From the NCBI GenBank assembly GCA_030523245.1, contig JAUNIW010000003.1:1023-65022 (forward strand): a stretch of DNA of 64,000 bases, read 5' to 3'. This stretch comes from Pseudomonadota bacterium (GTDB lineage Bacteria; Pseudomonadota; Alphaproteobacteria; RF32; CAG-239). The translations under genes were made by a program, and so were the position numbers. Position 1 is the first letter of the stretch. Every line of letters starts with the position of its first letter. This document shows positions 1-64,000 of this stretch, in pieces. The notes beneath the pieces were generated by a model. It was not told where the DNA came from and ran no database searches. It saw only the letters and a list, made by a program, of their open reading frames with translations.

Positions 1-1980
1 TGGTTCGGCATTGTTGCCATTTATATCACCAAGTTTTTCGGCTGGGATAATCTGTTTTCTATGGTACCGAACGAGTTTGGCGGTTTTATGGCCAGTATAA
101 CGTTGCCTTTGGCCATTATCTGGGTTGTAATGGCATATATTGACCGTGGCAGCAGTTTTCGCAATGAAACACAAATGCTGCACGATTCGCTTAATCAGAT
201 AATTTTTCCGGATTCTAATGGTAATGCTGCTACAAAAATGATTGCTGATGCCATTAAGGAACAAGTGTCTGATTTGAAAGAAACTATTCGGGATGTTTGT
301 GCGCAAGCCGATGTCATTAAACGGGATTTGGGTGACAGAACGGCGGAAATGAAGTCTTTGGCAGGAGAACTGGATACATATTCATCACAAACGATGCAAC
401 AGCTGAATGCGGAAATTAGAAAGCTGGTAGAGAATTTTACGTTTGTTGCCGAAAAAGCTGCTTCGACGACAGCTGATTTCCGCGTAAATACTCTGCAAAT
501 GAAAGAAGACAGTGAACAGCTGGTACGTATTGTAACACCGATGGTCAACGAAATGGTTACGGCTGCCGAAAATATTAAAGAAGTTGTTAATGTTAACAAT
601 GAAAATATTGAAAAAGCACAGATGCAGCTGAATAATTATTCCGAATCCAGCCAGCTGGCTATCGGTAAAATTATTGAATCATGGGCCGAAAAAGGTGAAA
701 ATCTGGAAAAAACTTTCCTGCGGACAGCCGAAAACTGCGAAGAACTGTTCCGTCGTCTGGATTCCGGTATTTCACATATTGAAACAAGTATTAACGAACA
801 AAAAGCCATTGTGGAAAAGCAGTCTTCAATTTTAGATAAAAATTCGGGATATCTGGATAAAAAATTGGGTGAATACGGCAAGTTAATCAGTTTGGAAGTG
901 GAGGCAATGATTGAGCGTTCCAATACCTTGGAACAAAATATCCAGACGCAGATGAAAGATATGCGCACGGCTTCTGAACAAATAACAGAAATTTTCAGCC
1001 GGCTGGGAACAGATATTTCCGACAAACGACAATTACTGGAAACAGAAGGTAGTCGTATGGTTAACAATATTAACCTGACGGTCGGGAATTTGGGAGAAGA
1101 AGTCAAACGCCTGAAAGATTTCTATAAAAATACGCAAGATAAAAACAGCGAAATGGGTAAAGTTTTTTCGTCGGTGTCACAAACATTAAAAGAAATGGAA
1201 GACGGTTTGTTGGCAAGTGTTAATAACTTCAGTGCCAAAGCCGGCGGTATTGTGGATAAATTCCATGAGGTTAATAATCTTGTGTCCGGCAATATCGGTA
1301 AATTAGCGGAAACAGCCGACAATATTTCCTCGCAAAGCAAAACAAATGCCGGTTTGTTAATTGAGCAGGACGAATATGTTAATAAAGCTTTGGCCAGTTT
1401 GAGCCAGATTACCGGAAAAATTTCTGCCCTGAATAAGGAAATGTCGGCAACAGCCGGTAATGTCGGTAAAACTTTGACGGTTTACGAAAATAAAATGACG
1501 TCATTCGGTAAAACCATCGGAGAACATTTGGCAAATTTAAATGAAAACTATGATAAAACGCAAAAACAATATGACGAATTTAATCAAAAATTCAAAGTGG
1601 CCAGTATTGATACGTTTATGAAGTCTTCCTCTGATATTATCACCGAACTGGAAACAATATCTATTGATATTAACAGCATTTTTAATAAAAGTTCGGATGA
1701 TGAAACTTTATGGAAAAAGTATTATGAAGGTGATCACGGCGTGTTTGTTCGCTATCTTTCAAAAAATATGACTAAAAAAGAGGTTGTTGCCATTCGGGAA
1801 GATTATGAGAAAAAACCTGATTTTCGGGTTGTTGTCGATAAATATCTTGATGACTTCAACAGTTTGATTGAAGCCGCGCGCAGCAATAATCGGGCAAGTA
1901 CTTTGCTGGCCTTGATTTCCGGCTCGGATATCGGTAAGGTTTATTACATTTTGTCGCGCGCTTTGGGAAAGGTTAACTGA
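1..1980 (+). CDS. Membrane-anchored long coiled-coil protein; 5' end probably lies outside the window
   Basis: ORF track 61..1980. The same frame has no stop from nt 1 to the ATG at 61 and encodes hydrophobic residues (WFGIVAIYITKFFGW). A second hydrophobic stretch follows (ASITLPLAIIWVVMAYI), then about 550 aa of E/K/Q/N-rich heptad-like sequence. No family recognised. Confidence 0.6.
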   Translation, partial: WFGIVAIYITKFFGWDNLFSMVPNEFGGFMASITLPLAIIWVVMAYIDRGSSFRNETQMLHDSLNQIIFPDSNGNAATKMIADAIKEQVSDLKETIRDVCAQADVIKRDLGDRTAEMKSLAGELDTYSSQTMQQLNAEIRKLVENFTFVAEKAASTTADFRVNTLQMKEDSEQLVRIVTPMVNEMVTAAENIKEVVNVNNENIEKAQMQLNNYSESSQLAIGKIIESWAEKGENLEKTFLRTAENCEELFRRLDSGISHIETSINEQKAIVEKQSSILDKNSGYLDKKLGEYGKLISLEVEAMIERSNTLEQNIQTQMKDMRTASEQITEIFSRLGTDISDKRQLLETEGSRMVNNINLTVGNLGEEVKRLKDFYKNTQDKNSEMGKVFSSVSQTLKEMEDGLLASVNNFSAKAGGIVDKFHEVNNLVSGNIGKLAETADNISSQSKTNAGLLIEQDEYVNKALASLSQITGKISALNKEMSATAGNVGKTLTVYENKMTSFGKTIGEHLANLNENYDKTQKQYDEFNQKFKVASIDTFMKSSSDIITELETISIDINSIFNKSSDDETLWKKYYEGDHGVFVRYLSKNMTKKEVVAIREDYEKKPDFRVVVDKYLDDFNSLIEAARSNNRASTLLALISGSDIGKVYYILSRALGKVN

Positions 1981-1982
1981 TA

Positions 1983-2945
1983 ATGACTTTTGGCGGATTC
2001 GACAGTCCGGTATTTTTGGCGCCGATGGCCGGTGTGACAGACAGGCCTTTTCGCCATATTCTTACGGATTGCGGCAAGGGTAATATGATTGCCGAAATGG
2101 CGGCCGTAAATGCTTTACAGCGAAAAAATCCCAAAAGCTGGCAGATAGCCGATGTGCGTGCCGAATCTTACCCTGTCGTGGTTCAACTGGTTGGAAATGA
2201 TGCGGTGTTATTTGCCGAAGCCGCAAAGCTGGTGGCAGATTTGGGGGCAAGTTCTCTGGATATCAATATGGGGTGTCCCGTAAAAAAAATCGTGAATAAT
2301 GAAGCAGGTTCTGCTTTGATGAAAGATATGCCGCGTGCTGCTAAAATTATTGAATCCGTGGTAAAAGCAACGCCTTTAAAGGTCAGCGTAAAGTTTCGCA
2401 AAGGCTGGGATAATGAACATATCAATGCCGTTCCGTTTGCAAAAATGTGTGAAGAAAGCGGTGCCTCCTATATTACGGTACATGGCCGGACAAGGGCGCA
2501 GGGTTACAGCGGCGAAGCAGACTGGAATATTATTCGCGCAGTTAAAGAGAGTGTCAGAATACCGGTTATCGGCAACGGTGATATTGATTCGCCGCAAAAA
2601 GCCGGACAACGTATGAATGAAAGCGGTGTCGACGGTATTATGCTGGGACGCTCGGTTCTGGGTAATCCATGGCTGCTGCACCAGACGCATACTTATTTAT
2701 GTCTGGGAGTTATTCCGGCAGAACCGTCAATATCCGAAATCCGAAGCGTTTTACTGAAACATTTACGGCTGCTGGTGGAATATTATGGCGAGAAAAACGG
2801 TATAGCCGTTTCCCGTAAACATGTCGGCTGGTATGTGCGCCGCTTTTATGAAGCCAAAAAATTTCGGGAACAATATACCAAAATGTCTGATTTGATATCG
2901 GCAGAAAAGCTTATAAATGATTATTTTACGGGATTGGAAAAATGA
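1983..2945 (+). CDS. dusB: tRNA-dihydrouridine synthase (DusB/NifR3 family)
   Basis: Dus hallmark motifs FLAPMAGVTDRPFR, VQLVGND, LDINMGCPVKKI and VHGRTR. Length of 320 aa is typical. Confidence 0.9.
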   Translation: MTFGGFDSPVFLAPMAGVTDRPFRHILTDCGKGNMIAEMAAVNALQRKNPKSWQIADVRAESYPVVVQLVGNDAVLFAEAAKLVADLGASSLDINMGCPVKKIVNNEAGSALMKDMPRAAKIIESVVKATPLKVSVKFRKGWDNEHINAVPFAKMCEESGASYITVHGRTRAQGYSGEADWNIIRAVKESVRIPVIGNGDIDSPQKAGQRMNESGVDGIMLGRSVLGNPWLLHQTHTYLCLGVIPAEPSISEIRSVLLKHLRLLVEYYGEKNGIAVSRKHVGWYVRRFYEAKKFREQYTKMSDLISAEKLINDYFTGLEK

Positions 2946-4309
2946 AAATAGTAATTGGCGGCGCCTCAAATGTCGGAAAAAGTCTGGTTGGCTATCTGAG
3001 CTTGGGAAACAACGATATCGTTGTTGTTGACGAAGATTCGGCCAAGCTGGATGAAATTGCCAAAGATTATGATATTCAACCGGTTTCCGGCTCCATATCA
3101 AATCCGGAAGTACAGGAAAGTGTCGGTATGAACAAGGCGGATATGCTTATTGCGGTGACTGAAAGCGATGAGGTTAATCTTGTTGCCTGTCAGGTTGCTT
3201 ATACCTTGTTTAATGTTCCCCGCAAAATAGCACGTGTCGATTCGCAGTATTTTCTGAATCCGCTATGGAATAAATTATATAATGAAAAAAGTCTGCCGGT
3301 AGATTTGGTTATTACGCCGGACATTGAAATTGCTAAATTTTTATTAGGTTTATTTAAGCTTCCGGGCAGTATGGCCGTTTATCCGTTTTTGAATGAAAAG
3401 CTGAATATTTTCAGTTTTCGGCAAAAAGATGCGGACATTCCTTTTATGAAATTTTCCGTTAATCATATTAACAGCAAACTGGCAGAATTATCAGCGGCGG
3501 TGGTATTGATTTTGCGCGGAAATCATCGGATTTTAATAGGAGAAGACGATGTTTATCTGCAGCGTAATGATATAATTTACATTACCTGTCCGCCGGAACA
3601 GAATATTGAGATAATGCGTTTGTTCGGTGTAGATCACAATCCTTATGAACGGACAGTGCTTTTTGGGGCAAATGCCATTTCATATTATCTGGCGTCAAAC
3701 CTTGAAACAGACGATAATCTGATTAAAAGCTGTATAGTTGAAAGTGATGAAACAAAAGCACGCAGATTGGCGGAAAGACTTGAAAACACGTCGGTTATCA
3801 GCGGCGAGATAATAAGTGACCGTATTTTGGAAGATGCCGGTTTTGCTACGGCAGATATCAGCGTTGCCGTAACGGAAAAAGATAAGGACAATCTGCTTAT
3901 TTCTCTTCTGGCTTCAAAAAATAAGGATACGCAGGCTGTTTCTCTGATAAATTCCAGAGAATATAATGTATTGGCTACAAATATCCGCAACAATACAATT
4001 GTAGACCGTTCGGTTATTACCGTTTCCGGTATTTTGCAATATCTGCGCCGCGCCCGAATTTATGAGGCATATGCGCTGGGGCGTGAAATGGGTGAAATTT
4101 GGGAAATCAGATTGGGAGAAGACAGCCGCAATGTCGGACAGTCTATAAAAGACTTGGATATGCCGGAAAACAGTGCTGTTTTAGTGGTAGCAGGTGCAGA
4201 TAAATATACCTATAACCTGAAAGATTATCAGTTGAAAGCGGAAGACCGCCTGATTGTTTATGTTTCTCCGGCAGATATCCGTACGGTTGAGGCCATATTC
4301 TATCGCTGA
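2942..4309 (+). CDS. trkA: Trk potassium-uptake NAD-binding subunit TrkA (both Gly-rich dinucleotide motifs degenerate)
   Basis: Colinear with remembered E. coli TrkA (MKIxIxG..., ADMLIAVTESDEVNLVACQVAYTLFN, two tandem RCK halves, 455 aa). ATGA overlap with dusB. Confidence 0.8.
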   Translation: MKIVIGGASNVGKSLVGYLSLGNNDIVVVDEDSAKLDEIAKDYDIQPVSGSISNPEVQESVGMNKADMLIAVTESDEVNLVACQVAYTLFNVPRKIARVDSQYFLNPLWNKLYNEKSLPVDLVITPDIEIAKFLLGLFKLPGSMAVYPFLNEKLNIFSFRQKDADIPFMKFSVNHINSKLAELSAAVVLILRGNHRILIGEDDVYLQRNDIIYITCPPEQNIEIMRLFGVDHNPYERTVLFGANAISYYLASNLETDDNLIKSCIVESDETKARRLAERLENTSVISGEIISDRILEDAGFATADISVAVTEKDKDNLLISLLASKNKDTQAVSLINSREYNVLATNIRNNTIVDRSVITVSGILQYLRRARIYEAYALGREMGEIWEIRLGEDSRNVGQSIKDLDMPENSAVLVVAGADKYTYNLKDYQLKAEDRLIVYVSPADIRTVEAIFYR

Positions 4310-4438
4310 TTGTTTCTGAAAATAAACTTGAAAATACTTGAAATTTAAAAAAAATGCGCTATGGTAAGGCAACTTTTGCTGCGTGGACGAAATTCCGCGG
4401 CGTTTTTTATAAGGTTTTGAAAAGGAAATATAAAAAAA

Positions 4439-6262
4439 ATGAGTATGAGAAATATCGCTATTATTGCCCACGTTGACCATGGTAAAACAACATTGGTTGA
4501 CGGGTTATTAAGGCAGAGCGGAACGTTTCGGGATAATCAGAAAGTAGCCGAATGTGTTATGGACAGCAATGCTTTAGAGCGTGAAAGAGGTATTACCATT
4601 CTTTCAAAATGTACCTCGGTTGATTGGAATGGTACTCATATCAATATTGTGGATACGCCGGGACACGCAGATTTTGGCGGAGAAGTTGAACGTATTTTGT
4701 CAATGGTGGACGGGGTTGTTTTGCTGGTAGATGCTTCGGAAGGCCCGATGCCGCAGACAAAGTTTGTTTTAGGTAAAGCTTTGAAAATCGGTTTAAAGCC
4801 GATTGTTGTTATCAATAAGGCAGATAAGCCGGACGCTCGTCCTGATGAAGTTCTCAATGAAATTTTTGATTTGTTCGTAAGTCTGAATGCCAATGATGAA
4901 CAGCTGGATTTTCCTGTATTATACGCTTCCGGCCGCAACGGTTGGGCTGTTCGTGATTTAAGTGAAGAACACAAAGATTTAACGCCGTTGTTTGAAACGG
5001 TCTTGTCCTATGTCAGCGAACCGGTATGCGAACCGGACAAACCATTCAGAATGCTGGCGACGACATTGGAAGCAGATAAGTTTGTCGGTCGTATTCTGAC
5101 CGGTAAAATTCAAAGCGGCAGTATCAAGGTAAACGAAACGGTTAAAGTTATTAACGAACACGGGGAAGTAGAACGTTCTAAAATAACTAAAATTATGGCC
5201 TATAAAGGCTTGGAACGTGTGGCCTTAAATGAAGCACATGCAGGTGATATTGTTGCTGTTGCCGGTATCGTAAAAGGAACGGTTGCCGATACAATTTGCG
5301 CTTTGGATGTAGATAATAATGATTATATCACGGCTCAGCCGATTGATCCGCCGACATTGGCCATGACATTTTCCGTAAATGATTCGCCGTTAGCCGGTAA
5401 AGAAGGTGACAAAGTTACTTCACGTGTAATTTGGGCGCGTCTGGAAAAAGAGGCAGAAGGCAATATTGCCCTGAAAATTTCCCGTACGGACAATTCAGAT
5501 ACTTTTGAAGTTGCCGGTCGCGGAGAATTACAGCTGGGTGTTTTAATCGAAACAATGCGCCGTGAAGGTTTTGAATTGTCAATTTCACGTCCGCGTGTTA
5601 TCATGAAACGTGATGAAAACGGTCAGCTTCTGGAACCGGTTGAGGAAGTTGTTGTTGATGTCGATGAAGAATTTTCGGGTGCTGTTGTTGAAAAATTAAG
5701 CAGACGTCGTGCCGAGCTGGCAGAAATGATTCCGTCACAAATAGGAAATAAAGTCCGTTTGATTTTCCATGCCCCTTCCCGCGGTTTAATCGGTTATCAT
5801 TCCGAGTTTTTGACAGATACGCGCGGTACCGGTGTAATGAACCGTATTTTCTATGCATTTGAACCTTATAAAGGTGAAATAGAAGACAGACGCAACGGTG
5901 TAATGATTTCCAGTGAAAACGGTCAGGCTATTGCTTATTCTTTGTGGAAACTGCAAGACAGAGGACCGATGTTTGTCGAACATAACAGTCCGGTTTATAT
6001 CGGTATGATTATCGGGGAACATACAAAATATAATGATATTGAGGTAAATCCGACAAAATCCAAACAATTGACCAATATTCGCGCATCGGGCAAAGATGAG
6101 GCTATTGATTTGATTCCGCCGCGCAAATTGAGTCTGGAACAGGCTCTGGCTTATATTCAGGCTGATGAGTTGCTGGAGGTTACGCCTAAATCGCTGCGCT
6201 TGAGAAAACGCATTCTGGATCCGATTGCCCGTAAGCGCGCTAAACCGGAATCCGTGGAATAA
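4439..6262 (+). CDS. typA: Translational GTPase TypA/BipA
   Basis: G1 AHVDHGKTT, G3 DTPGHADFGGEVER and G4 NKADK motifs, an EF-G-like domain series and a 607-aa length. Confidence 0.95.
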   Translation: MSMRNIAIIAHVDHGKTTLVDGLLRQSGTFRDNQKVAECVMDSNALERERGITILSKCTSVDWNGTHINIVDTPGHADFGGEVERILSMVDGVVLLVDASEGPMPQTKFVLGKALKIGLKPIVVINKADKPDARPDEVLNEIFDLFVSLNANDEQLDFPVLYASGRNGWAVRDLSEEHKDLTPLFETVLSYVSEPVCEPDKPFRMLATTLEADKFVGRILTGKIQSGSIKVNETVKVINEHGEVERSKITKIMAYKGLERVALNEAHAGDIVAVAGIVKGTVADTICALDVDNNDYITAQPIDPPTLAMTFSVNDSPLAGKEGDKVTSRVIWARLEKEAEGNIALKISRTDNSDTFEVAGRGELQLGVLIETMRREGFELSISRPRVIMKRDENGQLLEPVEEVVVDVDEEFSGAVVEKLSRRRAELAEMIPSQIGNKVRLIFHAPSRGLIGYHSEFLTDTRGTGVMNRIFYAFEPYKGEIEDRRNGVMISSENGQAIAYSLWKLQDRGPMFVEHNSPVYIGMIIGEHTKYNDIEVNPTKSKQLTNIRASGKDEAIDLIPPRKLSLEQALAYIQADELLEVTPKSLRLRKRILDPIARKRAKPESVE

Positions 6263-6274
6263 AAAATGAAAAAG

Positions 6275-6294
6275 CACCCGAACGGGTGTTTTTT
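6275..6294 (+). terminator. Rho-independent terminator after typA
   Basis: CACCCG-AA-CGGGTG hairpin (6275-6288) followed by a T-run at 6289-6294, 13 nt after the typA stop. Confidence 0.7.
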
Positions 6295-6349
6295 CTTTAT
6301 TGAATATTAAGTTTTTTTGCGTTACTCTTTTCTCAGAGGGAGTAAAAAG

Positions 6350-6916
6350 ATGTCAGAACATGAAGCTAATAAAAAATGTCCGGAATATTGCCCGTTTCTC
6401 AAGGCAAATAACACCTTTTGCGAATTATTTAAATGTACGTTGCAACAACGTTTTTCTCTGCCGCAGAAATGTGAAGACTGCCTAAATCCGGCACAACGCA
6501 TGGCTTCATATAAGTCTCTCGGGTTGTCTTTGGATAATCGTATTGAAATGTGGCAGAATGCTGTTGTCAAACACAATGAAATTGAACTGAGTAAGCGCCG
6601 GGAGGAAGAAGAAACAAGACAAAAATTTGCCGCATCTCTGTCAGAAAAATACGGGGACAGGCCGCCTTTGACCGGTAATGTTTATCTGAAGAATCTGGTT
6701 ATAAATTTATTTATGGTTTTAGATGCAACAGAACGTATGATGATGCAGGCTGTTTTGGGCGGAAGAAATGGTGCAGCCTTTCTTGAAGCTGTAGACAGAG
6801 CGCCCAAAGATGAATCTTTATTGCGGAATATCCGGCGTGAATTAGACACCTATTATCAGGATTATACGCAAACTATTCAAAAATCCGTATCCGGACGCGA
6901 TAATGGCAGAATTTAA
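6350..6916 (+). CDS. Hypothetical protein with N-terminal six-Cys cluster
   Basis: ORF track 6317..6916. The ATG at 6350 is preferred because GAGGGAG lies just upstream. N-terminus reads CPEYCPF...C...C...CEDC. No family recognised. Confidence 0.55.
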   Translation: MSEHEANKKCPEYCPFLKANNTFCELFKCTLQQRFSLPQKCEDCLNPAQRMASYKSLGLSLDNRIEMWQNAVVKHNEIELSKRREEEETRQKFAASLSEKYGDRPPLTGNVYLKNLVINLFMVLDATERMMMQAVLGGRNGAAFLEAVDRAPKDESLLRNIRRELDTYYQDYTQTIQKSVSGRDNGRI

Positions 6917-6977
6917 TTCTCTTGCGTTTTTGTCAATTTTGTGCTATTATTACGGCAATAAAATGTGGAGATAGAAT

Positions 6978-8930
6978 ATGTCCAGAGAAATTTTGCTGCT
7001 TTCAACGGCGGATAATCGGGTTATCGTTGTTTTTTTAGAGTACGCCAATCAAGCGGAAAAACAGCGTAAAACGTTGCAATACAGACAATTTTGCGAAAAT
7101 ATTTCATATGAAGATTTTATAATCCGCTATAATAGTTTTGTGGAGAATCAGTCGCAGCATATTGACAGTGTGTCAGAAGATTTGTTTTATCATCTTGATG
7201 CCGAAAATACGCCTTTTTTGGAAGCGGAAATTTCTCATGGAAATTTACGAAAGCAACCGCATAGGTATGTGAACGAATTAAATGAAAATAATTATTCTTC
7301 CGGAGTAATGCAGCCGAATACAATCCATTTTGATTATCGGATTTCGGACAGCGATATTCCGCCGCTTATCAAAGAGTTGGGATATCAGATAAAAGCACAG
7401 GACAATATTTATCGGGTTGAATATGATAATGCAACAAACAGCTATGTCGTAAAAAACTTTAATATTCGTCGGGCAACAGTTTTTAATGTCAAAAAAGAGA
7501 TAAGCTTTGTTCGGAATCACTTTACCCTGCCCCCGGCCGAGTATCAGACCATGCAGCGCCTGATTAAATCATGGGACAAATACAGGCAGAGATATCCTCA
7601 AAAAAATATTAACGACTTTATGGATACCATAGGAAATGACAGAGAACAGAGTTTGTTTAGTATTTATGCCAATGAATATAATCTGTCTTCACATCGTTTG
7701 TTGTCCATAAATCATGAGCTGACCCATGTAAAGAACAATATTCTGCTTGTGGGCCGGAATTTGAAGCAGTCAGCTAAAAGATTGTCCGTGGAAGATTATT
7801 ACCGGATGGAAGTTGAAGATGAGCGCAGCGCGTATCTTTCACAGGTTGTAAACGCCGCGAATATTTATTTACAAAAGGGCAATCCTGATGATTTTTCGAT
7901 GTTTGACAATGAAGCAAAAGATTTGGTTTTTGATATGTTGAGAATGCCGGCGGAAGAGCGCTTTGCTTATATTCAAAATCCTCAGGTTATGTTGGATGCG
8001 GCATTCAAATCTTTTGAGGCTACTCATCGTCAGAATTATGACAGCCGGCAATTCAAAAATAATATGAACATAAAAATGAAAAATGTTCCGTTATCCGCCC
8101 TGCCCGATTCAGACCGGAAAGAATTTTTTCTTTGTCGTTCTTTGCTATATGTTTTCCGGATTTATAATCCGCAAACCCAAACTTTTGAAGAAAAGAATCT
8201 GTCAGACTATATAAAACCGGAAGACGAAATCCGGATATCCGATAAAAACAGAAGGGAAATCATTGAACCATGCCGGCATGAATTGTTGAACCGTTTGAGA
8301 GATTATACTTCAAAATGTCGTTCCGGTACCATCAATCCTCAGCTGGTAGACGAAGCTAAGGCTTTAATGCGGGATAATTTACATACGCCGCGTTTTATAA
8401 ATCAGATAAACGGTGTGGAGATAGCGGACTTAGTTGATGAAAAACGGCCGCGGAAAAAAGAGGCTGCGGAAATAATACCGGATAAACCTTTGGGTTGGAA
8501 TAAGGATATTGAACGTTATTGGAAACAATTTGACGGTTATAAAGAAATTACAAACAACAGCAAAGAATATAAGTTTTCCGTAAAAGAGAGTACAATTCGT
8601 TATACGTCTCAGGATAAGGTACAAATAAGTACAAATGCCGATTACGATGTTTATGATAAACTCTTGCAAGAGCCGACCAACAAAAATAAACCGGTTATAT
8701 TTAAAGATACTCTGACAAAAGAACAGGCCTTGAAACTTTATGTTGCTTGTGTTAAAAACAAACGAACGATGAAAGGAAACGTTCCGAAAGATCTGACAGG
8801 TTTAAAAAACTTGAGGGGTGTTCCGTTGACAGACATACAAAGATGTCAAAATGCGTCAGGGCAGAGGACGAATAACAGCGGCGCCGTTTTGCAAAATCTG
8901 CGTCAAAGTCCGTCAAAAGCCGGCAGATAA
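6978..8930 (+). CDS. Hypothetical 650-aa protein with an HExxH zincin-like motif
   Basis: Long uninterrupted ORF. HELTH is encoded at 7713-7727, with acidic residues (EVEDERSAY) about 35 aa downstream as a possible third ligand. The C-terminal tail is basic. No family recognised. Confidence 0.6.
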   Translation: MSREILLLSTADNRVIVVFLEYANQAEKQRKTLQYRQFCENISYEDFIIRYNSFVENQSQHIDSVSEDLFYHLDAENTPFLEAEISHGNLRKQPHRYVNELNENNYSSGVMQPNTIHFDYRISDSDIPPLIKELGYQIKAQDNIYRVEYDNATNSYVVKNFNIRRATVFNVKKEISFVRNHFTLPPAEYQTMQRLIKSWDKYRQRYPQKNINDFMDTIGNDREQSLFSIYANEYNLSSHRLLSINHELTHVKNNILLVGRNLKQSAKRLSVEDYYRMEVEDERSAYLSQVVNAANIYLQKGNPDDFSMFDNEAKDLVFDMLRMPAEERFAYIQNPQVMLDAAFKSFEATHRQNYDSRQFKNNMNIKMKNVPLSALPDSDRKEFFLCRSLLYVFRIYNPQTQTFEEKNLSDYIKPEDEIRISDKNRREIIEPCRHELLNRLRDYTSKCRSGTINPQLVDEAKALMRDNLHTPRFINQINGVEIADLVDEKRPRKKEAAEIIPDKPLGWNKDIERYWKQFDGYKEITNNSKEYKFSVKESTIRYTSQDKVQISTNADYDVYDKLLQEPTNKNKPVIFKDTLTKEQALKLYVACVKNKRTMKGNVPKDLTGLKNLRGVPLTDIQRCQNASGQRTNNSGAVLQNLRQSPSKAGR

Positions 8931-9086
8931 AGGTGTTGAGAGATGTCTTGATTATTTTATCGCAGAGTTGGTAATTTTTATTAAAATGATAAAATGCTCG
9001 CGAAAAGGTAAAATTCTTTTCTACGGCTGAAAAAACGGCCTTATTTTTAATTTGGCTGAATTTACAAAAAAGAAAGAGAAAATAAA

Positions 9087-10430
9087 ATGGATAATAAAAC
9101 AATTTATGCCTTATCTACGGTTTTTGGTAAGTCCGGAGTAGCGGTAATTCGAATTTCCGGTACAAAGGCATTTGATGTTATTTCTAAAATGACGAATTAT
9201 TCGTCGGACAAGGTTGTTGACAGAAAAATGTATTTGTCAAAATTTTGTAATCCTGTTTCACGTGAAACATTAGATAATTCTCTTTTTGTTTTTTTTAGGG
9301 CGCCGGCGTCTTTTACGGGAGAGGATACGGTAGAAATAAATTGTCATGGTTCAAAAGCTGTTATTCGAAGTTTTTTGGATGCTTTATCTTTGCTGCCGGA
9401 TTTTCGTCTTGCCGAACCCGGTGAGTTTTCGCGTCGGGCTTTTTATAATGGAAAAATAGATTTAACAAAAGCCGAAGCTTTGGCTGATTTGATTGAGGCT
9501 GAAACGGCTATGCAGCAAAAAGTTGCCTTATCCCAAATGGAAGGGCGTCTTTTTAATTTGTATAATGACTGGCGGACTCGTTTGGTTAGTATGCTTTCTT
9601 ATGTTGAAGCCTATATTGATTTTCCTGATGAAGATATTCCTCAGGACACTGTATTTAAAATAGAGAATGGTGTATTTAAAATTTCAGAAGAAATTAAAGT
9701 GCATTTAGAATCCAATAATGTTGAAGAAAGATTGCGTGACGGGTTTAAAGTTGTTATTGCCGGTCCGACAAATGCCGGAAAGTCCAGTTTGATAAATGCT
9801 ATTGTTAAACGCAATGTTGCAATTGTTTCTGATGTTGCCGGTACAACACGGGATATTATAGATGCTTATGTGGATTTGAACGGCTTACCTGTGATTTTTT
9901 CTGATACGGCCGGTTTGCGGGAAACGGAAGATGTTGTCGAACAAATCGGTGTTGAGTTAGCTAAAGATAAAATTTCTCAGGCTGACTTTTGTCTGTTTAT
10001 GTTTGATGCCGAAAAAAATTCTCCGGATATTTTTGCCGAATATACTGAAACCTTACAAGTACCGTATTTGTTTGTCGCAAATAAAATGGATAAGATTTCA
10101 GCCGCGCGGCAAAAAGAGCTGGAAAAAGAAAATTGTATTTTAATTTCTGCCAAAGAAAACCAAAATATTTCTGTTTTGACGACGAAAATTTCTGAAAGCT
10201 TCCAAAATATTTATATGAAAAGCGCGACAGCTTTAATAACGCGTCAACGCTATAAAGAGGCTCTGGACGAATGCCTGACGTGTCTGAGGGAGTTTTCGTT
10301 ACATAAAGATATTGAACTGGCTGCCGAAGATATTCGTCTGGCCTGTCGGGCAATCGGTAAAATTACGGGGCAGGTTGAAGTTGATGAAATTTTAGATAAA
10401 ATATTTAGTAATTTCTGTATCGGTAAATAG
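9087..10430 (+). CDS. mnmE: tRNA modification GTPase MnmE (TrmE)
   Basis: G-domain GPTNAGKSSL...DTAGLR...NKMD, N-terminal TrmE domain and the characteristic C-terminal CIGK. Confidence 0.95.
   Translation: MDNKTIYALSTVFGKSGVAVIRISGTKAFDVISKMTNYSSDKVVDRKMYLSKFCNPVSRETLDNSLFVFFRAPASFTGEDTVEINCHGSKAVIRSFLDALSLLPDFRLAEPGEFSRRAFYNGKIDLTKAEALADLIEAETAMQQKVALSQMEGRLFNLYNDWRTRLVSMLSYVEAYIDFPDEDIPQDTVFKIENGVFKISEEIKVHLESNNVEERLRDGFKVVIAGPTNAGKSSLINAIVKRNVAIVSDVAGTTRDIIDAYVDLNGLPVIFSDTAGLRETEDVVEQIGVELAKDKISQADFCLFMFDAEKNSPDIFAEYTETLQVPYLFVANKMDKISAARQKELEKENCILISAKENQNISVLTTKISESFQNIYMKSATALITRQRYKEALDECLTCLREFSLHKDIELAAEDIRLACRAIGKITGQVEVDEILDKIFSNFCIGK
9254..9269. promoter_or_regulatory. parS: parS centromere site, perfect TGTTTCACGTGAAACA
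   Basis: Exact 16-bp palindrome identical to the canonical ParB-binding consensus. It lies inside mnmE, encoding VSRET. Confidence 0.85.
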
Positions 10431-10548
10431 GAATCGCTGTATTTAAAATCTGAATTTGCTAAATACAGTGTATTTAAATAAGGAATTTATTTGCATTTAA
10501 TTTTTAAATATGATTTAGTAAATGAAAATAAAATAAAGAGATAAGAAA

Positions 10549-12393
10549 ATGAATAGTTTGTACGATGTGATTGTTGTCGGCGGCGGTCATGCCGGTTGTG
10601 AGGCTTGTGCTGCTGCGGCACGAACAGGAGCCAAAACTTTGTTGGTAACACATAAGATTTCATCTATTGGTGAAATGTCTTGTAATCCGGCTATCGGCGG
10701 ATTAGGAAAAGGTCATCTGGTTCGGGAGGTTGATGCGCTTGATGGTTTAATGGGACGGGTTATTGATAAAGCCGGTATTCAGTTCCGAATGTTGAATCTT
10801 TCAAAAGGCGCTGCTGTCCGCGGGCCAAGGGCTCAGGCTGATCGGGAGCTTTATAAAAAATATATGCAGGAGGCTTTGCATGAAACGGCAAATCTTGATT
10901 TAAAAGAAGGTGCTGTTGAAGGTTTGCTGTTAAGAGATAATGTAATTTGCGGCGTGATGCTGGCTGATGGTTCCGAAATCTTTTCTAAAGCTGTTATTTT
11001 AACCACGGGAACATTTTTAAATGGTGTTATGTTTACAGGACATCAAACCAGCGTGGGCGGCCGTGTCGGAGATATTTCCTGCACGGGAATAACACCGTAT
11101 TTAAAAACTTTGGGCTTGAATATAGGACGTTTGAAAACCGGAACGCCGTCGCGATTAAACGGTCGTACCATAAATTGGGATATTTTAGAAAAACAATCCG
11201 GTGATAAAAATCCGATACCTTTCTCTTTTTTAACGGAGAAGCTGAATAACCGTCAGATAGACTGCGGCATTACTTATACAAACGAACAGACCCATAAAAT
11301 TATTCGTGATAATTTTTCTAAATGCGCCTTGTTTTCCGGTTTGATTACCGGAATCGGTCCGCGTTATTGTCCGAGTATTGAAGACAAATTGGTTCGGTTT
11401 GCCGACCGAACTTCTCATCAGATTTTTTTGGAGCCCGAAGGTTATGATACGGATGTTGTTTATCCAAATGGTATATCAACATCCTTGCCGGCTGATGTGC
11501 AGGACGCATTTATTCATACGATGAAAGGACTCGAAAATGTCGAGATTCTGCGTTTTGCCTATGCTATAGAATATGATTTTGTTAATCCGCAGGAACTGGA
11601 TCATTGTCTTGCCGTTAAGAAAACAAAAGGGTTGTATCTGGCCGGACAGATAAATGGGACGACCGGATATGAAGAGGCTGCCGCGCAAGGTTTGTTAGCT
11701 GGTGTTAATGCGGCATTGTTTGCGCTTAACCGGCATAGAGAATTTAAAATTGACCGCAGTCAGGGATATATCGGCGTTATGGTTGATGACTTGATTACAA
11801 AAGGCGTGGATGAGCCATACCGTATGTTTACATCCCGTTCGGAATATCGACTGTTGTTGCGGGCAGATAATGCGGATGCGCGTTTAACGGAGCTGGGATA
11901 TAATATTGGCTGCGTTTCGAATGACAGATACACTGTATTTAAAGAAAAAGAAGAAAAAATAAAACAATTTGATGAGTTTTGTTCCGATAAAATTATCTCA
12001 TATCCGGAAATTGAACAGCAAAATATTTCTGTAAAGCATAATGGGAAGAAAACCTTAAAAGACTTAATGGGATATCAAAATGTTTCACGTGAAACAATCT
12101 CAAAATTATGTCCTGAAATCAGTTCTGTAGATGAGCAAATTTATGAGCAGGTTGAAATAAATGCAAAATATGCCGGCTATCTGAAACGGGAATACGAAGA
12201 TATCGCTGTATTTAAACGAGATGAAAATCTGCAAATACGCGAAGATATCGACTATAATAAAATTGGCGGATTGTCTACGGAAATGATTCAACGTTTTTCA
12301 AGAGTTAAACCGAAAACAATAGGCGAAGCTTCTCGGATAAAAGGTGTAACACCGGCTGCTGTTACCGCTTTATTGGGGTATTTGAAAAAATGA
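10549..12393 (+). CDS. mnmG: tRNA uridine 5-carboxymethylaminomethyl modification enzyme MnmG (GidA)
   Basis: FAD motif DVIVVGGGHAGCEA, SCNPAIGG, and a 614-aa length with a GidA-type C-terminus. Confidence 0.95.
   Translation: MNSLYDVIVVGGGHAGCEACAAAARTGAKTLLVTHKISSIGEMSCNPAIGGLGKGHLVREVDALDGLMGRVIDKAGIQFRMLNLSKGAAVRGPRAQADRELYKKYMQEALHETANLDLKEGAVEGLLLRDNVICGVMLADGSEIFSKAVILTTGTFLNGVMFTGHQTSVGGRVGDISCTGITPYLKTLGLNIGRLKTGTPSRLNGRTINWDILEKQSGDKNPIPFSFLTEKLNNRQIDCGITYTNEQTHKIIRDNFSKCALFSGLITGIGPRYCPSIEDKLVRFADRTSHQIFLEPEGYDTDVVYPNGISTSLPADVQDAFIHTMKGLENVEILRFAYAIEYDFVNPQELDHCLAVKKTKGLYLAGQINGTTGYEEAAAQGLLAGVNAALFALNRHREFKIDRSQGYIGVMVDDLITKGVDEPYRMFTSRSEYRLLLRADNADARLTELGYNIGCVSNDRYTVFKEKEEKIKQFDEFCSDKIISYPEIEQQNISVKHNGKKTLKDLMGYQNVSRETISKLCPEISSVDEQIYEQVEINAKYAGYLKREYEDIAVFKRDENLQIREDIDYNKIGGLSTEMIQRFSRVKPKTIGEASRIKGVTPAAVTALLGYLKK
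12081..12096. promoter_or_regulatory. parS: parS centromere site, perfect TGTTTCACGTGAAACA
   Basis: Exact 16-bp palindrome inside mnmG, encoding VSRET. Confidence 0.85.
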
Positions 12394-13235
12394 CAAACAT
12401 ACAGCATTGTTCATATCATTCCCATACAAATTTTTCAGATGGGGCAAATACTCTGGAAGAGATGGTTGAAAAGGCAAAGCAAATAGGGTTTTGCGAACTT
12501 GGAATCAGTGATCATCTGATTGTTCATAAAAATATGTCTGCAAGTTTGTCCGCGCCGATGTGGTATAAAAGAGGTCATGAGCATATTTATAATAATGATT
12601 TTAAAAAGATATTGCCGGCATATCAGAAACATTGTGATGAAATCCGGAAATTTAGCCGTCTCAGCGGATTCAAAATATATGTTGGTTTTGAGGTTGATTT
12701 TTTTACTTATGCGGGGTGGCTCGATGAATTAAGAGATTTTTTGAGCAAGCTGGACTATGATTATCTTATTTCCGGAAATCATATGCTTTTTGATGAAGAT
12801 TGCCAACAATTGTTTGATTTAAATGATTTGCCTCTGTTATATCCGGATGTGGTGCAGCAGGAAGAATTTTTGCGCAGACATTTTCAGGTAATTAACGAAG
12901 CGGTTAAAAGCGGTGTATTTAAATTTTTAGCGCATTTGGATTATGCTCGAAAATTAGGTGAGGCAATTTGTCCGGCAGATAAGTTCAGACAAGAGAAATT
13001 ACAAATTCTGGATAGTCTGCAAAAGCAAAATATGCCTCTTGAAATCAGCACAAAAGGGTTACGGAAAATAAAAGATTTTTATCCGTGTGATTGGATATTA
13101 ACTGCCGCAAAAGAACGAGAGTTAAAATTTGTTATCAGTGATGATGCGCATGCGGCTGCAGAACTGGGAGACAGATTTAATTTGGCCGAAGAGGCATTGC
13201 GAAAGCATAATATTTTTAATCGGCTAAAGTTTTAG
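12390..13235 (+). CDS. PHP-domain phosphoesterase (HisJ-type histidinol-phosphatase family)
   Basis: N-terminal YHSHTNFSDG metal-binding motif, later ISDH and DDAH motifs, and a length of about 280 aa. ATGA overlap with mnmG. Confidence 0.7.
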   Translation: MTNIQHCSYHSHTNFSDGANTLEEMVEKAKQIGFCELGISDHLIVHKNMSASLSAPMWYKRGHEHIYNNDFKKILPAYQKHCDEIRKFSRLSGFKIYVGFEVDFFTYAGWLDELRDFLSKLDYDYLISGNHMLFDEDCQQLFDLNDLPLLYPDVVQQEEFLRRHFQVINEAVKSGVFKFLAHLDYARKLGEAICPADKFRQEKLQILDSLQKQNMPLEISTKGLRKIKDFYPCDWILTAAKERELKFVISDDAHAAAELGDRFNLAEEALRKHNIFNRLKF

Positions 13236-13299
13236 TTAATAAAAAATATATTTCCTTGCATGGCGGCCGAATCTGACATACTCTCTAAATGAGGTGAAT

Positions 13300-13929
13300 A
13301 TGAGTTTTGATGAAGATGTTTTAAACTATGATGTTTCACGTGAAACACTGCAAAAAATAAAAGATTTTATGCAGATACTTTTGGAATGGAATAAAAAAAT
13401 CAATCTCATCAGTAAAAATTCCGAAACAGAACTGGAATACCGTCATGTTTTAGATTCGCTGCAACTGATAAAATATGTGCCGGCAGACGCGCGGCTGTTG
13501 TTGGATGTGGGGAGTGGTTCCGGTTTTCCGGGGATTATACTGGCTATCGCTTTACAGGAAAAAAATCCTCAGGCGAAAGTTGTGTTGATAGAAAGTATAA
13601 CAAAAAAATCAGTGTATTTAAAAGATGTATGCCATCGGCTTTCGTTGTCTAATGTCGAAGTCATAAATAATCGGGTTGAAAACATTGTATTTAAAAAGGT
13701 GGATTGTATAACGGCTCGCGCGGTAGCGGCTGTTGATAAACTTTTGGGGTTTATTGCCCACTGTTGTACGGAAAAAACAAAGGTTGTTTTACTGAAGGGA
13801 AAAACAGGAGAAGAAGAACTAACCGCTGCAGCAAAAAATTGGCAGTATAAAATAGAAGTTTATGAAAACGCATACTCTGAACAAAACGGATATGTTTATT
13901 GTATGACAGATATAAGGAAAAGAAAATGA
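13300..13929 (+). CDS. rsmG: 16S rRNA (guanine527-N7)-methyltransferase RsmG (GidB)
   Basis: SAM motif LDVGSGSGFPGIILAI and DVSRETL near the N-terminus. The ATG at 13300 is preferred over the GTG at 13294 because GAGG lies 5 nt upstream. Confidence 0.9.
   Translation: MSFDEDVLNYDVSRETLQKIKDFMQILLEWNKKINLISKNSETELEYRHVLDSLQLIKYVPADARLLLDVGSGSGFPGIILAIALQEKNPQAKVVLIESITKKSVYLKDVCHRLSLSNVEVINNRVENIVFKKVDCITARAVAAVDKLLGFIAHCCTEKTKVVLLKGKTGEEELTAAAKNWQYKIEVYENAYSEQNGYVYCMTDIRKRK
13332..13347. promoter_or_regulatory. parS: parS centromere site, perfect TGTTTCACGTGAAACA
   Basis: Exact 16-bp palindrome inside rsmG, encoding VSRET. Confidence 0.85.
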
Positions 13930-14693
13930 AGATAATTTCAGTAGCGAATCGTAAGGGTGGTGTTGGCAAAACAACGACAACAATCAATATTGCCACAGCT
14001 TTGTCCGCCATAGAAAAACGTGTTTTGGTTATTGATTTTGATCCGCAGGGGAATGCGACGACATCAATGGGAATTCCAAAACAAAAAGAACATTATTCTT
14101 CTTATGATGTCTTGATTGGCAAATGTAATGTAAAAGAAGCTGTTTTGCACACGGATTTACCGCGTTTTGACATGATTCCGTCTTCGCCGGATCTGGCCGC
14201 TGCCGAAATCGAACTGGTCGAGGTCGAAAGACGCGAATATGTTTTGAAAAAAGCGTTGAGTCGTCTGGAATCCGTTTATGATTATGTTCTGATTGACTGT
14301 CCGCCCTCTCTCAATCTGATAACCATCAATGCGTTGGTCAGTTCAAATTCGGTTATGGTACCGCTGCAGTGTGAATTTCTCGCACTGGAAGGCTTGGCCG
14401 ATTTAATGAAAAACATCAATGCTATCAAACGTAATTTCAATCCTGCTCTGACGCTGCAGGGAATTATTTTGACGATGTACAGCAAGCAAAATAATTTAAG
14501 CCAGATGATTGAGGCGGATGTCCGCAAATATTTCGGCGACAAGGTTTATCAGACGGTTATTCCGCGAAGTGTCCGTATTGCCGAAGCACCGTCACATGGC
14601 AAGCCGATTTTGATATATGATTTAAAAAGTTCGGGGGCGCAGGCTTATATCCAGCTTGCAAAAGAAGTTCTAAAAAGAGAAAAGGAGTTATAA
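13926..14693 (+). CDS. parA: Chromosome partitioning ATPase ParA (Soj)
   Basis: Deviant Walker A NRKGGVGKTTT and ParA-type Walker B VLIDCPPS. The ATG at 13926 forms an ATGA overlap with the rsmG stop; the track start at 13899 lies inside rsmG. Confidence 0.93.
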   Translation: MKIISVANRKGGVGKTTTTINIATALSAIEKRVLVIDFDPQGNATTSMGIPKQKEHYSSYDVLIGKCNVKEAVLHTDLPRFDMIPSSPDLAAAEIELVEVERREYVLKKALSRLESVYDYVLIDCPPSLNLITINALVSSNSVMVPLQCEFLALEGLADLMKNINAIKRNFNPALTLQGIILTMYSKQNNLSQMIEADVRKYFGDKVYQTVIPRSVRIAEAPSHGKPILIYDLKSSGAQAYIQLAKEVLKREKEL

Positions 14694-15605
14694 ATGAGTG
14701 CAAACAGTAAATTCGGTTTAGGGCGGGGACTCGAAGCTCTGCTTGGAGATGACGAAATAAATTTGAATTTGGACGATGAAAATACCGATGTCAGCAATTT
14801 TGTAAATGACACAGTATTTAAAGCCAAAGAGACGAATGAAATCGAAATAGAAAAAATCAGACCTTGTGCTTTTCAGCCGCGCACGGAGTTTGACAGAGAC
14901 GCTTTGGAATCTTTGGCTCAGTCCGTTCGCGAAAAAGGTATTTTGCAGCCTTTATTGCTGCGCCAAAAAGACAATGAATATGAAATCATTGCCGGTGAGC
15001 GTCGCTGGAGGGCGGCACAGCTTGCCGGATTAAAAACCGTTCCGGCCGTAATTAAGAATCTGACGGACAGCGAAACGCTTGAAATAGCCCTGATTGAAAA
15101 TCTGCAACGCGAAAATTTGTCTGCCATAGAAGAGGCAGAAGGGCTGAACAGATTGATGCAGGAGTATGAATATACGCAGGAAGTTATCGGAAAGGTTATC
15201 GGTAAATCCCGCAGCTATATAGCCAATACTCTGCGGCTTCTCGGTTTACCGGAAGAAGTAAAACAGCTTGTCAAAAATAATAAGCTTTCAGCCGGACATG
15301 CCCGTGCTTTAATCGGCTGCGATAATGCTGTTGAATTGGCAGAAAAAATTGTCAAAGACGGTTTAAGTGTTCGCGAAACAGAAGCTTTGGCTTCAAATGC
15401 CAAAAACATAGCCGTCAAAGAAATTATGCCTAAAGCGCCTAAACCCGTTGATATGGATTTAGAAAAAATAATGGAAGACTTGCAAGAAAGATTAAAACTA
15501 AAAGTTAAAATAAATGCTGGTAAAAAAGGTAAAGGTAGTATAACATTACATTACAACACACCTGCAGAGCTAAGCTCGATTTTGGATATTTTAGAACAAC
15601 GATAG
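14694..15605 (+). CDS. parB: Chromosome partitioning protein ParB (Spo0J)
   Basis: ParB box GERRWRAA, an HTH region, GLGRGLEALL at the N-terminus and a 303-aa length. Confidence 0.95.
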   Translation: MSANSKFGLGRGLEALLGDDEINLNLDDENTDVSNFVNDTVFKAKETNEIEIEKIRPCAFQPRTEFDRDALESLAQSVREKGILQPLLLRQKDNEYEIIAGERRWRAAQLAGLKTVPAVIKNLTDSETLEIALIENLQRENLSAIEEAEGLNRLMQEYEYTQEVIGKVIGKSRSYIANTLRLLGLPEEVKQLVKNNKLSAGHARALIGCDNAVELAEKIVKDGLSVRETEALASNAKNIAVKEIMPKAPKPVDMDLEKIMEDLQERLKLKVKINAGKKGKGSITLHYNTPAELSSILDILEQR

Positions 15606-15615
15606 GAGTATAAAA

Positions 15616-15861
15616 ATGGTTACAATTTTAGAAAAAATGTTAGATAACTGCAAAAAGGCCGGTTATTACCCGACACAAAATATTGAAAAAATTGCTAAGG
15701 CAAAAAATATGATGTTTGGTGATAAAGAATGGCAGCGTTGCCCTTGCGACGGCACAAATGAAAACAGATACTGTATTTCCGAACTGTGCCGCAGTGATAT
15801 TGAGCGTGACGGAATTTGTCACTGCCGCTGCTATCAAAAAGTCAGTTCCGATAACAAATAA
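15616..15861 (+). CDS. Small Cys-rich protein resembling the ferredoxin-thioredoxin reductase catalytic (beta) chain
   Basis: CPC-x8-C-x4-C-x9-CHC-x-C pattern (CPCDGTNENRYCISELCRSDIERDGICHCRC). This is close to the remembered FTR catalytic signature CPC-x16-CPC-x8-CHC. 81 aa. Confidence 0.45.
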   Translation: MVTILEKMLDNCKKAGYYPTQNIEKIAKAKNMMFGDKEWQRCPCDGTNENRYCISELCRSDIERDGICHCRCYQKVSSDNK

Positions 15862-15907
15862 TATCTGAAAAATCCGGCGGTCAAAATTTATGGCCGCCTT
15901 TATTGCT

Positions 15908-18900
15908 ATGACTGAACCTAAATTTATACATTTACGCGTCCATACTGCTTATTCATTGTCGCTGGGGGCAATGCTTGTGCCTAAGCTTGTGCATAAAATG
16001 CATGATTTGGGGATACCATGCTGTGCTATAACAGACAGGGGAAATTTATTTGGCGGCAAGGCTTTTTCTAAATATGCTTCCGATGAAGGCATTAAACCGA
16101 TACTCGGATCTGAATTATGTATACATAATGAGGATTCGGAAAATCTGGCTTTGTCAAAAGGGAAAGAACTGCCGCCGGACCGAATTATTTTGCTGGTAAA
16201 AAATGACAGCGGCTATAAATCAATTATGAAATTGTTCCGCCGCTATTATCTGGACAATATGGAACATAGCGATACGCCCCAGCTGAATATGCAAAATTTG
16301 CATGATTTCAACGAGGGATTGATTTGTCTGACCGGTGGTTACGAAGGGCCGATAGGAAGACTTATATTACAAAACCGCAAAGACGAAGCCGAAAAGAAAT
16401 TGCTTGAATATAAAGAGATTTTCGGCGACCGGCTTTATATGGAAATATCCCGCGTCGGTTATGAAGAAGAAAAAACAACCGAACCCGTATTTTTGGAATT
16501 GGCCTATAAACATAATATTCCCCTGGTTGCGACAAATGATGTATTCTTCTTTGATGAGAGTATGTATGAAGCGCATGATGCGCTTTGCTGCATTGCGGCC
16601 GGAGAATATGTCGCTAACGAAAACCGCCGCAAATATCTGCCGAGGAACCATTGGCGCAGCGAAACAGAAATGACGGAATTGTTTAAAGATATTCCGGAAG
16701 CGGTTGAAAATACAGTAAATATTGCAAAAAAATGTAATTATCTTTCTGCTAAAATGGAACCACTTTTGCCGATATTTATTTGTCCTGAAGGCAAAACACA
16801 GGATGAGTTTATTACGGAAGAATCTTATAAAGGTTTGCACGAGCGCATGGAAATTCAGGTTTACCATGAGGGGATGACGGCAGAAGAAAAAGCAGAAACA
16901 GACCGGTTATATTATGAACGCCTTGATTACGAATTAAGCGTTATTAAAAAAATGGGATTTCCGGGTTATTTTCTGATTGTGTCGGATTTTATCCGCTGGT
17001 CGAAAACACATGATGTACCGATTGGCCCCGGACGTGGTTCCGGTGCGGGTTCCATTGTGGCGTGGGCACTGAAAATTACGGACTTGGACCCGATTCGTCT
17101 GGATTTGCTGTTTGAGCGTTTTTTGAATCCGGAGCGTGTTAATATGCCGGATTTCGACGTGGACTTATGTCAGGAAAACCGCCATAAAACGATAGAATAC
17201 GTCCAGAATAAATATGGATATGACCATGTAGCACAAATTATAACTTACGGTAAATTGCAGTCTAAAGCCGTTATTCGGGATGTGGCCCGGGTATTGCAAA
17301 TGCCATATAGTCAGGCGGACCGCATTTCAAAAATGATACCTCCGGGGCAGGGCGGTAAAAATCCGACTTTACAAGAGGCGTTGGATCAGGTTCCGGAATT
17401 GGAGGAAATGCGGGTAAAAGATCCGCAAATCAATAAACTTTTCGATATTGCGATGAAACTTGAGGGTTTATACCGTAACTCGGGAATGCATGCTGCCGGC
17501 GTGGTTATCGGAGACCGGCCGCTGGATCAACTGGTTCCGTTATATAAAGATCCGCGTGCGGAAATGCCGGTAACCCAGTATGATATGAAATTTGTGGAAG
17601 AAACCGGTTTAATCAAGTTTGACTTTTTGGGGTTAAAAACTTTAACAGTTATCAAACGCGCGGTAGACTGGGTGAAAAAAACGCATGGTATTGAATTGGA
17701 TATGGCGGCCGTTCCACTGGATGATAAACCGACATATGAGCTGATGCAGGGCGGAAATACCAGCGCGATTTTCCAGTTTGAATCTTCCGGTATGCGCGAT
17801 GTTATGAAACAAATCAAACCGGACCGGTTTGAGGATTTAATTGCTGTTATTTCTTTATATCGTCCGGGGCCGATGGATAATATTCCGACCTATATCAATC
17901 GTAAACACGGCAAGGAAGAAATAAAATATCTGCATCCGGACTTGGAACCGATTTTGGGCGAAACCTATGGTATTATGGTTTATCAGGAACAAGTAATGAA
18001 AATTGCTCAGGTTTTGGGCGGATATACGCTTGGCGGTGCTGATAAATTGCGAAAGGTTATGGGTAAAAAGATGCGTGATGAAATTCCGCATCAACGCCAG
18101 ATGTTTACCGACGGAGCCATAAAGAAAGGTATAGACGGCGAAGTGGCCAAAACGATTTTTGACCAAATGGAAAAATTTGCCTCTTATGGTTTTAACAAAT
18201 CACACGCGGCAGCATACTCGCTCATTTCATATCAAACAGCCTATTTAAAAGCGCATTATCCTGTTGAATTTATGTGCGCTATCATGGATTTTGATATAAC
18301 AAATACCGAAAAAGTTTTGTTTTATACCGAAGAATGTAAAAAGATGGGCTTTCAGGTTTTAACACCGGATGTCAATATGTCCAACGCCCTTTTCAAAGTT
18401 GAAGGAAAAAATATCCGTTTTGCTTTAGCCGGATTAAAAGGCGTGGGCGAGGCAAATATGAACGCCATTGTTGAAGAACGCGAGAAAAACGGAAAGTTTA
18501 AGAATTTGTCTGATTTTATTCATCGGATAGATGTTAAACAGATAAACCGCAAACAGTTGGAACAGCTGATAAAAGCCGGCGCCTTTGATTGCTTGGATTC
18601 CAATCGGGCAAGATTGTTTGCCAATATAGAAAATATTATGCGTCATATGGCAGCAGCTGCCGAATTAAAAAACAGCAGTCAGGCCTCTTTATTTGGCAAT
18701 GAAGAACTTAAAGCGGAAGTAAAATTGCAGGATAAACCGGATTGGCCGGCTTTGGAACGTCTGCAATACGAAGCAGAAGCCATCGGCTTTTATTTGTCAG
18801 CACATCCGCTTGATGTTTATCGGGAGAGTATGGAGCGTCTGGGGGTTACAACTTATGCTGATGCCGTTAAGGGAATTAAAACGGGGGATACCATATATGC

Positions 18901-19381
18901 CAATCTGGCCGGATGTCTGCAGAGTTTTCAACGAAAAATCAGCAAAAGCGGAAAGCCTTTTGCCTTTGTAAAATTATCCGATACGACATCTGCCTATGAA
19001 GGACTTTTATTTTCAGACGGTATCAATAAGTTTGAACATGCCATAAACAGCGGTCTGCCTTTGTTCGTTAAAGTAAAAATAGAAAAGCAGGCTGAAGATA
19101 TGCCGCCTCGAATGCTTTTTAATGTAATTAAAACTTTGGATGAGGAAATTACTGAAAATTCAAAAGGTTTGATTATTATGGTAAATAATGTGGAAGCGGT
19201 ACGGCCGATTCGCGAGGCCTTATCTCATGAAAGATACGGGACAAACAAGGTTTATATCAAGCCGGAAAATGATGACTGGGATATTCGGATTGAGCTGAAA
19301 AACGGATATGCGCTGGCTGATGGTGCTCTTCTTTCGTCAATTCGTGCTATTCCGGGTGTAACGTTGGTAAAGGAAATATAA
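15908..19381 (+). CDS. dnaE: DNA polymerase III alpha subunit DnaE
   Basis: PHP N-terminus FIHLRVHTAYSL, the palm/fingers motif PDFDVD, GLLKFDFLGL, and a length of about 1160 aa. The start is ambiguous between 15890 and 15908. Confidence 0.95.
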   Translation: MTEPKFIHLRVHTAYSLSLGAMLVPKLVHKMHDLGIPCCAITDRGNLFGGKAFSKYASDEGIKPILGSELCIHNEDSENLALSKGKELPPDRIILLVKNDSGYKSIMKLFRRYYLDNMEHSDTPQLNMQNLHDFNEGLICLTGGYEGPIGRLILQNRKDEAEKKLLEYKEIFGDRLYMEISRVGYEEEKTTEPVFLELAYKHNIPLVATNDVFFFDESMYEAHDALCCIAAGEYVANENRRKYLPRNHWRSETEMTELFKDIPEAVENTVNIAKKCNYLSAKMEPLLPIFICPEGKTQDEFITEESYKGLHERMEIQVYHEGMTAEEKAETDRLYYERLDYELSVIKKMGFPGYFLIVSDFIRWSKTHDVPIGPGRGSGAGSIVAWALKITDLDPIRLDLLFERFLNPERVNMPDFDVDLCQENRHKTIEYVQNKYGYDHVAQIITYGKLQSKAVIRDVARVLQMPYSQADRISKMIPPGQGGKNPTLQEALDQVPELEEMRVKDPQINKLFDIAMKLEGLYRNSGMHAAGVVIGDRPLDQLVPLYKDPRAEMPVTQYDMKFVEETGLIKFDFLGLKTLTVIKRAVDWVKKTHGIELDMAAVPLDDKPTYELMQGGNTSAIFQFESSGMRDVMKQIKPDRFEDLIAVISLYRPGPMDNIPTYINRKHGKEEIKYLHPDLEPILGETYGIMVYQEQVMKIAQVLGGYTLGGADKLRKVMGKKMRDEIPHQRQMFTDGAIKKGIDGEVAKTIFDQMEKFASYGFNKSHAAAYSLISYQTAYLKAHYPVEFMCAIMDFDITNTEKVLFYTEECKKMGFQVLTPDVNMSNALFKVEGKNIRFALAGLKGVGEANMNAIVEEREKNGKFKNLSDFIHRIDVKQINRKQLEQLIKAGAFDCLDSNRARLFANIENIMRHMAAAAELKNSSQASLFGNEELKAEVKLQDKPDWPALERLQYEAEAIGFYLSAHPLDVYRESMERLGVTTYADAVKGIKTGDTIYANLAGCLQSFQRKISKSGKPFAFVKLSDTTSAYEGLLFSDGINKFEHAINSGLPLFVKVKIEKQAEDMPPRMLFNVIKTLDEEITENSKGLIIMVNNVEAVRPIREALSHERYGTNKVYIKPENDDWDIRIELKNGYALADGALLSSIRAIPGVTLVKEI

Positions 19382-19382
19382 A

Positions 19383-20318
19383 ATGAAGCTGGCATTTTTT
19401 CAAATTATCTGGAAAACCTTAATTCTGATAGAAAACACGTTTTCATATTGGCGGACATATATGTTTTATGCTTTGCTGATAACCATAATTTCAGCCGGTT
19501 TGGGACAGTGGGGTTTATCCTGCATGACAAATCAGGATAAAGCATGGTGCTTTATCTCAATGCAGGATATAAATTTTTGGTCGTTTTTTTATGTTTTGAA
19601 TTTATGCTTAAAAATATTTATATGGCTGTTATTCTGCTATGTTTTATATGAGGAAATGATTCATCGGCAAAAGATGAGTTTTTGGGAAATTAAAAACTTT
19701 AATAAAGGAAGTATATATAAAATAGCGGCGCTGTTTATATCTGCTTTTCTTTTTGTGGTGCCGATAGCCGCAGCTTTTATTATTTTTACCAAAAAAGCAA
19801 ATCCGGATTGGCGGATAGAAGCCGTTTGGTTTTTGATAACGTTTATCTGTTGCTGGCTTCCGTTTTTGGTTTTGCGTTTTTCGGCAGGGATAAGTTATGT
19901 TTTAGACAAGCAGGAACTGCCGCCTTTTAAAAAAATATGGGTGACGACGGAAAATAATAATTTTAAAATTATCTTTGCTTTTTGTCTTTTTCTTTTGATT
20001 ATGAATATTTTTGAGTTGCGTGTTTCTTCTTTTCTGAAAGATTTTTATAAAACCTATAAAAATTTTGTCGTTGCTTTTGGTGTGGAATTTTTGAATAATT
20101 TGGTGAATTTGGTGATTGTTTCCGGATTTTTGATGTTAACCCGCGCTTTACAACTGCTCATCCTGCCGGAAAATCCGAGTCCGCAGGAAGCACCAGCAAA
20201 GCCTTTGCCGCAAAAAAATGATACAGCGGAGCGCAAAACAGAAAAAACAGCCTCAGGAGTCAAAAAAACGGCAAAGAAATCAAAATCAACTAAAACGAAA
20301 AAAAATAAGAAAATATAA
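19383..20318 (+). CDS. Polytopic membrane protein with Lys-rich C-terminal tail, hypothetical
   Basis: Starts 1 nt after the dnaE stop. Has several Trp/Phe-rich hydrophobic segments. The last ~55 aa are P/K/T-rich (KKTAKKSKSTKTKKNKKI). Confidence 0.6.
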   Translation: MKLAFFQIIWKTLILIENTFSYWRTYMFYALLITIISAGLGQWGLSCMTNQDKAWCFISMQDINFWSFFYVLNLCLKIFIWLLFCYVLYEEMIHRQKMSFWEIKNFNKGSIYKIAALFISAFLFVVPIAAAFIIFTKKANPDWRIEAVWFLITFICCWLPFLVLRFSAGISYVLDKQELPPFKKIWVTTENNNFKIIFAFCLFLLIMNIFELRVSSFLKDFYKTYKNFVVAFGVEFLNNLVNLVIVSGFLMLTRALQLLILPENPSPQEAPAKPLPQKNDTAERKTEKTASGVKKTAKKSKSTKTKKNKKI

Positions 20319-20329
20319 AAAACAGATAT

Positions 20330-20460
20330 CCGCCACTAAAGCGGAGGGTGTCCATCTGCTATGAACCTCACGGTTTGACCACGCTCGTTGGCGTGGAACG
20401 GTGTCCAACGACACCTTTGCGTTCAGCCACCGATAAATCAGGGGTTTTCTGTAAGGCAAC
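20330..20460 (+). ncRNA. Candidate structured small RNA or cis element (unclassified); strand assignment tentative
   Basis: Markedly GC-richer than its surroundings. Hairpins are CCGC/GCGG (20330-20344), CCACGC-TCGTTG-GCGTGG (20379-20396) and GGTGTC-CAAC-GACACC (20400-20415). The 7-mer GGTGTCC is duplicated at 20347 and 20400. A terminator follows at 20465. Confidence 0.3.
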
Positions 20461-20464
20461 TAAT

Positions 20465-20497
20465 AAAAAAGTTTTCCGTTGAAAGGAAAACTTTTTT
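20465..20497. terminator. Bidirectional rho-independent terminator between convergent genes
   Basis: A-run, then GTTTTCC-GTTGAAA-GGAAAAC hairpin, then a T-run at 20492-20497. It would serve both the + strand unit and the minus-strand coupling-protein operon. Confidence 0.75.
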
Positions 20498-20569
20498 ATA
20501 ATAACAGGGATTAAATGAAAAAGTAATTGCAGGACTATATCCGAGAAATACAGCTGATAACTTTGCTTT

Positions 20570-22789
20570 TTAAGCTACAGGTTCATCAGCTTCAAAATTA
20601 TTATCGCCCTCTTCAGTGTCCGGATCATATTCAATTCCCAGTTTTGCCAGCATATCATCGTTGATATCTTCACGCTGGGCCACAATCCAATCCGGCACAT
20701 TCGGGCAAGGCGGAATTTTAGCCATTTTTTTCATTTTAGGGTCAAGATACCAACGCGGCGAATCGGCAATAATCGGGCGGTCGATATAACTTTGCATCAA
20801 AATAACCTGTTTCAACATCGGCAGACTTAACAATTGTGTCGAGCTGATAACCGGTACGCCTTGTAATTGATAGTTAACGTTTTTAGCCAATGGGTTAAAG
20901 TCTTTTCCCAGACTGCCTTCAGTTCGGGAGAAAGAAGAAACCTCAATAGTCTTATTACCAATCATCTTGGAAAAGCGTTGGGCGGTAACTTCGTTATTTT
21001 GGGATAAAATGATTTTGCAGGCCGTTGTGGAAATAACGGTTTCCAAATCATCTTTACCATATTTTCCGGAGATTTGGCCTAAATCTTGTCCGATTAAAAG
21101 ATAAGAAACTTTTTGTCCGCGGCCGACGGCAGGTCCGTCAATAATGGCTTTCATTTTAGGCATTTGCGGAAACTCGTCCAGAATAAACAGGGCAGGGAAC
21201 GGCCCCATTTTACCGTCTGTACGGTTAACGTGATTTGGCGGATTGGAAATAAGATAAGATGACATCAATTCAATAAATGTACTGCTGATAACACCCAAAG
21301 CCCGAGCATCAACCTGGTTTACGGAAAGATAAACGGAAATCGGTTTCCAGACACCGGTTACCGGATCTTTCATGCCGCGCAAATCTTTAAATTGAATATC
21401 CGAGAAGCTTGTACGCGCTTTAACGGCTTGGTTCTTGAAACATCCGATACCGGCAAAAGCGGTGGAAAGTACGGAGCCGCGCTCTTTATCAGGCATACTG
21501 CTTAAAGAACTGAGTTCTGTAATACAGCGTTGGGAATAGCCAAAATTACGAGCTTCTTTAACAGCTTCTTCCAACATGTCATGAGTCGGATCAGCCATGG
21601 CAGCCATCTGGTCACCTTCATCCATTCGCCGTTGTATTTCTTGCGCCGCGTTAATCTGAGCTTCGGTAATCCATTCCATAATCATGGCAATACAGGCTTC
21701 ACGTCCCATCCAGCGTGACGGCAGCAAATTCCAGGTTCCGATTGGCAGATAATTTTCAATAGTCAGTGTGCCGTTTTTCAGATTCTGGATAGCACGGGGT
21801 GCAGCCGGATCACGCATTTCCATATAATAGCTTTCCAAGACTTCTTTGTCTTTAGCATCCAGCTTTCCTTCGTAAATACGACCGATAAAATAATCATTTG
21901 CACGGGCGCGGTCACATTTTGAGGCCACAAAGTTAATAAAGCCGGTCAGGGCAGCACGGCCGGTATTAGCCCAGTGCGGGTCAGCACCGCCTTTCGGGTC
22001 TTCTACCAGAATATTGCACATAGAATCGACATACATATCACGATCAGGGCCCGCTTCCGGCATAGAATTCGGTGACAACGGATTCCAGCTCGGATAATAG
22101 ATACCTTCGCTCGGATTATCTTCCGCACCCCAGTTGATAATAAAGACGGGACCGACTTTGGCTCGTGCACCGCTGGTTGAATAACAAAGTTCCGGTTTCG
22201 GGTCATTTACGATAATGCTCAAACCATCGGAATTGAAAATTGTCGGGATAACAACGCCGGCAGTTTTACCGGTACCCGGAGGTGCGCAGCAAAGGGTAGA
22301 CAGCGTTTCTTTTAACATTAAGAAGCGTCCTTTGAATTTGCCGACGACCTGACAAAAGCCGTCAAAGCCGAGCAAGGCCATTTTGTTAATATCCCTCAGT
22401 TCTGCTATTCGTGCCGAACCCTGAGTATTTAATTGGAATTTATACGGGCTGAGCAGAGAGCCGACAATCAAACCGACCGGAATTGTAATAAACGGCAGAA
22501 TCGGAAGCCACAAGCTGAGTGAAAAAGATCCTTTGTAATGAATAAGTTGTTTAAACCATTTAACATACATAGCCCATAAGTGGTCCGGTTTTTCGACAAT
22601 AAGTGCCAGAAATTTATTTATCATATCAAAGGAAGCCTTTGATACACCATGACCAACCAGATATGATAAAGGCAGTGCAAATATAAAGAGTGCTACTGTT
22701 AATCCCAAACAGATAAAGAATGTAATCAACATCCAGTGGACGGCATTGTCATATTCTTTCCATTCTTCTCCACGTTCTTTTAAAGCCAT
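20570..22789 (-). CDS. virD4: Type IV secretion coupling protein (VirD4/TraG family ATPase)
   Basis: N-terminal TM helices; Walker A CCAPPGTGKTAGVVIPT; family motif GGADPHWANTGRAALTGF; Walker B LFILDEFPQMP. 739 aa and intact. SD GAGG lies upstream of the ATG at 22789. Confidence 0.85.
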   Translation of the reverse strand: MALKERGEEWKEYDNAVHWMLITFFICLGLTVALFIFALPLSYLVGHGVSKASFDMINKFLALIVEKPDHLWAMYVKWFKQLIHYKGSFSLSLWLPILPFITIPVGLIVGSLLSPYKFQLNTQGSARIAELRDINKMALLGFDGFCQVVGKFKGRFLMLKETLSTLCCAPPGTGKTAGVVIPTIFNSDGLSIIVNDPKPELCYSTSGARAKVGPVFIINWGAEDNPSEGIYYPSWNPLSPNSMPEAGPDRDMYVDSMCNILVEDPKGGADPHWANTGRAALTGFINFVASKCDRARANDYFIGRIYEGKLDAKDKEVLESYYMEMRDPAAPRAIQNLKNGTLTIENYLPIGTWNLLPSRWMGREACIAMIMEWITEAQINAAQEIQRRMDEGDQMAAMADPTHDMLEEAVKEARNFGYSQRCITELSSLSSMPDKERGSVLSTAFAGIGCFKNQAVKARTSFSDIQFKDLRGMKDPVTGVWKPISVYLSVNQVDARALGVISSTFIELMSSYLISNPPNHVNRTDGKMGPFPALFILDEFPQMPKMKAIIDGPAVGRGQKVSYLLIGQDLGQISGKYGKDDLETVISTTACKIILSQNNEVTAQRFSKMIGNKTIEVSSFSRTEGSLGKDFNPLAKNVNYQLQGVPVISSTQLLSLPMLKQVILMQSYIDRPIIADSPRWYLDPKMKKMAKIPPCPNVPDWIVAQREDINDDMLAKLGIEYDPDTEEGDNNFEADEPVA

Positions 22790-22797
22790 TTTATCCT

Positions 22798-24228
22798 CTA
22801 CTTAATATTTTTCAGAACTTTGCGTAAACGATTAAGCTCTTTAGTGTCAATTTGCTCATCGGCTTCATCAATTGTCTTTGAAAACAGCCTTATTTCTTTT
22901 GGTGCGCCGCGATTGATGCGGGTGACATCAATATCCATATTATTCCAAACTTCAAACATATCATCAGCGTTGATAATATTAGCCATTTGAATAATAACAT
23001 ACGATTTGATTTCTTGTTCAAATTCTTCTTCAGCCAGTTTATCACGAATAATATTACGTGCAACATCTAATTTACGGACCGGTGAAATGCGGTGGCTGTT
23101 TTCAGAAAACCACAAAGGTTCTTCGCCGTTAAACAGTTCTTCGTCAGCCAGCCAGTCACCGGCTTCTTTATCTACCAGACACAGGCAGATTTCTGTTTCG
23201 GAAACACCGATGAAGTCAATGATTGTATTACCGACATGAATGCCGTTGATAACATCATAACCTTTTTGTTGCAAAATTTCCAGAACAGGACTGCGCGGCT
23301 GGGTATTAGCCGGAGATTCATCGGAAATATTATTATCGGTCCGGTTGCGGTTTTGCTTATCTGTGCGGTTATCTTTATTTTGTTTGCCGTTTTTGTTGCG
23401 ATTGTCTTTGGAATCGCGTTTATTTTTAGGCGAAGAATAATCATCATCTTCATCATCATAGGAAGACTTTGAATTTTTGCGACTGTTTTCTGTATTATCT
23501 TTTTTATTTTTACGAGGTTTTGCCGGTACGTCCTCATCCTCGTCCTCATCATCCGCGACAGGTTTAGACTTTTGTGGTTTTTTCTTCAAAATATCGGTTT
23601 TTTCAAAAGAATCGATATCTAAATCAAAGTCATCTTCGTCATCGTCAAATTTGAACAAGGCATGGTCAATAGCTGCCGGCACAACATTTTTCTTGGCAGC
23701 CGGTGTTGGTGCAGGCTGAGCCGGTCCTGCTGTACGAATTTGTGAAGGCATGGCAGCAACAGAAACGGCAGCCGGCGCGGAATTACCGTCGGCATAATCG
23801 GAAATCGGCATTCTGAAACCGCCGACGCCTGCCGGCCGGATTTGTTTATATGATTTCTTTTTGACCACACCATATTTATTGTTTGTTTTAATAACATTGA
23901 TTGGTGCTTTTATTAAACGCCGGTAAAGCGTAACCGGAAACATAACGGCATCATAAATGAGACGCTCCCATTCAACCATGCAAAGAGTCCACCATCCCGT
24001 AATAAGCATCGGGAAGAAAGTAACCAAGATGATGACAAAAGCCCATTCTTTCGGCGCGCGGATAACCCAGCCGGCTTTCCATAAAGCATAAGCCTGCCGC
24101 CAGTGATCCGGCCAAAAAATATCAAAGTGCCAGTTGCAGAGCATAATAACGCGGATACCTTCAATGAAGACAATGCTCCACAGGCAGCCGACGATGATTA
24201 TTCTTGCAAAGACAATTAAGGATTTCAC
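22798..24228 (-). CDS. Operon orf4: membrane protein with long charged low-complexity linker and NERD/PD-(D/E)XK-like C-terminal domain
   Basis: GTG start with GGAG upstream. About 100 aa of W-rich TM domain, then about 200 aa of P/A-rich followed by D/E/K/N/R-rich sequence. The C-terminal 164 aa (22801-23292) follow a NERD-like pattern (IIDFIGVSETEICLCLVDKEAGDW...SPVRKL). Confidence 0.6.
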   Translation of the reverse strand: MKSLIVFARIIIVGCLWSIVFIEGIRVIMLCNWHFDIFWPDHWRQAYALWKAGWVIRAPKEWAFVIILVTFFPMLITGWWTLCMVEWERLIYDAVMFPVTLYRRLIKAPINVIKTNNKYGVVKKKSYKQIRPAGVGGFRMPISDYADGNSAPAAVSVAAMPSQIRTAGPAQPAPTPAAKKNVVPAAIDHALFKFDDDEDDFDLDIDSFEKTDILKKKPQKSKPVADDEDEDEDVPAKPRKNKKDNTENSRKNSKSSYDDEDDDYSSPKNKRDSKDNRNKNGKQNKDNRTDKQNRNRTDNNISDESPANTQPRSPVLEILQQKGYDVINGIHVGNTIIDFIGVSETEICLCLVDKEAGDWLADEELFNGEEPLWFSENSHRISPVRKLDVARNIIRDKLAEEEFEQEIKSYVIIQMANIINADDMFEVWNNMDIDVTRINRGAPKEIRLFSKTIDEADEQIDTKELNRLRKVLKNIK

Positions 24229-24282
24229 CCGCTTTACTCCAGTTCTTTCTTTTTAATATAACCCGAATTTATAAAGAGATTG

Positions 24283-24771
24283 TTAATTGATTTCATTTTC
24301 TATCTTCTCTATAATTTCTTTCCGGAATTTTGCCGTATCGGTTTTCGGAATTTTTTTGTTTTCCTGTTCTATACGTTCCTGAACAAGTTGTTCTATGGTT
24401 TTTTTCTCTTCTACTTTCAGATTTTTAATATTTACTTCCGGCATCCCGCCATTATATTTGCCCAGTCCGATATTCGAGAGCCAGCTTAAAGGTTTTGAAA
24501 TAAGTTTCAGATAAGAATATTTTGCCAAGAACTTCCAGCCGATGAATACAACCGGAAAATAAGTAAACATACCGAAAATCATCAGCAAATCTCCTGATTT
24601 CAGAATGCCGCCGTTATTCCAGAAATTCCCGATTGTTTTATAAGTTAAAGGCGATACAATATCTATCTGATAAAAATAAAAGAACACAAACTGATATAAT
24701 AGCAGTAAGGCAACGCTCCAAACGCTGCCGGCTGCCAAAACGCAAATATAATGGAGCAGTTTTTTTATCAT
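24283..24771 (-). CDS. Operon orf3: small membrane protein, paralogous to the N-terminal domain of orf4
   Basis: ATGA overlap with orf2. Residues 1-80 align almost without gaps to orf4 residues 1-80 (GxxWS, DIxxP, WxxG, T[FY]FPxxxxGW). The C-terminal tail is E/K-rich. Confidence 0.6.
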   Translation of the reverse strand: MIKKLLHYICVLAAGSVWSVALLLLYQFVFFYFYQIDIVSPLTYKTIGNFWNNGGILKSGDLLMIFGMFTYFPVVFIGWKFLAKYSYLKLISKPLSWLSNIGLGKYNGGMPEVNIKNLKVEEKKTIEQLVQERIEQENKKIPKTDTAKFRKEIIEKIENEIN

Positions 24772-26735
24772 CGGCCGGATTTATCCTTTATATTGCTGTA
24801 AATCTGGTTGACAACATTATTTGTTTTTTGTGAGAAATTCTCAAAAGATTTACTGCCGAAAACTTTATCTTTCCACTCATTGAGTCTTTGTTTTCTGGCT
24901 TGTACATCTTCTCTTGACATAGAATTTTCGGCTTTGATGGCTTCAAGTTGTCCGGCAGCCGCTTCAATAGGCGATTGGGTGTTCATTTCGCGTGCGGCCG
25001 AATTCAAATCATGAGGCTGCTCTCTTTTATAAGTATCGTAGATGAGGGCATCTCCTAATTTATCCATATCTGAAAGTCTTGAGAATTCTTTGTAACTTTT
25101 CTTTGATTCGTCAGATAAAGGTTTGTTTGAATTAGATTCTTCTTGAGCGGCATTTTTATCCAAATCAACAGACAGATGTTGCCGGCAGTCTTCGATTCTT
25201 TCCATATATGATGTCAGATAAGCTGCGGTAAAATCAGCCTTTTTCTGTTCAATTTGTTTAGGATCGGTTATGCCTTCTTTTTTCATTCTTAATTCTACAT
25301 ACAATGCACCTTTTTCCAGATTTTCCTGCAGTTCGATTTTTCTCTTCAGCGTTCTTTTTTGCAGGTCGGCATGTACTTCTGCATCACTCAAATCAAGGGT
25401 TTGTTCTATCTTTCCCTTATTTGCTTTTTCATAAATAAAGTCAACAGCAGCAGCCGTACTGCTCAGACGGTCGATTGTGCTGTTGACCTGCTGAACTTGG
25501 TCAGAATTTTTTAATAGAGAGTCGATTTTGTTTTTCAATTGCTGCGGATTAGCTTTATATTCCTGCTTTAATTTCTCAACAAAAGAGTTTGCCTGAGGGT
25601 TGTTCATATCAATTTGCTGCCATTGGGCATTCGGATTGCCCAGATTCCGGCTGATTTCATTCCACATAGCACGGCGCTGATTGTTCGAAGCTTCATATTG
25701 GTTATGCAGTTGTGCCGGACTTTGGAATAGAATCTTCCGACCTTTTTGAGCAAAGTCTTCTGAATTCTGTTTTTTCTGGTTTTGCTTTGCTTTTTGCATT
25801 TTATTAAAATTTTTAAGAGATTTTTCGCAAAGAGCATCAACACCGGCACAGGCCAATCCGACTGATTTATTGATGGTCCAGCTCAAAGCAGCCAAAAACC
25901 ATTCATTATACATATATTCAATAATATCTTGTTCTCTGATTCGGCTGCCTTCATAACCGCTGCCTTTTTTCTTGTCTTCTTCCGGAGCATCTTCAACAGT
26001 GGCTTCGTTTATATCGTCTTTATTTTCAGGTTTTTGTTCTGTTTTGACTTTTAAAGCTTCTTTTTGTTTTAAATTCACTTTCAACGGAGCCTTTTCCTGC
26101 CCGCCGACTTGTAAACCGTTTTCCTCATCATTGACGGATACATGCAACGCATTGGATTTGCCGTTTCTGCCAAGAGGATTTGAATTTCCGTCGGCATCTC
26201 TGGTAACACTGAGAAGTGCAATATTTTCAATTGTTTCCCCTTTTGCATTTGGCTGATTCATCGGTACGCCGAGTTCTTCCATTTTTGCAAGGGCGTCCGT
26301 ATATTTTTCATGGTTTTGTTGAAATATCTGCTGGTCACTTTCCGGCAGATTCGGGTCAGGTGCGCGGTCAATATTTGCTTTATCATAGGCGGCAACAGCC
26401 TGTTTTGCTACAAAAGAAGCGAAAGTTTCACCGTCTTCGGGATTTTGGGAGCTTAAAAAAGCTTCTAATTGGGCGCTGTCAATAAGACCGTAAGCTTCCA
26501 TGCTTTTTAATTTTTGCAGAGTTGTCATCATTTTATCAACAGGAACCAGTCCCATGCTTTTTTCATCTTTGGCTCTGGGCGGAAAAGTGTGTTTTATAAA
26601 TTCTTCGGAATTCAATAAATTCGGGGCCTTATTGATAATTGCGGCAAGATCTTCTATGGAGGCATCATTTTTAAGCGCTTCAAAAAATTCGGCAACAACT
26701 TTTTTTTCGTCCAGTTGTTTAATATCCTCAGCCAT
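24768..26735 (-). CDS. Operon orf2: large hypothetical protein (~655 aa) with Q/N/K/E-rich coiled-coil C-terminal half
   Basis: The ATG at 26735 is preferred because AAGGAG lies 8 nt upstream; the track start is 26768. No family recognised. Confidence 0.6.
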   Translation of the reverse strand: MAEDIKQLDEKKVVAEFFEALKNDASIEDLAAIINKAPNLLNSEEFIKHTFPPRAKDEKSMGLVPVDKMMTTLQKLKSMEAYGLIDSAQLEAFLSSQNPEDGETFASFVAKQAVAAYDKANIDRAPDPNLPESDQQIFQQNHEKYTDALAKMEELGVPMNQPNAKGETIENIALLSVTRDADGNSNPLGRNGKSNALHVSVNDEENGLQVGGQEKAPLKVNLKQKEALKVKTEQKPENKDDINEATVEDAPEEDKKKGSGYEGSRIREQDIIEYMYNEWFLAALSWTINKSVGLACAGVDALCEKSLKNFNKMQKAKQNQKKQNSEDFAQKGRKILFQSPAQLHNQYEASNNQRRAMWNEISRNLGNPNAQWQQIDMNNPQANSFVEKLKQEYKANPQQLKNKIDSLLKNSDQVQQVNSTIDRLSSTAAAVDFIYEKANKGKIEQTLDLSDAEVHADLQKRTLKRKIELQENLEKGALYVELRMKKEGITDPKQIEQKKADFTAAYLTSYMERIEDCRQHLSVDLDKNAAQEESNSNKPLSDESKKSYKEFSRLSDMDKLGDALIYDTYKREQPHDLNSAAREMNTQSPIEAAAGQLEAIKAENSMSREDVQARKQRLNEWKDKVFGSKSFENFSQKTNNVVNQIYSNIKDKSGR

Positions 26736-26808
26736 CTTTATTACTCCTTTATAAATATATGATATCAATATACCATAAAAAAATATTTTTGTCTATATTG
26801 TTTTTTAA

Positions 26809-27783
26809 CTAAACTTTGAGTCTTTTCAAAAAGTTACCGATTTCCAAATTGATGCGGATACCGTCCTGAGGCGTCACTTTCAACAATCCGAACCAGCGCG
26901 GTTTGATTTTACTGAAATCAATCGGCGCAAAAATAGCCGGATTTGTGGTCAGAGCCTGAAAGGCACCGTTTACATCTTTTTGTGCCACACGGAAATAATT
27001 GCTTATAAGGCGGTCGGCATCGACCGGAAAATTCTTTTGGGCCAATGCTTCGGTAAATTTGCGTTGTCTTTCTTTTCGGGCCAGATATTCTTCATACATC
27101 AGGCGTTTAATGTGTTTTTCCTGATATTTTATAAATTTGGCCTGATAAGACAATTCGCAGCTTTCGATATCAATCAGGATTTCAACATAAGAGATAACAG
27201 CCAGTTGTAAATCTGCATTCGGAAGATTTTCAGCCAGATTCAATAAGGCTTCATCTGACGATTTAAGCGGAAAATTTCCGAGTTCCTTTGGAAACATTTT
27301 TGTCAGCAGCAGCCACCCGTTGACAACATCGTCAGACAGAATTTTACCGGTGCTGGGTTTATAATTCGGATACAAATCATCAATTTCAAAAGAACATTGA
27401 TACGATTCGTTTAAATAAATACCCGCCAGTTTGTTTACGGAATTATAAAAATTTAAAAAGGCCTGAGCCAGTTCCGATTCGTCACTGCCGAGCATCGGCT
27501 GGTTTTGACTCTCCTGAGCTTCCGTTTTGGCATCTTGAAGCGATGAAACCAAAGCAGCATCCAGATCTTCATCGGTTATTGTGGCGTTAATCTCCTGTCC
27601 TTCCGGACTGAGCTGGGCAGCATAGTCAACAACCTCGGTATCATTATTTTTGGCCGGCATGTTTGAAACATGAGTATTCTCGTCCGTAGCGGAGCTGTCC
27701 GGTTCATCATCTCCGGCATCATTGATAAAGCTGTTAAGCAGTTTTTCAAAATCATCATCTTCTAAAATATCATTATCAGCCAT
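26809..27783 (-). CDS. Operon orf1: hypothetical protein (~324 aa) with strongly acidic N-terminus
   Basis: The ATG at 27783 (MADNDILEDDDFEKLL) is preceded by AGGAG. The track ORF extends to 28221, but that part runs antisense through rluD and is unlikely to be translated. Confidence 0.6.
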   Translation of the reverse strand: MADNDILEDDDFEKLLNSFINDAGDDEPDSSATDENTHVSNMPAKNNDTEVVDYAAQLSPEGQEINATITDEDLDAALVSSLQDAKTEAQESQNQPMLGSDESELAQAFLNFYNSVNKLAGIYLNESYQCSFEIDDLYPNYKPSTGKILSDDVVNGWLLLTKMFPKELGNFPLKSSDEALLNLAENLPNADLQLAVISYVEILIDIESCELSYQAKFIKYQEKHIKRLMYEEYLARKERQRKFTEALAQKNFPVDADRLISNYFRVAQKDVNGAFQALTTNPAIFAPIDFSKIKPRWFGLLKVTPQDGIRINLEIGNFLKRLKV

Positions 27784-27847
27784 TTTTTTCTCCTGAAATC
27801 GGATAAAATCTTTGACTTGCATTTGCGGGCAAGACTTATTAAGGTGC

Positions 27848-27855
27848 ATTATAAT
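27848..27855. promoter_or_regulatory. Palindromic ATTATAAT giving a TATAAT -10 hexamer on both strands of the divergent intergenic region
   Basis: Sits in the 98-bp gap between orf1 (minus) and rluD (plus). No convincing -35 on either side. A nearby 5-bp inverted repeat CTTGC...GCAAG lies at 27816-27833. Confidence 0.3.
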
Positions 27856-27881
27856 ACACTGATACTTAAAAAAGGCTAAAA

Positions 27882-28859
27882 ATGAATAACGAAGAAACAA
27901 TATATTCAACTCCCGAAGCGTCTCCGGCCGATAAAAATTTACGTCTGGATAAATTTTTGGCGCAAAATCTGCCGGATTTTTCCCGTTCACAGCTGCAGCG
28001 TCTGATAGCGGAGGGCAATGTTTTACAAGACGATATCGTGATATCGGATAATGCTTATAAAGTAAAAACGGGCGATGTTTTTCAGATAAGCGTACCGCCG
28101 GCAGCCGAAGCAGAACCGCCGGCGGAGGATATTCCGTTAAATATTGTTTATGAAGATGAAGACTTGCTGGTTGTAAACAAGCCGGCCGGAATGACGGTTC
28201 ATCCGGCAGCCGGTGTTTCACGTGGAACGCTTGTTAATGCTCTTTTATACCATTGTCGGAACAGTTTGTCCGGAATCGGCGGCATCAAACGCCCCGGCAT
28301 TGTTCACCGGATTGACAGGGAAACCAGTGGTTTGCTTGTTGTTGCCAAAAATGATGCCGCCCATCGGTTTTTGAGTGAGCAATTTGCCGAACACTCAATC
28401 GAACGGACTTATTTGGCTGTGGTGTACGGGGTTTTGCAACCGCTTAACGGCCGGATTGAAGGTAATATCGGCAGAAGTCCGGCAGACCGTAAGAAAATGG
28501 CGGTCGTGCAAAACGGCGGTAAGTTTGCGGCGACAAATTATAAGACATTGCAAATATTCAAAAAAGCAGCGTCTTTGGTGCAGTGCAATTTGGAAACAGG
28601 CCGGACTCATCAAATTCGCGTACACTTAACAAGTGTAGGAAACCCTCTGATAGGTGACAGCGTTTATGTAAAGAACCGTAAAACGGCTGTGTCCCTGCCG
28701 TCAGAATTGAAAAAATATGTAAACGATTTCCCTCGTCAGGCCTTGCACGCAAAGAGTTTAGGCTTTATTCATCCGCGAACGAAAAATTTTATGCAGTTTG
28801 ATTCTGAACTGCCGGAAGATATGAAAGAACTGCTAGAAAGGCTGATACAATCAAGTTAG
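27882..28859 (+). CDS. rluD: 23S rRNA pseudouridine synthase, RluA family (RluD-like) with N-terminal S4 domain
   Basis: Catalytic motif HRIDRETSGLLVVAK, HQIRVHL, an S4-like N-terminus (LRLDKFLAQ) and a 325-aa length. Confidence 0.9.
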   Translation: MNNEETIYSTPEASPADKNLRLDKFLAQNLPDFSRSQLQRLIAEGNVLQDDIVISDNAYKVKTGDVFQISVPPAAEAEPPAEDIPLNIVYEDEDLLVVNKPAGMTVHPAAGVSRGTLVNALLYHCRNSLSGIGGIKRPGIVHRIDRETSGLLVVAKNDAAHRFLSEQFAEHSIERTYLAVVYGVLQPLNGRIEGNIGRSPADRKKMAVVQNGGKFAATNYKTLQIFKKAASLVQCNLETGRTHQIRVHLTSVGNPLIGDSVYVKNRKTAVSLPSELKKYVNDFPRQALHAKSLGFIHPRTKNFMQFDSELPEDMKELLERLIQSS

Positions 28860-28891
28860 TTTTTTGTTAAAAAATAAAACTAAAGTATAGG

Positions 28892-28920
28892 TTGTTAGTT
28901 AAATTTTTCACTTATATCAT
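28892..28920 (+). promoter_or_regulatory. Putative sigma70-type promoter upstream of rpoH
   Basis: -35 TTGTTA (28892-28897), a 17-nt spacer and -10 TATCAT (28915-28920), about 30 nt upstream of the rpoH ATG. Confidence 0.35.
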
Positions 28921-28952
28921 AAAGTCGAACAACTAATAAGGGAAACAAAAGT

Positions 28953-29828
28953 ATGAAAAATTTAACAGCACTTACAGGATTGGATTTCTCGCCGGAAATC
29001 AACTTGGCGCGTTATCTGCAGAATATTCGTAAATACCCGATATTAACACAGGAAGAAGAATATAAGCTGGCAACAAAATATAAAGAAACCGGCAATAAAG
29101 ATATTGCCTATCAGCTTATTACCTCTCATTTGCGTTTGGTTGTCAAAGTTGTATCCCGCTACAAAGGCTATGGTTTGCCGGTCAGCGAGATGATTTCCGA
29201 AGGCAATATGGGATTGCTGTATGCCGTTGATAAATTTGAGCCGGATAAAGGTTTCCGTTTTTCAACTTATGCGCTGTGGTGGATAAAGGCTTCCGTCCAG
29301 AAATATATTTTGAACTCCTGGTCGTTGGTTAAATTGGGAACAACGGCAGCCCAAAAGAAATTATTTTTTAATTTGCGGAAAATAAAAAATAATTTAAATC
29401 TGGTCGATGATCGTGAATTGTCGTCGGACGTTTTGAAAGATATTGCCCGCTCGCTCGATGTCAGCGTGCAGGATGTTACGGAAATGAATATGCGTCTGAA
29501 AGCACATGACGGTTCATTGAATTCGCCGGTTGACAGCGATTCTGACCATACGGCGGAATGGATGGACTTTATTTCGGACGGCAAACCGAACCAAGAGGAG
29601 CGGTATGCCTATAAAGAAACAATGTGCTATCGTCGTCGTTTGTTTAATCAGGCCATAACGGTTTTGAATCCGCGGGAAAAAGATATTCTTTTTAAGCGCC
29701 GGATGAGTGACGAATGCATGACTCTTGAGGATCTCAGTCAGGCTTACAATATTTCCAAAGAGAGAGTTCGCCAGATAGAGTTGAATTCTATTCGTAAAAT
29801 TTCCAAGGCTATAGAGGTTATGCAATAA
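28953..29828 (+). CDS. rpoH: RNA polymerase heat-shock sigma factor RpoH (sigma-32)
   Basis: RpoH box QKKLFFNLRKIK plus sigma-70 regions 2 and 4 (LRLVVKVV, ERVRQIE). 291 aa. Confidence 0.93.
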   Translation: MKNLTALTGLDFSPEINLARYLQNIRKYPILTQEEEYKLATKYKETGNKDIAYQLITSHLRLVVKVVSRYKGYGLPVSEMISEGNMGLLYAVDKFEPDKGFRFSTYALWWIKASVQKYILNSWSLVKLGTTAAQKKLFFNLRKIKNNLNLVDDRELSSDVLKDIARSLDVSVQDVTEMNMRLKAHDGSLNSPVDSDSDHTAEWMDFISDGKPNQEERYAYKETMCYRRRLFNQAITVLNPREKDILFKRRMSDECMTLEDLSQAYNISKERVRQIELNSIRKISKAIEVMQ

Positions 29829-29901
29829 TATCGTTCTCTTGAAAAGTGTTTTTTTTCGCATATCTAGAGTCAGACTGAATGTATCGGGAGGCTTTGATAA
29901 A

Positions 29902-31023
29902 ATGAAGAAAGACAGCTATAAAAATTGGATTATTACGTTTTTATTGTTAATTATTATTTCCGGAGGCTATGTTTTATACAGGTTAAACCACAATGTTCCG
30001 GCCGAAAAAACAAAAAGTGAAGCTGCTGTTGTTTTGGATGCGCAGCCCGCACATCCGCAAGATATAACGGTTTCTCAGGGTTTTATCGGCCGGGTGGTTG
30101 CCGTAAACAGTGTTAATCTGGTACCGTATTTGAGCGGTTATATTGAATCTATACCGGTTAACAGCGGCCAGCCGGTTGAAAAGGGTGATGTTCTGATTGT
30201 TTTGCGTCAGGACGAATATAAGGCTGCCTATGCCTCGGCCTATGCCGCTGTTCTTTCAAGTAATGCTGATTTGCAAAATGCCGAAAAACAATACCAGAGA
30301 TTATTAAAGGCCGGAAATAAGGCTGTTTCCCAAACGGAATTGGATAATGCGCAAACAGCTTATCTGACGGCACAAGCTGCAGCAAAACAAGCGGAAGCAG
30401 CTTTTGAAACAGCACGTATCAATTTGAATTATACATTGGTCAGAGCACCGTTTGACGGGGTATTGGGAAATATTGATGCCTCTGTCGGCGCTTTTATTTC
30501 TCCGTCAACAAACAATCTGGTTCGTATTGTACAGTATGATCCGGCCCGTGTTGCTTTTTCGGTAACGGATAAAGAATTTCTGCAAAGAGAAAATATTTTG
30601 GAAGACAAAGCTGTCTTATGGCTTGCCGATGGCAGTAAATATCCGCATGCCGGCAAAATTGTTTATACGGAAAATGCTTTGGATCAAAGCACAAATACCT
30701 TGGTTTTATATGCCGAATTTGCTAATCCTCAGCAAAAACTGATACCCAATGCCTATGTAAAGATTTTTTTGGAACATGTTTATAAACAAGTGATTGTGCT
30801 GCCGAAACGGTTGCTTCAGTTTAAAGATGACGGAAGCTATGCTTATGTGGTTCGGCAGGGAGTTGTTGAGCTTGTTCCGGTAGAAATTTTGGCGGAACAG
30901 GAAGATAATTATGTGCTGAAAAACACTTTCCTGCCGGAAGATTATATTGTTTTGCAGGATATTGATGCAAATCTTCTGGGTAAAAAGGTACAAACAGCTT
31001 CACAAAAAACCGGGGAGATGTAG
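29902..31023 (+). CDS. RND efflux periplasmic adaptor (membrane fusion protein, AcrA/MexA family)
   Basis: N-terminal TM/signal segment, a coiled-coil hairpin region, a [10 protein letters not shown] lipoyl/beta-barrel motif, and position immediately upstream of the RND pump. The ATG at 29902 follows GGGAGG. Confidence 0.85.
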
Positions 31024-31025
31024 TC

Positions 31026-34000
31026 ATGTTTTCTGCGTTTTTTATTGAACGGCCGCGTTTTGCCATTGTTCTTTCCATTGTTTTGATAATTCTCGGTTTG
31101 CTGGCATTGGCAGTGCTGCCGGTTGCCCAATATCCGGAAATTACACCGCCGCAGATTGTGGTTTCTACCACCTATGCGGGCGCCGGTGCAAAAGTATTGA
31201 CGGATACGGTTGCCGTGCCGATAGAAAACGAAATAAACGGTGTTGAAAATATGTTGTATATGTCATCTTCTTCTGATGACAACGGTACCTATACGCTGAC
31301 GGTAACATTTGATGTCGGTACGGATGCCGATATTGCGCAGGTGAAGGTGCAAAATCGTTTGCAACAGGTTACATCCGAACTGCCGGATGAAGTAAATCAA
31401 TACGGTATAAGCGTTAAGACGCAAAATCCGAATATTCTGGCCTTACTGGTTTTGCGTTCGCCAAATCATACATACGATGATTTGTTTTTAAGTAATTATG
31501 CTTACACAAATATAAAAAATGCCGTATCCCGTGTTAAAGGTGTGGGCGAAGTACAGATTTTTGGTCCGCAGTACAGTATGAGAATATGGCTGAATTCGGA
31601 TAAGCTCAATGCTTTGGGATTAAACAGTACGGATATTATGAATGCCGTAAAAAATCAGAATATTCAGGCTTCTGTCGGCAGTATCGGCGCGGCGCCAAGC
31701 GCCAAAAACAATAAAATGGTTCTTTCGCTGACAGCCAAAGGACTGCTTAACAGTGTGGCGGATTTTGAAAACATCGTTGTGGCTTCATCCGCAAACGGTG
31801 CACAGATATATTTGAAAGATGTTGCCAAAGTAGAATTGGGTGCAGATACGTATAACATCAAATCCGGATATAATAATGCACCGGCTTTGATTATGGCCAT
31901 CAATCAGCTGCCGAATTCAAATTCTCTGCAGATTATGGATAATTTAAAAAAGAAAATGGCAGAACTCTCGGATGTTTTGCCGGAAGATATGGAGTTTCAG
32001 GTCGCCTATGATTCGACAAACTATGTTCGCGCGTCCATTCAGAGTATTGTCGATACGCTGATTATAACTTTTCTGCTTGTTGTTTTGGTAACATATATAT
32101 TTTTGCAAAAACTGAAGACGACTCTGATTCCGTTATTGACAATACCGGTATCATTGATAGCCGCGTTTATCGTAATTTATTTATTGGGATTTAACATAAA
32201 CATTTTGACGCTGTTTGCGATGATTCTGGCAATCGGTTTGGTTGTTGATGATGCCATTATCGTGGTAGAACGCGTGCAATATTTGATTCTGAACAAAAAA
32301 CAAGATGCCAAAACAGCATCTGTAACGGCGATGCAGCAAATAGGCAGTGCTATTGTGGCAACAACATTTGTTTTGCTGGCTATTTTTGTTCCGGTTGGAT
32401 TGATGGCCGGAATTACCGGTAAAATTTATCAGCAATTTGCGGTCACTATTGCCACGGCAGTCGTTTTCTCGGCAATTAACGCGTTGACACTGAGCCCGGC
32501 TTTGTGTGCAATTTTCCTCAAAGGCGACGAAAATACCAAGCCGCATGCTTTTTTCCGGTGGTTTGATAATATATTGGATAAAAGCAAAACGCATTATCTT
32601 TCAGCGGTTGTTTATTTTTCGGAAAGAATGAAAGTGACGGTTTTGTGCGTTTTGGGTACAATAGGCTTGATTATTTTAGGCTTTATGCATACACCGACAT
32701 CGTTTTTACCGGAAGAGGATCAGGGTATTATTTTCAGTAATATTCAGCTGCCGGATACGGCGAGTATCAATGAAACAAACAGACTCTTGGCAGAAATGAA
32801 TGAGAAAATCCTGCAGACAAAAGGGGTCAAATATTTTATTTCGGTTGCCGGTTACAGTATGCTTGGCGGCAGCGGTGAAAACGTTGCGCTTGGCGTTATA
32901 GGTCTGGATGACTGGTCAGAGAGAACGTCGAAAAATCTGTCTATTGAAGGCATAAGCAGAGAATTAAGACAGCAGTTTGCCGCCCATAAAAAAGCAACCA
33001 TAAACTTTTTTGCGCCGCCGGCAATCCCCGGTGTCGGACAGAGTAACGGTATTTCTCTGGAATTCTTAACGGTAAACGGCAATACGACACCACAGCAGTT
33101 GTATACCCAGCTTATGGAATACCTGAAATCTGTTAATGAAAGCGGTTATTTTGATTATGCGTTTAGTACTTTTACGGCGCAGACACCGCATATTTATCTG
33201 GATATTGACCGGAAAAAACTGGAATATTATAAAGTACCTGTTGCTTCTTTGTTTGCGGCGTTGCAAAACAATCTGGGCTCACGCTACATCAATAACATAA
33301 CGTTAAGCGGTCAGGTCAATAAAGTTATCTTACAGGCGGATTATCAATATCGTAAGCAGTTGGAAGACATCGGTAATTTATATGTCCGGTCTACTGAGGG
33401 CAAGTTAATCCGGATAAACAGTTTTGCCGATATAAAAACCGAATTGTCGCCTAAAGTCATATACCGGTTTAACCAGTATACGTCGGCGGCAGTGACGGCA
33501 ATGTCCGGAAATAACATCAGCAGCGGTACGGCTTTGTCCGAGTTGGAGCGTTTGGAAAAACTTCTGCCGAAAGAATATTCGATTTGGTGGACGGGTTTAA
33601 GCCTGCAGGAGGTTGAAACCAGAGGTTTGGCCGTGATTTTAATTTCTCTGGCCGTTGTTTTCTGCTATTTGTTTCTGGTTGCCTTATATGAAAGCTGGCT
33701 TTTGGCGCTGTCGGTAATTTTCTCAACGGTTTTTGCCATTTTGGGGGCTTTGGCCGGATTATGGGTTATGGGACAGTCTTTGAGTATTTATGCGCAGCTG
33801 GGGCTGATTATGCTGATTGGTCTGGCCGCAAAAAATGCCATATTGATTGTGGAATTTACAAAAATGTATCGGGAACAGGGGCTGAGTATTGTCGAAGCGG
33901 CACGACGCGGCGCAGAAGAACGATATCGGGCGGTATTGATGACGGCGTTTACATTCATTTTGGGTGTTTTCCCGATGATTGTGGCTACCGGCGCGGGTGC

Positions 34001-34178
34001 AAGCTCCCAAATTTCCATCGGTTCGTCAGTGTTTTACGGAATGATTGCGGCAACTTTAGTCGGTATCATTTTTATTCCGCCGCTGTTTGCTTTCTTTGAA
34101 TATGTAAAAGAATACTTTATACCGGCAGCAGCTACCGTAAAAAAAGCTAAAAAAGGAGCAAAAAATGCACAGATATAA
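31026..34178 (+). CDS. RND multidrug efflux transporter (AcrB/MexB, HAE1 family)
   Basis: N-terminus [20 protein letters not shown], a 12-TM architecture with two large periplasmic loops, [10 protein letters not shown] and a 1050-aa length. Confidence 0.93.
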
Positions 34179-35565
34179 GGTATATTCGTTCTTTTTATTA
34201 GGTCTGGGTGTTTCTGCCTGTACGGTCGGTCCGGATTATCAGGCGCCCGTGTTGTACAGCGATTCGGTTATAAAACAGGAACTCAGGCTTAAAAAACGCC
34301 ATCAACTGCCGAAAAACTGGTATGCCTTATTTGGTGATGAGCAGCTGAACCGGCTGATTGAGCTCGGATTGCAAAACAGTACGGATGTTGAAATTTCTTT
34401 TGCCCGCCTGCAACAGGCTCGTGCCTCATTAAAAATCAGTCAGGCTGCTTTTTTGCCGCAAATCAATGCACGGGGCGGATATAATTATGAGAAAAACAGT
34501 AAAAATATAGGAGCGGCAGTAAACAGCCATTATTATACGGCGGGTTTTGATGCTTCCTGGGAGCTGGATTTATGGGGAAAAGGCCGGCGTCAGGATGAAG
34601 CCGCTTTTGCCGAGGTTCTGGCCGGAGAATATTCGTTGGCAAATATAAAAACCGTGGTCACGGCAGAATTGGCTTCTAATTATATAAATTTGAAGCTTGC
34701 CGTAGAAAAATTAAGAATAGCCCGACAGAATGTTGCTTTGCAAAAGGATATTTTCGCCACGGTTCAGGCAAAATATAAAAACGGCCTAACCGATGAAATA
34801 GCGTATAATCAGGCTGAATATCTGCTGAACACGACAACAGCGCAAATACCGGCTTTGCAAAATGAAATAGAACAGTATAAAAATGCCTTAAGCGTTTTAG
34901 CCGGCGTTCTGCCTTCTCAGCTTCCTCTGGATGTCGAAAAACGTTCGCCGATATTTATGAACAATTATAAATATGATGTTGCCGCTTTGTATAATTTGCC
35001 GGCCTATGTTATCCGCAGCCGGCCGGATGTGGCCGCAGCAGAACAAAATCTGGTTGCTCAAAATGCTCTGATTGGTGCAGCAGTGGCAGATTTATATCCG
35101 GATGTCAGTGTTTCAGGACTCTGGGGATATGCTGCCGGCGGGGGAGGCAGTTTGTTTAATTCCAAAAGTCAGGGATATAATTACGCGCCTTTGATGACTT
35201 TGCCTCTTTTGGATTGGAACCGGCTGCAAAATCAGATTAAAAAGCAGGAATATGTCAAAGATGAAGCTCTGGCTCAATATAAGAAGACGGTTTTAACCGC
35301 TTTGTCCGAGCTGAAAAATGCGATGGAGTCTGTTCAAACAGAACTGAAGAGTAATCAAGCACAAACAAAGGCTTTGAGAAATATAGGAAAGGCTGCACAG
35401 GCTACCGCGGACAGATACCGGAACGGTTTAATTGAGTTTTCGGCTTTTCTGACGGTGGAGCAGGACCGTTTGCAGGCGCAGGGAAATTGTCTGGACAGTC
35501 AGGCTCGGATATTCCAAAATCTGGTATCGTATTATAAGGCCGGCGGCGGAGGCTATTTGCGGTAA
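34165..35565 (+). CDS. Outer-membrane efflux lipoprotein (NodT/OprM family)
   Basis: Lipobox LGVSAC followed by TVGPDY, and tandem OEP repeats. Overlaps the end of the RND gene. Confidence 0.88.
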
Positions 35566-36011
35566 ATCTCTTCTAGCGGAACATAATCCGTTCCTTTTTG
35601 CGGATTATAAACAAATACATTTGTAACGGTCGGAATATCATAGGTTCTGTGCCAATAACCTTTTGCTTCCATACACAAGCGGTATTCTTTCGGGTCGGAA
35701 TCGGCGGAATCACGAATAGAATTTACCAGTAGCGGCGAGGCTCCCTGATAAGGTACATAACTGGCCCAGATACCTTTTTTCTTGTACCAGTCTACAACAA
35801 TATTATAGCGGTATTCTTCCGAATAAAACCAGCTGCTGATATCAGGCCAGTGAAACCAGCCTTCGGCTTCTTTTAAGCATTCGGAGTGGTCCCGCGAAAA
35901 TTTTTGAACACCGGTCCGCTCTCTTTCCCAATGGTAAATGATTTGTCCTTTTCCGCCCCAGGATGAGCAGGAATTAAGAAAGATAAGAAGTAAAAATAAA
36001 AAATAGCGCAT
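35553..36011 (-). CDS. Hypothetical lipoprotein
   Basis: The ATG at 36011 gives MRYFLFLLLIFLNSC, a signal peptide with lipobox. The sequence is W/Y-rich with no recognised family. Confidence 0.55.
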   Translation of the reverse strand: MRYFLFLLLIFLNSCSSWGGKGQIIYHWERERTGVQKFSRDHSECLKEAEGWFHWPDISSWFYSEEYRYNIVVDWYKKKGIWASYVPYQGASPLLVNSIRDSADSDPKEYRLCMEAKGYWHRTYDIPTVTNVFVYNPQKGTDYVPLEEIYRK

Positions 36012-36012
36012 G

Positions 36013-36678
36013 TTAAAAATCCAAATCATTATAATGTTTTGACGGATAGATACCTTTAAATCTGTCGTTTAAAATATCTTTGAAGCTGGGACGGGATTTT
36101 ATTTTGGAATACCAAAGTTTGGCATTTTTATAGTCTTCCCAGGGAACATCATCCAGATAGTCAATAATTGACAGCTGGGCAGCGGCACTGATGTCAGCCA
36201 GCGAGAAATTATTTCCGGCCAGATAGTTATTGCGTTCGACAATCCAGTCAATATATTCCAGATGAAAACGCAGATTATTGATTCCGGCTTTTAATCTTTT
36301 GGATTCCGGCGGTTGTTTCAGGGCGAAACGTTTATAGATTTTTTCGCCGGCAATATATTGATAAACTTCGCGGTTAAATTTATTGTCAAACCAGTCAACC
36401 AGACGTCGTATTTCGGCTCTTTCTTTATTGTTGCCGTTTATCAGACGATTTTGGGTATAGGTTTCTTCCAGAAATTCGGTAATAGCATAATTTCCGGAGA
36501 TTATATTGCCGTCATAAATAAAAACGGGCAGTTCTCCGGCCGGATTGATTTTCATAATATCTTGGGAAAGTTTCCAAGGATTTTCTTCTTTTAAAACAAA
36601 CAGCATTTTCTTTTCGGACATCAGTATTCTGATTTTCCGGCATTGAGGTAAAACACTATTGTGAACCAAAAGAACCAT
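36013..36678 (-). CDS. Glutathione S-transferase family protein
   Basis: Thioredoxin-like N-domain (SPQCRKIRILMSEKKM...PAGELPV) and a helical C-domain. About 220 aa. Confidence 0.75.
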   Translation of the reverse strand: MVLLVHNSVLPQCRKIRILMSEKKMLFVLKEENPWKLSQDIMKINPAGELPVFIYDGNIISGNYAITEFLEETYTQNRLINGNNKERAEIRRLVDWFDNKFNREVYQYIAGEKIYKRFALKQPPESKRLKAGINNLRFHLEYIDWIVERNNYLAGNNFSLADISAAAQLSIIDYLDDVPWEDYKNAKLWYSKIKSRPSFKDILNDRFKGIYPSKHYNDLDF

Positions 36679-36692
36679 TTTTTAAAACCTCC

Positions 36693-37688
36693 TTAAATAC
36701 CGTCCAAGACATCATCAATAGATTTTTCTTCAATTTTTTGTTCAATAATCGTGCCACCGCTTTTTTGCTCGGTTGTCTCGTCATCTTCTGCCGGAGCGAC
36801 GATTATCTCCTGTTCAACTTTTTTGGCAAATGCCGGTGGGACAATTCCTTGATTTTTTGATATTTCTTCTTCGACAATACGCAGAATTTCTTTTTTGACT
36901 TCATTTCCGAATTGCGGTTTGGAGAATTCGGCGCTCAAATCTTTTTTATACAAAGACATTTGCGGCATCAGTTTTGACAAAGCAATAAAAGCCGGAATTT
37001 TGAAAATCGGTTTGGATGAATAGGCCAGATACTGCCCGATACCGTAACGGCTGGCCATGATTTTATTATAATACATGCCGCCTATAATATAATCGGCATC
37101 ACCCGTAAACAGTGCCTCATAAGCGTCATAAGGTGTTTCGACATAAGTAATTTTCAGATTCTGCAATTTTCTGCTTACAAAGTCACTTAAAAATTCTGTC
37201 TTGCTCATAACGCCTTTAAGACGGGCTAAGTCTTTTGTTGATTTAATTTTTTCTTGAACATCGGGCAATGTAATAACGTGTATCGGATTTGAAACGGATG
37301 CGGGATAAACAAGCTCCACGCCGGTAAAAATTTTAGTATTGGCATAGGCTCCGAAAAATAGCTGGGCTTCATTGCTCCGGATATTCAAAATAACATCTTC
37401 CAGTGACGGAACCTGTTCAGTCTTATACTGGTCTATGTTAAATCCGTATTTTTGGGCAATTTTTTGCATAGGCTTTAAAAAAGCGCTTTCCTGAATAGTC
37501 ATGTCGGTAACAAAATCACCAATTCTTCTTTGAATATGCGTGTATTTTGAAAACGGCGGATAATCCGGCAGACCGATATAAAGCAAGTCATGTTTAAGAT
37601 AGCTGCTTTCGTGTACCATATGCTGAGCCTGAGCCTCAAAAATCAAGGCTGAAAAAATGAAAATCAAATAAAATAAAAATTTTTTCAT
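36693..37688 (-). CDS. Periplasmic solute-binding protein (family 3-like), hypothetical substrate
   Basis: The ATG at 37688 follows AGGAG. Signal peptide MKKFLFYLIFIFSALIFEAQA and a PDYPPF motif typical of SBP_bac_3-like domains. No permease or ATPase gene is adjacent. Confidence 0.5.
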   Translation of the reverse strand: MKKFLFYLIFIFSALIFEAQAQHMVHESSYLKHDLLYIGLPDYPPFSKYTHIQRRIGDFVTDMTIQESAFLKPMQKIAQKYGFNIDQYKTEQVPSLEDVILNIRSNEAQLFFGAYANTKIFTGVELVYPASVSNPIHVITLPDVQEKIKSTKDLARLKGVMSKTEFLSDFVSRKLQNLKITYVETPYDAYEALFTGDADYIIGGMYYNKIMASRYGIGQYLAYSSKPIFKIPAFIALSKLMPQMSLYKKDLSAEFSKPQFGNEVKKEILRIVEEEISKNQGIVPPAFAKKVEQEIIVAPAEDDETTEQKSGGTIIEQKIEEKSIDDVLDGI

Positions 37689-37809
37689 AAGGGCTCCTGT
37701 TATCTGTTTTACATTCAAATATAAATAAATTGTGTTAAAAAGATTTTAACCGATTGCATAAAAAAGATAAATTTGCCACTATCATATAATAAAATATGAA
37801 AAGTACAAG

Positions 37810-38613
37810 ATGATAAATCGAGATAATATAAAAATTGATAAAAGTTTGTTTTTAGCGCCCAAGACACATATTACGGCCATAACGTCCGGTTTGGGCAGCA
37901 TGGGAAAAACCTGGCTTTCGGTAACGCTGGCGCATGCCTTGAATATGCTGCAGGAGAGTGTGTTGCTTTTTGATGCCAATAACGGATTGCTTAATGCTGA
38001 TTTCCAGCTGGATTTGCCGGATAAGTACGGTCTGAATGAGGTTATCGACGGAAAGATGACGCTCAATCAGGTAATTACGCCCGTAAACAAAAAGAAATTT
38101 GATATAATATGCGGGCAGGCCGGAAGTGATTTGCTGGAAAGTGTTCCTTTAGGGCGGCTGCATATCTTGTGTGACGAACTTGCTTTGATAGCCCAGAATT
38201 ATAATGAGGTTATTATTGATCTGCCTTCATCGGAAAAAATATTATACAACTTGTTACCGCCGGCAAATATTATATTGGTTTGTACCAGCGAGCCGTCAAA
38301 TCTGGTTTCAACCTATGATTTTCTGCAAAAGAATATCGGCAGTTTGTCTTATAAAAGTTTGCAAATTGTTATAAACTATGCTAATTCTTACGAAGAGGGG
38401 TTGCGTACGTATAATACGCTGCGCCGCGCCTGTGAACAATATATGACAGAAACGCCGAGGCTTTTGGGAATAATCCGCCGTGATACGAAAGTGCGTGATG
38501 CCATTCGCAATCATGTTTTGCTGTTAAATCGTTATCCGACATCGGAAGCCGCGGAAGATGTTTTGAATATTGCTCGAAAATTATGGATAAAGGAGGCGGG
38601 AAGTGAAAGGTAA
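37810..38613 (+). CDS. MinD/ParA-superfamily P-loop protein (FlhG-like) with degenerate deviant Walker A
   Basis: AITSGLGSMGKTWLSVTLA aligns to SGKGGVGKT, but the signature Lys and a Gly are substituted. The Walker B-like motif is VIIDLPS. 267 aa. Confidence 0.55.
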   Translation: MINRDNIKIDKSLFLAPKTHITAITSGLGSMGKTWLSVTLAHALNMLQESVLLFDANNGLLNADFQLDLPDKYGLNEVIDGKMTLNQVITPVNKKKFDIICGQAGSDLLESVPLGRLHILCDELALIAQNYNEVIIDLPSSEKILYNLLPPANIILVCTSEPSNLVSTYDFLQKNIGSLSYKSLQIVINYANSYEEGLRTYNTLRRACEQYMTETPRLLGIIRRDTKVRDAIRNHVLLLNRYPTSEAAEDVLNIARKLWIKEAGSER

Positions 38614-39757
38614 TTTTGACGGTATGGGGTATTATCGTGTTTTGGAGGTGACACCGAATGCGCCCTTATCTATAATAAAGCAGCAATATTACAACAGGGC
38701 AAAATACTGGCATCCGGATCATAATGAAAATCCTGATGCGGTGGAAGTTTTCCAGAAAATATCTTTAGCTTATAATCTTTTGAAAGATCAGAAAAAAAGA
38801 TTGCAATATGATTTGCTTTCATTGGTTTATGAAGAAAAAGATTTTCCGGATATGGAAGTTTTGAAAATTTATAAAAACCAAAAAGGGCAGGAAGACGCGG
38901 CTTTACGTGTTTTAAAACAACGACGGGTTTATGCCTGTATCAGCGGATATAAAATTAAAGAAACCAAAGATATATGCAATTATGCCGAAGCAAAAGATAT
39001 GGTATTGTCAACGTCAGTATCCAACTGGCTCAGGGGATGGTGGGGCGTAAAGGCCTTTCCCGAAAATCTGAAAGCAATAAAATTTAATTTGTCTGCGGTC
39101 GGAGCAAAAGATGAGGATAATCTCAAACTGCTTATTCATAATGCGATAGCCTATAATAAAGCGGACAGGAATGATATGGCCTGGCTTTACGCTAAACAGG
39201 CCTATATGCTGGTGCCGCCGGAAAGCCGAGCACATGAGCTGTTGCAGACTTATATTGATATATTGGACTTTCATCCGCAGAAAACGATTATATTGCCCAA
39301 ATGGTCCGCGTCGGAATTAAAAATGAGGCAGATGGTTTTGCCGGTTTTTGCCGGTGCGGTGGCTGCCGTGTATGCGGTTTTTATTCTGGGCAAGGTCGGT
39401 TTTGTATCTTTGCCGCAGCATCGTAATTCAAGTTACTATCAAGAAATGGTTATAGGCGGCGTTCGGGTTGCCGATGACCGTATTGAGGCCAGAATAATAA
39501 AAATAGACGGCGACAAATCAAACGAAAATTATTTCTATCACTTGAAAGATGCCGGAAATATTTATTATGGTCCGGACAGCCGTTATGATGTTTTGGCGGC
39601 AGGAATAAAAGGGCAGACAGTGCGTGTTGTCGGCTATACGCCGGACAAAAACTGGTTTAAAATAATTATTGACAACGGAGAGGCTGGGTACGTAAATAAA
39701 GGCAATCTGGAAAAGGGTATGGGCAATCCGTTGCCGCCGCGTTCACGGGTAAAATAA
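38603..39757 (+). CDS. J-domain (DnaJ-like) membrane protein with C-terminal SH3b-like domain
   Basis: GTG start 6 nt after AGGAGG. J-domain YYRVLEV...YWHPDHN...AYNLLKD...YD, one TM segment (VLPVFAGAVAAVYAVFILG), and a C-terminal GQTVRVVGYTPDKNWFKIIIDNGEAGYV. Confidence 0.75.
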   Translation: MKGNFDGMGYYRVLEVTPNAPLSIIKQQYYNRAKYWHPDHNENPDAVEVFQKISLAYNLLKDQKKRLQYDLLSLVYEEKDFPDMEVLKIYKNQKGQEDAALRVLKQRRVYACISGYKIKETKDICNYAEAKDMVLSTSVSNWLRGWWGVKAFPENLKAIKFNLSAVGAKDEDNLKLLIHNAIAYNKADRNDMAWLYAKQAYMLVPPESRAHELLQTYIDILDFHPQKTIILPKWSASELKMRQMVLPVFAGAVAAVYAVFILGKVGFVSLPQHRNSSYYQEMVIGGVRVADDRIEARIIKIDGDKSNENYFYHLKDAGNIYYGPDSRYDVLAAGIKGQTVRVVGYTPDKNWFKIIIDNGEAGYVNKGNLEKGMGNPLPPRSRVK

Positions 39758-39775
39758 GCAGAAACAGGATGAGAA

Positions 39776-40900
39776 ATGGGATTAAAATTTGAAATAGATA
39801 AAAAAGTCGGAAAAAGCCGGTTAGGCCGGTTGATTACAAAACATGGCGTTATCAATACGCCGACATTTATGCCGGTAGGAACCTGCGGTACGGTTAAAGC
39901 GATGATGCCGGAAAGCGTGGCAGCAACGGGAGCAGAAATTTTGTTGGGTAATACCTATCATCTGATGCTGCGTCCGGGGGCGGATTTGGTCGAAAAAATG
40001 GGTGGTCTGCATAAATTTATGAACTGGGACAAACCTATTTTAACGGATTCCGGCGGTTTTCAGGTCATGAGCCTGAGCGGACTGCGTAAGTTAACGGAAG
40101 AAGGTGTGACGTTCCGTTCGCATGTCGACGGTAAAAAATTCTTTCTGAGTCCGGAAGAATCAATGAAGATTCAGCATAAGCTTGATTCCAATATAACCAT
40201 GTGTCTGGACGAATGTACGCCGTATCCTTCAACCTATGAAACCTGTGCCAAATCCATGCGCATGTCCATGCGGTGGGCCAAACGCAGCAAAGAAGCCTTT
40301 ATCGACAGGGACGGATACGGAATTTTCGGTATTCAACAGGGTAATGTTTTTAAAGACCTGCGTGCAGAGTCGGCCCAGGCCCTGACGGAAATCGGTTTTG
40401 ACGGTTATGCCATCGGCGGTCTGGCTATCGGCGAGGGACAGGAAAAAATGTTTGAAGTTCTGGATTATGCGCCGGATATGCTGCCGGAAGATAAACCGCG
40501 TTACTTAATGGGTGTCGGCCGTCCGGACGATATTGTCGGTGCAGTTTTGCGCGGCGTAGATATGTTTGATTGTGTTATGCCGACACGTTCCGGCCGTACG
40601 GCACAGGCATTTACCAAATACGGGGCGGTAAATATCCGTAATGCGCGGCATCGTGAAGACCCTCGGCCGTTGGAAGCAGATTGTGATTGTCCGTTGTGTA
40701 CACATTACAGCCGTGCCTATATTCATCATTTGCAAAAATGCAATGAAGTTCTGGGAATTATGCTGCTGACCTGGCATAATATACGTTATTATGAACGTCT
40801 GGTGCAAGGTTTACGGGCAGCTATAAAGAATGATACTCTATCGGAATTTGCTGCCGAATTTTATGCAAATCAGGCCAGAGGAGATATTAAGGAGCTTTAA
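39776..40900 (+). CDS. tgt: Queuine tRNA-ribosyltransferase
   Basis: TPxFMPVGT, LGNTYHL, DSGGFQ and the zinc motif [17 protein letters not shown]. 374 aa. Confidence 0.95.
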
Positions 40901-40902
40901 AA

Positions 40903-41853
40903 ATGGATGAAAAAGTCTGTAACGTAGAAGAAAAAGTAATTCAAAGTTTTAAGGAAGCCAACCGCGAAGAAGGTATTCGTGTTTTTGTGGCCGGCGGTTC
41001 ACGTTCGGGCAATGATAAAATCTATGCGCAGGAAGCATATCATCTGGGCAAAAAAATAGTTAAAATGGATTTTAAATTGGATTTCGGCTTATCAAACAGC
41101 GGCATTATGGGAGCCGTGGCCAAAGGTGTTCTGGATGGCTGGAATAAACGCCAGTGCCGTCTTGAAGGTTCGCCGATTCAGGGTATTACCACAAAAAAAT
41201 ACTTTGAACTTTATCCAAATGATGACGAACTTATTACCAAAATGGATATTGTTGTGGCCAAAACTCTGGAAGAACGCAAACAGAAACTGCTGGAAGCAGA
41301 TTTTGTGGTCTTTGCCCCCGGCGGTGTGGGAACACTGGATGAGCTGGCCTATGATTGTGTGGCAATGCAGGACGGGATGCTGCCGATGAAACCGTTTATT
41401 ATTTATAACATCAACGGTTATTTTCATCATCTTCTGGAGTTTCTGAAATTCATTTCTCTTGAAGGCTTTGCCAATCCTGTTCCGTTTATTGTGGTTGATA
41501 ATAATGAAGAACTGGAAATTGCTTTCCGGTTGTTGAAAAAACGATATATCAAATGTTCCGACGGTCAGGAAGCGTATGCTAATGCCCGTCAGCTTGTATA
41601 TGAACTGCCGTATTTTATTAAACAGAAGTTGAACTTTAATCTGGATGTCGAAGACTGTCTGACGCATATAACGCAGATTAACAGTACCGGAAGTTATCAG
41701 GAAAGAACCGTTTTGCGTAATGAAATCGAAACCGCTTATCTGGAAAAGGAAATCAGCCGCATGTATGACCGGCTTGCCAAAACCGGACGTGATACGGGTA
41801 ATGTCAGTGAAAAACTCGCTAAACTGAAAAAAAGACGCAAGGAACTGGGTTGA
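40903..41853 (+). CDS. LOG-family (TIGR00730-type) nucleotide-binding protein with C-terminal extension
   Basis: PGGVGTLDEL signature and an upstream GIMGAVAKG motif. At 316 aa it is longer than typical LOG proteins. Confidence 0.7.
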   Translation: MDEKVCNVEEKVIQSFKEANREEGIRVFVAGGSRSGNDKIYAQEAYHLGKKIVKMDFKLDFGLSNSGIMGAVAKGVLDGWNKRQCRLEGSPIQGITTKKYFELYPNDDELITKMDIVVAKTLEERKQKLLEADFVVFAPGGVGTLDELAYDCVAMQDGMLPMKPFIIYNINGYFHHLLEFLKFISLEGFANPVPFIVVDNNEELEIAFRLLKKRYIKCSDGQEAYANARQLVYELPYFIKQKLNFNLDVEDCLTHITQINSTGSYQERTVLRNEIETAYLEKEISRMYDRLAKTGRDTGNVSEKLAKLKKRRKELG

Positions 41854-43589
41854 TGAACGTTTGGTCTTTCATTCTGTATTATTTACGCAAAACAAAATTG
41901 ATGGCCGGAATTATCTTGATTGCAATAATTGTCCGCGCTGTATCCGACAGAATGCAAATGTATGCCATATCGCAGGCAATCGGAGTGTTTCCTGATTTTG
42001 AAAAAAACAACGAGGTACTGCATACGATATTTTTATATATCGGATTATTAGCGGCTATGCTTGTGACAGAAGGTTTGTCCTCATTTGTTTTTCAATACAC
42101 AAGCGGAAAGTTTATACCTTATTTTAAGAGTTTGGTTTACAAAGATTTGTTTATTGCCGTTCATCACCATTCTATCCGTTTCTTTAATGAAGAAATGTCT
42201 GGAAAAATCACGGCTAAGGTTAAAAATGTTGTTTCGGGTATCCATGAGTTGTATGCACATGCCTTGTTTGGTGTGATCAAACCGGTAATATCTATCGGTG
42301 TCAGCATGTTTCTAATCTATAATGCCAGTATTTGGCTTGGTTTGCTGATGAGTATTCTTTTGTTTGTTTTTGCGGTTATTTCAATTTATATACGCCGCCG
42401 GATTGGTTCCTGGGCTGAAAAACGCGCCCGCTTCAGTGCCGAAACAGACGGTGTTTTTATTGATACGGTAACAAATTCTGATTTGGTAAAAAGTTTTGCC
42501 AATTATTTTTTTGAAAAGAAACGTTTTTACCATGTTTTAAAAACAACGGTACAGGCAGAACAGAACGAACGCACAAGAGATGCCTTGTATGATTTTCAGA
42601 GTAAAACTGTTTTGTATTCTACTTATCTGGCAATATATATCGGCGTGTTTTATTTTTGGTATATCGGCCAGTTAAATTTATCCGGAGTCATCTTGTGTGT
42701 TTCAATGATGGGCGGTCTGATTATGGAAATACATAATATCGGTTATTTAGCCAGTGATGTCGCACGGCAATACGGACAAATTAAAGACGGATTAAATTTG
42801 ATTTACAGTCCGTGTCAGGTAGAAGATAAAATCGGTGCGCATTATATCAAAATGCGCGGCAAAGGGATAAAATTTTCTCATATCAGCTTTAAATATCAGG
42901 ATAAAAATACTTTGTTCAATGATTTTAACCTGAATATAAAATCCGGCGAAAAGATTGGTTTGGTCGGGCATTCGGGCAGCGGCAAATCAACATTGATAAA
43001 GCTGTTGGCGCGCTATTATGATTTGGTCGGCGGACAGATTTTTGTAGGCGGCGAAGATATTGCAAATGTTACGCAGTTAAGCCTGCGCGCTCAGATTGCC
43101 GTTATTCCGCAAGATACAACGTTGTTTAACCGTACGATTATGGAGAACATCCGTTATGGTAATGTCAATGCCACGGATGAAGAAGTTATAAAGGCTGCCA
43201 AGCTGGCGTATGCCGATGAATTCATCAGAAAACTTCCTGCCGGCTACGAAAGCAAGGTTGGTGAACGCGGTATTATGTTGTCGGGCGGCGAACGACAGCG
43301 TATAGCTATTGCTCGCGCCATTCTGAAAAATGCGCCGATTTTAATTTTGGACGAAGCAACTTCGGCATTAGACAGTCAAAGTGAATTATATATCCAGAAA
43401 TCTCTGAAAAAGCTTATGAAAGGCAAAACGGTTATAGCCATTGCCCACCGGTTGTCAACTTTGAAAGAAATGGACCGGCTGATTGTGATGGATAACGGAA
43501 AAATCATTGAAGAAGGACGCCATGACGAACTGATAGAACGTGGTGGCGCATATTATGATTTTTATCAGATTCAGAGTCTCAATAAATGA
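41850..43589 (+). CDS. ABC exporter, fused permease/ATPase (MsbA-like)
   Basis: Six-TM N-domain, Walker A GHSGSGKST, ABC signature LSGGERQR and Walker B ILILDEATSALD. Confidence 0.9.
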   Translation: MMNVWSFILYYLRKTKLMAGIILIAIIVRAVSDRMQMYAISQAIGVFPDFEKNNEVLHTIFLYIGLLAAMLVTEGLSSFVFQYTSGKFIPYFKSLVYKDLFIAVHHHSIRFFNEEMSGKITAKVKNVVSGIHELYAHALFGVIKPVISIGVSMFLIYNASIWLGLLMSILLFVFAVISIYIRRRIGSWAEKRARFSAETDGVFIDTVTNSDLVKSFANYFFEKKRFYHVLKTTVQAEQNERTRDALYDFQSKTVLYSTYLAIYIGVFYFWYIGQLNLSGVILCVSMMGGLIMEIHNIGYLASDVARQYGQIKDGLNLIYSPCQVEDKIGAHYIKMRGKGIKFSHISFKYQDKNTLFNDFNLNIKSGEKIGLVGHSGSGKSTLIKLLARYYDLVGGQIFVGGEDIANVTQLSLRAQIAVIPQDTTLFNRTIMENIRYGNVNATDEEVIKAAKLAYADEFIRKLPAGYESKVGERGIMLSGGERQRIAIARAILKNAPILILDEATSALDSQSELYIQKSLKKLMKGKTVIAIAHRLSTLKEMDRLIVMDNGKIIEEGRHDELIERGGAYYDFYQIQSLNK

Positions 43590-43609
43590 ACAAGCCGTCA
43601 ATAAAAGGC

Positions 43610-43637
43610 TTGCAAAAAAATAGAAATTGCATATATT
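43610..43637 (+). promoter_or_regulatory. Putative sigma70-type promoter upstream of fba
   Basis: -35 TTGCAA (43610-43615), a 16-nt spacer and -10 TATATT (43632-43637). AAGGAG SD lies before the ATG at 43675. Confidence 0.35.
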
Positions 43638-43674
43638 TTAGGCAGTTATAAGTTAACTTTTTAAGGAGAAAAAA

Positions 43675-44724
43675 ATGCCTTTGGTATCTATGCGTCAAAT
43701 TCTTGACCATGCGGCCGAACACGGTTATGGTGTTCCGGCTTTTAATATAAATGATATGGAACAAATTCTGGCTGTTTTGCAGGCGGCAAAAAAAGTAAAC
43801 GCCCCTGTTATTCTGCAAACTTCTACCGGCGCCCGCAAATTTGCCGGTGACCCGATGATTCGCCATATGGTAATGGCCGGTATCGAAATGTTTCCGGAAC
43901 TGCCGATTTGTTTGCATCAGGACCACGGTGCTTCGGTTAATATCTGCCAGTCGGCTATCGTAAACGGTTACAGTTCGGTAATGATGGACGGTTCTTTGGA
44001 AGCAGACGGTAAAACGCCGGCCTCTTTTGACTACAATGTCCGCGTAACACAAGAAGTTGTGGCCCGCGCTCATGCTGTCGGTGCTTCTGTTGAAGGCGAG
44101 CTGGGTGTTATCGGTTCATTGGAAACCGGTAAAGCCGATAAAGAAGACGGCCATGGAGCCGAAGGTAAATTGGATAGAAAACGTCTGGTAACGGACCCTG
44201 ATGAAGCAGCTGAATTTGTCGCTTTAACTCATTTGGATGCTTTGGCTGTTGCTGTTGGTACTTCTCATGGCGCTTATAAATTTACCCGCAAACCTGACGG
44301 CGATATTCTGGCAATAGATGTTATTGAGAAAATTCATGCCAAATTACCGAATACACACCTTGTTATGCATGGTTCATCTTCAGTGCCTCAGGAATTGCAG
44401 GATTTGATTAACGCTTACGGCGGCGCAATACCGCAAACCTACGGTGTGCCGGTTGAAGAAATCGTTCGTGGTATTAAATCCGGTGTACGCAAAGTAAATG
44501 TTGATACCGATTCCCGTATGGCTATTACCGGCGCTATCCGTCGTTTCTTTAACGAAAATCCGAAAGAATTTGACCCGCGTAAATATCTCAAACCGGCTAT
44601 TGAAGAAATGCAGAAAGTTTGCGAAGCCCGTTATATTGCTTTCGGTGCAGCCGGACATGCCGATCAGATTAAAGCGATTAAATTGTCTGATATAGCAAAA
44701 AGATACGCTGACGGCGAGTTATAA
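43675..44724 (+). CDS. fba: Class II fructose-1,6-bisphosphate aldolase
   Basis: [20 protein letters not shown] and the GTSHGAYKF motif. About 350 aa. Confidence 0.9.
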
Positions 44725-44740
44725 TTATCTGTCTGATATA

Positions 44741-44773
44741 AAAAAAGGAAGCTCGAAAAAGCTTCCTTTTTTT
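44741..44773. terminator. Bidirectional rho-independent terminator between fba and atpF
   Basis: A-run, then GGAAGC-TCGAAAAA-GCTTCC hairpin, then a T-run at 44767-44773. Confidence 0.75.
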
Positions 44774-44785
44774 GAATACGGAAAC

Positions 44786-45442
44786 TTATTTAATAAATTT
44801 ATCCAGACTTTCAATCGACTTATCAATAAGAGCACTCTTATCCGCTTTTTTAATATGAGCCAGAATAGTATCTTTTGCCAGTTCAACAGCCGAACGTGCG
44901 ACAGACTGATTGATTTCGGCAATGGCACTTTCGGTAGAGCTGGCAATCCGCCGCTTGATTTCTTTTTCTTTAAGTGCCGTATTTTCTTTCAGGACAGCCA
45001 AATCATTTTTCTTTTGATTGGCAATATTCTTTTCGGCCTGTTTCAAAATTTGTGCTACTTCATCTTCGGCAGCCGCAAATTTTTTTTCATACTGAGTCAG
45101 CAACTCTTGTGCGTCATCCCGTAGTTGAACCGCATCATCAATCTGTTCTCTGACATTGTCTATTTTTTTCTGCATAGCCGCTTTCAGAAAGCGATAAGCA
45201 GGCTTGGCCAAAACAACGATAGAAAGAACAAAAGCCATTCCGACCCAGAATTCGACATCGGCATAAAACGGAACTTCCGCCGGTTGATGCGGATTAACCG
45301 GATTCGCCATGTCGAAAACTTCCGAGACGTTTTCAGCTGCGTCGATAATGGCATTTTGCGTTGCATCAATTAAATCATTGCCATCGGCCAGTGTATCTAA
45401 CGGTGCACTATCCGGCAAATTATCTGTATACTCTTCTGCCAT
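44786..45442 (-). CDS. atpF: F0F1 ATP synthase subunit b, with ~65-aa acidic N-terminal extension
   Basis: Last gene of the atpI-B-E-F'-F order. Has a single TM (FWVGMAFVLSIVVL) followed by a long A/E/K helix. At 218 aa it exceeds the usual ~160. Confidence 0.8.
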   Translation of the reverse strand: MAEEYTDNLPDSAPLDTLADGNDLIDATQNAIIDAAENVSEVFDMANPVNPHQPAEVPFYADVEFWVGMAFVLSIVVLAKPAYRFLKAAMQKKIDNVREQIDDAVQLRDDAQELLTQYEKKFAAAEDEVAQILKQAEKNIANQKKNDLAVLKENTALKEKEIKRRIASSTESAIAEINQSVARSAVELAKDTILAHIKKADKSALIDKSIESLDKFIK

Positions 45443-45927
45443 CAGTCTTTTCCTCTGTTGGAAGCCGCCTCTGCCACATCATTTTTGCTGATTTCGCTAA
45501 AGCCAAGTTTTTGCACAATATCAAAGGCCAGAGTTTGAGAAAGAGCTTCAATTTGCTGTAAAGTTTCTCTTTTTTCTTTTGCCAGTTTAAATTCACTGTC
45601 GGCAATTTGTTTATTCAAACGTTCATTCAGCAATTTTTCCTCTTCCGCCAGAAAGCTGGCAGATTCTTTTTGATTTGCGGCAATATCGGCCGAAGCTTTT
45701 GCTTTGGCAGCGTTAAGAGCCTTCTCATATTTTTCAAGCGACAGTTTGGCTTGTTGATTCAGTTTTTCTGCCTTTTGGATATAATCATCAATCTTACGTT
45801 TTCGTTGTTCCAGAACATCGGCAATTTTCGGCGTAATAAAAACAGACACCAAAATCCAGAACAAACAAAAGCACAAAACCATCCAAAAAGCCTGAGAGGC
45901 ATAAGTTGATAAGTCTAGTTGAGGCAT
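45442..45927 (-). CDS. atpF2: F0F1 ATP synthase subunit b'
   Basis: N-terminus MPQLDLSTYASQAFW, typical of alphaproteobacterial b'. One TM plus a long helix. 161 aa. Confidence 0.85.
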   Translation of the reverse strand: MPQLDLSTYASQAFWMVLCFCLFWILVSVFITPKIADVLEQRKRKIDDYIQKAEKLNQQAKLSLEKYEKALNAAKAKASADIAANQKESASFLAEEEKLLNERLNKQIADSEFKLAKEKRETLQQIEALSQTLAFDIVQKLGFSEISKNDVAEAASNRGKD

Positions 45928-45956
45928 TTATTTTCCTCTGTAAAAGGCGTTATCTG

Positions 45957-46193
45957 TTAGATAATCATCAAAATGGCGATAACCAAAATATACAAAGCAA
46001 TAGCTTCAATAGAACCCATACCGATAAAGCCGAACAAGGTTACGTCTTTTTTAACCTGAGGATTGCGACCAACGGTTTCAATCAAAGCAACCCACAGTTT
46101 TGTTAAACCCCAGGCAGCGGCAGTCATGGCCAAAGCGCAGATACCGGCACCGATATAAGCCAAAGTTTTATTTTGTAAGATTTCGTTTTCCAT
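45957..46193 (-). CDS. atpE: F0F1 ATP synthase subunit c
   Basis: 78-aa two-helix hairpin with an RNPxxK-type loop (GRNPQVK) and a conserved carboxylate in helix 2 (GSIEAIALY). Confidence 0.9.
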   Translation of the reverse strand: MENEILQNKTLAYIGAGICALAMTAAAWGLTKLWVALIETVGRNPQVKKDVTLFGFIGMGSIEAIALYILVIAILMII

Positions 46194-46224
46194 TTTAAAG
46201 TTCCTTTCTTTAAGTCAACAAAAG

Positions 46225-46950
46225 TTAGTGTTCGTTACTGATAGCCATGTTTAAATAGACACAGCTCAATGTTGTGTATATATAAGCCTGCAACAGCGTT
46301 ACGAATAGCTCAAACATAATGATTCCCATGTCTGCAACGAGCGGAATAAAGCCGAACAGCTGCATGGAAACAATAAAACCTCCCAAAACTTTGAGAATAA
46401 TATGTCCGACAGACATATTAACGGCCAAACGGATTGTGAGGCTAAAAGGTTTTGATAAAAGCGATATAATTTCTATCGGTACAATCAGCGGAGCCATTAA
46501 AACAGGCACGCCCTGCGGAAAAAATGTATGCAGATAACTCCATCCGCGTTTTTTTATACCGGCAACAATATTGAGGAGAAGACAGAAAATAGACAAGGCT
46601 CCGACGGCGGCAATATGCGATGTAAAAGTAAAGCTGTACGGGAACAATCCTAATATGTTACCGCCGGCGATAAACGTAAACAATGCAAAAACAAAAGAAA
46701 AGTATTTAATACCGTTTTTGCCAAGTGTTTCACCCATAATACTCTGAATAAAAGAATAAACGGCTTCGGGAATAGTCTGAGCCATGGTCGGTACAATATT
46801 TCTTTTTCTCAGGCAGAAAGTCATACTGAGCATAATAACAGCTACCGTAATCATCATGCACAGCGCTGAATTTGTAAAGGATAAATCAACACCGTTAACT
46901 TCAAACGGAATAATTCTTTTTATTTCAAACTGTTCTACCGGACTGGACAT
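46225..46950 (-). CDS. atpB: F0F1 ATP synthase subunit a
   Basis: N-terminus SPVEQF and the essential Arg motif LTIRLAVNMSVGH. 241 aa. Confidence 0.92.
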   Translation of the reverse strand: MSSPVEQFEIKRIIPFEVNGVDLSFTNSALCMMITVAVIMLSMTFCLRKRNIVPTMAQTIPEAVYSFIQSIMGETLGKNGIKYFSFVFALFTFIAGGNILGLFPYSFTFTSHIAAVGALSIFCLLLNIVAGIKKRGWSYLHTFFPQGVPVLMAPLIVPIEIISLLSKPFSLTIRLAVNMSVGHIILKVLGGFIVSMQLFGFIPLVADMGIIMFELFVTLLQAYIYTTLSCVYLNMAISNEH

Positions 46951-47264
46951 TACTCTTTTCCTTCCTGAATATTTTTATCCATCTCTTTTGCCGAGCGATA
47001 AACATTCAACATACCAGCCATACACCCAAATAAAGAAAATACAAGCAGAAAAATGACTTTAGTCCCGAAAAATTTATCCAAAGCATAACCGATACAGATG
47101 CCGGCCAGAACGGCGGCAACAAATTCCGTGCCGATTCTGAAAGCATTTGCAACAGAATCCGGTATAGACGATTTCTTGGATTTTTCCGAATTCTCGCGCT
47201 GAAAGTTTTTCAGTTTTTGAATTCTTTCATCCATGTTTTTAATATCTTTGGGCGTTTTTTTCAT
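46950..47264 (-). CDS. atpI: ATP synthase protein I (AtpI/AtpZ-like)
   Basis: 104 aa with two TM helices and a basic N-terminus, directly upstream of and overlapping atpB. Confidence 0.7.
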   Translation of the reverse strand: MKKTPKDIKNMDERIQKLKNFQRENSEKSKKSSIPDSVANAFRIGTEFVAAVLAGICIGYALDKFFGTKVIFLLVFSLFGCMAGMLNVYRSAKEMDKNIQEGKE

Positions 47265-48004
47265 TGTGCCTTTTTTACTCCCAGACGTGTCAGGCGTTCA
47301 TCAAGGTATTTTTTCAATGTTTTAAAACTGGTTGCGGAATAGATGATTTCGTTGCCGTCGCGGCCGCTGAACAATAAAGCCGGTGTTCCGGTCATTCCGA
47401 GCTGTTTCAGACCCTGTTGTCTGTCGGAAATAATCATCTGTGCCATGGCATCGTTATGCAGGCAGGATTCGGCTTCATTATAACTGATGCCGAATTCGGC
47501 TGCATATCCGTAAAGCGGTTCGGTATCGGAAGATAAAAGCCAAAATCTTTGTCTGTCGAAAAGTCGGGATAAAAAGTCATGATAGTTGTCGGTAGAAGCG
47601 CATTGCAACAGCATGGCCGCTTCCATGGATTTTTTATCCAGCGGGAAATTAACAAAAACAATACGCAGCAGCCCGTTATCAACATATTCGCGTTTTACTT
47701 CCGGAATAACATCCAGATGAAAATCAGCACAATGCGGGCATCCTAAAGATGAAAATTCATAAAGAGTAAGCGGCGCCCCCAAAGAACCTTCGGCAAATTT
47801 TTCGGAAACATTGAGATGAAGATTATCCGGTAAAACATTGACAAGACCATGTCTTTCCATGGCGGCAGCCGTTTGCTGTTTTAAGACAATATTACCGGTT
47901 TCATCAATAACAAATCCTTTATATGTAAAATAAAAATAAGCCACGGCAAAAAAAGCAACAATAAAAGTTGCGGTTTTGCTGAGTGTTCTGATAATCGTAT
48001 ACAA
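47261..48004 (-). CDS. DsbA-family thiol:disulfide oxidoreductase
   Basis: N-terminal TM anchor, a thioredoxin-fold CPHC active site (SSLGCPHCADFH), and GTPALL near the C-terminus. Confidence 0.8.
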   Translation of the reverse strand: MYTIIRTLSKTATFIVAFFAVAYFYFTYKGFVIDETGNIVLKQQTAAAMERHGLVNVLPDNLHLNVSEKFAEGSLGAPLTLYEFSSLGCPHCADFHLDVIPEVKREYVDNGLLRIVFVNFPLDKKSMEAAMLLQCASTDNYHDFLSRLFDRQRFWLLSSDTEPLYGYAAEFGISYNEAESCLHNDAMAQMIISDRQQGLKQLGMTGTPALLFSGRDGNEIIYSATSFKTLKKYLDERLTRLGVKKAQ

Positions 48005-48013
48005 ACGTTCCTC

Positions 48014-48541
48014 CTAAGATTTTTTGTTGCCGAATACGGCTCTGCCCAGATTTTCCAACCGGTAGCGCAAATTGTTGTCGGCAACCTCTTTTACTATTTC
48101 AGTAATATAATTTTGTTCTTCTTGAGATACAAGATTTTTTTTCATATTATCAATGGGTTTTGGGGATAAAAGAAAATCTTCGGGGCTGTTATTTTGAATA
48201 ATTTTCAATTTGGAAACGGCCTGATAGCCGAAATAAGTATTTATTTTTTCTAAGATTTGCGATTCGCGCTGTTGAATTTCCAGAGCAAAAGCGCCGCCCA
48301 AAACAAAGAGGTCGAGAGTTCCGTTCAGATGCTCGTTTCTGGCAAAACGGATTCTGCGCGGCAGGGTATAGGGAGCCAAGGTATCCCCGACAATGGATTT
48401 CCATGCTGACAAAAGTTCGATTTCGAGCATGCCGCCGGTACCGAGCAGTTGTTTAGCCAGCGGTATAATCGTTTTGGAAACACTGGTCAGGTCGTCCAGA
48501 GTATGTTCTTCCTTTATGTAAAGTTCTTTTCTTTTAGCCAT
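48014..48541 (-). CDS. DUF721/DciA-like protein
   Basis: Pattern WKSIVGDTLAPYTLPRRIRF...GTLDLFVLGGAFALEIQ...INTYFGYQAVSKLKI matches the remembered DUF721 profile. The ATG at 48541 (MAKRKE) is preferred to limit overlap with xerD. Confidence 0.6.
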   Translation of the reverse strand: MAKRKELYIKEEHTLDDLTSVSKTIIPLAKQLLGTGGMLEIELLSAWKSIVGDTLAPYTLPRRIRFARNEHLNGTLDLFVLGGAFALEIQQRESQILEKINTYFGYQAVSKLKIIQNNSPEDFLLSPKPIDNMKKNLVSQEEQNYITEIVKEVADNNLRYRLENLGRAVFGNKKS

Positions 48542-49451
48542 GACTGTCCTCAGAAAAATGTGCCAGAGGGTGTTTCTGACGAACGATTTCACCCAGCTTC
48601 TGTGAAGTAATATGTGTATATATTTCTGTTGTGGCGATGTTTTTATGCCCCAGCATTTTTTGTACCGAACGTAAATCCGCTTCGTTGTTTAACAAGTGTG
48701 TGGCAAAGGAGTGACGTAAAACGTGCGGTGATACGCGGGACGGATAAATGCCGCAATCGACAGCCAGTTTTTTTAAATCTTTAAAGAAAGCATCACGGGT
48801 TAAGTGGCCGGAAACGGAGGTCAGAGAAGGAAAAAGCCAAGGTGACTGAGAATTTTTTTTCATAAATTCTTGTCGCAGCGGCAGATAGTCTTGCAGAGTT
48901 TGTAAAGTTCTTGCGGCAATAGGAATAATGCGTTCTTTGTTTCCTTTGCCGCAGACGGTTACCAGTTGTTTGTTGTAGTTAACGGCGTTTTCGGGCAGTC
49001 CGACAAGCTCGGAAACACGAAGACCTGTAGCATATATAAGTTCAATCATTACACCGATACGCTGGTAACGGTAATCCGTTTTAGCAAAAGCCGCATCAAT
49101 AAGCTGGCGGATTTCTTTTACGGTCAGGAACTTGGGCAGCGGTTTTTCTTGTTTTGGTGTTAATATTGCAGATGCCGGATTGTCGGTAATAATCTTTTCG
49201 GAATATAAAAATTTGCAAAAATCTTTAATAGCCGAAAGTTTGCGGGCCAGACTTTTGGGGGCAAAGGATTCGCTTTGCAGATTTTGAATAAAGCTTTCGA
49301 TTCGCTCTTCGGAGATATCCTGAGGCGTTTCAAGGCGGCAAAATTTAAAAAACTGCATCAAATCACTTCTGTAAGCCGTGATTGTCGTCAAAGCCGCGCC
49401 TTTTTCCGCTGCTTCGGTTTCGAGAAAACTATCAAGCCAGTGTTCAAGCAT
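48534..49451 (-). CDS. xerD: Tyrosine recombinase XerD (chromosome dimer resolution)
   Basis: N-terminal core-binding domain (TITAYRSDL), catalytic residues in ATGLRVSE, HVLRHSFATHLL and LGHKNIATTEIYTH. Lies divergent from aroK, as in many alphaproteobacteria. Confidence 0.75.
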   Translation of the reverse strand: MLEHWLDSFLETEAAEKGAALTTITAYRSDLMQFFKFCRLETPQDISEERIESFIQNLQSESFAPKSLARKLSAIKDFCKFLYSEKIITDNPASAILTPKQEKPLPKFLTVKEIRQLIDAAFAKTDYRYQRIGVMIELIYATGLRVSELVGLPENAVNYNKQLVTVCGKGNKERIIPIAARTLQTLQDYLPLRQEFMKKNSQSPWLFPSLTSVSGHLTRDAFFKDLKKLAVDCGIYPSRVSPHVLRHSFATHLLNNEADLRSVQKMLGHKNIATTEIYTHITSQKLGEIVRQKHPLAHFSEDSHG

Positions 49452-49456
49452 TAAAG

Positions 49457-49627
49457 TTAATTTTCAAGATTTACGGAAATATCCTGTGTTACATGTTCGG
49501 TTGGAACCTGAATATCATGAATCATCAAAAAAATAACGCCGGCAAGAAGAAACAAGCCCAGAGCATAAAACAAAATTTTAAGATTGCTGCCTTGATTGTA
49601 CATGGATTGTCTTTTCATAAATTTCAT
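49457..49627 (-). CDS. Small (56 aa) single-TM protein, hypothetical; below the ORF-track length cutoff
   Basis: My translation of the minus strand: MKFMKRQSMYNQGSNLKILFYALGLFLLAGVIFLMIHDIQVPTEHVTQDISVNLEN*. AAGG lies before the ATG. It fills the xerD-aroK gap. Confidence 0.35.
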   Translation of the reverse strand: MKFMKRQSMYNQGSNLKILFYALGLFLLAGVIFLMIHDIQVPTEHVTQDISVNLEN

Positions 49628-49722
49628 CCTTATAACAAGTTAAAAAAAGATTGAATAATGTTAGCAAGGTTATATTATTAGGTCAATAGAAAGCAAATAT
49701 TTGAACAAAGAAAATTAAGAAA

Positions 49723-50277
49723 ATGACTAAGATAAATAAGATAATATTGCTGGTCGGATTGATGGGAAGCGGAAAAACCAGCGTTGGCAAAAGACTGGCA
49801 CGTCGTTTGTCTTTACCGTTTGTGGACGGTGATCAGGAAATTGAAAAAGCGGCAGGATTATCTCTTGTTGACGTATTGAAATGTTTTGGCGAAAAAGAGT
49901 ATCGGGCCGGCGAAGAACGCGTTATGAAACGTCTGTTGCAGGGAACACCGTGTGTTTTGGCGTCGGGCGGCGGTTCGTTTGTGGCGGCGCAGACGCGGGA
50001 ATTGGCAAAGGAACACGCCGTGACAATCTGGCTGAAGGCAGATATTAACACGCTTTATCATCGTACGGCCGGCCGGACACGCCGTCCTTTTTTGCTGGGA
50101 GACAATGCCACGGTAAAGCATAAGCTGCAAGAATATATAACCGAAGAATATCCTTACTATTCCGAGGCTGATATTGTGGTTGAAACACGTGATGAAAAGG
50201 TGGAAAATACAGTCAGAAGAGTGGCTTCGGCCGTTCATCATTTTTTTCAGCAGCAAAAGAAAACAAACGGTATTTAA
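49723..50277 (+). CDS. aroK: Shikimate kinase
   Basis: Walker A LVGLMGSGKTSVGKRLA, a DGD motif and ASGGG. Confidence 0.9.
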   Translation: MTKINKIILLVGLMGSGKTSVGKRLARRLSLPFVDGDQEIEKAAGLSLVDVLKCFGEKEYRAGEERVMKRLLQGTPCVLASGGGSFVAAQTRELAKEHAVTIWLKADINTLYHRTAGRTRRPFLLGDNATVKHKLQEYITEEYPYYSEADIVVETRDEKVENTVRRVASAVHHFFQQQKKTNGI

Positions 50278-50287
50278 GGAGAAATAA

Positions 50288-50998
50288 ATGCGAAAAAGCA
50301 GCCGAAATGCGGAAGATTTGCGAGAAATAGAAATAATTCCGAATGTTAATCTGTATGCGGAAGGTTCTTGTCTGATAAAATGCGGGAATACCCACGTTTT
50401 ATGTACGGCCAGCGTAAGTCCTGAAGTTCCAAACTGGCTCAAAGGCGGAAATCGGGGCTGGATAACGGCAGAATATTCTTTGCTGCCGCGGGCGACGCAG
50501 ACACGTGTTTCTCGTGAAACAAAAGGTGTAAACGGCCGAACCGCCGAAATTCAGCGCCTTATCGGACGTTCGTTACGGGCAGCCGTGGAGTTGACCGAAA
50601 TGCCGGAAATGTGCGTGCAAGTGGATTGTGATGTTTTGCAGGCTGACGGCGGCACAAGGACGGCTTCGATAACCGGCGGTTTTGTTGCTTTGTATCTGGC
50701 TTTGCAGAAAATGGTAAAAGACGGCCGTCTGCCGCGTAATCCGGTGCGGGAGTATGTGGCGGCGGTATCTTGCGGAATTTATGAAAACGAGCCATTGCTT
50801 GATTTGGATTATGAAGAGGATTCGCATGCCGGAGCCGATACCAATTTTGTTTTGACGGAAAACGGCAAAATCGTGGAGATTCAGGCAACGGCAGAGGGGG
50901 CTGTTTTTGGTGAGGCAGAATTTGAAAAATTATTCCGTCTGGCTAAAAAAGGCATTCATGAACTGATTATGGCTCAGAAGAAAGCGATTAACGCCTAG
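50288..50998 (+). CDS. rph: Ribonuclease PH
   Basis: RxDGR-like N-terminus, GWITAEYSLLPRAT, DCDVLQADGGTRTASITG, and a 236-aa length. Confidence 0.95.
   Translation: MRKSSRNAEDLREIEIIPNVNLYAEGSCLIKCGNTHVLCTASVSPEVPNWLKGGNRGWITAEYSLLPRATQTRVSRETKGVNGRTAEIQRLIGRSLRAAVELTEMPEMCVQVDCDVLQADGGTRTASITGGFVALYLALQKMVKDGRLPRNPVREYVAAVSCGIYENEPLLDLDYEEDSHAGADTNFVLTENGKIVEIQATAEGAVFGEAEFEKLFRLAKKGIHELIMAQKKAINA
50506..50521. promoter_or_regulatory. parS-like site with one mismatch (TGTTTCTCGTGAAACA)
   Basis: 15 of 16 match to the canonical palindrome. It lies inside rph, encoding VSRET, about 36 kb from parB. Confidence 0.4.
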
Positions 50999-51008
50999 GA
51001 GGATATTT

Positions 51009-51599
51009 ATGAAATTAACAAAAATTATTTTTGCCAGCCACAATGCCGGAAAAATCAAAGAAATAAAAGAATTACTGGAACCTTACGGCATACAGGTCAT
51101 GTCGGCGCTGGATATGGATTTGCCGGATGTTGAAGAAACGGGAACAACCTTTGCCGAAAATTCTCTTTTGAAATCTCAAACCATAGCGGCACAGACAAAA
51201 ATGCCGTGTCTGGCAGATGATTCGGGACTGTGCGTCGATGCGTTAAATGGTGCTCCCGGCGTATATTCGGCCCGCTATGCGCCAAATCGTGATTTTGCGA
51301 AAGGCATGGATAAACTGCTGTCCGAAATGGAAAAAAGTCCGGATAAAAGCCGTAAAGCGTATTTTTCGTGTGTTATCTCGCTGGCCTGGCCGGACGGAAA
51401 ATATGAAATTTTCGAAGGGCGGGTTGACGGTATGATAGCTCGGGAAAAGAAAGGGAATTTCGGATTCGGATATGACCCGTTATTTATTCCGGATGGTTTT
51501 GAGCAGAGTTTTGCCGAGATGAACAAAGATGAAAAGAATAAAATTTCCCATCGGGGACGGGCTGTTAAAAAATTACAGGAATTCCTGAAAAATTTATAA
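51009..51599 (+). CDS. rdgB: dITP/XTP pyrophosphatase (RdgB/Ham1 family)
   Basis: FASHNAGKIKE, DDSGL, FGYDPLF and SHRG motifs. Follows rph, as is common. Confidence 0.9.
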   Translation: MKLTKIIFASHNAGKIKEIKELLEPYGIQVMSALDMDLPDVEETGTTFAENSLLKSQTIAAQTKMPCLADDSGLCVDALNGAPGVYSARYAPNRDFAKGMDKLLSEMEKSPDKSRKAYFSCVISLAWPDGKYEIFEGRVDGMIAREKKGNFGFGYDPLFIPDGFEQSFAEMNKDEKNKISHRGRAVKKLQEFLKNL

Positions 51600-51610
51600 G
51601 GAATCCCAAA

Positions 51611-54502
51611 ATGACGGCAAAAATCTATAATGTTAATGCGGCAGCTTCATTTGTTGATGTTTTGGCTGAAACTTTTTTGAAAGAATATCAAAACCGGCCG
51701 GAGGAGCTGACCAAGGTTTTGTTTTTGCTGCCAAACCGCCGTGCCTGCCAAAGTTTATCGGATGCCTTTGTGCGGCAGCGCGGACCGGAACCGACGATTT
51801 TGCCGCGGATAGTACCTGTTGCCGATGTAGAAGAAGACGAAGTATTTTTAACCGGTGCGCATGAGATTATTAAAAATCTGAGTCCGGAAATATCCAAAAC
51901 GGAAAGAGAACTGATTTTTACGCGCTTAATCATGCAAAAGCCGGCAGATTTGGGTTTGGGAAATTTATCTTTGGTTCAGGCTTATGCTCTGGCTGAAAAT
52001 CTGGCTGATTTGGTGGATTTGGCGTATAATGAAAATCTGGATTTCTCCCGTTTGCAAGAAATTGTACCGGCCGAGTATGCCGAGCATTGGCAGGAAAGTC
52101 TGACGCTGTTGGGCATTATTACTCTGAATTGGCCGGAGATTATGGCAAAACGCGGGGTTGTAGATACGGTTTTGCGCCGCAATCAGCTTTTGGAAGCCGA
52201 ACTGGAAATCTGGCAGCGGAATAAAACAGAACAAAAAATTGTGGTGGCCGGTACGACGGCGGCTTTTCCGCTGTTGAAAAAACTTGTTAAAACAGTCATG
52301 AATCTGCCGAACGGTGAGGTATGGCTCTATGGATTGGATATGATTCTGGAGGATTCGGGCTGGCAGCAAATAGATGAAAATCATCCGCAGTTTGAACTGA
52401 AAGAACTGCTGGATTATTTACAAGTTGACCGTTCGTCGGTTATAAATGCGCCGGAAAAAACGTTTTCGCCGAGAGAAAGATTTGTATCGGAAGTTATGCG
52501 TCCGGCCGGCAGTTCGGCGGAATGGCGCCGGTTGACGACGATGCCTCTGCCTGTATCGGCATTGGATGGTATACATCTTATGAGCAGCAATGATATCCGT
52601 CAGGAGGCTCAGGCTGTTGCGTTACTCATGCGGCAGACTCTGGAAACACCGGAAAAAACGGCGGCTTTGATAACTTTGGATAGAAATTTGGCTCGCCGTG
52701 TTGTTTCCGAATTAAAAAGGTGGGGAATTACGGCCGACGATTCTGCCGGTCAGCCGCTGGGATTAACCCCGATAGGCGTTTATTTGCGGCTGATTATCAA
52801 TGTTTTGGAAAATGATTTCTCACAAGTCAGTCTGCTTTCTTTGCTGAAACATCCGTTTGCCGCCTGCATGCAAAATAAAAGTGCTTTAAACCGGCAGATT
52901 CGCCTTTTGGAATTAATCTGGCGCCAAAAAGAAGAACCGACGCCGCAGCAAGAAGAGCTTATGATAAAGATAAAATCTTGTTTTGCTCCGCTGCAGAAAC
53001 TTTTTAGCGGTTCGGAAGTCAGTCTGAAAGAATTGTTTATCCAACATATTAAAACGGCGGAAGATTTAGCGTCAACAGATACAAAAGACGGTGCAAAAAT
53101 TATTTGGAAAAATGATTCGGGCAATGCGGCGGCCAAATTTGTCAGCGCATTTGCCGAAAAATGCGACCTGCTGGGAAATATCCGGCCGCAGGATTATTTG
53201 CCGTTGTTAGAACATTTGCTGCTGGAACAGAATGTACGTGTGCGTTACGGAATGCATCCGAGAATAAAAATACTGGGACCGATAGAAGCACGGCTGAACC
53301 GATTCGATGTGACGATTATCGGTGAAGTAAACGAGGGTATCTGGCCCAAATTACCGTCAACCGATATGTGGATGTCGCGGCCGATGAGAAAAGATTTCGG
53401 CTTTCCGTTGCCGGAACGGGCCGTTGGTGTTATGGCCGCTGATTTTTCTCATCTGCTGAATGCACCGGAAGTGTATCTGACCAGAGCGGAGCGAATAGAC
53501 GGTACGCCGACCGGTAAATCACGCTGGTGGCTTCGAATGGAAACCGTTCTGGCTGCAAATTTCGGCAAGGAAGAGGAATATGAATTTATTAAAGATAAAA
53601 AATATTCTCTCTGGGCAAAGTTCTGGGAGCGGGCCGTCCGGCAAAAACGTATTACGGCTCCGCGTCCGTGTCCGCCGGCGGAGCTGCGGCCGCGTAAGTT
53701 GTCAGCTGTTAATTTTGAAATGCTGATGCGGGATCCGTACACAATTTATGCCAAGTATATTCTGGGGCTGTATCCGCTGCATGACCTTGATGAAAATGTT
53801 GCTTTTCGGGACTACGGTAATATTGTGCATAAAGTGATTGAAGAGTTTAATAATCAATATTCTTCTGCGGCTTATCCGCAAAACGCAGCTGAAATATTAT
53901 TGAAAATGGGAGAAAAAGAGTTTGCCGCCAACAATATCAGTGCGGAGATAAAGGCCTTCTGGTGGCCGAAGTTCGTGAAGACGGCAGACTGGCTGGTGGC
54001 ACGGGAAAAAGAATACCGGCCGGAGATAGCGCGGGTACATAATGAAGTCAGCGGTGCCGTAAAAGTCTGTAACGGCAATTTTACCATAACGGCCAAGGCA
54101 GACAGAATAGATGAAACCAAAGACGGATATTTGAATATACTGGATTATAAGACCGGACAGGCACGAACCGTTAATGAGATGATAAGCGGTTTTGCGCCGC
54201 AATTGCCGATAGAAGCGCTGATAGCCGAAAACGGCGGCTTTGAAGGAATTCCGCCGAAGCAGGTTTCTTCTTTGCGTTATTGGCGGTTGGGCGAAAAAGA
54301 AATTGCGGCCGATGCGGAGCAAAGCCGAAAAGGCTGTGAAGCAACTCTGGGACTGATAGAAAATTATATGACGGCCTACAGTAAAAAAGAACAGCCTTAT
54401 CTGCCCAAACCTGTAATTTCAAAAGCACCGGCCTATTCTGATTATGACCATTTATCACGAATTCTGGAATGGTCGGTGAAGGATGAAAAAGATGAGAACT
54501 AA
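51611..54502 (+). CDS. addB: Double-strand break repair protein AddB (alphaproteobacterial type)
   Basis: 963 aa directly upstream of and overlapping addA. C-terminal PD-(D/E)XK nuclease motif ADRIDETKDGYLNILDYKTG. Confidence 0.8.
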   Translation: MTAKIYNVNAAASFVDVLAETFLKEYQNRPEELTKVLFLLPNRRACQSLSDAFVRQRGPEPTILPRIVPVADVEEDEVFLTGAHEIIKNLSPEISKTERELIFTRLIMQKPADLGLGNLSLVQAYALAENLADLVDLAYNENLDFSRLQEIVPAEYAEHWQESLTLLGIITLNWPEIMAKRGVVDTVLRRNQLLEAELEIWQRNKTEQKIVVAGTTAAFPLLKKLVKTVMNLPNGEVWLYGLDMILEDSGWQQIDENHPQFELKELLDYLQVDRSSVINAPEKTFSPRERFVSEVMRPAGSSAEWRRLTTMPLPVSALDGIHLMSSNDIRQEAQAVALLMRQTLETPEKTAALITLDRNLARRVVSELKRWGITADDSAGQPLGLTPIGVYLRLIINVLENDFSQVSLLSLLKHPFAACMQNKSALNRQIRLLELIWRQKEEPTPQQEELMIKIKSCFAPLQKLFSGSEVSLKELFIQHIKTAEDLASTDTKDGAKIIWKNDSGNAAAKFVSAFAEKCDLLGNIRPQDYLPLLEHLLLEQNVRVRYGMHPRIKILGPIEARLNRFDVTIIGEVNEGIWPKLPSTDMWMSRPMRKDFGFPLPERAVGVMAADFSHLLNAPEVYLTRAERIDGTPTGKSRWWLRMETVLAANFGKEEEYEFIKDKKYSLWAKFWERAVRQKRITAPRPCPPAELRPRKLSAVNFEMLMRDPYTIYAKYILGLYPLHDLDENVAFRDYGNIVHKVIEEFNNQYSSAAYPQNAAEILLKMGEKEFAANNISAEIKAFWWPKFVKTADWLVAREKEYRPEIARVHNEVSGAVKVCNGNFTITAKADRIDETKDGYLNILDYKTGQARTVNEMISGFAPQLPIEALIAENGGFEGIPPKQVSSLRYWRLGEKEIAADAEQSRKGCEATLGLIENYMTAYSKKEQPYLPKPVISKAPAYSDYDHLSRILEWSVKDEKDEN

Positions 54503-57500
54503 AGAAGAGTTTGAACAGCTGCGTACCGAATACGGAATACAGGCGACACACCAGCAGCAGCTGGCTGCCGACCCGTTGAAATCTGTCTGGGTTGAAGCTT
54601 CTGCCGGCACGGGTAAAACCAAAGTTTTGTCGGACAGGGTGTTGCGCCTTTTGCTGAACGGGGTTAATCCGCAGCGGATTCTCTGCCTGACTTATACAAA
54701 AGCGGCAGCCGTTGAAATGAACAGTCGTATCTCCGAGCGTTTGAGTGCATGGTCTGTTATGTCTGAAGCCGAATTGGAAGAAAGCCTGTTTTCGCTGCTG
54801 GGACAAATTGATGATGTCAGCCGCCAGAAAAAATACAAGCAACGGGCACGGACATTATTTGCCATACTTCTGGATACACCGGGCGGTATTAAAATACAAA
54901 CCATTCATAGTTTCTGTCAGGAAGTGTTAAAACGTTTCCCGCTGGAAGCCGGTGTTTCACCGTATTTTGATATACTGGATGATGAAACGGCTGCTGCGGC
55001 GCTGGCCCAAATTCAAAAAGAGCTACTGGAAAAAACGGAATATGGGGCTGACTGTCCTTTGAAAAGGGCTTTGCAGTATCTGACTGAAAACGTGAGTGAA
55101 TATACTTTTCCGAAGCTGATGACGAATATAACGGCAAACCGTTCCAAGATTGTCGGTTTTCTGAATAATTATCAAAGCGAAGAAAATTTTCATCAGGTTT
55201 TGGCTCAAAAACTGCAGATTGAAGCCGATAAAACAGAAACAGAGATAATGGCGGAATTTATGGCCGGTATAAATGTTTCGGCTTTGCGGGCAGATATTGC
55301 AGCCTTATCCAAAGGCGGCAAAAAAAATCAGAAGATGTCGGAAAATTTGGAAAATCTGCTGCTGCAAGGATTGAAAACGGAAGATTATCCGGCCTATAAA
55401 AGCTTGTTTCTGACTCAAAAGGGTGAGTTGATACAAAAAATAGCGGATAAAAATTCAACGGCAGCCGACGGAGATTTACCGGAGCGTTTGCAAAGAGAGG
55501 GCGAACGACTGCTGCAAACGGAACAAACGTTGCGCAAGATGAAATTGTTTGCGGCAACAAAATCCGTATTTTCTATTGCCGGAGAATTGAGCCGTCGTTA
55601 TACGGAATATAAAAAGATTCATTCTCGGCTGGATTATGAAGATTTGATTTTACTGACGAGGACTTTACTGGCGGATAATGCAGCGGCCTCTTGGGTAATG
55701 TTTAAACTGGACGGGGGTATTGACCATATTCTGATTGATGAAGCACAGGATACATCACCGGTGCAATGGGATATTGTACGTTATCTGAGCGCAGAGTTTT
55801 TTGCCGGTAAAGGCAATTCGGAAAAAAAGCGTACGGTTTTTGCCGTGGGTGACAGAAAACAGTCTATTTATAGTTTTCAAGGAGCCGATCCGGATAAATT
55901 CGACGATATGTTCGGATATTTTGAAAGAGTGGCGGCACAAGATTTTCAAAAGGTGAATATGGGTATCTCTTTTCGTTCGTCGGCAGCTGTCTTGAAAATG
56001 GTGAACGAGTTGTTTGCCAAGCCGGAAATTTCTGCCGGTGTGACAGCGGCAGGAGAAAGCGTAAATCATCGGCCGTACCGTGTGGGCGAAGCCGGAAAAG
56101 TTGAAATATGGCCTCTGGAAACAGCGCAGAAAGAAGAAAAAAGTACCGAGTATTTACTGCCGCCGACGGAAAGAAAAACGGAACATTCCGTAAAAAAAGA
56201 ACTGGCTCAGAAAATTGCAGCCGAAATAGTCCGTTTGGTAAAAGAAGAACATTTGCAATATCGGGATATTATGGTTTTGGTGCAGACACGCAGTAGTTTT
56301 GTCGATGAATTTATTCGTGCCTGTAAAGAAAACGACATCAATATAAACGGGGTGGATAAATTAAAGCTGGGCGAACAGATTGCCGTACAGGATTTGATTT
56401 CATTGGGACGTTTTTTGTTGTTAAATAATGATGATTTATCTTTAGCCGAAGTCTTAAAATCGCCGTTGTTCGGATTGACGGACGAGGATTTGCTGAAATT
56501 ATGTGCCGGCCGCGGCAAAGCTCCTTTATGGTCAAAACTCGGAGATTTTCCGGAATATGCCGAAATTTATGACAATCTGAAAACATTGTCGGATAAACTG
56601 GATTATATTCGTCCGTATGAGCTTTTTAATTATGTGCTGACCAAAATGAACGGTCGTCACAAATTTACCGAACGTATGGGAACGGAGGTTGAAGATGCAC
56701 TGGATGAATTTATAAATCTGACAATAGCCTATGAAAAAGAGCATATACCGAGTTTGCAGGGTTTTATTGACTGGATAGGCCGTTCAAATGTAGAAGTCAA
56801 GCGAGAAACCGAGCAGAAAGACGCCGACGCGGTACGTTTGATGACGGTTCACGGTTCAAAAGGTCTGCAGGCTCCTGTCGTTTTTCTGCCGGATACGGTT
56901 AGGGTTAAAAATATTAAAAATGAGCAGGCTTTACTCTGGGACGAAAATATGGCCTATTATCCGTTGAGCAGTTCTTGTTATGATGATACCTGTCTGCGGA
57001 TAAAAGAAAAAAACAGCCGGAAGTCTTTGGAAGAATATCGCCGTTTGTTATATGTTGCTCTGACTCGGGCCGAAGACAGATTATATATCTGTGGTTTTTG
57101 CGGAAGCAACGGTGCTTCTGAAAGTTCATGGTATAAATTATGTGAGCAGACTTTACACGAATGCGGTGTTGAAAACGGCATAAAATTTGAAATTGTGGAA
57201 CCGCAGGTCATTGCCGGTAAAAAGGACAAGGGAACAACAAAAGAAAATCTGATGCCGCAGCCGGAAGACTGGTTGTATCAACAGGCCGGCGAGGAATCTC
57301 TGCTGGCAAAACCATATACGCCGTCTCATTTAGATGATGAAACGGATGCGGATTCGGTTTCTCCGCTGGCCGAAAGCGGAAATTTTTACCGGCGCGGTAA
57401 TCTGATTCACAAGCTGTTGCAGTTTTTACCGCAGCAGGCAGAAGTTCAGGAAGAAATTATCAAGGAGTATCTGGATAAGAATGCTGCCGATTTTACGGAA

Positions 57501-57845
57501 AAACAACGGGAACAAATAAAAACGGAGGTTCTGACTTTATTGCAGCAGCCGCAGTTTGCCGAAATATTCGGTCAGAATTCCAAAGCCGAAGTGCCGGTGG
57601 TCGGTGAAATTGACGGTAAAATTATTTCCGCGCAGCTTGACCGGCTGGTAATTTTGCCGCAGAAAATTATGATTGTTGATTTCAAAACGAACCGTCCGGC
57701 AGCCAAAACCTTGGCTGATACGCCGGAATCCTATGTAAAACAGCTGGCTGCTTATGCCGGACTGGTACGGAAAATATACAGAGGTAAGCCGGTAGAAACG
57801 TACATATTATGGACGAATGAAACCAGATTGATGCGTGTTTCTTGA
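54483..57845 (+). CDS. addA: Double-strand break repair helicase/nuclease AddA (UvrD-like)
   Basis: Walker A ASAGTGKTKVL, UvrD helicase motifs (LIDEAQDTSP, VGDRKQSIYSFQGA, TVHGSKGLQAPVVFL), and C-terminal nuclease motif LDRLVI...MIVDFKT. Confidence 0.9.
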   Translation: MKKMRTKEEFEQLRTEYGIQATHQQQLAADPLKSVWVEASAGTGKTKVLSDRVLRLLLNGVNPQRILCLTYTKAAAVEMNSRISERLSAWSVMSEAELEESLFSLLGQIDDVSRQKKYKQRARTLFAILLDTPGGIKIQTIHSFCQEVLKRFPLEAGVSPYFDILDDETAAAALAQIQKELLEKTEYGADCPLKRALQYLTENVSEYTFPKLMTNITANRSKIVGFLNNYQSEENFHQVLAQKLQIEADKTETEIMAEFMAGINVSALRADIAALSKGGKKNQKMSENLENLLLQGLKTEDYPAYKSLFLTQKGELIQKIADKNSTAADGDLPERLQREGERLLQTEQTLRKMKLFAATKSVFSIAGELSRRYTEYKKIHSRLDYEDLILLTRTLLADNAAASWVMFKLDGGIDHILIDEAQDTSPVQWDIVRYLSAEFFAGKGNSEKKRTVFAVGDRKQSIYSFQGADPDKFDDMFGYFERVAAQDFQKVNMGISFRSSAAVLKMVNELFAKPEISAGVTAAGESVNHRPYRVGEAGKVEIWPLETAQKEEKSTEYLLPPTERKTEHSVKKELAQKIAAEIVRLVKEEHLQYRDIMVLVQTRSSFVDEFIRACKENDININGVDKLKLGEQIAVQDLISLGRFLLLNNDDLSLAEVLKSPLFGLTDEDLLKLCAGRGKAPLWSKLGDFPEYAEIYDNLKTLSDKLDYIRPYELFNYVLTKMNGRHKFTERMGTEVEDALDEFINLTIAYEKEHIPSLQGFIDWIGRSNVEVKRETEQKDADAVRLMTVHGSKGLQAPVVFLPDTVRVKNIKNEQALLWDENMAYYPLSSSCYDDTCLRIKEKNSRKSLEEYRRLLYVALTRAEDRLYICGFCGSNGASESSWYKLCEQTLHECGVENGIKFEIVEPQVIAGKKDKGTTKENLMPQPEDWLYQQAGEESLLAKPYTPSHLDDETDADSVSPLAESGNFYRRGNLIHKLLQFLPQQAEVQEEIIKEYLDKNAADFTEKQREQIKTEVLTLLQQPQFAEIFGQNSKAEVPVVGEIDGKIISAQLDRLVILPQKIMIVDFKTNRPAAKTLADTPESYVKQLAAYAGLVRKIYRGKPVETYILWTNETRLMRVS

Positions 57846-57936
57846 AAAACTTATTGTGTTTTTTGCAGGAACCTTTAATATCTCAAATAGAAAGACTATA
57901 TAGGAATCATCATTTTACAAAATAAGGAGAAAAAGA

Positions 57937-58254
57937 ATGACACAACCGTTAACAGACAGCCAGTTTTCAGAAAACGTATTAAATTCAAAAGGTCTTGTTT
58001 TAGTTGATTTTTGGGCAGAATGGTGCGGCCCGTGCCGTCAGCTTGGTCCTATCTTGGAAGCTGTGGATGAAGAAATGAACGGTGCTGTTAAAATCTACAA
58101 GATGAATGTGGACGATTCGCCGGAAACAGCCAGCCAGTTTGGGATTCGCAGCATTCCGACAATGTTTTTGTTTAAAGACGGCAAGCAGGTAGACACCAAA
58201 GTCGGCCTGAATAATCAGTCAACAATCACGTCTTGGATTGAATCCCATAAGTAA
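57937..58254 (+). CDS. trxA: Thioredoxin
   Basis: WAEWCGPCR active site. 105 aa. AAGGAG SD. Confidence 0.95.
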   Translation: MTQPLTDSQFSENVLNSKGLVLVDFWAEWCGPCRQLGPILEAVDEEMNGAVKIYKMNVDDSPETASQFGIRSIPTMFLFKDGKQVDTKVGLNNQSTITSWIESHK

Positions 58255-58274
58255 AACAAGGAATGTTTTAATCG

Positions 58275-58308
58275 GCCGGTATACCTCAGTGTATGCCGGC
58301 TGTTTTTT
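58275..58308 (+). terminator. Rho-independent terminator after trxA
   Basis: GCCGGTATA...TATGCCGGC stem (9 bp including one G-U pair), followed by TGTTTTTT. Confidence 0.7.
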
Positions 58309-58488
58309 ATTTAACCGGTTAAATCGGTATTCTGTGCAGAATCTTCTTGATTTTGGATAATAATTATGTTAAACAGCTTCTGAAATAAAGAGGGTTTTTG
58401 TGTATGAACGCCTGCGTCACCGTAGCAAAAACCGTGTTTTAATCCGCTTTGCCCATCAAAGCATAGAGATAATGAAAGGAATTACATC

Positions 58489-58944
58489 ATGAGACATGGT
58501 GATGGACACAGAAAATTCAGTATGCCGAAAAGCCAGAGAAGAGCTTTGTTCTCTAATCTGACAAGTGCTTTACTGGAACACGAACAAATTACAATTACTT
58601 TGACTCGCGCCAAAGAATTGAGAACATTTGCCGATAATATGATTACTTTTGCGAAAAAAGGTGATTTGAACAGCCGTCGTATTGCCGCAGCATTTCTGCG
58701 CAATAATGAAGTAGTTTCTAAGCTGTTCTCTACTCTGGCAGAACGTTATAAAGAGCGCAACGGCGGTTATACCCGTGTTTTGAAAGCCGGTTTCCGTTAT
58801 GGCGACTGCGCACCTATGGCAATCATTGAATTGGTTGACCGTGATGTTAATGCAAAAGGTGCCAAAGATTTAGCTCGTGTTGCCGCTGAAAAAGCTGCCG
58901 CTGCCGAAGCTGAAAAAGCCGAAGGTGCTGCTTCTGTCGAATAG
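58489..58944 (+). CDS. rplQ: 50S ribosomal protein L17, with Ala/Glu-rich C-terminal tail
   Basis: MRHGDGHRKFSMP...RRALFSNLTSALLEHEQITITLTRAKELR matches the L17 N-terminus. GGYTRV motif present. Confidence 0.9.
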   Translation: MRHGDGHRKFSMPKSQRRALFSNLTSALLEHEQITITLTRAKELRTFADNMITFAKKGDLNSRRIAAAFLRNNEVVSKLFSTLAERYKERNGGYTRVLKAGFRYGDCAPMAIIELVDRDVNAKGAKDLARVAAEKAAAAEAEKAEGAASVE

Positions 58945-58963
58945 TTCGGTTAAGAAAAAAATA

Positions 58964-58994
58964 AAAAAGCGGTGTGTTTAACGCCGCTTTTTTT
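58964..58994. terminator. Bidirectional terminator between rplQ and the histidine kinase gene
   Basis: A-run, then GCGGTG-TGTTTAA-CGCCGC hairpin, then a T-run at 58988-58994. It overlaps the kinase stop codon. Confidence 0.65.
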
Positions 58995-60651
58995 CGTTTT
59001 TGCCGAAAGGAATACGGATGGTAAATGTCGAACCTTTGTCGGGCTTGCTTTTCACCGTAATCCGTCCGGACATTTTCTCGACCAGACTACTGACGATAGC
59101 CAATCCCAGTCCGGAACTTTTGGCAGAATCATTTGCCGAATAAAACGGTTCAAAAATATGTTTTAATTTATCAGGACTGATGCCTGTGCCCGTGTCTTTG
59201 ACATCAAGGAAAATATTATTATTTTTCATGTATGTCGAAAGAATAAGATTGCCGCCGTTCGGCATGGCTTTTATGGCATTTTGCGTCAGATTCAGAATAA
59301 TCATTTTGAAATCGGCATCATTTCCTTTGAATTTCAAATTATGTTCCAGCTGTGTTTTAACGGAAATGCCATGACGTTTTGCCTCATAGTCAATCATGAG
59401 AAGGATATCTTTAACGGTATTTTCAATATCAATTTCCGTTTCTTCATTTTCGGAATATTGAACCAAACGCAGCAGTCGTTCCGGTGTTTTAATGGTTTCA
59501 ACCAGTTGATTATAAGCCATAAGCAGATACTTTTTTTGGTCATCCGTGTCCGGAATATCTTTATAATAACTGGAAAGAAGGCCTTCAAAAATCATACGAA
59601 TAGCCCCGAGATTGTTTTTAATTTCATGGGCAATAGACGTGGAAAGAAAAGCCAGAGAAGAAATTTTTTGTTGATGCGAAAATTTAATATCGTTGCTCAA
59701 ATCATGAAATGCTTCCACTATATAAACATCATCCGGTGTATTTCTCCATTGTAATCGTGTTGCATTAAGATAAAGCGGTCTTTTGCCGACTTCATGAATG
59801 GTGTGGAAATGTTCGGAAACATCGCCGGAATTTTGCAAGAGTTCTTTAATGGGACAGGCATATTGCCGCTGCAGACACCCTTCACAGGAGTGATTATAGG
59901 CCCGATAACATTTTTGGCCGACACAAGATTTTTTCAATTTGAGCATATTATGAAATGCGGTGTTGGCCATTATCACATTATATTCTCTGTCAATAACCCG
60001 AATACCGTCCGGAATAGCATCAATTAACTTTTGTAAAAAGGATTCGCGGGCTTTTGTTTCTTCAATATTATATTCTGTATTGTCCAGCATTTTATTGAAA
60101 GCGGAATATAAGATATCAAATTCATCTTGGAATCTTCCCTTTTCAATATTGATACGGCTGGAAAAAATGCCGAGAGAAACCTTGCGGCTGATTTCGATTA
60201 GTTTTTCAATCGGCCGGATAACCCAATAATCCAGCATAAAAATCAAAAGGAAAATAAAAAGAATAACAATAAACAGGCTGAAACCCAGAATTTCGGCGCC
60301 GACCTTAAGCGCTTCACGGTTATTGTTGTAATTTTTCTGTAATTCCGCATTCAGTTTTTGTTCTCGGGACAATTCTTTTTGGGTAAGGTTAATTCCCTGT
60401 GAAACGGTATTAACGCGGGAAACCGGAGAAATTTCCGGATTTTTTTCGTAAATTTGAGCCAGTTGCTTTTGCAGGGAAATATTGTCATAGAGCAAGTCCA
60501 CGACATATTGATTTCTTAAATAAAGAGAATTCTGTCTGTCCTGCAGGTTACGGGCATAAAAATTGATAAAGATAATAAAAAACAATCCCGTAATTAAAAA
60601 CAAAAAGACTAAGATACTATAAAGAATTTTTTTGTTCAGACTGATAAACAT
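58978..60651 (-). CDS. Membrane sensor histidine kinase (HAMP + Cys-rich PAS-like + HisKA + HATPase_c), orphan
   Basis: Two TM segments flank a periplasmic region. H-box SIAHEIKNNLGAI, N-box LTQNAIKA, G-boxes DTGTGI and GLGLAI. No response regulator gene is adjacent. Confidence 0.85.
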   Translation of the reverse strand: MFISLNKKILYSILVFLFLITGLFFIIFINFYARNLQDRQNSLYLRNQYVVDLLYDNISLQKQLAQIYEKNPEISPVSRVNTVSQGINLTQKELSREQKLNAELQKNYNNNREALKVGAEILGFSLFIVILFIFLLIFMLDYWVIRPIEKLIEISRKVSLGIFSSRINIEKGRFQDEFDILYSAFNKMLDNTEYNIEETKARESFLQKLIDAIPDGIRVIDREYNVIMANTAFHNMLKLKKSCVGQKCYRAYNHSCEGCLQRQYACPIKELLQNSGDVSEHFHTIHEVGKRPLYLNATRLQWRNTPDDVYIVEAFHDLSNDIKFSHQQKISSLAFLSTSIAHEIKNNLGAIRMIFEGLLSSYYKDIPDTDDQKKYLLMAYNQLVETIKTPERLLRLVQYSENEETEIDIENTVKDILLMIDYEAKRHGISVKTQLEHNLKFKGNDADFKMIILNLTQNAIKAMPNGGNLILSTYMKNNNIFLDVKDTGTGISPDKLKHIFEPFYSANDSAKSSGLGLAIVSSLVEKMSGRITVKSKPDKGSTFTIRIPFGKNEKKRR

Positions 60652-60654
60652 CGG

Positions 60655-61359
60655 CTATCTCATTTTGTTGATAAAATCATCTTTATCGGCAATTTTCAGA
60701 TAAGGATTGCATTGTTTTTCCAACCCCAGCATATTGCCGACGGGCGGCAGGTTGTTACGCCGACAGTTTTCCAAAAATTGCAAATATGGCACAAAGGCTG
60801 GATTCTGCAAGGCGGCCGGTGTAAGGCTTGTATATTCATGCCCCGGATAAAAACGAACATCATCGGGCAGAGCCTTGATTTTTTGCAAACTTTGCCACAT
60901 TTGTTCCGGCGTTCCTTCAAATAAACCGCCGATACACAGGTTAAAGAGAACATCTCCGGTAAACAGGGCTTTTTCTTTTTCAAAATACCAGAGAATATGG
61001 CCGTTTGTGTGTCCGGCAGCCAGAATAATCCGTGCTTGTGTTTCTCCCAGTTTGAAAATATCTCCGTCTTCAAGCGGAATATCGAGGCCGTCAATCAGAT
61101 TCTTTTCTATGGCCGAACCGGCAATTTTCAGGCCGTAACGCTTTTTCAATGCCAGATTGGCATTGGTATGATCTTCGTGATGATGTGTTGTCAGAATAAA
61201 TTGCGGGACAATATTTTTCTTTTCGCAAAAATCAATAATTGCCTGTTCTTCGGCAGCATCAACAACCGCGGAAATACCGGTTGTATCATCAACCAGCAAA
61301 TAAGCATAGTTATCCATAAAACCGGCGTTGCATAAAACAGGATAAATAGAAAGACTCAT
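60655..61359 (-). CDS. gloB: Hydroxyacylglutathione hydrolase (glyoxalase II)
   Basis: Metallo-beta-lactamase motif TTHHHEDHTNAN, GHTNGHI, FTGDVLF and a C-terminal HAGH domain. Confidence 0.88.
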   Translation of the reverse strand: MSLSIYPVLCNAGFMDNYAYLLVDDTTGISAVVDAAEEQAIIDFCEKKNIVPQFILTTHHHEDHTNANLALKKRYGLKIAGSAIEKNLIDGLDIPLEDGDIFKLGETQARIILAAGHTNGHILWYFEKEKALFTGDVLFNLCIGGLFEGTPEQMWQSLQKIKALPDDVRFYPGHEYTSLTPAALQNPAFVPYLQFLENCRRNNLPPVGNMLGLEKQCNPYLKIADKDDFINKMR

Positions 61360-62246
61360 TCAATGTTCTCCAGTTGCGGGTTATAATCGGCCTTTTGTAA
61401 TTTATAAAAAGAAAAAGTGTAGTCTATCATACCGGCGATATTTTTTAAGTTGCTGTCCAGAAGCATGGTTGCGGCTACTTGCGGTCCGTAAAGAGGGCGG
61501 CCGATTTGGCGGGCTTTGTCACGGGATATGCGTAAATATCTGTAGTTAATATTTGAATTAAGCTTTAAAATCTGGTCTTCAATACCTTCTGACAGAGTAC
61601 CGTACATTTTATAGCGATAGTCGGCATCTGAGTCATCAAGCGGCTTAAGTCCCTGATTATCATACCATATTTCCCGTAAATATAAAGAATTTGCCTGCAG
61701 GGCAAGACGTGAGGTTCCCCAGTCGCTGTATATACCGGCCGTGGCAATAAGAATAGAAGGAGGTACGGCGTCTATTTTGCTTAACAGCTGCTGGAGCAGA
61801 ACAGACATGCGTTCTCTGCCGCTCAAACGGGTAAAGGCATCATATTTTTCTGCCAGTTTTTCGACGAGTTCCTGTTCGCCGGCAGACAGAGGCGTATTAT
61901 TTTTGAATTTTTTATGAACATCTTCAATTTTTTGCCGCTCGGCAATAACTTTTTCATTGGCAGCCAGTACCAGCGGCAGCATAATGCGGATAAAAGTCCG
62001 GTGTTTGTCGTCACTATCGGCAACTTCTTTCCAGTCCGAAGGCAGACGTAAAAAATAAATACGGGGAAATCTGGAATTTATTTTTGAAAAATCCGAAAAA
62101 TTATATTCTTTGAACAAATTTTCCGCTTCTTCGGTTGTTGCCGATTTTACCCAAAGCGCGCCGTTTTTCTTCTCTGTAATCAGACGGGCATCGGCATTGG
62201 CAGCCGTCCAGAAAAGCAATAAGAAAAGCACACAGCGAAAAATCAT
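61356..62246 (-). CDS. Secreted Bax/FlgJ-type glucosaminidase-like protein (catalytic Glu apparently substituted)
   Basis: Signal peptide. The segment ATAGIYSDWGTSRLALQANSLY aligns to the remembered glucosaminidase core (A..ESgWGtSrlA...NNlFG), with Tyr at the Glu position. Confidence 0.45.
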   Translation of the reverse strand: MIFRCVLFLLLFWTAANADARLITEKKNGALWVKSATTEEAENLFKEYNFSDFSKINSRFPRIYFLRLPSDWKEVADSDDKHRTFIRIMLPLVLAANEKVIAERQKIEDVHKKFKNNTPLSAGEQELVEKLAEKYDAFTRLSGRERMSVLLQQLLSKIDAVPPSILIATAGIYSDWGTSRLALQANSLYLREIWYDNQGLKPLDDSDADYRYKMYGTLSEGIEDQILKLNSNINYRYLRISRDKARQIGRPLYGPQVAATMLLDSNLKNIAGMIDYTFSFYKLQKADYNPQLENIE

Positions 62247-62247
62247 T

Positions 62248-62775
62248 TTAATCCTTTATTTGAATATCATTCAGCAGAGGAACATAACGTTTAAAACAAC
62301 GGACAATAACATTGTTAAGCGTATTTTGCGCATAAGGACAGCCGGCGCAATGTCCCGTAAATTGTAACAAAAGATTATTATCGGTACAGGATATTATTTT
62401 GACGTCCCCCTTGTCACGGTTAAGAGTTGGCCGGATGAACGAATCAGCCAGAGCCTCCAGCAGTTCGATATTGTCCGGACGGTTTTCCCCGACCGGCAGA
62501 AGAGGATGCTTTTCTTCAAGATAGTCGGTCAGTTCGGCCAAAACAAGAGCTTTCACGTCTTCTTTATTGGCATTTTCGTTGTACGCCACACCGACAAGGA
62601 CATCTGTTAAAAGACAGCTTTTAACACCGTCAATATCTAAAAGAGCTGCGGCCGGTGCCGGCGTTTGCGCATCTTTCTGCCGGAAAAAGACCGCCGTATT
62701 ATCGGCAACCAGCGGTCGGGGCAGAAAAAAGTTAAGATGCGTTTTGGGGGCTAAATCTTCAATTTTAATAAGCAT
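62248..62775 (-). CDS. nfu: NifU/Nfu-type Fe-S cluster scaffold protein (Nfu_N + NifU C-terminal domain)
   Basis: CAGCP motif (FTGHCAGCPYAQNTL). The ATG at 62775 (MLIKIEDL) is preferred; the upstream track extension overlaps the preceding gene. Confidence 0.8.
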   Translation of the reverse strand: MLIKIEDLAPKTHLNFFLPRPLVADNTAVFFRQKDAQTPAPAAALLDIDGVKSCLLTDVLVGVAYNENANKEDVKALVLAELTDYLEEKHPLLPVGENRPDNIELLEALADSFIRPTLNRDKGDVKIISCTDNNLLLQFTGHCAGCPYAQNTLNNVIVRCFKRYVPLLNDIQIKD

Positions 62776-63844
62776 TTTTTTCCTGTATTTTATTTTGTAT
62801 CCGGATAACGGCAACCAGCGCTCTTTCCAGATAATAATTTTGCACAATCAAGTGGTTTGCGCCGAAAAGACTGTCCAATTCGGCATTTCGTACCATTATC
62901 GGACTGAATTCGGCTGCTTTTTGTAAAGAAGACAACAGGTATGTCCATTCGGTATAAATGTCATTATCAACAATTATCGTTTTGAAATCCGAGCCGGCAG
63001 ACAAAGCTATCTGCCAAGCCCCGAAAGCATAACCGCGGGTTTTATAAAAAACATCGTCAGCCTTTGTATCAAAAATTTGCGAAGAATGTTCAATGATTTG
63101 GCTGTCATTTTTTTGAATAAGCCGGCGCAGGGATTTATCGAGCCGTTTTAAATAGACTGTAAAATCTGCAGCCGAAGCCGTATATTTTTCTTTGTTGTAT
63201 TTTCTGAGTTCGCGGCGGGCCTTACGGTATTGGGCGTTGGAAGACGGTGATAAGCCGAAAGCACCCTTACGGGACATCAGCCAGATGTTTGGCGGATAAC
63301 GCAAAAATTCATCAGCTTGTTTAATATGTTCTTTTTGCTCCGGTGTCTGGTTTGCAAAATGTTTTATGGCACCCGTCGTATCCCGAACCGATGAGATGAC
63401 GCCGATTTGGAAATTCGGCATATTATCCAGAATATAAGCCGGAAAAACAAATGGCAGATTAGGTGTCCACATTTTACTGTCAATCTCGCGGTCAATTAAA
63501 AAGGACATAGTATTGGCCATTTCCAGTTTATCGCTTTTTTCTTTAGGCAGGGTATAGGCAGGTGTAACGTTAATATCTTCTACCCAGAGGCTGCCCAGAA
63601 TATAGTAAACAAATAAAAAGCAAAAAACCGCGCTTAGAACAAATTTCCATGAATCTGATATTTTTTTACTGATTTTTTTTACAAAACTGATAATTTTTTT
63701 GAATTTAAAATTTTGCAATTTTTTCTGCAGTATTTTAGCCTTTTGCCGTAAAAAAGCCGGCCAGCGTTCTTTTTGCTGTTTGCTAAAACGGGCAAATAAG
63801 ATAAATTTTTCTTTCAGCAAAGCAAAAAAACGGGATATATCCAT
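62765..63844 (-). CDS. Membrane-anchored conserved hypothetical protein (DUF2333-like)
   Basis: N-terminal basic region plus one TM (FVLSAVFCFLFVYYILG). DNMPNFQIGV and the overall length resemble the remembered DUF2333 family; this is low certainty. Confidence 0.45.
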   Translation of the reverse strand: MDISRFFALLKEKFILFARFSKQQKERWPAFLRQKAKILQKKLQNFKFKKIISFVKKISKKISDSWKFVLSAVFCFLFVYYILGSLWVEDINVTPAYTLPKEKSDKLEMANTMSFLIDREIDSKMWTPNLPFVFPAYILDNMPNFQIGVISSVRDTTGAIKHFANQTPEQKEHIKQADEFLRYPPNIWLMSRKGAFGLSPSSNAQYRKARRELRKYNKEKYTASAADFTVYLKRLDKSLRRLIQKNDSQIIEHSSQIFDTKADDVFYKTRGYAFGAWQIALSAGSDFKTIIVDNDIYTEWTYLLSSLQKAAEFSPIMVRNAELDSLFGANHLIVQNYYLERALVAVIRIQNKIQEKNAY

Positions 63845-64000
63845 TATTTCTTCCTCCGGATGAGACGCAGAATATCATAAAAATCTACGATGTTAAATAT
63901 TTTAGCGAAAATAAGGAAAAAAGCAAGTGCAAACAAACCTAATCCGCATAAGGACAAGAGCAACAGCCACTTTGAGCCGTAAATCCAGTCCGGATAAAAT
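63844..64000 (-). CDS. 3' end of a membrane protein gene continuing beyond the window
   Basis: The minus-strand frame is open from the window edge: ...FYPDWIYGSKWLLLLSLCGLGLFALAFFLIFAKIFNIVDFYDILRLIRRKK*. A TAATG junction joins it to the downstream gene. Confidence 0.5.
   Translation of the reverse strand, partial: FYPDWIYGSKWLLLLSLCGLGLFALAFFLIFAKIFNIVDFYDILRLIRRKK

Follow-up and report, generated by a model that had tools for sequence, protein, structure and literature searches.

A divergent VirD4/TraG coupling ATPase and its conserved gene neighbours in the core chromosome of gut Alphaproteobacteria

What does a type IV coupling protein (T4CP) serve when its gene sits among housekeeping genes, next to proteins of no familiar family? 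The case arises in a 64-kb window (the whole stretch of DNA analysed, 64,000 nt) from a Pseudomonadota bacterium, where five minus-strand genes at 20570-27783 are transcribed in the order orf1, orf2, orf3, orf4, T4CP. The initial annotation described an orphan coupling ATPase ending a five-gene operon of otherwise unrecognisable proteins, and offered two explanations: a new kind of coupling complex, or platform for recruiting substrates, that serves a T4SS with its genes elsewhere, or a self-contained module.

The last gene (20570-22789, minus strand) encodes an intact, bona fide VirD4/TraG-family coupling protein of 739 aa. Its Pfam matches are T4SS-DNA_transf (5e-57; 194.2 bits against a gathering cut-off of 20.1), TraG-D_C (9e-22; 77.8 bits against 22) and TrwB_AAD_bind (1e-16). 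The N-terminus has two hydrophobic segments (TM helices, residues 15-51 and 89-117), the C-terminal tail is acidic, and the Walker A (CAPPGTGKT), NDPKPEL, GADPHW and Walker B (LFILDEFP) motifs are invariant in 19 T4CP orthologues (56-89% identity). The domain content first proposed holds. Judged by its sequence, the protein belongs to a divergent VirD4/TraG subfamily. The cut-offs of the NCBIfam VirD4/TraG/TraD equivalogs were missed widely (at best 136 of 250 bits, for the CD1115 family, and 118 of 728, for PRK13897 VirD4), and the best annotated match, 33% identical over 97% of the length, is the VirD4 on the Erythrobacter aureus YH-07 megaplasmid. These nearest annotated plasmid homologues (33%) are the last genes of complete virB2-B11/virD4 operons on alphaproteobacterial megaplasmids.

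The other products are 324 aa (orf1), 162 aa (orf3), 476 aa (orf4) and, for orf2, 655 aa from an ATG at 26735 or 666 aa if a TTG is used. Public contigs with an identical orf4 have independent gene calls of 324/655/162/476/739 aa. Reading the sequence returned the junctions as first annotated: orf2 and orf3 share an ATGA overlap (24768-24771), 8 nt separate orf4 from the T4CP gene (22790-22797), and the gaps are 54 nt between orf3 and orf4 and 73 nt between orf1 and orf2. The start codon is ATG for orf1 (at 27783) and GTG for orf4. SD-like GGAG or GAGGA lies 7-10 nt 5' of the orf1, orf2, orf4 and T4CP starts, while the SD-like sequence of orf3 is a weak AAGGA only. Downstream, the bidirectional terminator placed at 20465-20497 is recovered as a hairpin at 20463-20497 (A-run, 11-15 bp stem, T-run), terminator-like on both strands and common to a convergent membrane-protein gene; its folding energies are -15.9 and -16.4 kcal/mol (z -6.5 and -6.7), and none of 200 shuffles was as stable. 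Upstream, a 98-nt spacer (27784-27881) separates orf1 from the divergent rluD (27882-28859; Pfam S4 and PseudoU_synth_2). This spacer is the presumed promoter region of the unit, and its minus strand has no strong sigma-70 match. The region's top minus-strand sigma-70-like score (10/12) falls in the orf1-orf2 gap (26795-26767, TAGACA-17-TATATT with TG), a consensus match only, from a region in which the total of promoter-like matches is not above that of shuffled sequences.

The spacing fits an operon and the five genes may be co-transcribed, but that label is drawn from spacing only, and a promoter-like site stands before orf2. The same site would suit an explanation that we think unlikely, in which the five genes are mere neighbours, the T4CP alone works in a T4SS, and orf1-orf4 are unrelated envelope or cytoplasmic proteins, specific to the lineage, whose synteny is accidental. 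Against it, the 8-nt gap and the 4-nt overlap suggest translational coupling.

The core-chromosome setting is well borne out. Elsewhere in the window, the ~45 remaining genes (Pfam, ORFs of at least 130 aa) are housekeeping only, including dus, trkA, typA, mnmE, mnmG, rsmG, parAB, dnaE, rluD and rpoH, and further an RND pump, tgt, atp genes, dciA, aroK, rph, rdgB, addAB and rplQ. Pfam annotation of the 64 kb finds no T4SS channel gene, pilin or relaxase, as first stated, with the caveat that a tyrosine recombinase (Pfam Phage_integrase) is encoded at 48534-49451, 20 kb from the gene set. We rejected this gene as an element integrase, as it is an XerC/D-type chromosomal gene. The T4CP is an orphan within these 64 kb, a label that holds locally only.

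Among uncultured Alphaproteobacteria of gut and rumen, 80 species-level genomes have the gene neighbourhood beside rluD-rpoH, conservation that the initial annotation had proposed to look for, and the gene set is kept in at least ~150 related contigs. An orf4-like gene lies directly upstream of the T4CP gene at 80/80 genome loci and 72/80 metagenome loci, and does so also in the more distant contigs L088, L089, L090, L092 and L093 (GC 35% to 51%). Across the 80 species genomes the T4CP is 72-94% identical: 92-94% where DnaE is 93-95%, and 72-77% where RpoH is 56-78% (mostly 70-77%). In distant lineages it is 57-59% identical, with TypA at 68%. The T4CP is conserved about like the core genes DnaE and RpoH, and the GC content of the gene set (0.385-0.43) is like that of its flanks. 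Because the arrangement is fixed at rluD-rpoH in 80 species and the T4CP has this core-like conservation, the gene set is not a mobile relic.

What, then, are the four upstream proteins? None has a hit above cut-off in Pfam or NCBIfam, and all lie outside known T4SS and Dot/Icm adaptor families. They are not, however, four unrelated proteins, since orf3 and orf4 are paralogues. The 476-aa membrane protein orf4 (22798-24228, minus strand) begins with a Trp-rich membrane hairpin (residues 1-110) and carries a KKKSYKxIRP motif, an acidic FKFDDDxDDFDLDIDSF motif and a low-complexity linker between the hairpin side and a C-domain (311-476). The 162-aa orf3 (24283-24771, minus strand; hydrophobic segments 5-40 and 59-81) is a truncated paralogue of it, with the same N-terminal two-helix Trp-rich membrane domain followed by a short basic helical tail; the two profiles align with 98.8% probability (hhalign, E 4.9e-17, 104 columns). 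In relatives, the orf3 slot is occupied by a full-length orf4 paralogue.

A nuclease-like domain had been noticed in orf4, and the fold stands: AF2 models the C-domain (pLDDT >90) as a NERD-like restriction-endonuclease fold, and its top Foldseek matches in the PDB (1y88, 3fov, EndoMS and Ecl18kI; E 5e-3 to 0.07, probability up to 0.99) are PD-(D/E)xK folds, the uppermost having probability 0.95-0.99 at an E of just 5e-3 to 2e-2. Pfam NERD reaches E 0.005 with orf4, under its gathering threshold, and five orthologues or family members (P0144, P0159, P0215, P0226, P0395) have PF08378 as a precomputed annotation. The catalytic motif is another matter. D338 and D353 are nearly invariant, but strand 3 reads L-V-D-K-E in the window's clade and L-D-T-T or V-D-D-S in a distant subfamily; the canonical lysine position is not kept, and the alignment of the orf4 family contains no canonical (D/E)xK motif. 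Catalysis by this predicted domain is doubtful. A near-invariant acidic-aromatic loop, GDWLADEExFNxEEPLWFSExSHRxSPV, marks the C-domain. The orf4 family comprises 420 clusters at 50% identity. One distant orf4-like subfamily is solitary, upstream of accB-accC with no T4CP nearby, showing that orf4-like proteins do not strictly need a T4CP neighbour, a point in favour of the mere-neighbours account.

With this domain in view, one might take the locus for a decaying remnant of an integrated conjugative element, T4CPs being typical of such elements, or for an anti-phage defence island pairing a T4CP-like ATPase with a NERD nuclease. Defence systems often contain NERD and PD-(D/E)xK domains, and the orf4 C-domain is also fused to proteins with what by eye are TPR, GTPase and TIR-like parts (P0320, P0335). 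We consider either origin very improbable and largely refuted, given the fixed rluD-rpoH position, the strong purifying selection on an intact ATPase, and a window in which relaxases, element integrases, repeats and GC anomalies are lacking. PADLOC-DB gave no match for the T4CP, orf2, orf3 or orf4, and for orf1 one chance-level match (E 0.018); among 72,556 plasmids there were zero matches to orf4.

The first gene, orf1 (26809-27783, minus strand), encodes a soluble protein of 324 aa. It has an acidic motif, DDDFEKLLNSFI, at the N-terminus, then an acidic linker that is disordered, and a C-domain (about residues 95-324; AF2 pLDDT ~85-95) that is conserved and all-helical. It matched nothing in Pfam, NCBIfam or PDB sequences, nor did its model match the PDB by Foldseek (best E 1.2). 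Orthologues, 34-75% identical, are present at 68 of the 80 genome loci. Quite different is orf2 (24768-26735, minus strand), a hypervariable hydrophilic protein of mean alignment-column identity 14%, which at the 11 closest loci is just 33-42% identical even though the T4CPs there are 92-94% identical. Its one conserved motif is the central KExDIIxYMYxEWFL (residues ~267-290), and its C-terminal region is mostly net-basic.

Clues to function come from relatives in which the module has other surroundings. Their version consists of an orf1 homologue (E ~1e-37 in the VirB6-linked lineage), an orf2-slot protein, two orf4 paralogues, the T4CP, orf6 and orf7. In eight contigs (L089, L095, L097, L104, L105, L108, L111, L116) two to three tandem TrbL/VirB6-like genes lie beside it, transcribed divergently (best Pfam TrbL E 7.8e-7). 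In a ninth, L099, it lies <6 kb from genes for VirB8 (2e-10), a 71-aa lipoprotein, a second VirB8 paralogue (3e-21) and a single VirB9/CagX (2e-12). A repeat in the orf2-slot proteins of relatives recurs in the C-terminal extension of the adjacent VirB6-like protein (blastp 1e-16 to 1e-19), and by eye these orf2-slot proteins also contain something like the central motif seen in orf2 of the window. Ancestrally the module comprised more than the five genes seen here: in relatives a DUF6476 gene lies upstream of it, and two further genes follow. In many of them this downstream pair encodes a conserved protein (N-terminus MWDWS) and then a ~145-aa protein that weakly resembles SUKH/SMI1-KNR4 (E 1.7e-4). 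The pair, orf6/orf7, showed no recognisable toxin domain; it is 53% identical between L089 and L092 and absent from the window.

We therefore favour the first of the two original explanations, on the VirB6/VirB8/VirB9 adjacency in relatives and the orf2-VirB6 repeat, and find less support for the second. It seems fairly probable that the locus supplies the VirD4 receptor of a T4SS scattered over the chromosome, along with an accessory set that is new and non-homologous, and that this T4SS resembles the Rickettsiales system in some respects. The VirD4-type ATPase would be an inner-membrane hexameric motor feeding substrates to a T4SS encoded elsewhere in this genome, its channel genes lying in scattered islands as in rvh. 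As lineage-specific membrane partners, orf4 and its truncated paralogue orf3 would set their Trp-rich hairpin next to the T4CP membrane domain, and the long flexible linker of orf4, with its acidic-hydrophobic motifs, would tether a cytoplasmic NERD-like domain that is predicted probably to bind rather than cleave. In the cytoplasm, orf1 may be a helical adaptor that bears an acidic peptide at its N-terminus, and orf2 might be a substrate, or else an exposed component related to VirB6 C-terminal extensions. The proteins would thus associate physically in adaptor or substrate roles. For orf1 and orf4, in which no known T4SS adaptor fold was recognised, position and conservation suggest the adaptor role.

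Some observations count against a T4SS, among them the lack of channel genes near the module and the distance of the channel-linked relatives, whose T4CPs are 58-68% identical to the window's and come from lineages at just about 59%. Genomes of RF32 type may have lost the channel. Here an alternative that we judge improbable enters, that of a self-contained, T4SS-independent inner-membrane machine, in which a VirD4-type motor was repurposed with orf3/orf4 and the NERD-like domain to transport or process DNA or protein at or across the inner membrane, a housekeeping role in this clade. Its logic may be likened to that of the archaeal Ced DNA-import system, in which a T4SS-family ATPase is paired with unrelated membrane proteins. 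The conservation of the T4CP like an essential core gene would agree with it, as would the nuclease-fold domain of its partner and the lack of channel genes, both in the 64-kb window and, up to 10 kb away in each direction, at the 80 species loci and in L092 and L093. The orf4-T4CP pair is moreover the sole invariant part of the module, with orf0, orf1, orf2, orf6 and orf7 varying in presence among lineages, a variation that would also suit the view of the genes as mere neighbours. That view is opposed by the order orf1, orf2-slot, orf4 paralogues, T4CP, retained across lineages with wholly different surroundings, which is hard to explain without functional linkage. The self-contained machine is opposed by the nine related contigs in which the module adjoins VirB6 paralogues or VirB8/VirB9, by the homology of the orf2-slot protein to the VirB6 C-terminal extension, and by the missing (D/E)xK of the nuclease fold; a Gram-negative cell would, besides, still require an outer-membrane route. 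Extended to the whole gut-alphaproteobacterial clade, the idea would be of a core VirD4-type motor without a T4SS channel that forms, with orf3/orf4 and the NERD-like domain, a new inner-membrane translocase for DNA or protein; the VirB linkage in sister lineages would in that case preserve the original condition, the machine having been emancipated from it. We regard this as quite unlikely.

Returning to the favoured platform for a scattered T4SS, how does it compare with known systems? In the Dot/Icm type IVB system, the coupling complex is DotL-DotM-DotN-IcmS-IcmW-LvgA. The likeness is by analogy only: a T4CP gene beside genes for a membrane partner and for cytoplasmic adaptors, small or acidic, through which a broader range of substrates is recognised. 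No DotM, DotN, IcmS, IcmW or LvgA was found beside the T4CP (Pfam, NCBIfam and PDB sequences for orf1-orf4, Foldseek for orf1 and orf4); orf1 and orf4 have no sequence or fold similarity to solved structures of the complex, and the window's T4CP lacks the long DotL C-terminal extension. With NERD and PD-(D/E)xK proteins, the orf4 C-domain shares a restriction-endonuclease-like alpha/beta fold, but it differs in lacking (D/E)xK and in its unique acidic-aromatic loop. The orf6/orf7 pair of relatives recalls, through its SUKH-like orf7, the effector-immunity pairs of Xanthomonas-type bacteria-killing T4SSs, SUKH being a fold typical of immunity proteins; for a toxin-immunity pair it is unusually conserved.

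Two further systems are built on VirD4 itself. The alphaproteobacterial P-type VirB/VirD4 system of the YH-07 megaplasmid shares with the window's T4CP two TM helices, the NTPase motifs and the T4SS-DNA_transf and TraG-D_C domains, at an identity of about one third; its VirD4 follows VirB11 in a contiguous, replicon-borne operon, whereas the window's T4CP follows orf4 amid housekeeping genes. In rvh, virD4 comes after virB8-virB9-virB10-virB11, whereas the T4CP gene comes after an orf4-like gene both in the window and at all related loci, and we know of no homologues of orf1-orf4 described in rvh. The organisms compared here are gut and rumen MAGs labelled Alphaproteobacteria, with no finer label. 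The proposed system would resemble rvh in being carried on the chromosome, inherited vertically and broken up into scattered islands. The hallmarks of rvh, as given in PMC11077975, are multicopy VirB6, duplicated VirB8, VirB9 and VirB4, and no VirB5; among these, multicopy VirB6-like genes with long extensions and a duplicated VirB8 are found in the window's relatives.

The five genes run on the minus strand in the order orf1 (26809-27783, 324 aa), orf2 (24768-26735, 655 aa), orf3 (24283-24771, 162 aa), orf4 (22798-24228, 476 aa, GTG start) and T4CP (20570-22789, 739 aa), the last encoding a VirD4/TraG-type coupling ATPase. We start orf2 at an ATG behind GGAG; its mechanical ORF start is the TTG at 26768. 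Gene calls of two public contigs that carry an identical orf4 have the five identical ORF lengths. Reading of the sequence agrees with the initial annotation on the layout: orf2 and orf3 share an ATGA overlap, an 8-nt gap precedes T4CP, and the remaining gaps are of 54 and 73 nt. An SD-like sequence had been assigned to every gene, and this holds for four of the five starts (GGAG/GAGGA), that of orf3 being weak. Also as annotated, orf1 and rluD are divergent, with a 98-nt spacer between them, and the unit ends at a bidirectional terminator, a hairpin (20463-20497; A-run, stem, T-run) whose stability is far above that of shuffles on both strands (z about -6.5). The strongest minus-strand sigma-70-like match lies in the orf1-orf2 gap (26767-26795), in a region where the count of such matches is not above that of shuffles. 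Judged by their spacing, the five genes may form one operon. Downstream of T4CP, between the terminator and a membrane-protein gene (19383-20318), is a GC-rich spacer of ~140 nt (20320-20460) containing several short hairpins of G+C (z about -2.1). Rfam offers no credible match to this spacer, which is not retained in the 80 related genome loci.

The product of the last gene matches Pfam T4SS-DNA_transf (5e-57), plus TraG-D_C and TrwB_AAD_bind, has two hydrophobic segments at its N-terminus, and retains Walker A, NDPKPEL, GADPHW and Walker B motifs that are invariant across orthologues, so that its description as an intact coupling ATPase stands. PDB sequence searches with T4CP, as single sequence and as profile, gave no match, for the profile even at E up to 10; this reflects the narrowness of the profile, and the family assignment is not in doubt. 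There are hundreds of close relatives, all from MAGs of uncultured Alphaproteobacteria of human, ruminant and chicken gut (e.g. Candidatus Scatocola), a clade that we suspect to be the GTDB order RF32. The nearest annotated T4CPs, at 33% identity, are the last genes of complete virB2-B11/virD4 operons on alphaproteobacterial megaplasmids.

The other four proteins have no curated family. Searches of orf1-orf4 against Pfam, NCBIfam, PADLOC and PDB sequences returned no meaningful family match, whether to T4SS, conjugation or adaptor families or to others, which accords with the original failure to place them; PDB sequence searches with orf4 and orf1 (single sequences and profiles) gave nothing, and 72,556 plasmids contained no orf4 homologue. 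They are not four unrelated proteins: orf3 and orf4 are paralogous, aligning over their N-terminal ~105 residues (hhalign probability 98.8%, E 4.9e-17). The domain in common, a membrane hairpin of two helices, has a loop rich in Trp (NWHFDIF...HW...GW...KEWAF) and is unrelated to the membrane domain of T4CP (probability below 1%). Past this domain orf4 has a basic KKKSYKxIRP, then an acidic FKFDDDxDDFDLDIDSF and a low-complexity linker of variable length, and ends in a 165-residue C-domain that is its best-conserved part; in an AF2 model the C-domain has pLDDT above 90 and residues 113-310 are disordered.

A nuclease-like domain had been noted in the gene next to T4CP, and the fold is indeed there. 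Foldseek matched the orf4 C-domain to restriction-endonuclease-like folds (1y88, 3fov, EndoMS, Ecl18kI; probability <=0.99, E 5e-3 to 0.07), in agreement with a sub-threshold Pfam NERD match (E 0.005) and with NERD precomputed on five orthologues/family members. The canonical (D/E)xK is absent, the third strand reading VDKE here and LDT/VDD in distant members, so catalysis is doubtful. The near-invariant acidic-aromatic loop GDWLADEExFNxEEPLWFSExSHRxSPV has more the look of a binding element. The C-domain, with a near-identical loop (EPGDWLADEERFNDEEPLWFSESSHRVSPV), is also embedded in ~1500-aa proteins and an AAA-ATPase protein (P0320, P0335, P0386); by eye, the ~1500-aa carriers unite TPR repeats with a Ras-like GTPase region and, at the C-terminus, a TIR-like domain. 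This makes the C-domain a portable module, with a putative role in sensing or binding.

Orf1 and orf2 are unrelated to each other (probability below 1%). At its N-terminus orf1 has a short motif that is acidic and amphipathic (DDxFEKLLNxFI); an acidic, disordered linker leads from there to a helical domain that is conserved. An AF2 model built on 42 orthologues, gathered by exact cluster look-ups, is confident for this C-domain, to which Foldseek found nothing structurally similar in the PDB (best E 1.2). Orf2 is hydrophilic and hypervariable; a single motif in its centre (KExDIIxYMYxEWFL) is conserved, and its C-terminal region is mostly net-basic. Its C-terminal G-R was considered as a secretion signal and set aside, being probably imposed by the overlapping orf3 start and SD.

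We annotated all remaining window ORFs of >=130 aa with Pfam, and every one with a match is a housekeeping gene: dus, trkA, typA, mnmE, mnmG, a PHP protein, rsmG, parA, parB and dnaE on one flank; rluD, rpoH, an RND efflux pump, GST, tgt, an ABC exporter, fba, atp genes, a DsbA-like protein, dciA, a XerC/D-type recombinase, aroK, rph, rdgB, addB, addA, rplQ, a histidine kinase and gloB on the other. Among these ORFs there is no T4SS channel gene, pilin or relaxase in the 64 kb, so the initial impression of a coupling ATPase set in core chromosome holds. The GC content of the unit is that of its flanks; GC skew alone flips, as expected for opposite-strand genes. Several features of the surroundings may be recorded. 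Nearly all window genes lie on the plus strand with positive GC skew, the five-gene unit being among the few minus-strand blocks, and the mnmE-mnmG-PHP-rsmG-parA-parB cluster (9087-15605), of a kind typical of origin-proximal regions, is ~5 kb from the module. Two large ORFs lack a Pfam match: one of 639 aa (61-1980) that has a hydrophobic segment at its N-terminus and a long stretch resembling a coiled coil, and one of 650 aa (6978-8930) whose HExxH-like HELTH motif suggests that it may be a metalloprotease-like protein of an uncharacterised kind; the latter is a possible candidate for a secreted substrate.

Conservation was assessed in 80 species-representative genomes, where the order orf1, variable orf2 slot, orf3, orf4, T4CP is kept and rluD-rpoH adjoins the module in nearly all. 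T4CP identity is 92-94% where that of DnaE is 93-95%, and 72-77% where that of RpoH is 56-78% (mostly 70-77%). The partners diverge further across the 80 loci (orf4 36-74%, orf1 34-75%, orf3 21-72%); orf2 is 33-42% identical in the 11 closest loci, and beyond these BLAST fails to recognise it. The partners keep synteny with VirD4 in related contigs numbering at least about 150, which come from uncultured Alphaproteobacteria of human, ruminant and poultry gut. It is a vertically inherited core locus and no island. A decaying conjugative element or a defence island is very improbable, given the fixed position, the purifying selection and the absence of any relaxase or PADLOC match.

Some relatives have additional genes, none of which occurs in the window. 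(i) In 43 loci (e.g. contig L035, 5205-5495) an extra first gene, orf0, encodes a ~94-aa protein with a TM anchor and Pfam DUF6476 (4e-9); it is found in the more distant half of the clade and is missing from the window's subgroup. We considered orf0 as the Rickettsia RvhD4-interacting protein cREM-3 (~93 aa) and rejected this, since cREM-3 is DUF2671. (ii) In 20 of the 80 loci T4CP is followed by orf6, which begins MWEWS or MWDWS and has a conserved C-domain with HPYHExIHKFID, and orf7, of ~145-150 aa with weak SUKH/SMI1-KNR4 similarity (E 1.7e-4). This pair (L035 12244-13312, L051 12252-13290) is reminiscent of an effector-immunity or adaptor pair. (iii) In one MAG (L077, 2772-8221) the orf1-orf2 pair is duplicated in tandem (282 aa + 533 aa, twice), which may be real or an assembly artefact.

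An exhaustive orf4 profile search yielded 420 clusters at 50% identity, whose contigs were then examined. In other Alphaproteobacteria MAGs a distant orf4-like subfamily, with the orf4 architecture and a C-terminal ILEKAEIPE tail, stands alone directly upstream of accB-accC (L083 10001-11305, L085 5110-6318, L087 760-2001), with no T4CP within 10 kb. This lone subfamily, together with a possible internal promoter in the window, is what favours regarding the five genes as mere neighbours, an explanation that we consider unlikely. In five further MAG contigs of 35-51% GC (L088, L089, L090, L092, L093), with surrounding housekeeping genes unlike the window's, an orf4-like gene directly precedes an orthologous T4CP. 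The full-length T4CPs of L089, L092 and L093 are 57-59% identical to the window's (TypA 68%), and where the contig reaches far enough orf6 and orf7 homologues follow (L089 9846-11372, L092 13631-15107, L093 13443-14674). Metagenome contigs scanned with a T4CP profile and then mapped with custom HMMs gave the orf4-T4CP pair in 72 of 80 loci.

VirB genes appear beside the module in a higher-GC gut lineage (L095, L097, L104, L105, L108, L111, L116 and L089), the relation of the VirB-linked contigs to the window's clade being gauged by T4CP identity (about 59%). Its module consists of a homologue of orf1 (E about 1e-37), a protein in the orf2 slot, two orf4 paralogues of full length, T4CP, orf6 and orf7. 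Directly upstream, and divergently oriented, stand two to three tandem TrbL/VirB6-like genes encoding 480-870 aa (Pfam TrbL 8.7e-6, 7.8e-7). Contig L099 carries VirB8 (2e-10), a 71-aa lipoprotein, a second VirB8 (3e-21) and VirB9/CagX (2e-12) within 6 kb of the module. By jackhmmer over the window and all related loci examined, VirB6, VirB8 and VirB9 homologues occur in the higher-GC lineage only. Its orf2-slot proteins have a repeat in common with the adjacent VirB6-like protein, in whose C-terminal extension it lies (blastp 1e-16 to 1e-19), and, by eye, have a likeness of the central motif of the window's orf2. Interleaved among the VirB6-like paralogues is a conserved membrane ORF of 68-95 aa with no Pfam match (L104 1235-1441, L105 1264-1470, L108 1048-1302, L111 1610-1897), which could be a VirB3- or VirB7-like small subunit.

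The initial annotation had left two interpretations, a coupling or recruitment platform for a T4SS encoded elsewhere and a self-contained translocation or DNA-handling module. Its reading is supported in part: we favour the first and think it probable that the locus supplies the coupling-protein module for a T4SS that is chromosomal and vertically inherited and has its channel genes scattered elsewhere. The identity of the genes, the intact motifs, the paralogy, the folds, the conservation and synteny, and the linkage to VirB genes in relatives are shown by the data; that the proteins associate physically, what each of them does, that the genes are co-transcribed and that this genome has channel genes are inferred. 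A T4SS-independent translocase would fit the core-gene level of conservation and the finding that no channel gene comes within 10 kb of the module in about 150 own-group loci, L092 and L093; we nevertheless hold it to be improbable. As a T4SS coupling module, the locus would comprise a VirD4 motor accompanied by lineage-specific partners that have no homology to T4SS accessory proteins described so far. As candidates for direct partners of T4CP in the membrane, orf4 and orf3 come first: they are bitopic hairpins like the T4CP anchor, always T4CP-adjacent, and apparently translationally coupled; orf1 is a candidate cytoplasmic adaptor, and orf2, which evolves fast, is an obvious candidate for a substrate or an exposed component. 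VirD4 is in fixed synteny with a paralogous membrane-protein pair, a novel helical protein and a hypervariable protein. If these partners form a coupling complex, it would join Dot/Icm as the second case of a multi-subunit T4CP receptor, one that evolved independently, and would give a handle on substrate recognition in T4SSs resembling the Rickettsiales vir homologue (rvh) system. In a gut commensal such a T4SS could serve bacterial killing, host interaction or DNA exchange.

Literature searches found no description of accessory T4CP partners of the orf1-orf4 kind, and nothing relevant on RF32 secretion, DUF6476 or orphan T4CPs. The module would work like the Dot/Icm coupling complex, but is no member of that family. 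The rvh T4SS, called a rickettsial signature in PMC11077975, is recognised by hallmarks including multicopy VirB6 and duplicated VirB8 (PMC11077975). The data on relatives of the module hint that features resembling those of rvh, namely multicopy VirB6, duplicated VirB8 and scattered islands, may occur in gut-associated MAGs labelled as Alphaproteobacteria. The accessory set of this VirD4 module is widely conserved and had not been described before, and the gut alphaproteobacterial lineage in which the module occurs seems to have a T4SS that is rvh-like in some features.

Follow-up and report, generated by a model that had tools for sequence, protein, structure and literature searches.

What are two neighbouring genes with similar hydrophobic N-termini doing directly ahead of a gene for a coupling protein (T4CP)? 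In the stretch of DNA analysed here (64,000 nucleotides, hereafter the window), orf3 and orf4 precede a VirD4/TraG-type T4CP gene. The original prediction placed two copies of one membrane domain at positions 23929 to 24771, a segment that spans the whole of orf3 and residues 1-100 of orf4. The genes concerned and their parts are as follows.

26809 to 27783, minus strand: orf1, 324 aa, its N-terminus acidic; it opens the operon, is divergent from rluD and has no family match in Pfam or NCBIfam.
24768 to 26768, minus strand: orf2, 666 aa; no family match in Pfam or NCBIfam; its stop overlaps the orf3 start.
24283 to 24771, minus strand: orf3, the A-type short paralog, an ORF of 162 aa with a predicted two-TM hairpin and a conserved E/K-rich tail.
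24487 to 24771, minus strand: orf3 N-domain, residues 1-95 (predicted TM1, periplasmic loop helix, TM2 and juxtamembrane helix), from the AlphaFold2 (AF2) model and the alignment to orf4 1-91.
24286 to 24486, minus strand: orf3 tail, residues 96-162, with an invariant motif in the 21-sequence family alignment A1.
22798 to 24228, minus strand: orf4, the B-type long paralog, an ORF of 476 aa.
23944 to 24228, minus strand: orf4 N-domain, residues 1-95, with 10 Trp (alignment A2, AF2).
23296 to 23943, minus strand: orf4 residues 96-311, holding the end of the TM2 helix extension (to ~105), two conserved motifs and a disordered linker (A2, pLDDT).
22801 to 23295, minus strand: orf4 C-terminal domain, residues 312-476, of predicted NERD-like or PD-(D/E)xK-like fold (Pfam, AF2, Foldseek).
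20570 to 22789, minus strand: VirD4/TraG-type T4CP, 739 aa (Pfam), starting 8 nt past the orf4 stop.

The T4CP matches PF02534 (E 5e-57, 194 bits against a cut-off of 20.1), TraG-D_C PF12696 (E 9e-22, 77.8 bits) and TrwB_AAD_bind (E 1e-16) in Pfam and carries a Walker A motif, GTGKT, at residues 172-176. The genes are tightly spaced, with an SD-like sequence at each junction. The orf3 ATG overlaps the orf2 stop (ATGA) and has AAGGA upstream; a 54-nt gap leads to orf4, whose GTG start has GGAG 7 nt upstream; and within the 8-nt gap that follows, the orf4 stop, AGGA and the T4CP ATG succeed one another. An unassigned gene of 472-638 aa occupies the position of orf2 ahead of the A copy in three further loci (L006, L008, L010). 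Two of these (L006, L010) also have a 291-298 aa gene in the orf1 position and the rluD/rpoH context, a likeness of position. In the window's own genome the domain shared by orf3 and orf4 occurs in exactly two ORFs, and genes for VirB4, two VirB8 and VirB9 of a type IV secretion system (T4SS) lie on another contig. Neither of the two relaxase families searched, PF03432 and PF08751, was found in this genome.

Residues 1-91 of orf3 can be aligned with the N-terminus of orf4 with the single one-residue indel originally predicted, which lies after orf3 S59. All of the proposed landmarks are exact in the translations: G-x-x-W-S (orf3 G15/W18/S19, orf4 G14/W17/S18), D-I-x-x-P (D37-I-V-S-P41 and D36-I-F-W-P40), W-x-x-G (W51-N-N-G54 and W50-K-A-G53) and the Thr-to-Trp motif of the second hydrophobic segment (T70-Y-F-P73-VVFI-G78-W79 and T70-F-F-P73-MLIT-G78-W79). 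The description of the domain as Trp-rich is apt for orf4, which has 10 Trp in residues 1-90, but far less so for orf3, which has 3.

A BLASTP comparison of orf3 with orf4 scores 37.4 bits (E 9e-8); the alignment covers 91 residues, contains 1 gap and has 20% identity and 47% positives. With identity so low and TM helices dominating the region, the resemblance might reflect convergent TM composition of two unrelated hydrophobic N-termini without common descent. We consider this extremely improbable. The Smith-Waterman score of 86 compares with 29.2 ± 5.0 (maximum 57) for plain shuffles, none of 2000 reaching it. Shuffles that keep the hydrophobic/polar pattern also fail to attain the observed score (0/2000, z = 11.0), so the composition of the TM segments does not explain the match. 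Aligning the profiles of the two families (21 orf3-family and 22 orf4-family sequences) with hhalign gives a probability of 96% and an E of 4e-9 over 82 columns. The conserved residues are found chiefly in the loop and, within the helices, at fixed positions; an alignment of 18 sequences drawn from both families shows no variation at P41, W51, G54 and P73 (orf3 numbering). Distant pairs are moreover homologous over 315 aa, soluble domain included, which together with the pattern-keeping shuffles and the profile match refutes convergence. BLASTP, shuffles and hhalign thus agree that the two are real paralogs, as proposed, and on this sequence evidence orf3 and orf4 are true, ancient duplicates.

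The AF2 models give both N-domains a common helix plan. For orf3 the helices span residues 2-34, 41-52, 59-84 and 87-100, with pLDDT 85-94 to about residue 80 and 71-74 beyond; for orf4 they span 2-35, 40-51 and 59-105, with pLDDT 70-80. The hydropathy segments of orf3 lie at 5-39 and 59-80. The common part is accordingly predicted to be a hairpin of TM1, a short periplasmic helix and TM2. Its topology is predicted to be N-in/C-in, with the later parts of both proteins cytoplasmic, because Lys and Arg are enriched at the N-terminus (orf3 starts MIKK, orf4 MKS..R) and just after TM2 (K80, K84, K89 and K93 in orf3; RRLIK...KKKSYKQIR in orf4). Models and hydropathy show two TM helices, and the positive-inside distribution points to cytoplasmic C-terminal parts.

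The hairpin defines an undescribed, two-lineage family (A and B), an inner-membrane module of about 90 residues. Its signature reads G-x-x-W ... [WY]-x-[FI]-[DN]-[IL] ... [WYF]-x(6)-[WF]-x-x-G ... P-x(4)-G-W. The predicted periplasmic interfacial helix carries W-x-F-[DN]-[IL]...W...[WF]-x-x-G, and TM2 the conserved Pro and G-W. Both window proteins match the family profile A3 (127 and 123 bits) and the broader profile A5 (113 and 93 bits). That the domain could not be recognised at first sight is borne out by database searches. Scans of Pfam and NCBIfam at E<=1 returned no match to the N-domain of either protein, all orf4 matches lying downstream of it. The whole of orf3 had one chance-level Pfam match (SpoIVA_C, E 0.19) and none in NCBIfam, and the whole of orf4 matched NERD (E 0.0054) plus chance-level entries, none of them DotM-related. 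Profile searches of PDB chain sequences with A1 and A2 (E<=10) gave low-complexity noise alone, and the best Foldseek match of the orf3 model in the PDB had E 4.6, meaningless for a small helical hairpin. A literature search found no description of the family. We also considered the hairpin as a duplicate of the T4CP's own TMD (residues 1-125) and rejected it (hhalign of A3 against the T4CP alignment A4, probability 0.3%, E 0.21). The domain merits a domain-database entry, the named members seen all being annotated as hypothetical proteins.

Behind the hairpin the two proteins differ. The orf3 tail contains a motif, N114-I-K-N-L-x-x-E-E-K-K-T125, that is invariant in alignment A1, and AF2 models it with low confidence as short helices only. 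The orf3 family comprises 49 clusters at E<=1e-25; apart from one 100-aa fragment, their lengths lie between 134 and 165 aa. The orf4 protein, whose family has 752 clusters, continues from the hairpin, in which E23-G24-x-R26 of TM1 is invariant in alignment A2, into a basic juxtamembrane motif, an acidic motif, a charged disordered linker and a nuclease-fold C-domain. The two motifs are conserved in A2 as N117-x-Y-G-V-V-K-x-K-S-Y-K-x-x-R-P132 and I187-x-H-A-L-F-K-F-D...F-D-L-D-x-D-S-F-E-K210. The linker is rich in K, R, D and N, and pLDDT stays below 50 across 108-311 bar a few isolated residues.

The C-domain of orf4 is modelled with pLDDT 79-92 over most of its length, with dips to 48-57. 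Residues 316-413 match the Pfam NERD family PF08378 with E 0.0054 and 17.7 bits, under the gathering threshold of 22.1; long A forms score about 15 bits, and precomputed PF08378 annotation is present on 4 of the 120 homologs listed for orf4. Foldseek places SfsA on top (E 2.2e-3, probability 0.97), with no match at E<=1e-3; the other matches are PD-(D/E)xK proteins (N.BspD6I nickase, R2 RLE, Cap4, Card1, BstEII). Alignment A2 shows D338, D353, K354 and E355 as invariant or almost invariant columns. Both orf4 and the long A forms have a weak family match and a putative restriction-endonuclease-like fold in this domain. Ten divergent long members scanned against Pfam likewise showed weak NERD matches in the C-domain and nothing else. 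The NERD likeness is confined to the C-terminal domain, the N-terminal hairpin lying outside it, and a literature search found no NERD protein with such a hairpin or with T4CP linkage.

We then turn to the bond with the T4CP, which is 73-94% identical across 80 GTDB species. The order A, B, T4CP is found in 75/75 assessable species loci (those with at least 2.3 kb upstream; contig ends cut the other 5), with A of 158-178 aa and B of 404-513 aa, and it is kept in two different chromosomal contexts. The A copy is intact in 74 of these 75 species and split into two ORFs in the remaining one (L049). Among 401 alphaproteobacterial genomes sampled evenly, 22 carry the orthologous T4CP (>1000 bits), and in 19 of these a domain gene lies upstream, either adjacent or close by; the remaining three have contig breaks at the locus, and none of the 22 contradicts the linkage. 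The hairpin was found in small-genome Alphaproteobacteria only. Whether it always occurs beside a VirD4-like gene had been posed as a question, and the answer is affirmative for the 75 loci and the 19 of 22 genomes but negative for lone or unlinked copies. T4CPs less than 50% identical to that of the window have no adjacent hairpin copy. A lone copy lies beside pgpA (L014), and three genomes carry copies far from their more divergent T4CPs (G154, G372, G077); adjacency to the T4CP is therefore not obligatory. At one locus (L015) the two ORFs that come after the pair do not resemble the T4CP.

In the tree, all 27 T4CP-adjacent copies, orf4 included, form one clade (SH-like support 0.80). All 20 upstream copies and five of the six unlinked copies fall outside it, orf3 grouping with the upstream copies, and the sixth unlinked copy (L103) sits at the base of the clade. 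The B lineage (orf4-type) is the copy that abuts the T4CP, and the A lineage (orf3-type) lies upstream of B or is unlinked. Both lineages are retained, though unlinked, in three genomes (G023, G107, G214).

The original prediction had a tandem duplication yielding one short and one long copy. This part does not hold. More distant Alphaproteobacteria have both paralogs at full length, with hairpin, linker and nuclease-fold domain, one such pair (L114) being 29% identical over 315 aa (E 2e-38). Of the long forms that are complete, in A as in B, nearly all match the C-domain HMM. The duplication was therefore of a whole gene, and the form of about 160 aa is a later truncation of A in which orf3 lost the C-domain. 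The duplication is ancient and its products can separate: several families have an unlinked A copy. We propose that an ancestral full-length gene would have duplicated before the carrier alphaproteobacterial families diverged. B would have evolved slowly and stayed next to virD4; A would have evolved faster and lost the nuclease-fold domain in the lineage including the window genome. Over 74 species the mean identity of the N-domain is 65% for B against 32% for A, a clean case of asymmetric divergence, in which one paralog is nearly frozen and the other is fast and has lost a domain.

Several known systems offer comparisons. In the Dot/Icm type IVB system of Legionella pneumophila, DotI and DotJ are a homologous inner-membrane pair, one long and one short, 26% identical, which form a hetero-complex of 2:1 stoichiometry and need one another to be stable; each is a type II protein that crosses the membrane once and has a VirB8-like C-terminal domain in the periplasm, and they bind the VirB4-like DotO and serve through their cytoplasmic parts as membrane receptor for the T4SS ATPase (PMC11474061). 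The long and short homologous membrane proteins recall orf3 and orf4, which are 20% identical. The difference is that A and B are predicted two-TM hairpins with cytoplasmic C-terminal parts and are linked to a VirD4-like T4CP. DotI/DotJ may be the best analogue for how A and B work. We rejected the reading of A and B as VirB8-like proteins of the DotI/DotJ type on the two TM helices and on the positive-inside distribution, which places the C-terminal parts in the cytoplasm; a scan with PF04335 (VirB8) matched two other genes of the genome, neither of them orf3 or orf4.

DotM (IcmP) is membrane-anchored and is encoded directly upstream of its T4CP gene. T4CPs form coupling complexes with auxiliary 'D4Aux' proteins, the Legionella type IV coupling complex being DotL-DotM-DotN-DotY-DotZ-IcmSW (PMC12857230). 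The likeness to DotM is that of an auxiliary protein that joins the T4CP in a coupling complex for substrate recruitment. The window's T4CP is of the VirD4/TraG (PF02534) type, in contrast, and its putative partner is a pair that arose by duplication and includes a nuclease-fold domain; homology to DotM/IcmP was rejected, with no related match in Pfam or NCBIfam at E<=1 or in the PDB profile search at E<=10. The rvh T4SS of Rickettsiales has its genes split over chromosomal islets and a duplicated component. The window genome, a small-genome alphaproteobacterium, resembles it in its T4SS genes split over islets, its two VirB8 and its chromosomal, vertically inherited VirD4.

Given this setting, we suggest that the A/B pair probably provides accessory inner-membrane subunits of the VirD4-type coupling ATPase whose gene follows theirs; this would be their most likely function, analogous to that of DotI/DotJ or DotM. 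The A and B hairpins would pack against each other as well as against the T4CP's transmembrane ring, and so hold the tethered cytoplasmic parts beside the ATPase. These parts, for A the E/K-rich tail and for B the two charged motifs (basic and acidic), the disordered tether and the nuclease-fold domain, could there recruit substrate, gate it or regulate it, and the VirB-type T4SS encoded elsewhere in the genome would serve as the channel. The hetero-oligomeric membrane platform of the original prediction is plausible, because both lineages are kept over deep divergence and the tails are predicted to be cytoplasmic beside the ATPase.

The pair could also work otherwise. It is unlikely, though worth weighing, that A and B form no hetero-complex, each acting alone (for example as a homo-oligomer) or A being a decaying or redundant duplicate with B as the sole T4CP partner. 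Such a division would fit the lower mean identity of the A hairpin (32% vs 65%), the missing C-domain of A in the window lineage, its occasional separation from B and the T4CP, and the fact that B alone always abuts the T4CP. Against it, A is intact and of constant length (158-178 aa) in 74/75 species, the motif in its tail does not vary across the family, and it persists across many families even when unlinked, which is hard to square with decay. Mirror-tree correlations among the A hairpin, the B hairpin and the T4CP TMD (r 0.81-0.85) lie among those of all other pairs (0.72-0.89), shared phylogeny being dominant, and once the signal of the T4CP NBD is removed, the partial correlations are a modest 0.27-0.53 and do not discriminate. 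The weak conservation of the A hairpin also fits a relaxed or partly redundant role.

A rather improbable alternative makes B, aided by A, a membrane-anchored PD-(D/E)xK-type nuclease or nickase in the relaxase's stead and not a structural or regulatory partner; B would then pass DNA on to the T4CP to be released, taken up or transferred, and the hairpin would be merely an anchor. The putative restriction-endonuclease-like fold of the C-domain (SfsA and N.BspD6I in Foldseek), its weak NERD match and its strong conservation, in long A forms too, point this way, as does a genome without a PF03432 or PF08751 relaxase. Set against this are a NERD score under the Pfam cut-off, Foldseek E values that are weak (2e-3 at best), a relaxase search that covered these two families, and a short A form that is retained at all 75 loci although the domain is gone entirely.

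The preferred reading of A and B as accessory subunits of the coupling ATPase bears on a wider problem. How coupling proteins dock on the membrane and secretion channel is considered unresolved in a recent review, as are the auxiliary subunits outside Legionella (PMC12857230). A and B are compact, deeply conserved candidate membrane partners for a VirD4-class (type IVA) ATPase. They offer a specific candidate, open to testing, for a coupling complex outside Legionella, and their carriers are abundant uncultured gut and rumen Alphaproteobacteria. A bolder proposal, which we regard as a long shot, is that A/B and the unusually conserved chromosomal VirD4 form an unrecognised coupling complex, in which a tethered PD-(D/E)xK-fold domain replaces the relaxase or adaptor and the A/B hetero-hairpin is obligate in the T4CP ring. 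If so, the PD-(D/E)xK-fold domain would be a substrate receptor or processor at the T4CP, present originally in two paralogous copies, one of them later reduced to a bare hairpin and a short docking motif, and such a complex would have been fixed across the radiation of small-genome, host-associated Alphaproteobacteria.

As to transcription signals, a consensus scan of positions 20200 to 28300 returned promoter-like sites at chance number, which speaks neither for internal promoters nor against them. Terminator-like sites in the same interval show a modest excess, with 15 found against 9.1 ± 2.6 expected.

The region holds five co-directional genes on the minus strand, running from orf1 to a VirD4/TraG-type coupling ATPase (T4CP).

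Minus-strand genes of the region (window coordinates)
26809-27783, minus strand: orf1, 324 aa
24768-26768, minus strand: orf2, 666 aa
24283-24771, minus strand: orf3, 162 aa
22798-24228, minus strand: orf4, 476 aa
20570-22789, minus strand: VirD4/TraG-type T4CP, 739 aa (PF02534, E 5e-57)

The stop codon of orf2 and the ATG of orf3 overlap (ATGA), 54 nt separate orf3 from orf4, whose GTG start codon is preceded at 7 nt by GGAG, and the stop codon of orf4 lies 8 nt from the T4CP ATG. This close spacing is consistent with translational coupling. Terminator-like hairpins are found on both strands (20329-20415) between the T4CP stop and a convergent membrane-protein gene (19383-20318).

The original prediction held that orf3 and orf4 are adjacent paralogs sharing a Trp-rich N-terminal membrane domain. 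The landmark residues are located where they had been placed in orf3 and orf4, respectively (G15/W18/S19 and G14/W17/S18; D37...P41 and D36...P40; W51..G54 and W50..G53; T70-W79 in both). BLASTP aligns the two proteins over 91 residues with one gap (E 9e-8). None of 2000 plain shuffles (z 11.3), and none of 2000 shuffles keeping the hydrophobic/polar pattern (z 11.0), attained their Smith-Waterman score of 86, so transmembrane composition does not explain the similarity. Likewise, the orf3-family and orf4-family profiles match over 82 columns (hhalign probability 96%, E 4e-9), with P41, W51, G54 and P73 invariant in both families. Homolog clusters (49 for orf3, 752 for orf4) derive from uncultured Alphaproteobacteria and are unnamed or annotated as 'hypothetical'. 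The paralogy is fully confirmed, and chance similarity of the N-termini is refuted.

We searched the hairpin profile against 1.84 billion representative proteins and obtained 159 clusters at E<=1e-3 which, evident fragments aside, fall into two size classes of ~160 aa and ~340-580 aa. The window's genome contains exactly two ORFs with this domain. In a hairpin tree with tips labelled by gene position (T4CP-adjacent, upstream or unlinked), the 27 T4CP-adjacent copies all group in a single clade (B, the orf4 type; SH-like support 0.80). Outside it are found all 20 upstream copies (A, the orf3 type) and five of the six unlinked copies, the sixth (locus L103) falling at the B clade's base. Within A, the 160-aa proteins group as a subclade. 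An HMM of the orf4 C-terminal domain matches nearly all complete long members, A and B alike, and the adjacent A and B proteins of a distant genome (locus L114) are 29% identical over 315 residues (E 2e-38), indicating that the duplication took in the full-length gene. The original interpretation stands in outline, but not in having the duplication produce one short and one long copy: the short one arose by later truncation. By parsimony, we infer that orf3 descends from an A copy that has since lost the nuclease-fold domain. The two lineages have diverged asymmetrically.

Mean identity over 74 species
A hairpin: 32%
B hairpin: 65%
T4CP transmembrane part: 57%
T4CP nucleotide-binding part: 84%

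The conservation of the T4CP nucleotide-binding part (window 20570-22789; loci L017-L096 in relatives) is housekeeping-like.

AlphaFold2 models built with family alignments place helices at residues 2-34, 41-52, 59-84 and 87-100 of orf3 (pLDDT 85-94 to about residue 80 and 71-74 across residues 81-100) and at residues 2-35, 40-51 and 59-105 of orf4 (pLDDT 70-80). The models suggest a common module with an identical plan in both proteins, in which a short loop helix connects TM1 with TM2. At ~30 residues, the first hydrophobic stretch is overlong for a signal peptide. Lys/Arg clusters at the extreme N-terminus and directly after TM2 predict, following the positive-inside rule, an N-in/C-in hairpin. 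The loop helix, containing the W-x-x-G signature and most of the ten Trp of orf4, would therefore be at the periplasmic membrane surface, and the C-terminal parts of both proteins are predicted to be cytoplasmic. TM1 of B-type proteins carries an invariant E23-G24-x-R26 (window 23944-24228 in orf4), a candidate inter-subunit contact. Most long A and B members also have the Arg (or Lys) of this motif, and the Glu is missing from short A forms.

Following the hairpin, the orf3 tail carries an invariant N-I-K-N-L-x-x-E-E-K-K-T. In orf4, the hairpin is followed by a basic motif (N-x-Y-G-V-V-K-x-K-S-Y-K-x-x-R-P), an acidic motif (I-x-H-A-L-F-K-F-D...F-D-L-D-x-D-S-F-E-K), a charged, disordered stretch of ~100 residues and, at the C-terminus, a well-predicted alpha/beta domain. 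This domain matches NERD weakly (17.7 bits, below the 22.1 cut-off) and resembles PD-(D/E)xK nucleases by Foldseek (SfsA, E 2e-3, probability 0.97; N.BspD6I and others). The hairpin, which had not been recognised originally, has no meaningful match in Pfam, NCBIfam or PDB-sequence profile searches and no relative found by Foldseek, and no description of the family was found in the literature searched. Within these databases and literature, the family is undescribed. A copy of the T4CP's own transmembrane part is ruled out (hhalign probability 0.3%).

We also asked whether the domain always lies beside a VirD4-like gene. Scanning the T4CP alignment against one genome per GTDB species identified 433 species with a T4CP relative, the best 80 of which all belong to uncultured Alphaproteobacteria from gut or rumen, Candidatus Scatocola among them. 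The order A (158-178 aa), B (404-513 aa), T4CP is found in 75/75 loci with enough upstream sequence, five of the 80 being left out because of contig ends, and is kept in two chromosomal contexts (rluD/rpoH and cysS/pnp). At one of these loci (L049, 3984-4455), a frameshift or a MAG assembly error divides the A copy between two overlapping ORFs of 81 and 144 aa. In a relative (locus L006, 12140-12601), a convergent staphylococcal-nuclease-like gene (PF00565), with no counterpart at that position in the window, lies directly downstream of the T4CP.

Of 401 evenly sampled alphaproteobacterial genomes, 23 contain the hairpin domain; these span ~14 families and are all 0.9-2.5 Mb in size. An orthologous T4CP (>1000 bits) is present in 22 of the sampled genomes, and a hairpin-domain gene lies directly or closely upstream in 19 of them (four detected by a broader profile only) with no contradictory case, contig breaks preventing assessment of the remaining three. 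In several families B alone adjoins the T4CP and A is elsewhere in the genome (e.g. genomes G023, G107 and G214). T4CPs at most 48% identical have no clear adjacent hairpin copy (G031 has a marginal match, E 0.002), and G154, G372 and G077 among these keep unlinked copies. Two loci are exceptions. At L014 (3284-4330, GCA_965320695.1), a cation-efflux gene and pgpA flank a lone 348-aa member, with no T4CP on the 5.8-kb contig. At L015 (7001-13768), A and B (408 and 373 aa) occupy the usual rluD/rpoH context, and next come ORFs of 493 aa and 928 aa, the latter running off the contig, neither with T4CP similarity by BLASTP. In a phylum-wide sample of 401 genomes, hairpin matches are confined to the window's genome and one other alphaproteobacterium. 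Many relatives (G057, G229, G358, G018, G199, G203, G330, G334, G107, G385, G080, G214 and G108) have an additional T4CP that is more divergent (~330-750 bits to the profile) and has no detected hairpin gene next to it.

We lean towards A and B being putative auxiliary subunits, in the inner membrane, of a type IV coupling complex, because the gene linkage is strict and ancient, the tight spacing is compatible with translational coupling, both lineages persist even where they are unlinked and the variable parts are predicted to be cytoplasmic. The hairpins of A and B would pack onto one another and onto the T4CP's transmembrane ring, and the cytoplasmic tails and tethered nuclease-fold domain beside the ATPase may recruit, gate or regulate substrate. 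The separate location of A in some families leaves room for A and B acting independently, or for A being partly redundant; both lineages are nevertheless retained even when unlinked, and we consider this alternative unlikely. Given its fold, and with no relaxase of the PF03432 (MOBQ/P-type) or PF08751 (TrwC) families found in the 98% complete genome of the window, the C-terminal domain could instead act in DNA processing, which appears quite improbable.

The closest working analogue of auxiliary subunits such as A and B is DotI/DotJ, a homologous long/short pair forming a 2:1 complex that receives the DotO ATPase (PMC11474061). A and B are also similar in position and role to DotM and other 'D4Aux' proteins (PMC12857230). 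When tested, they belonged to neither the DotI/DotJ nor the DotM family. Auxiliary membrane partners of T4SS ATPases, which A and B appear to be, are already known as a kind, and it is the A/B family itself that is undescribed in the databases and literature searched.

The window's genome (1.45 Mb) contains one T4CP. A divergent VirB-type T4SS islet is located on another of its contigs (C42, ~31.7-57 kb; loci L004 and L005), so the T4CP is detached from the channel genes rather than an orphan.

Genes of the C42 islet
VirB4, 809 aa
VirB8, two paralogs of 248 aa
VirB9/CagX, 567 aa, carrying a SPOR domain at its C-terminus
Beta-flower/RHS-repeat protein, 1211 aa
Two giant proteins without family matches, 1337 aa and 1402 aa

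Just upstream of the islet, a type II/IV-pilus-like gene block lies on the opposite strand.
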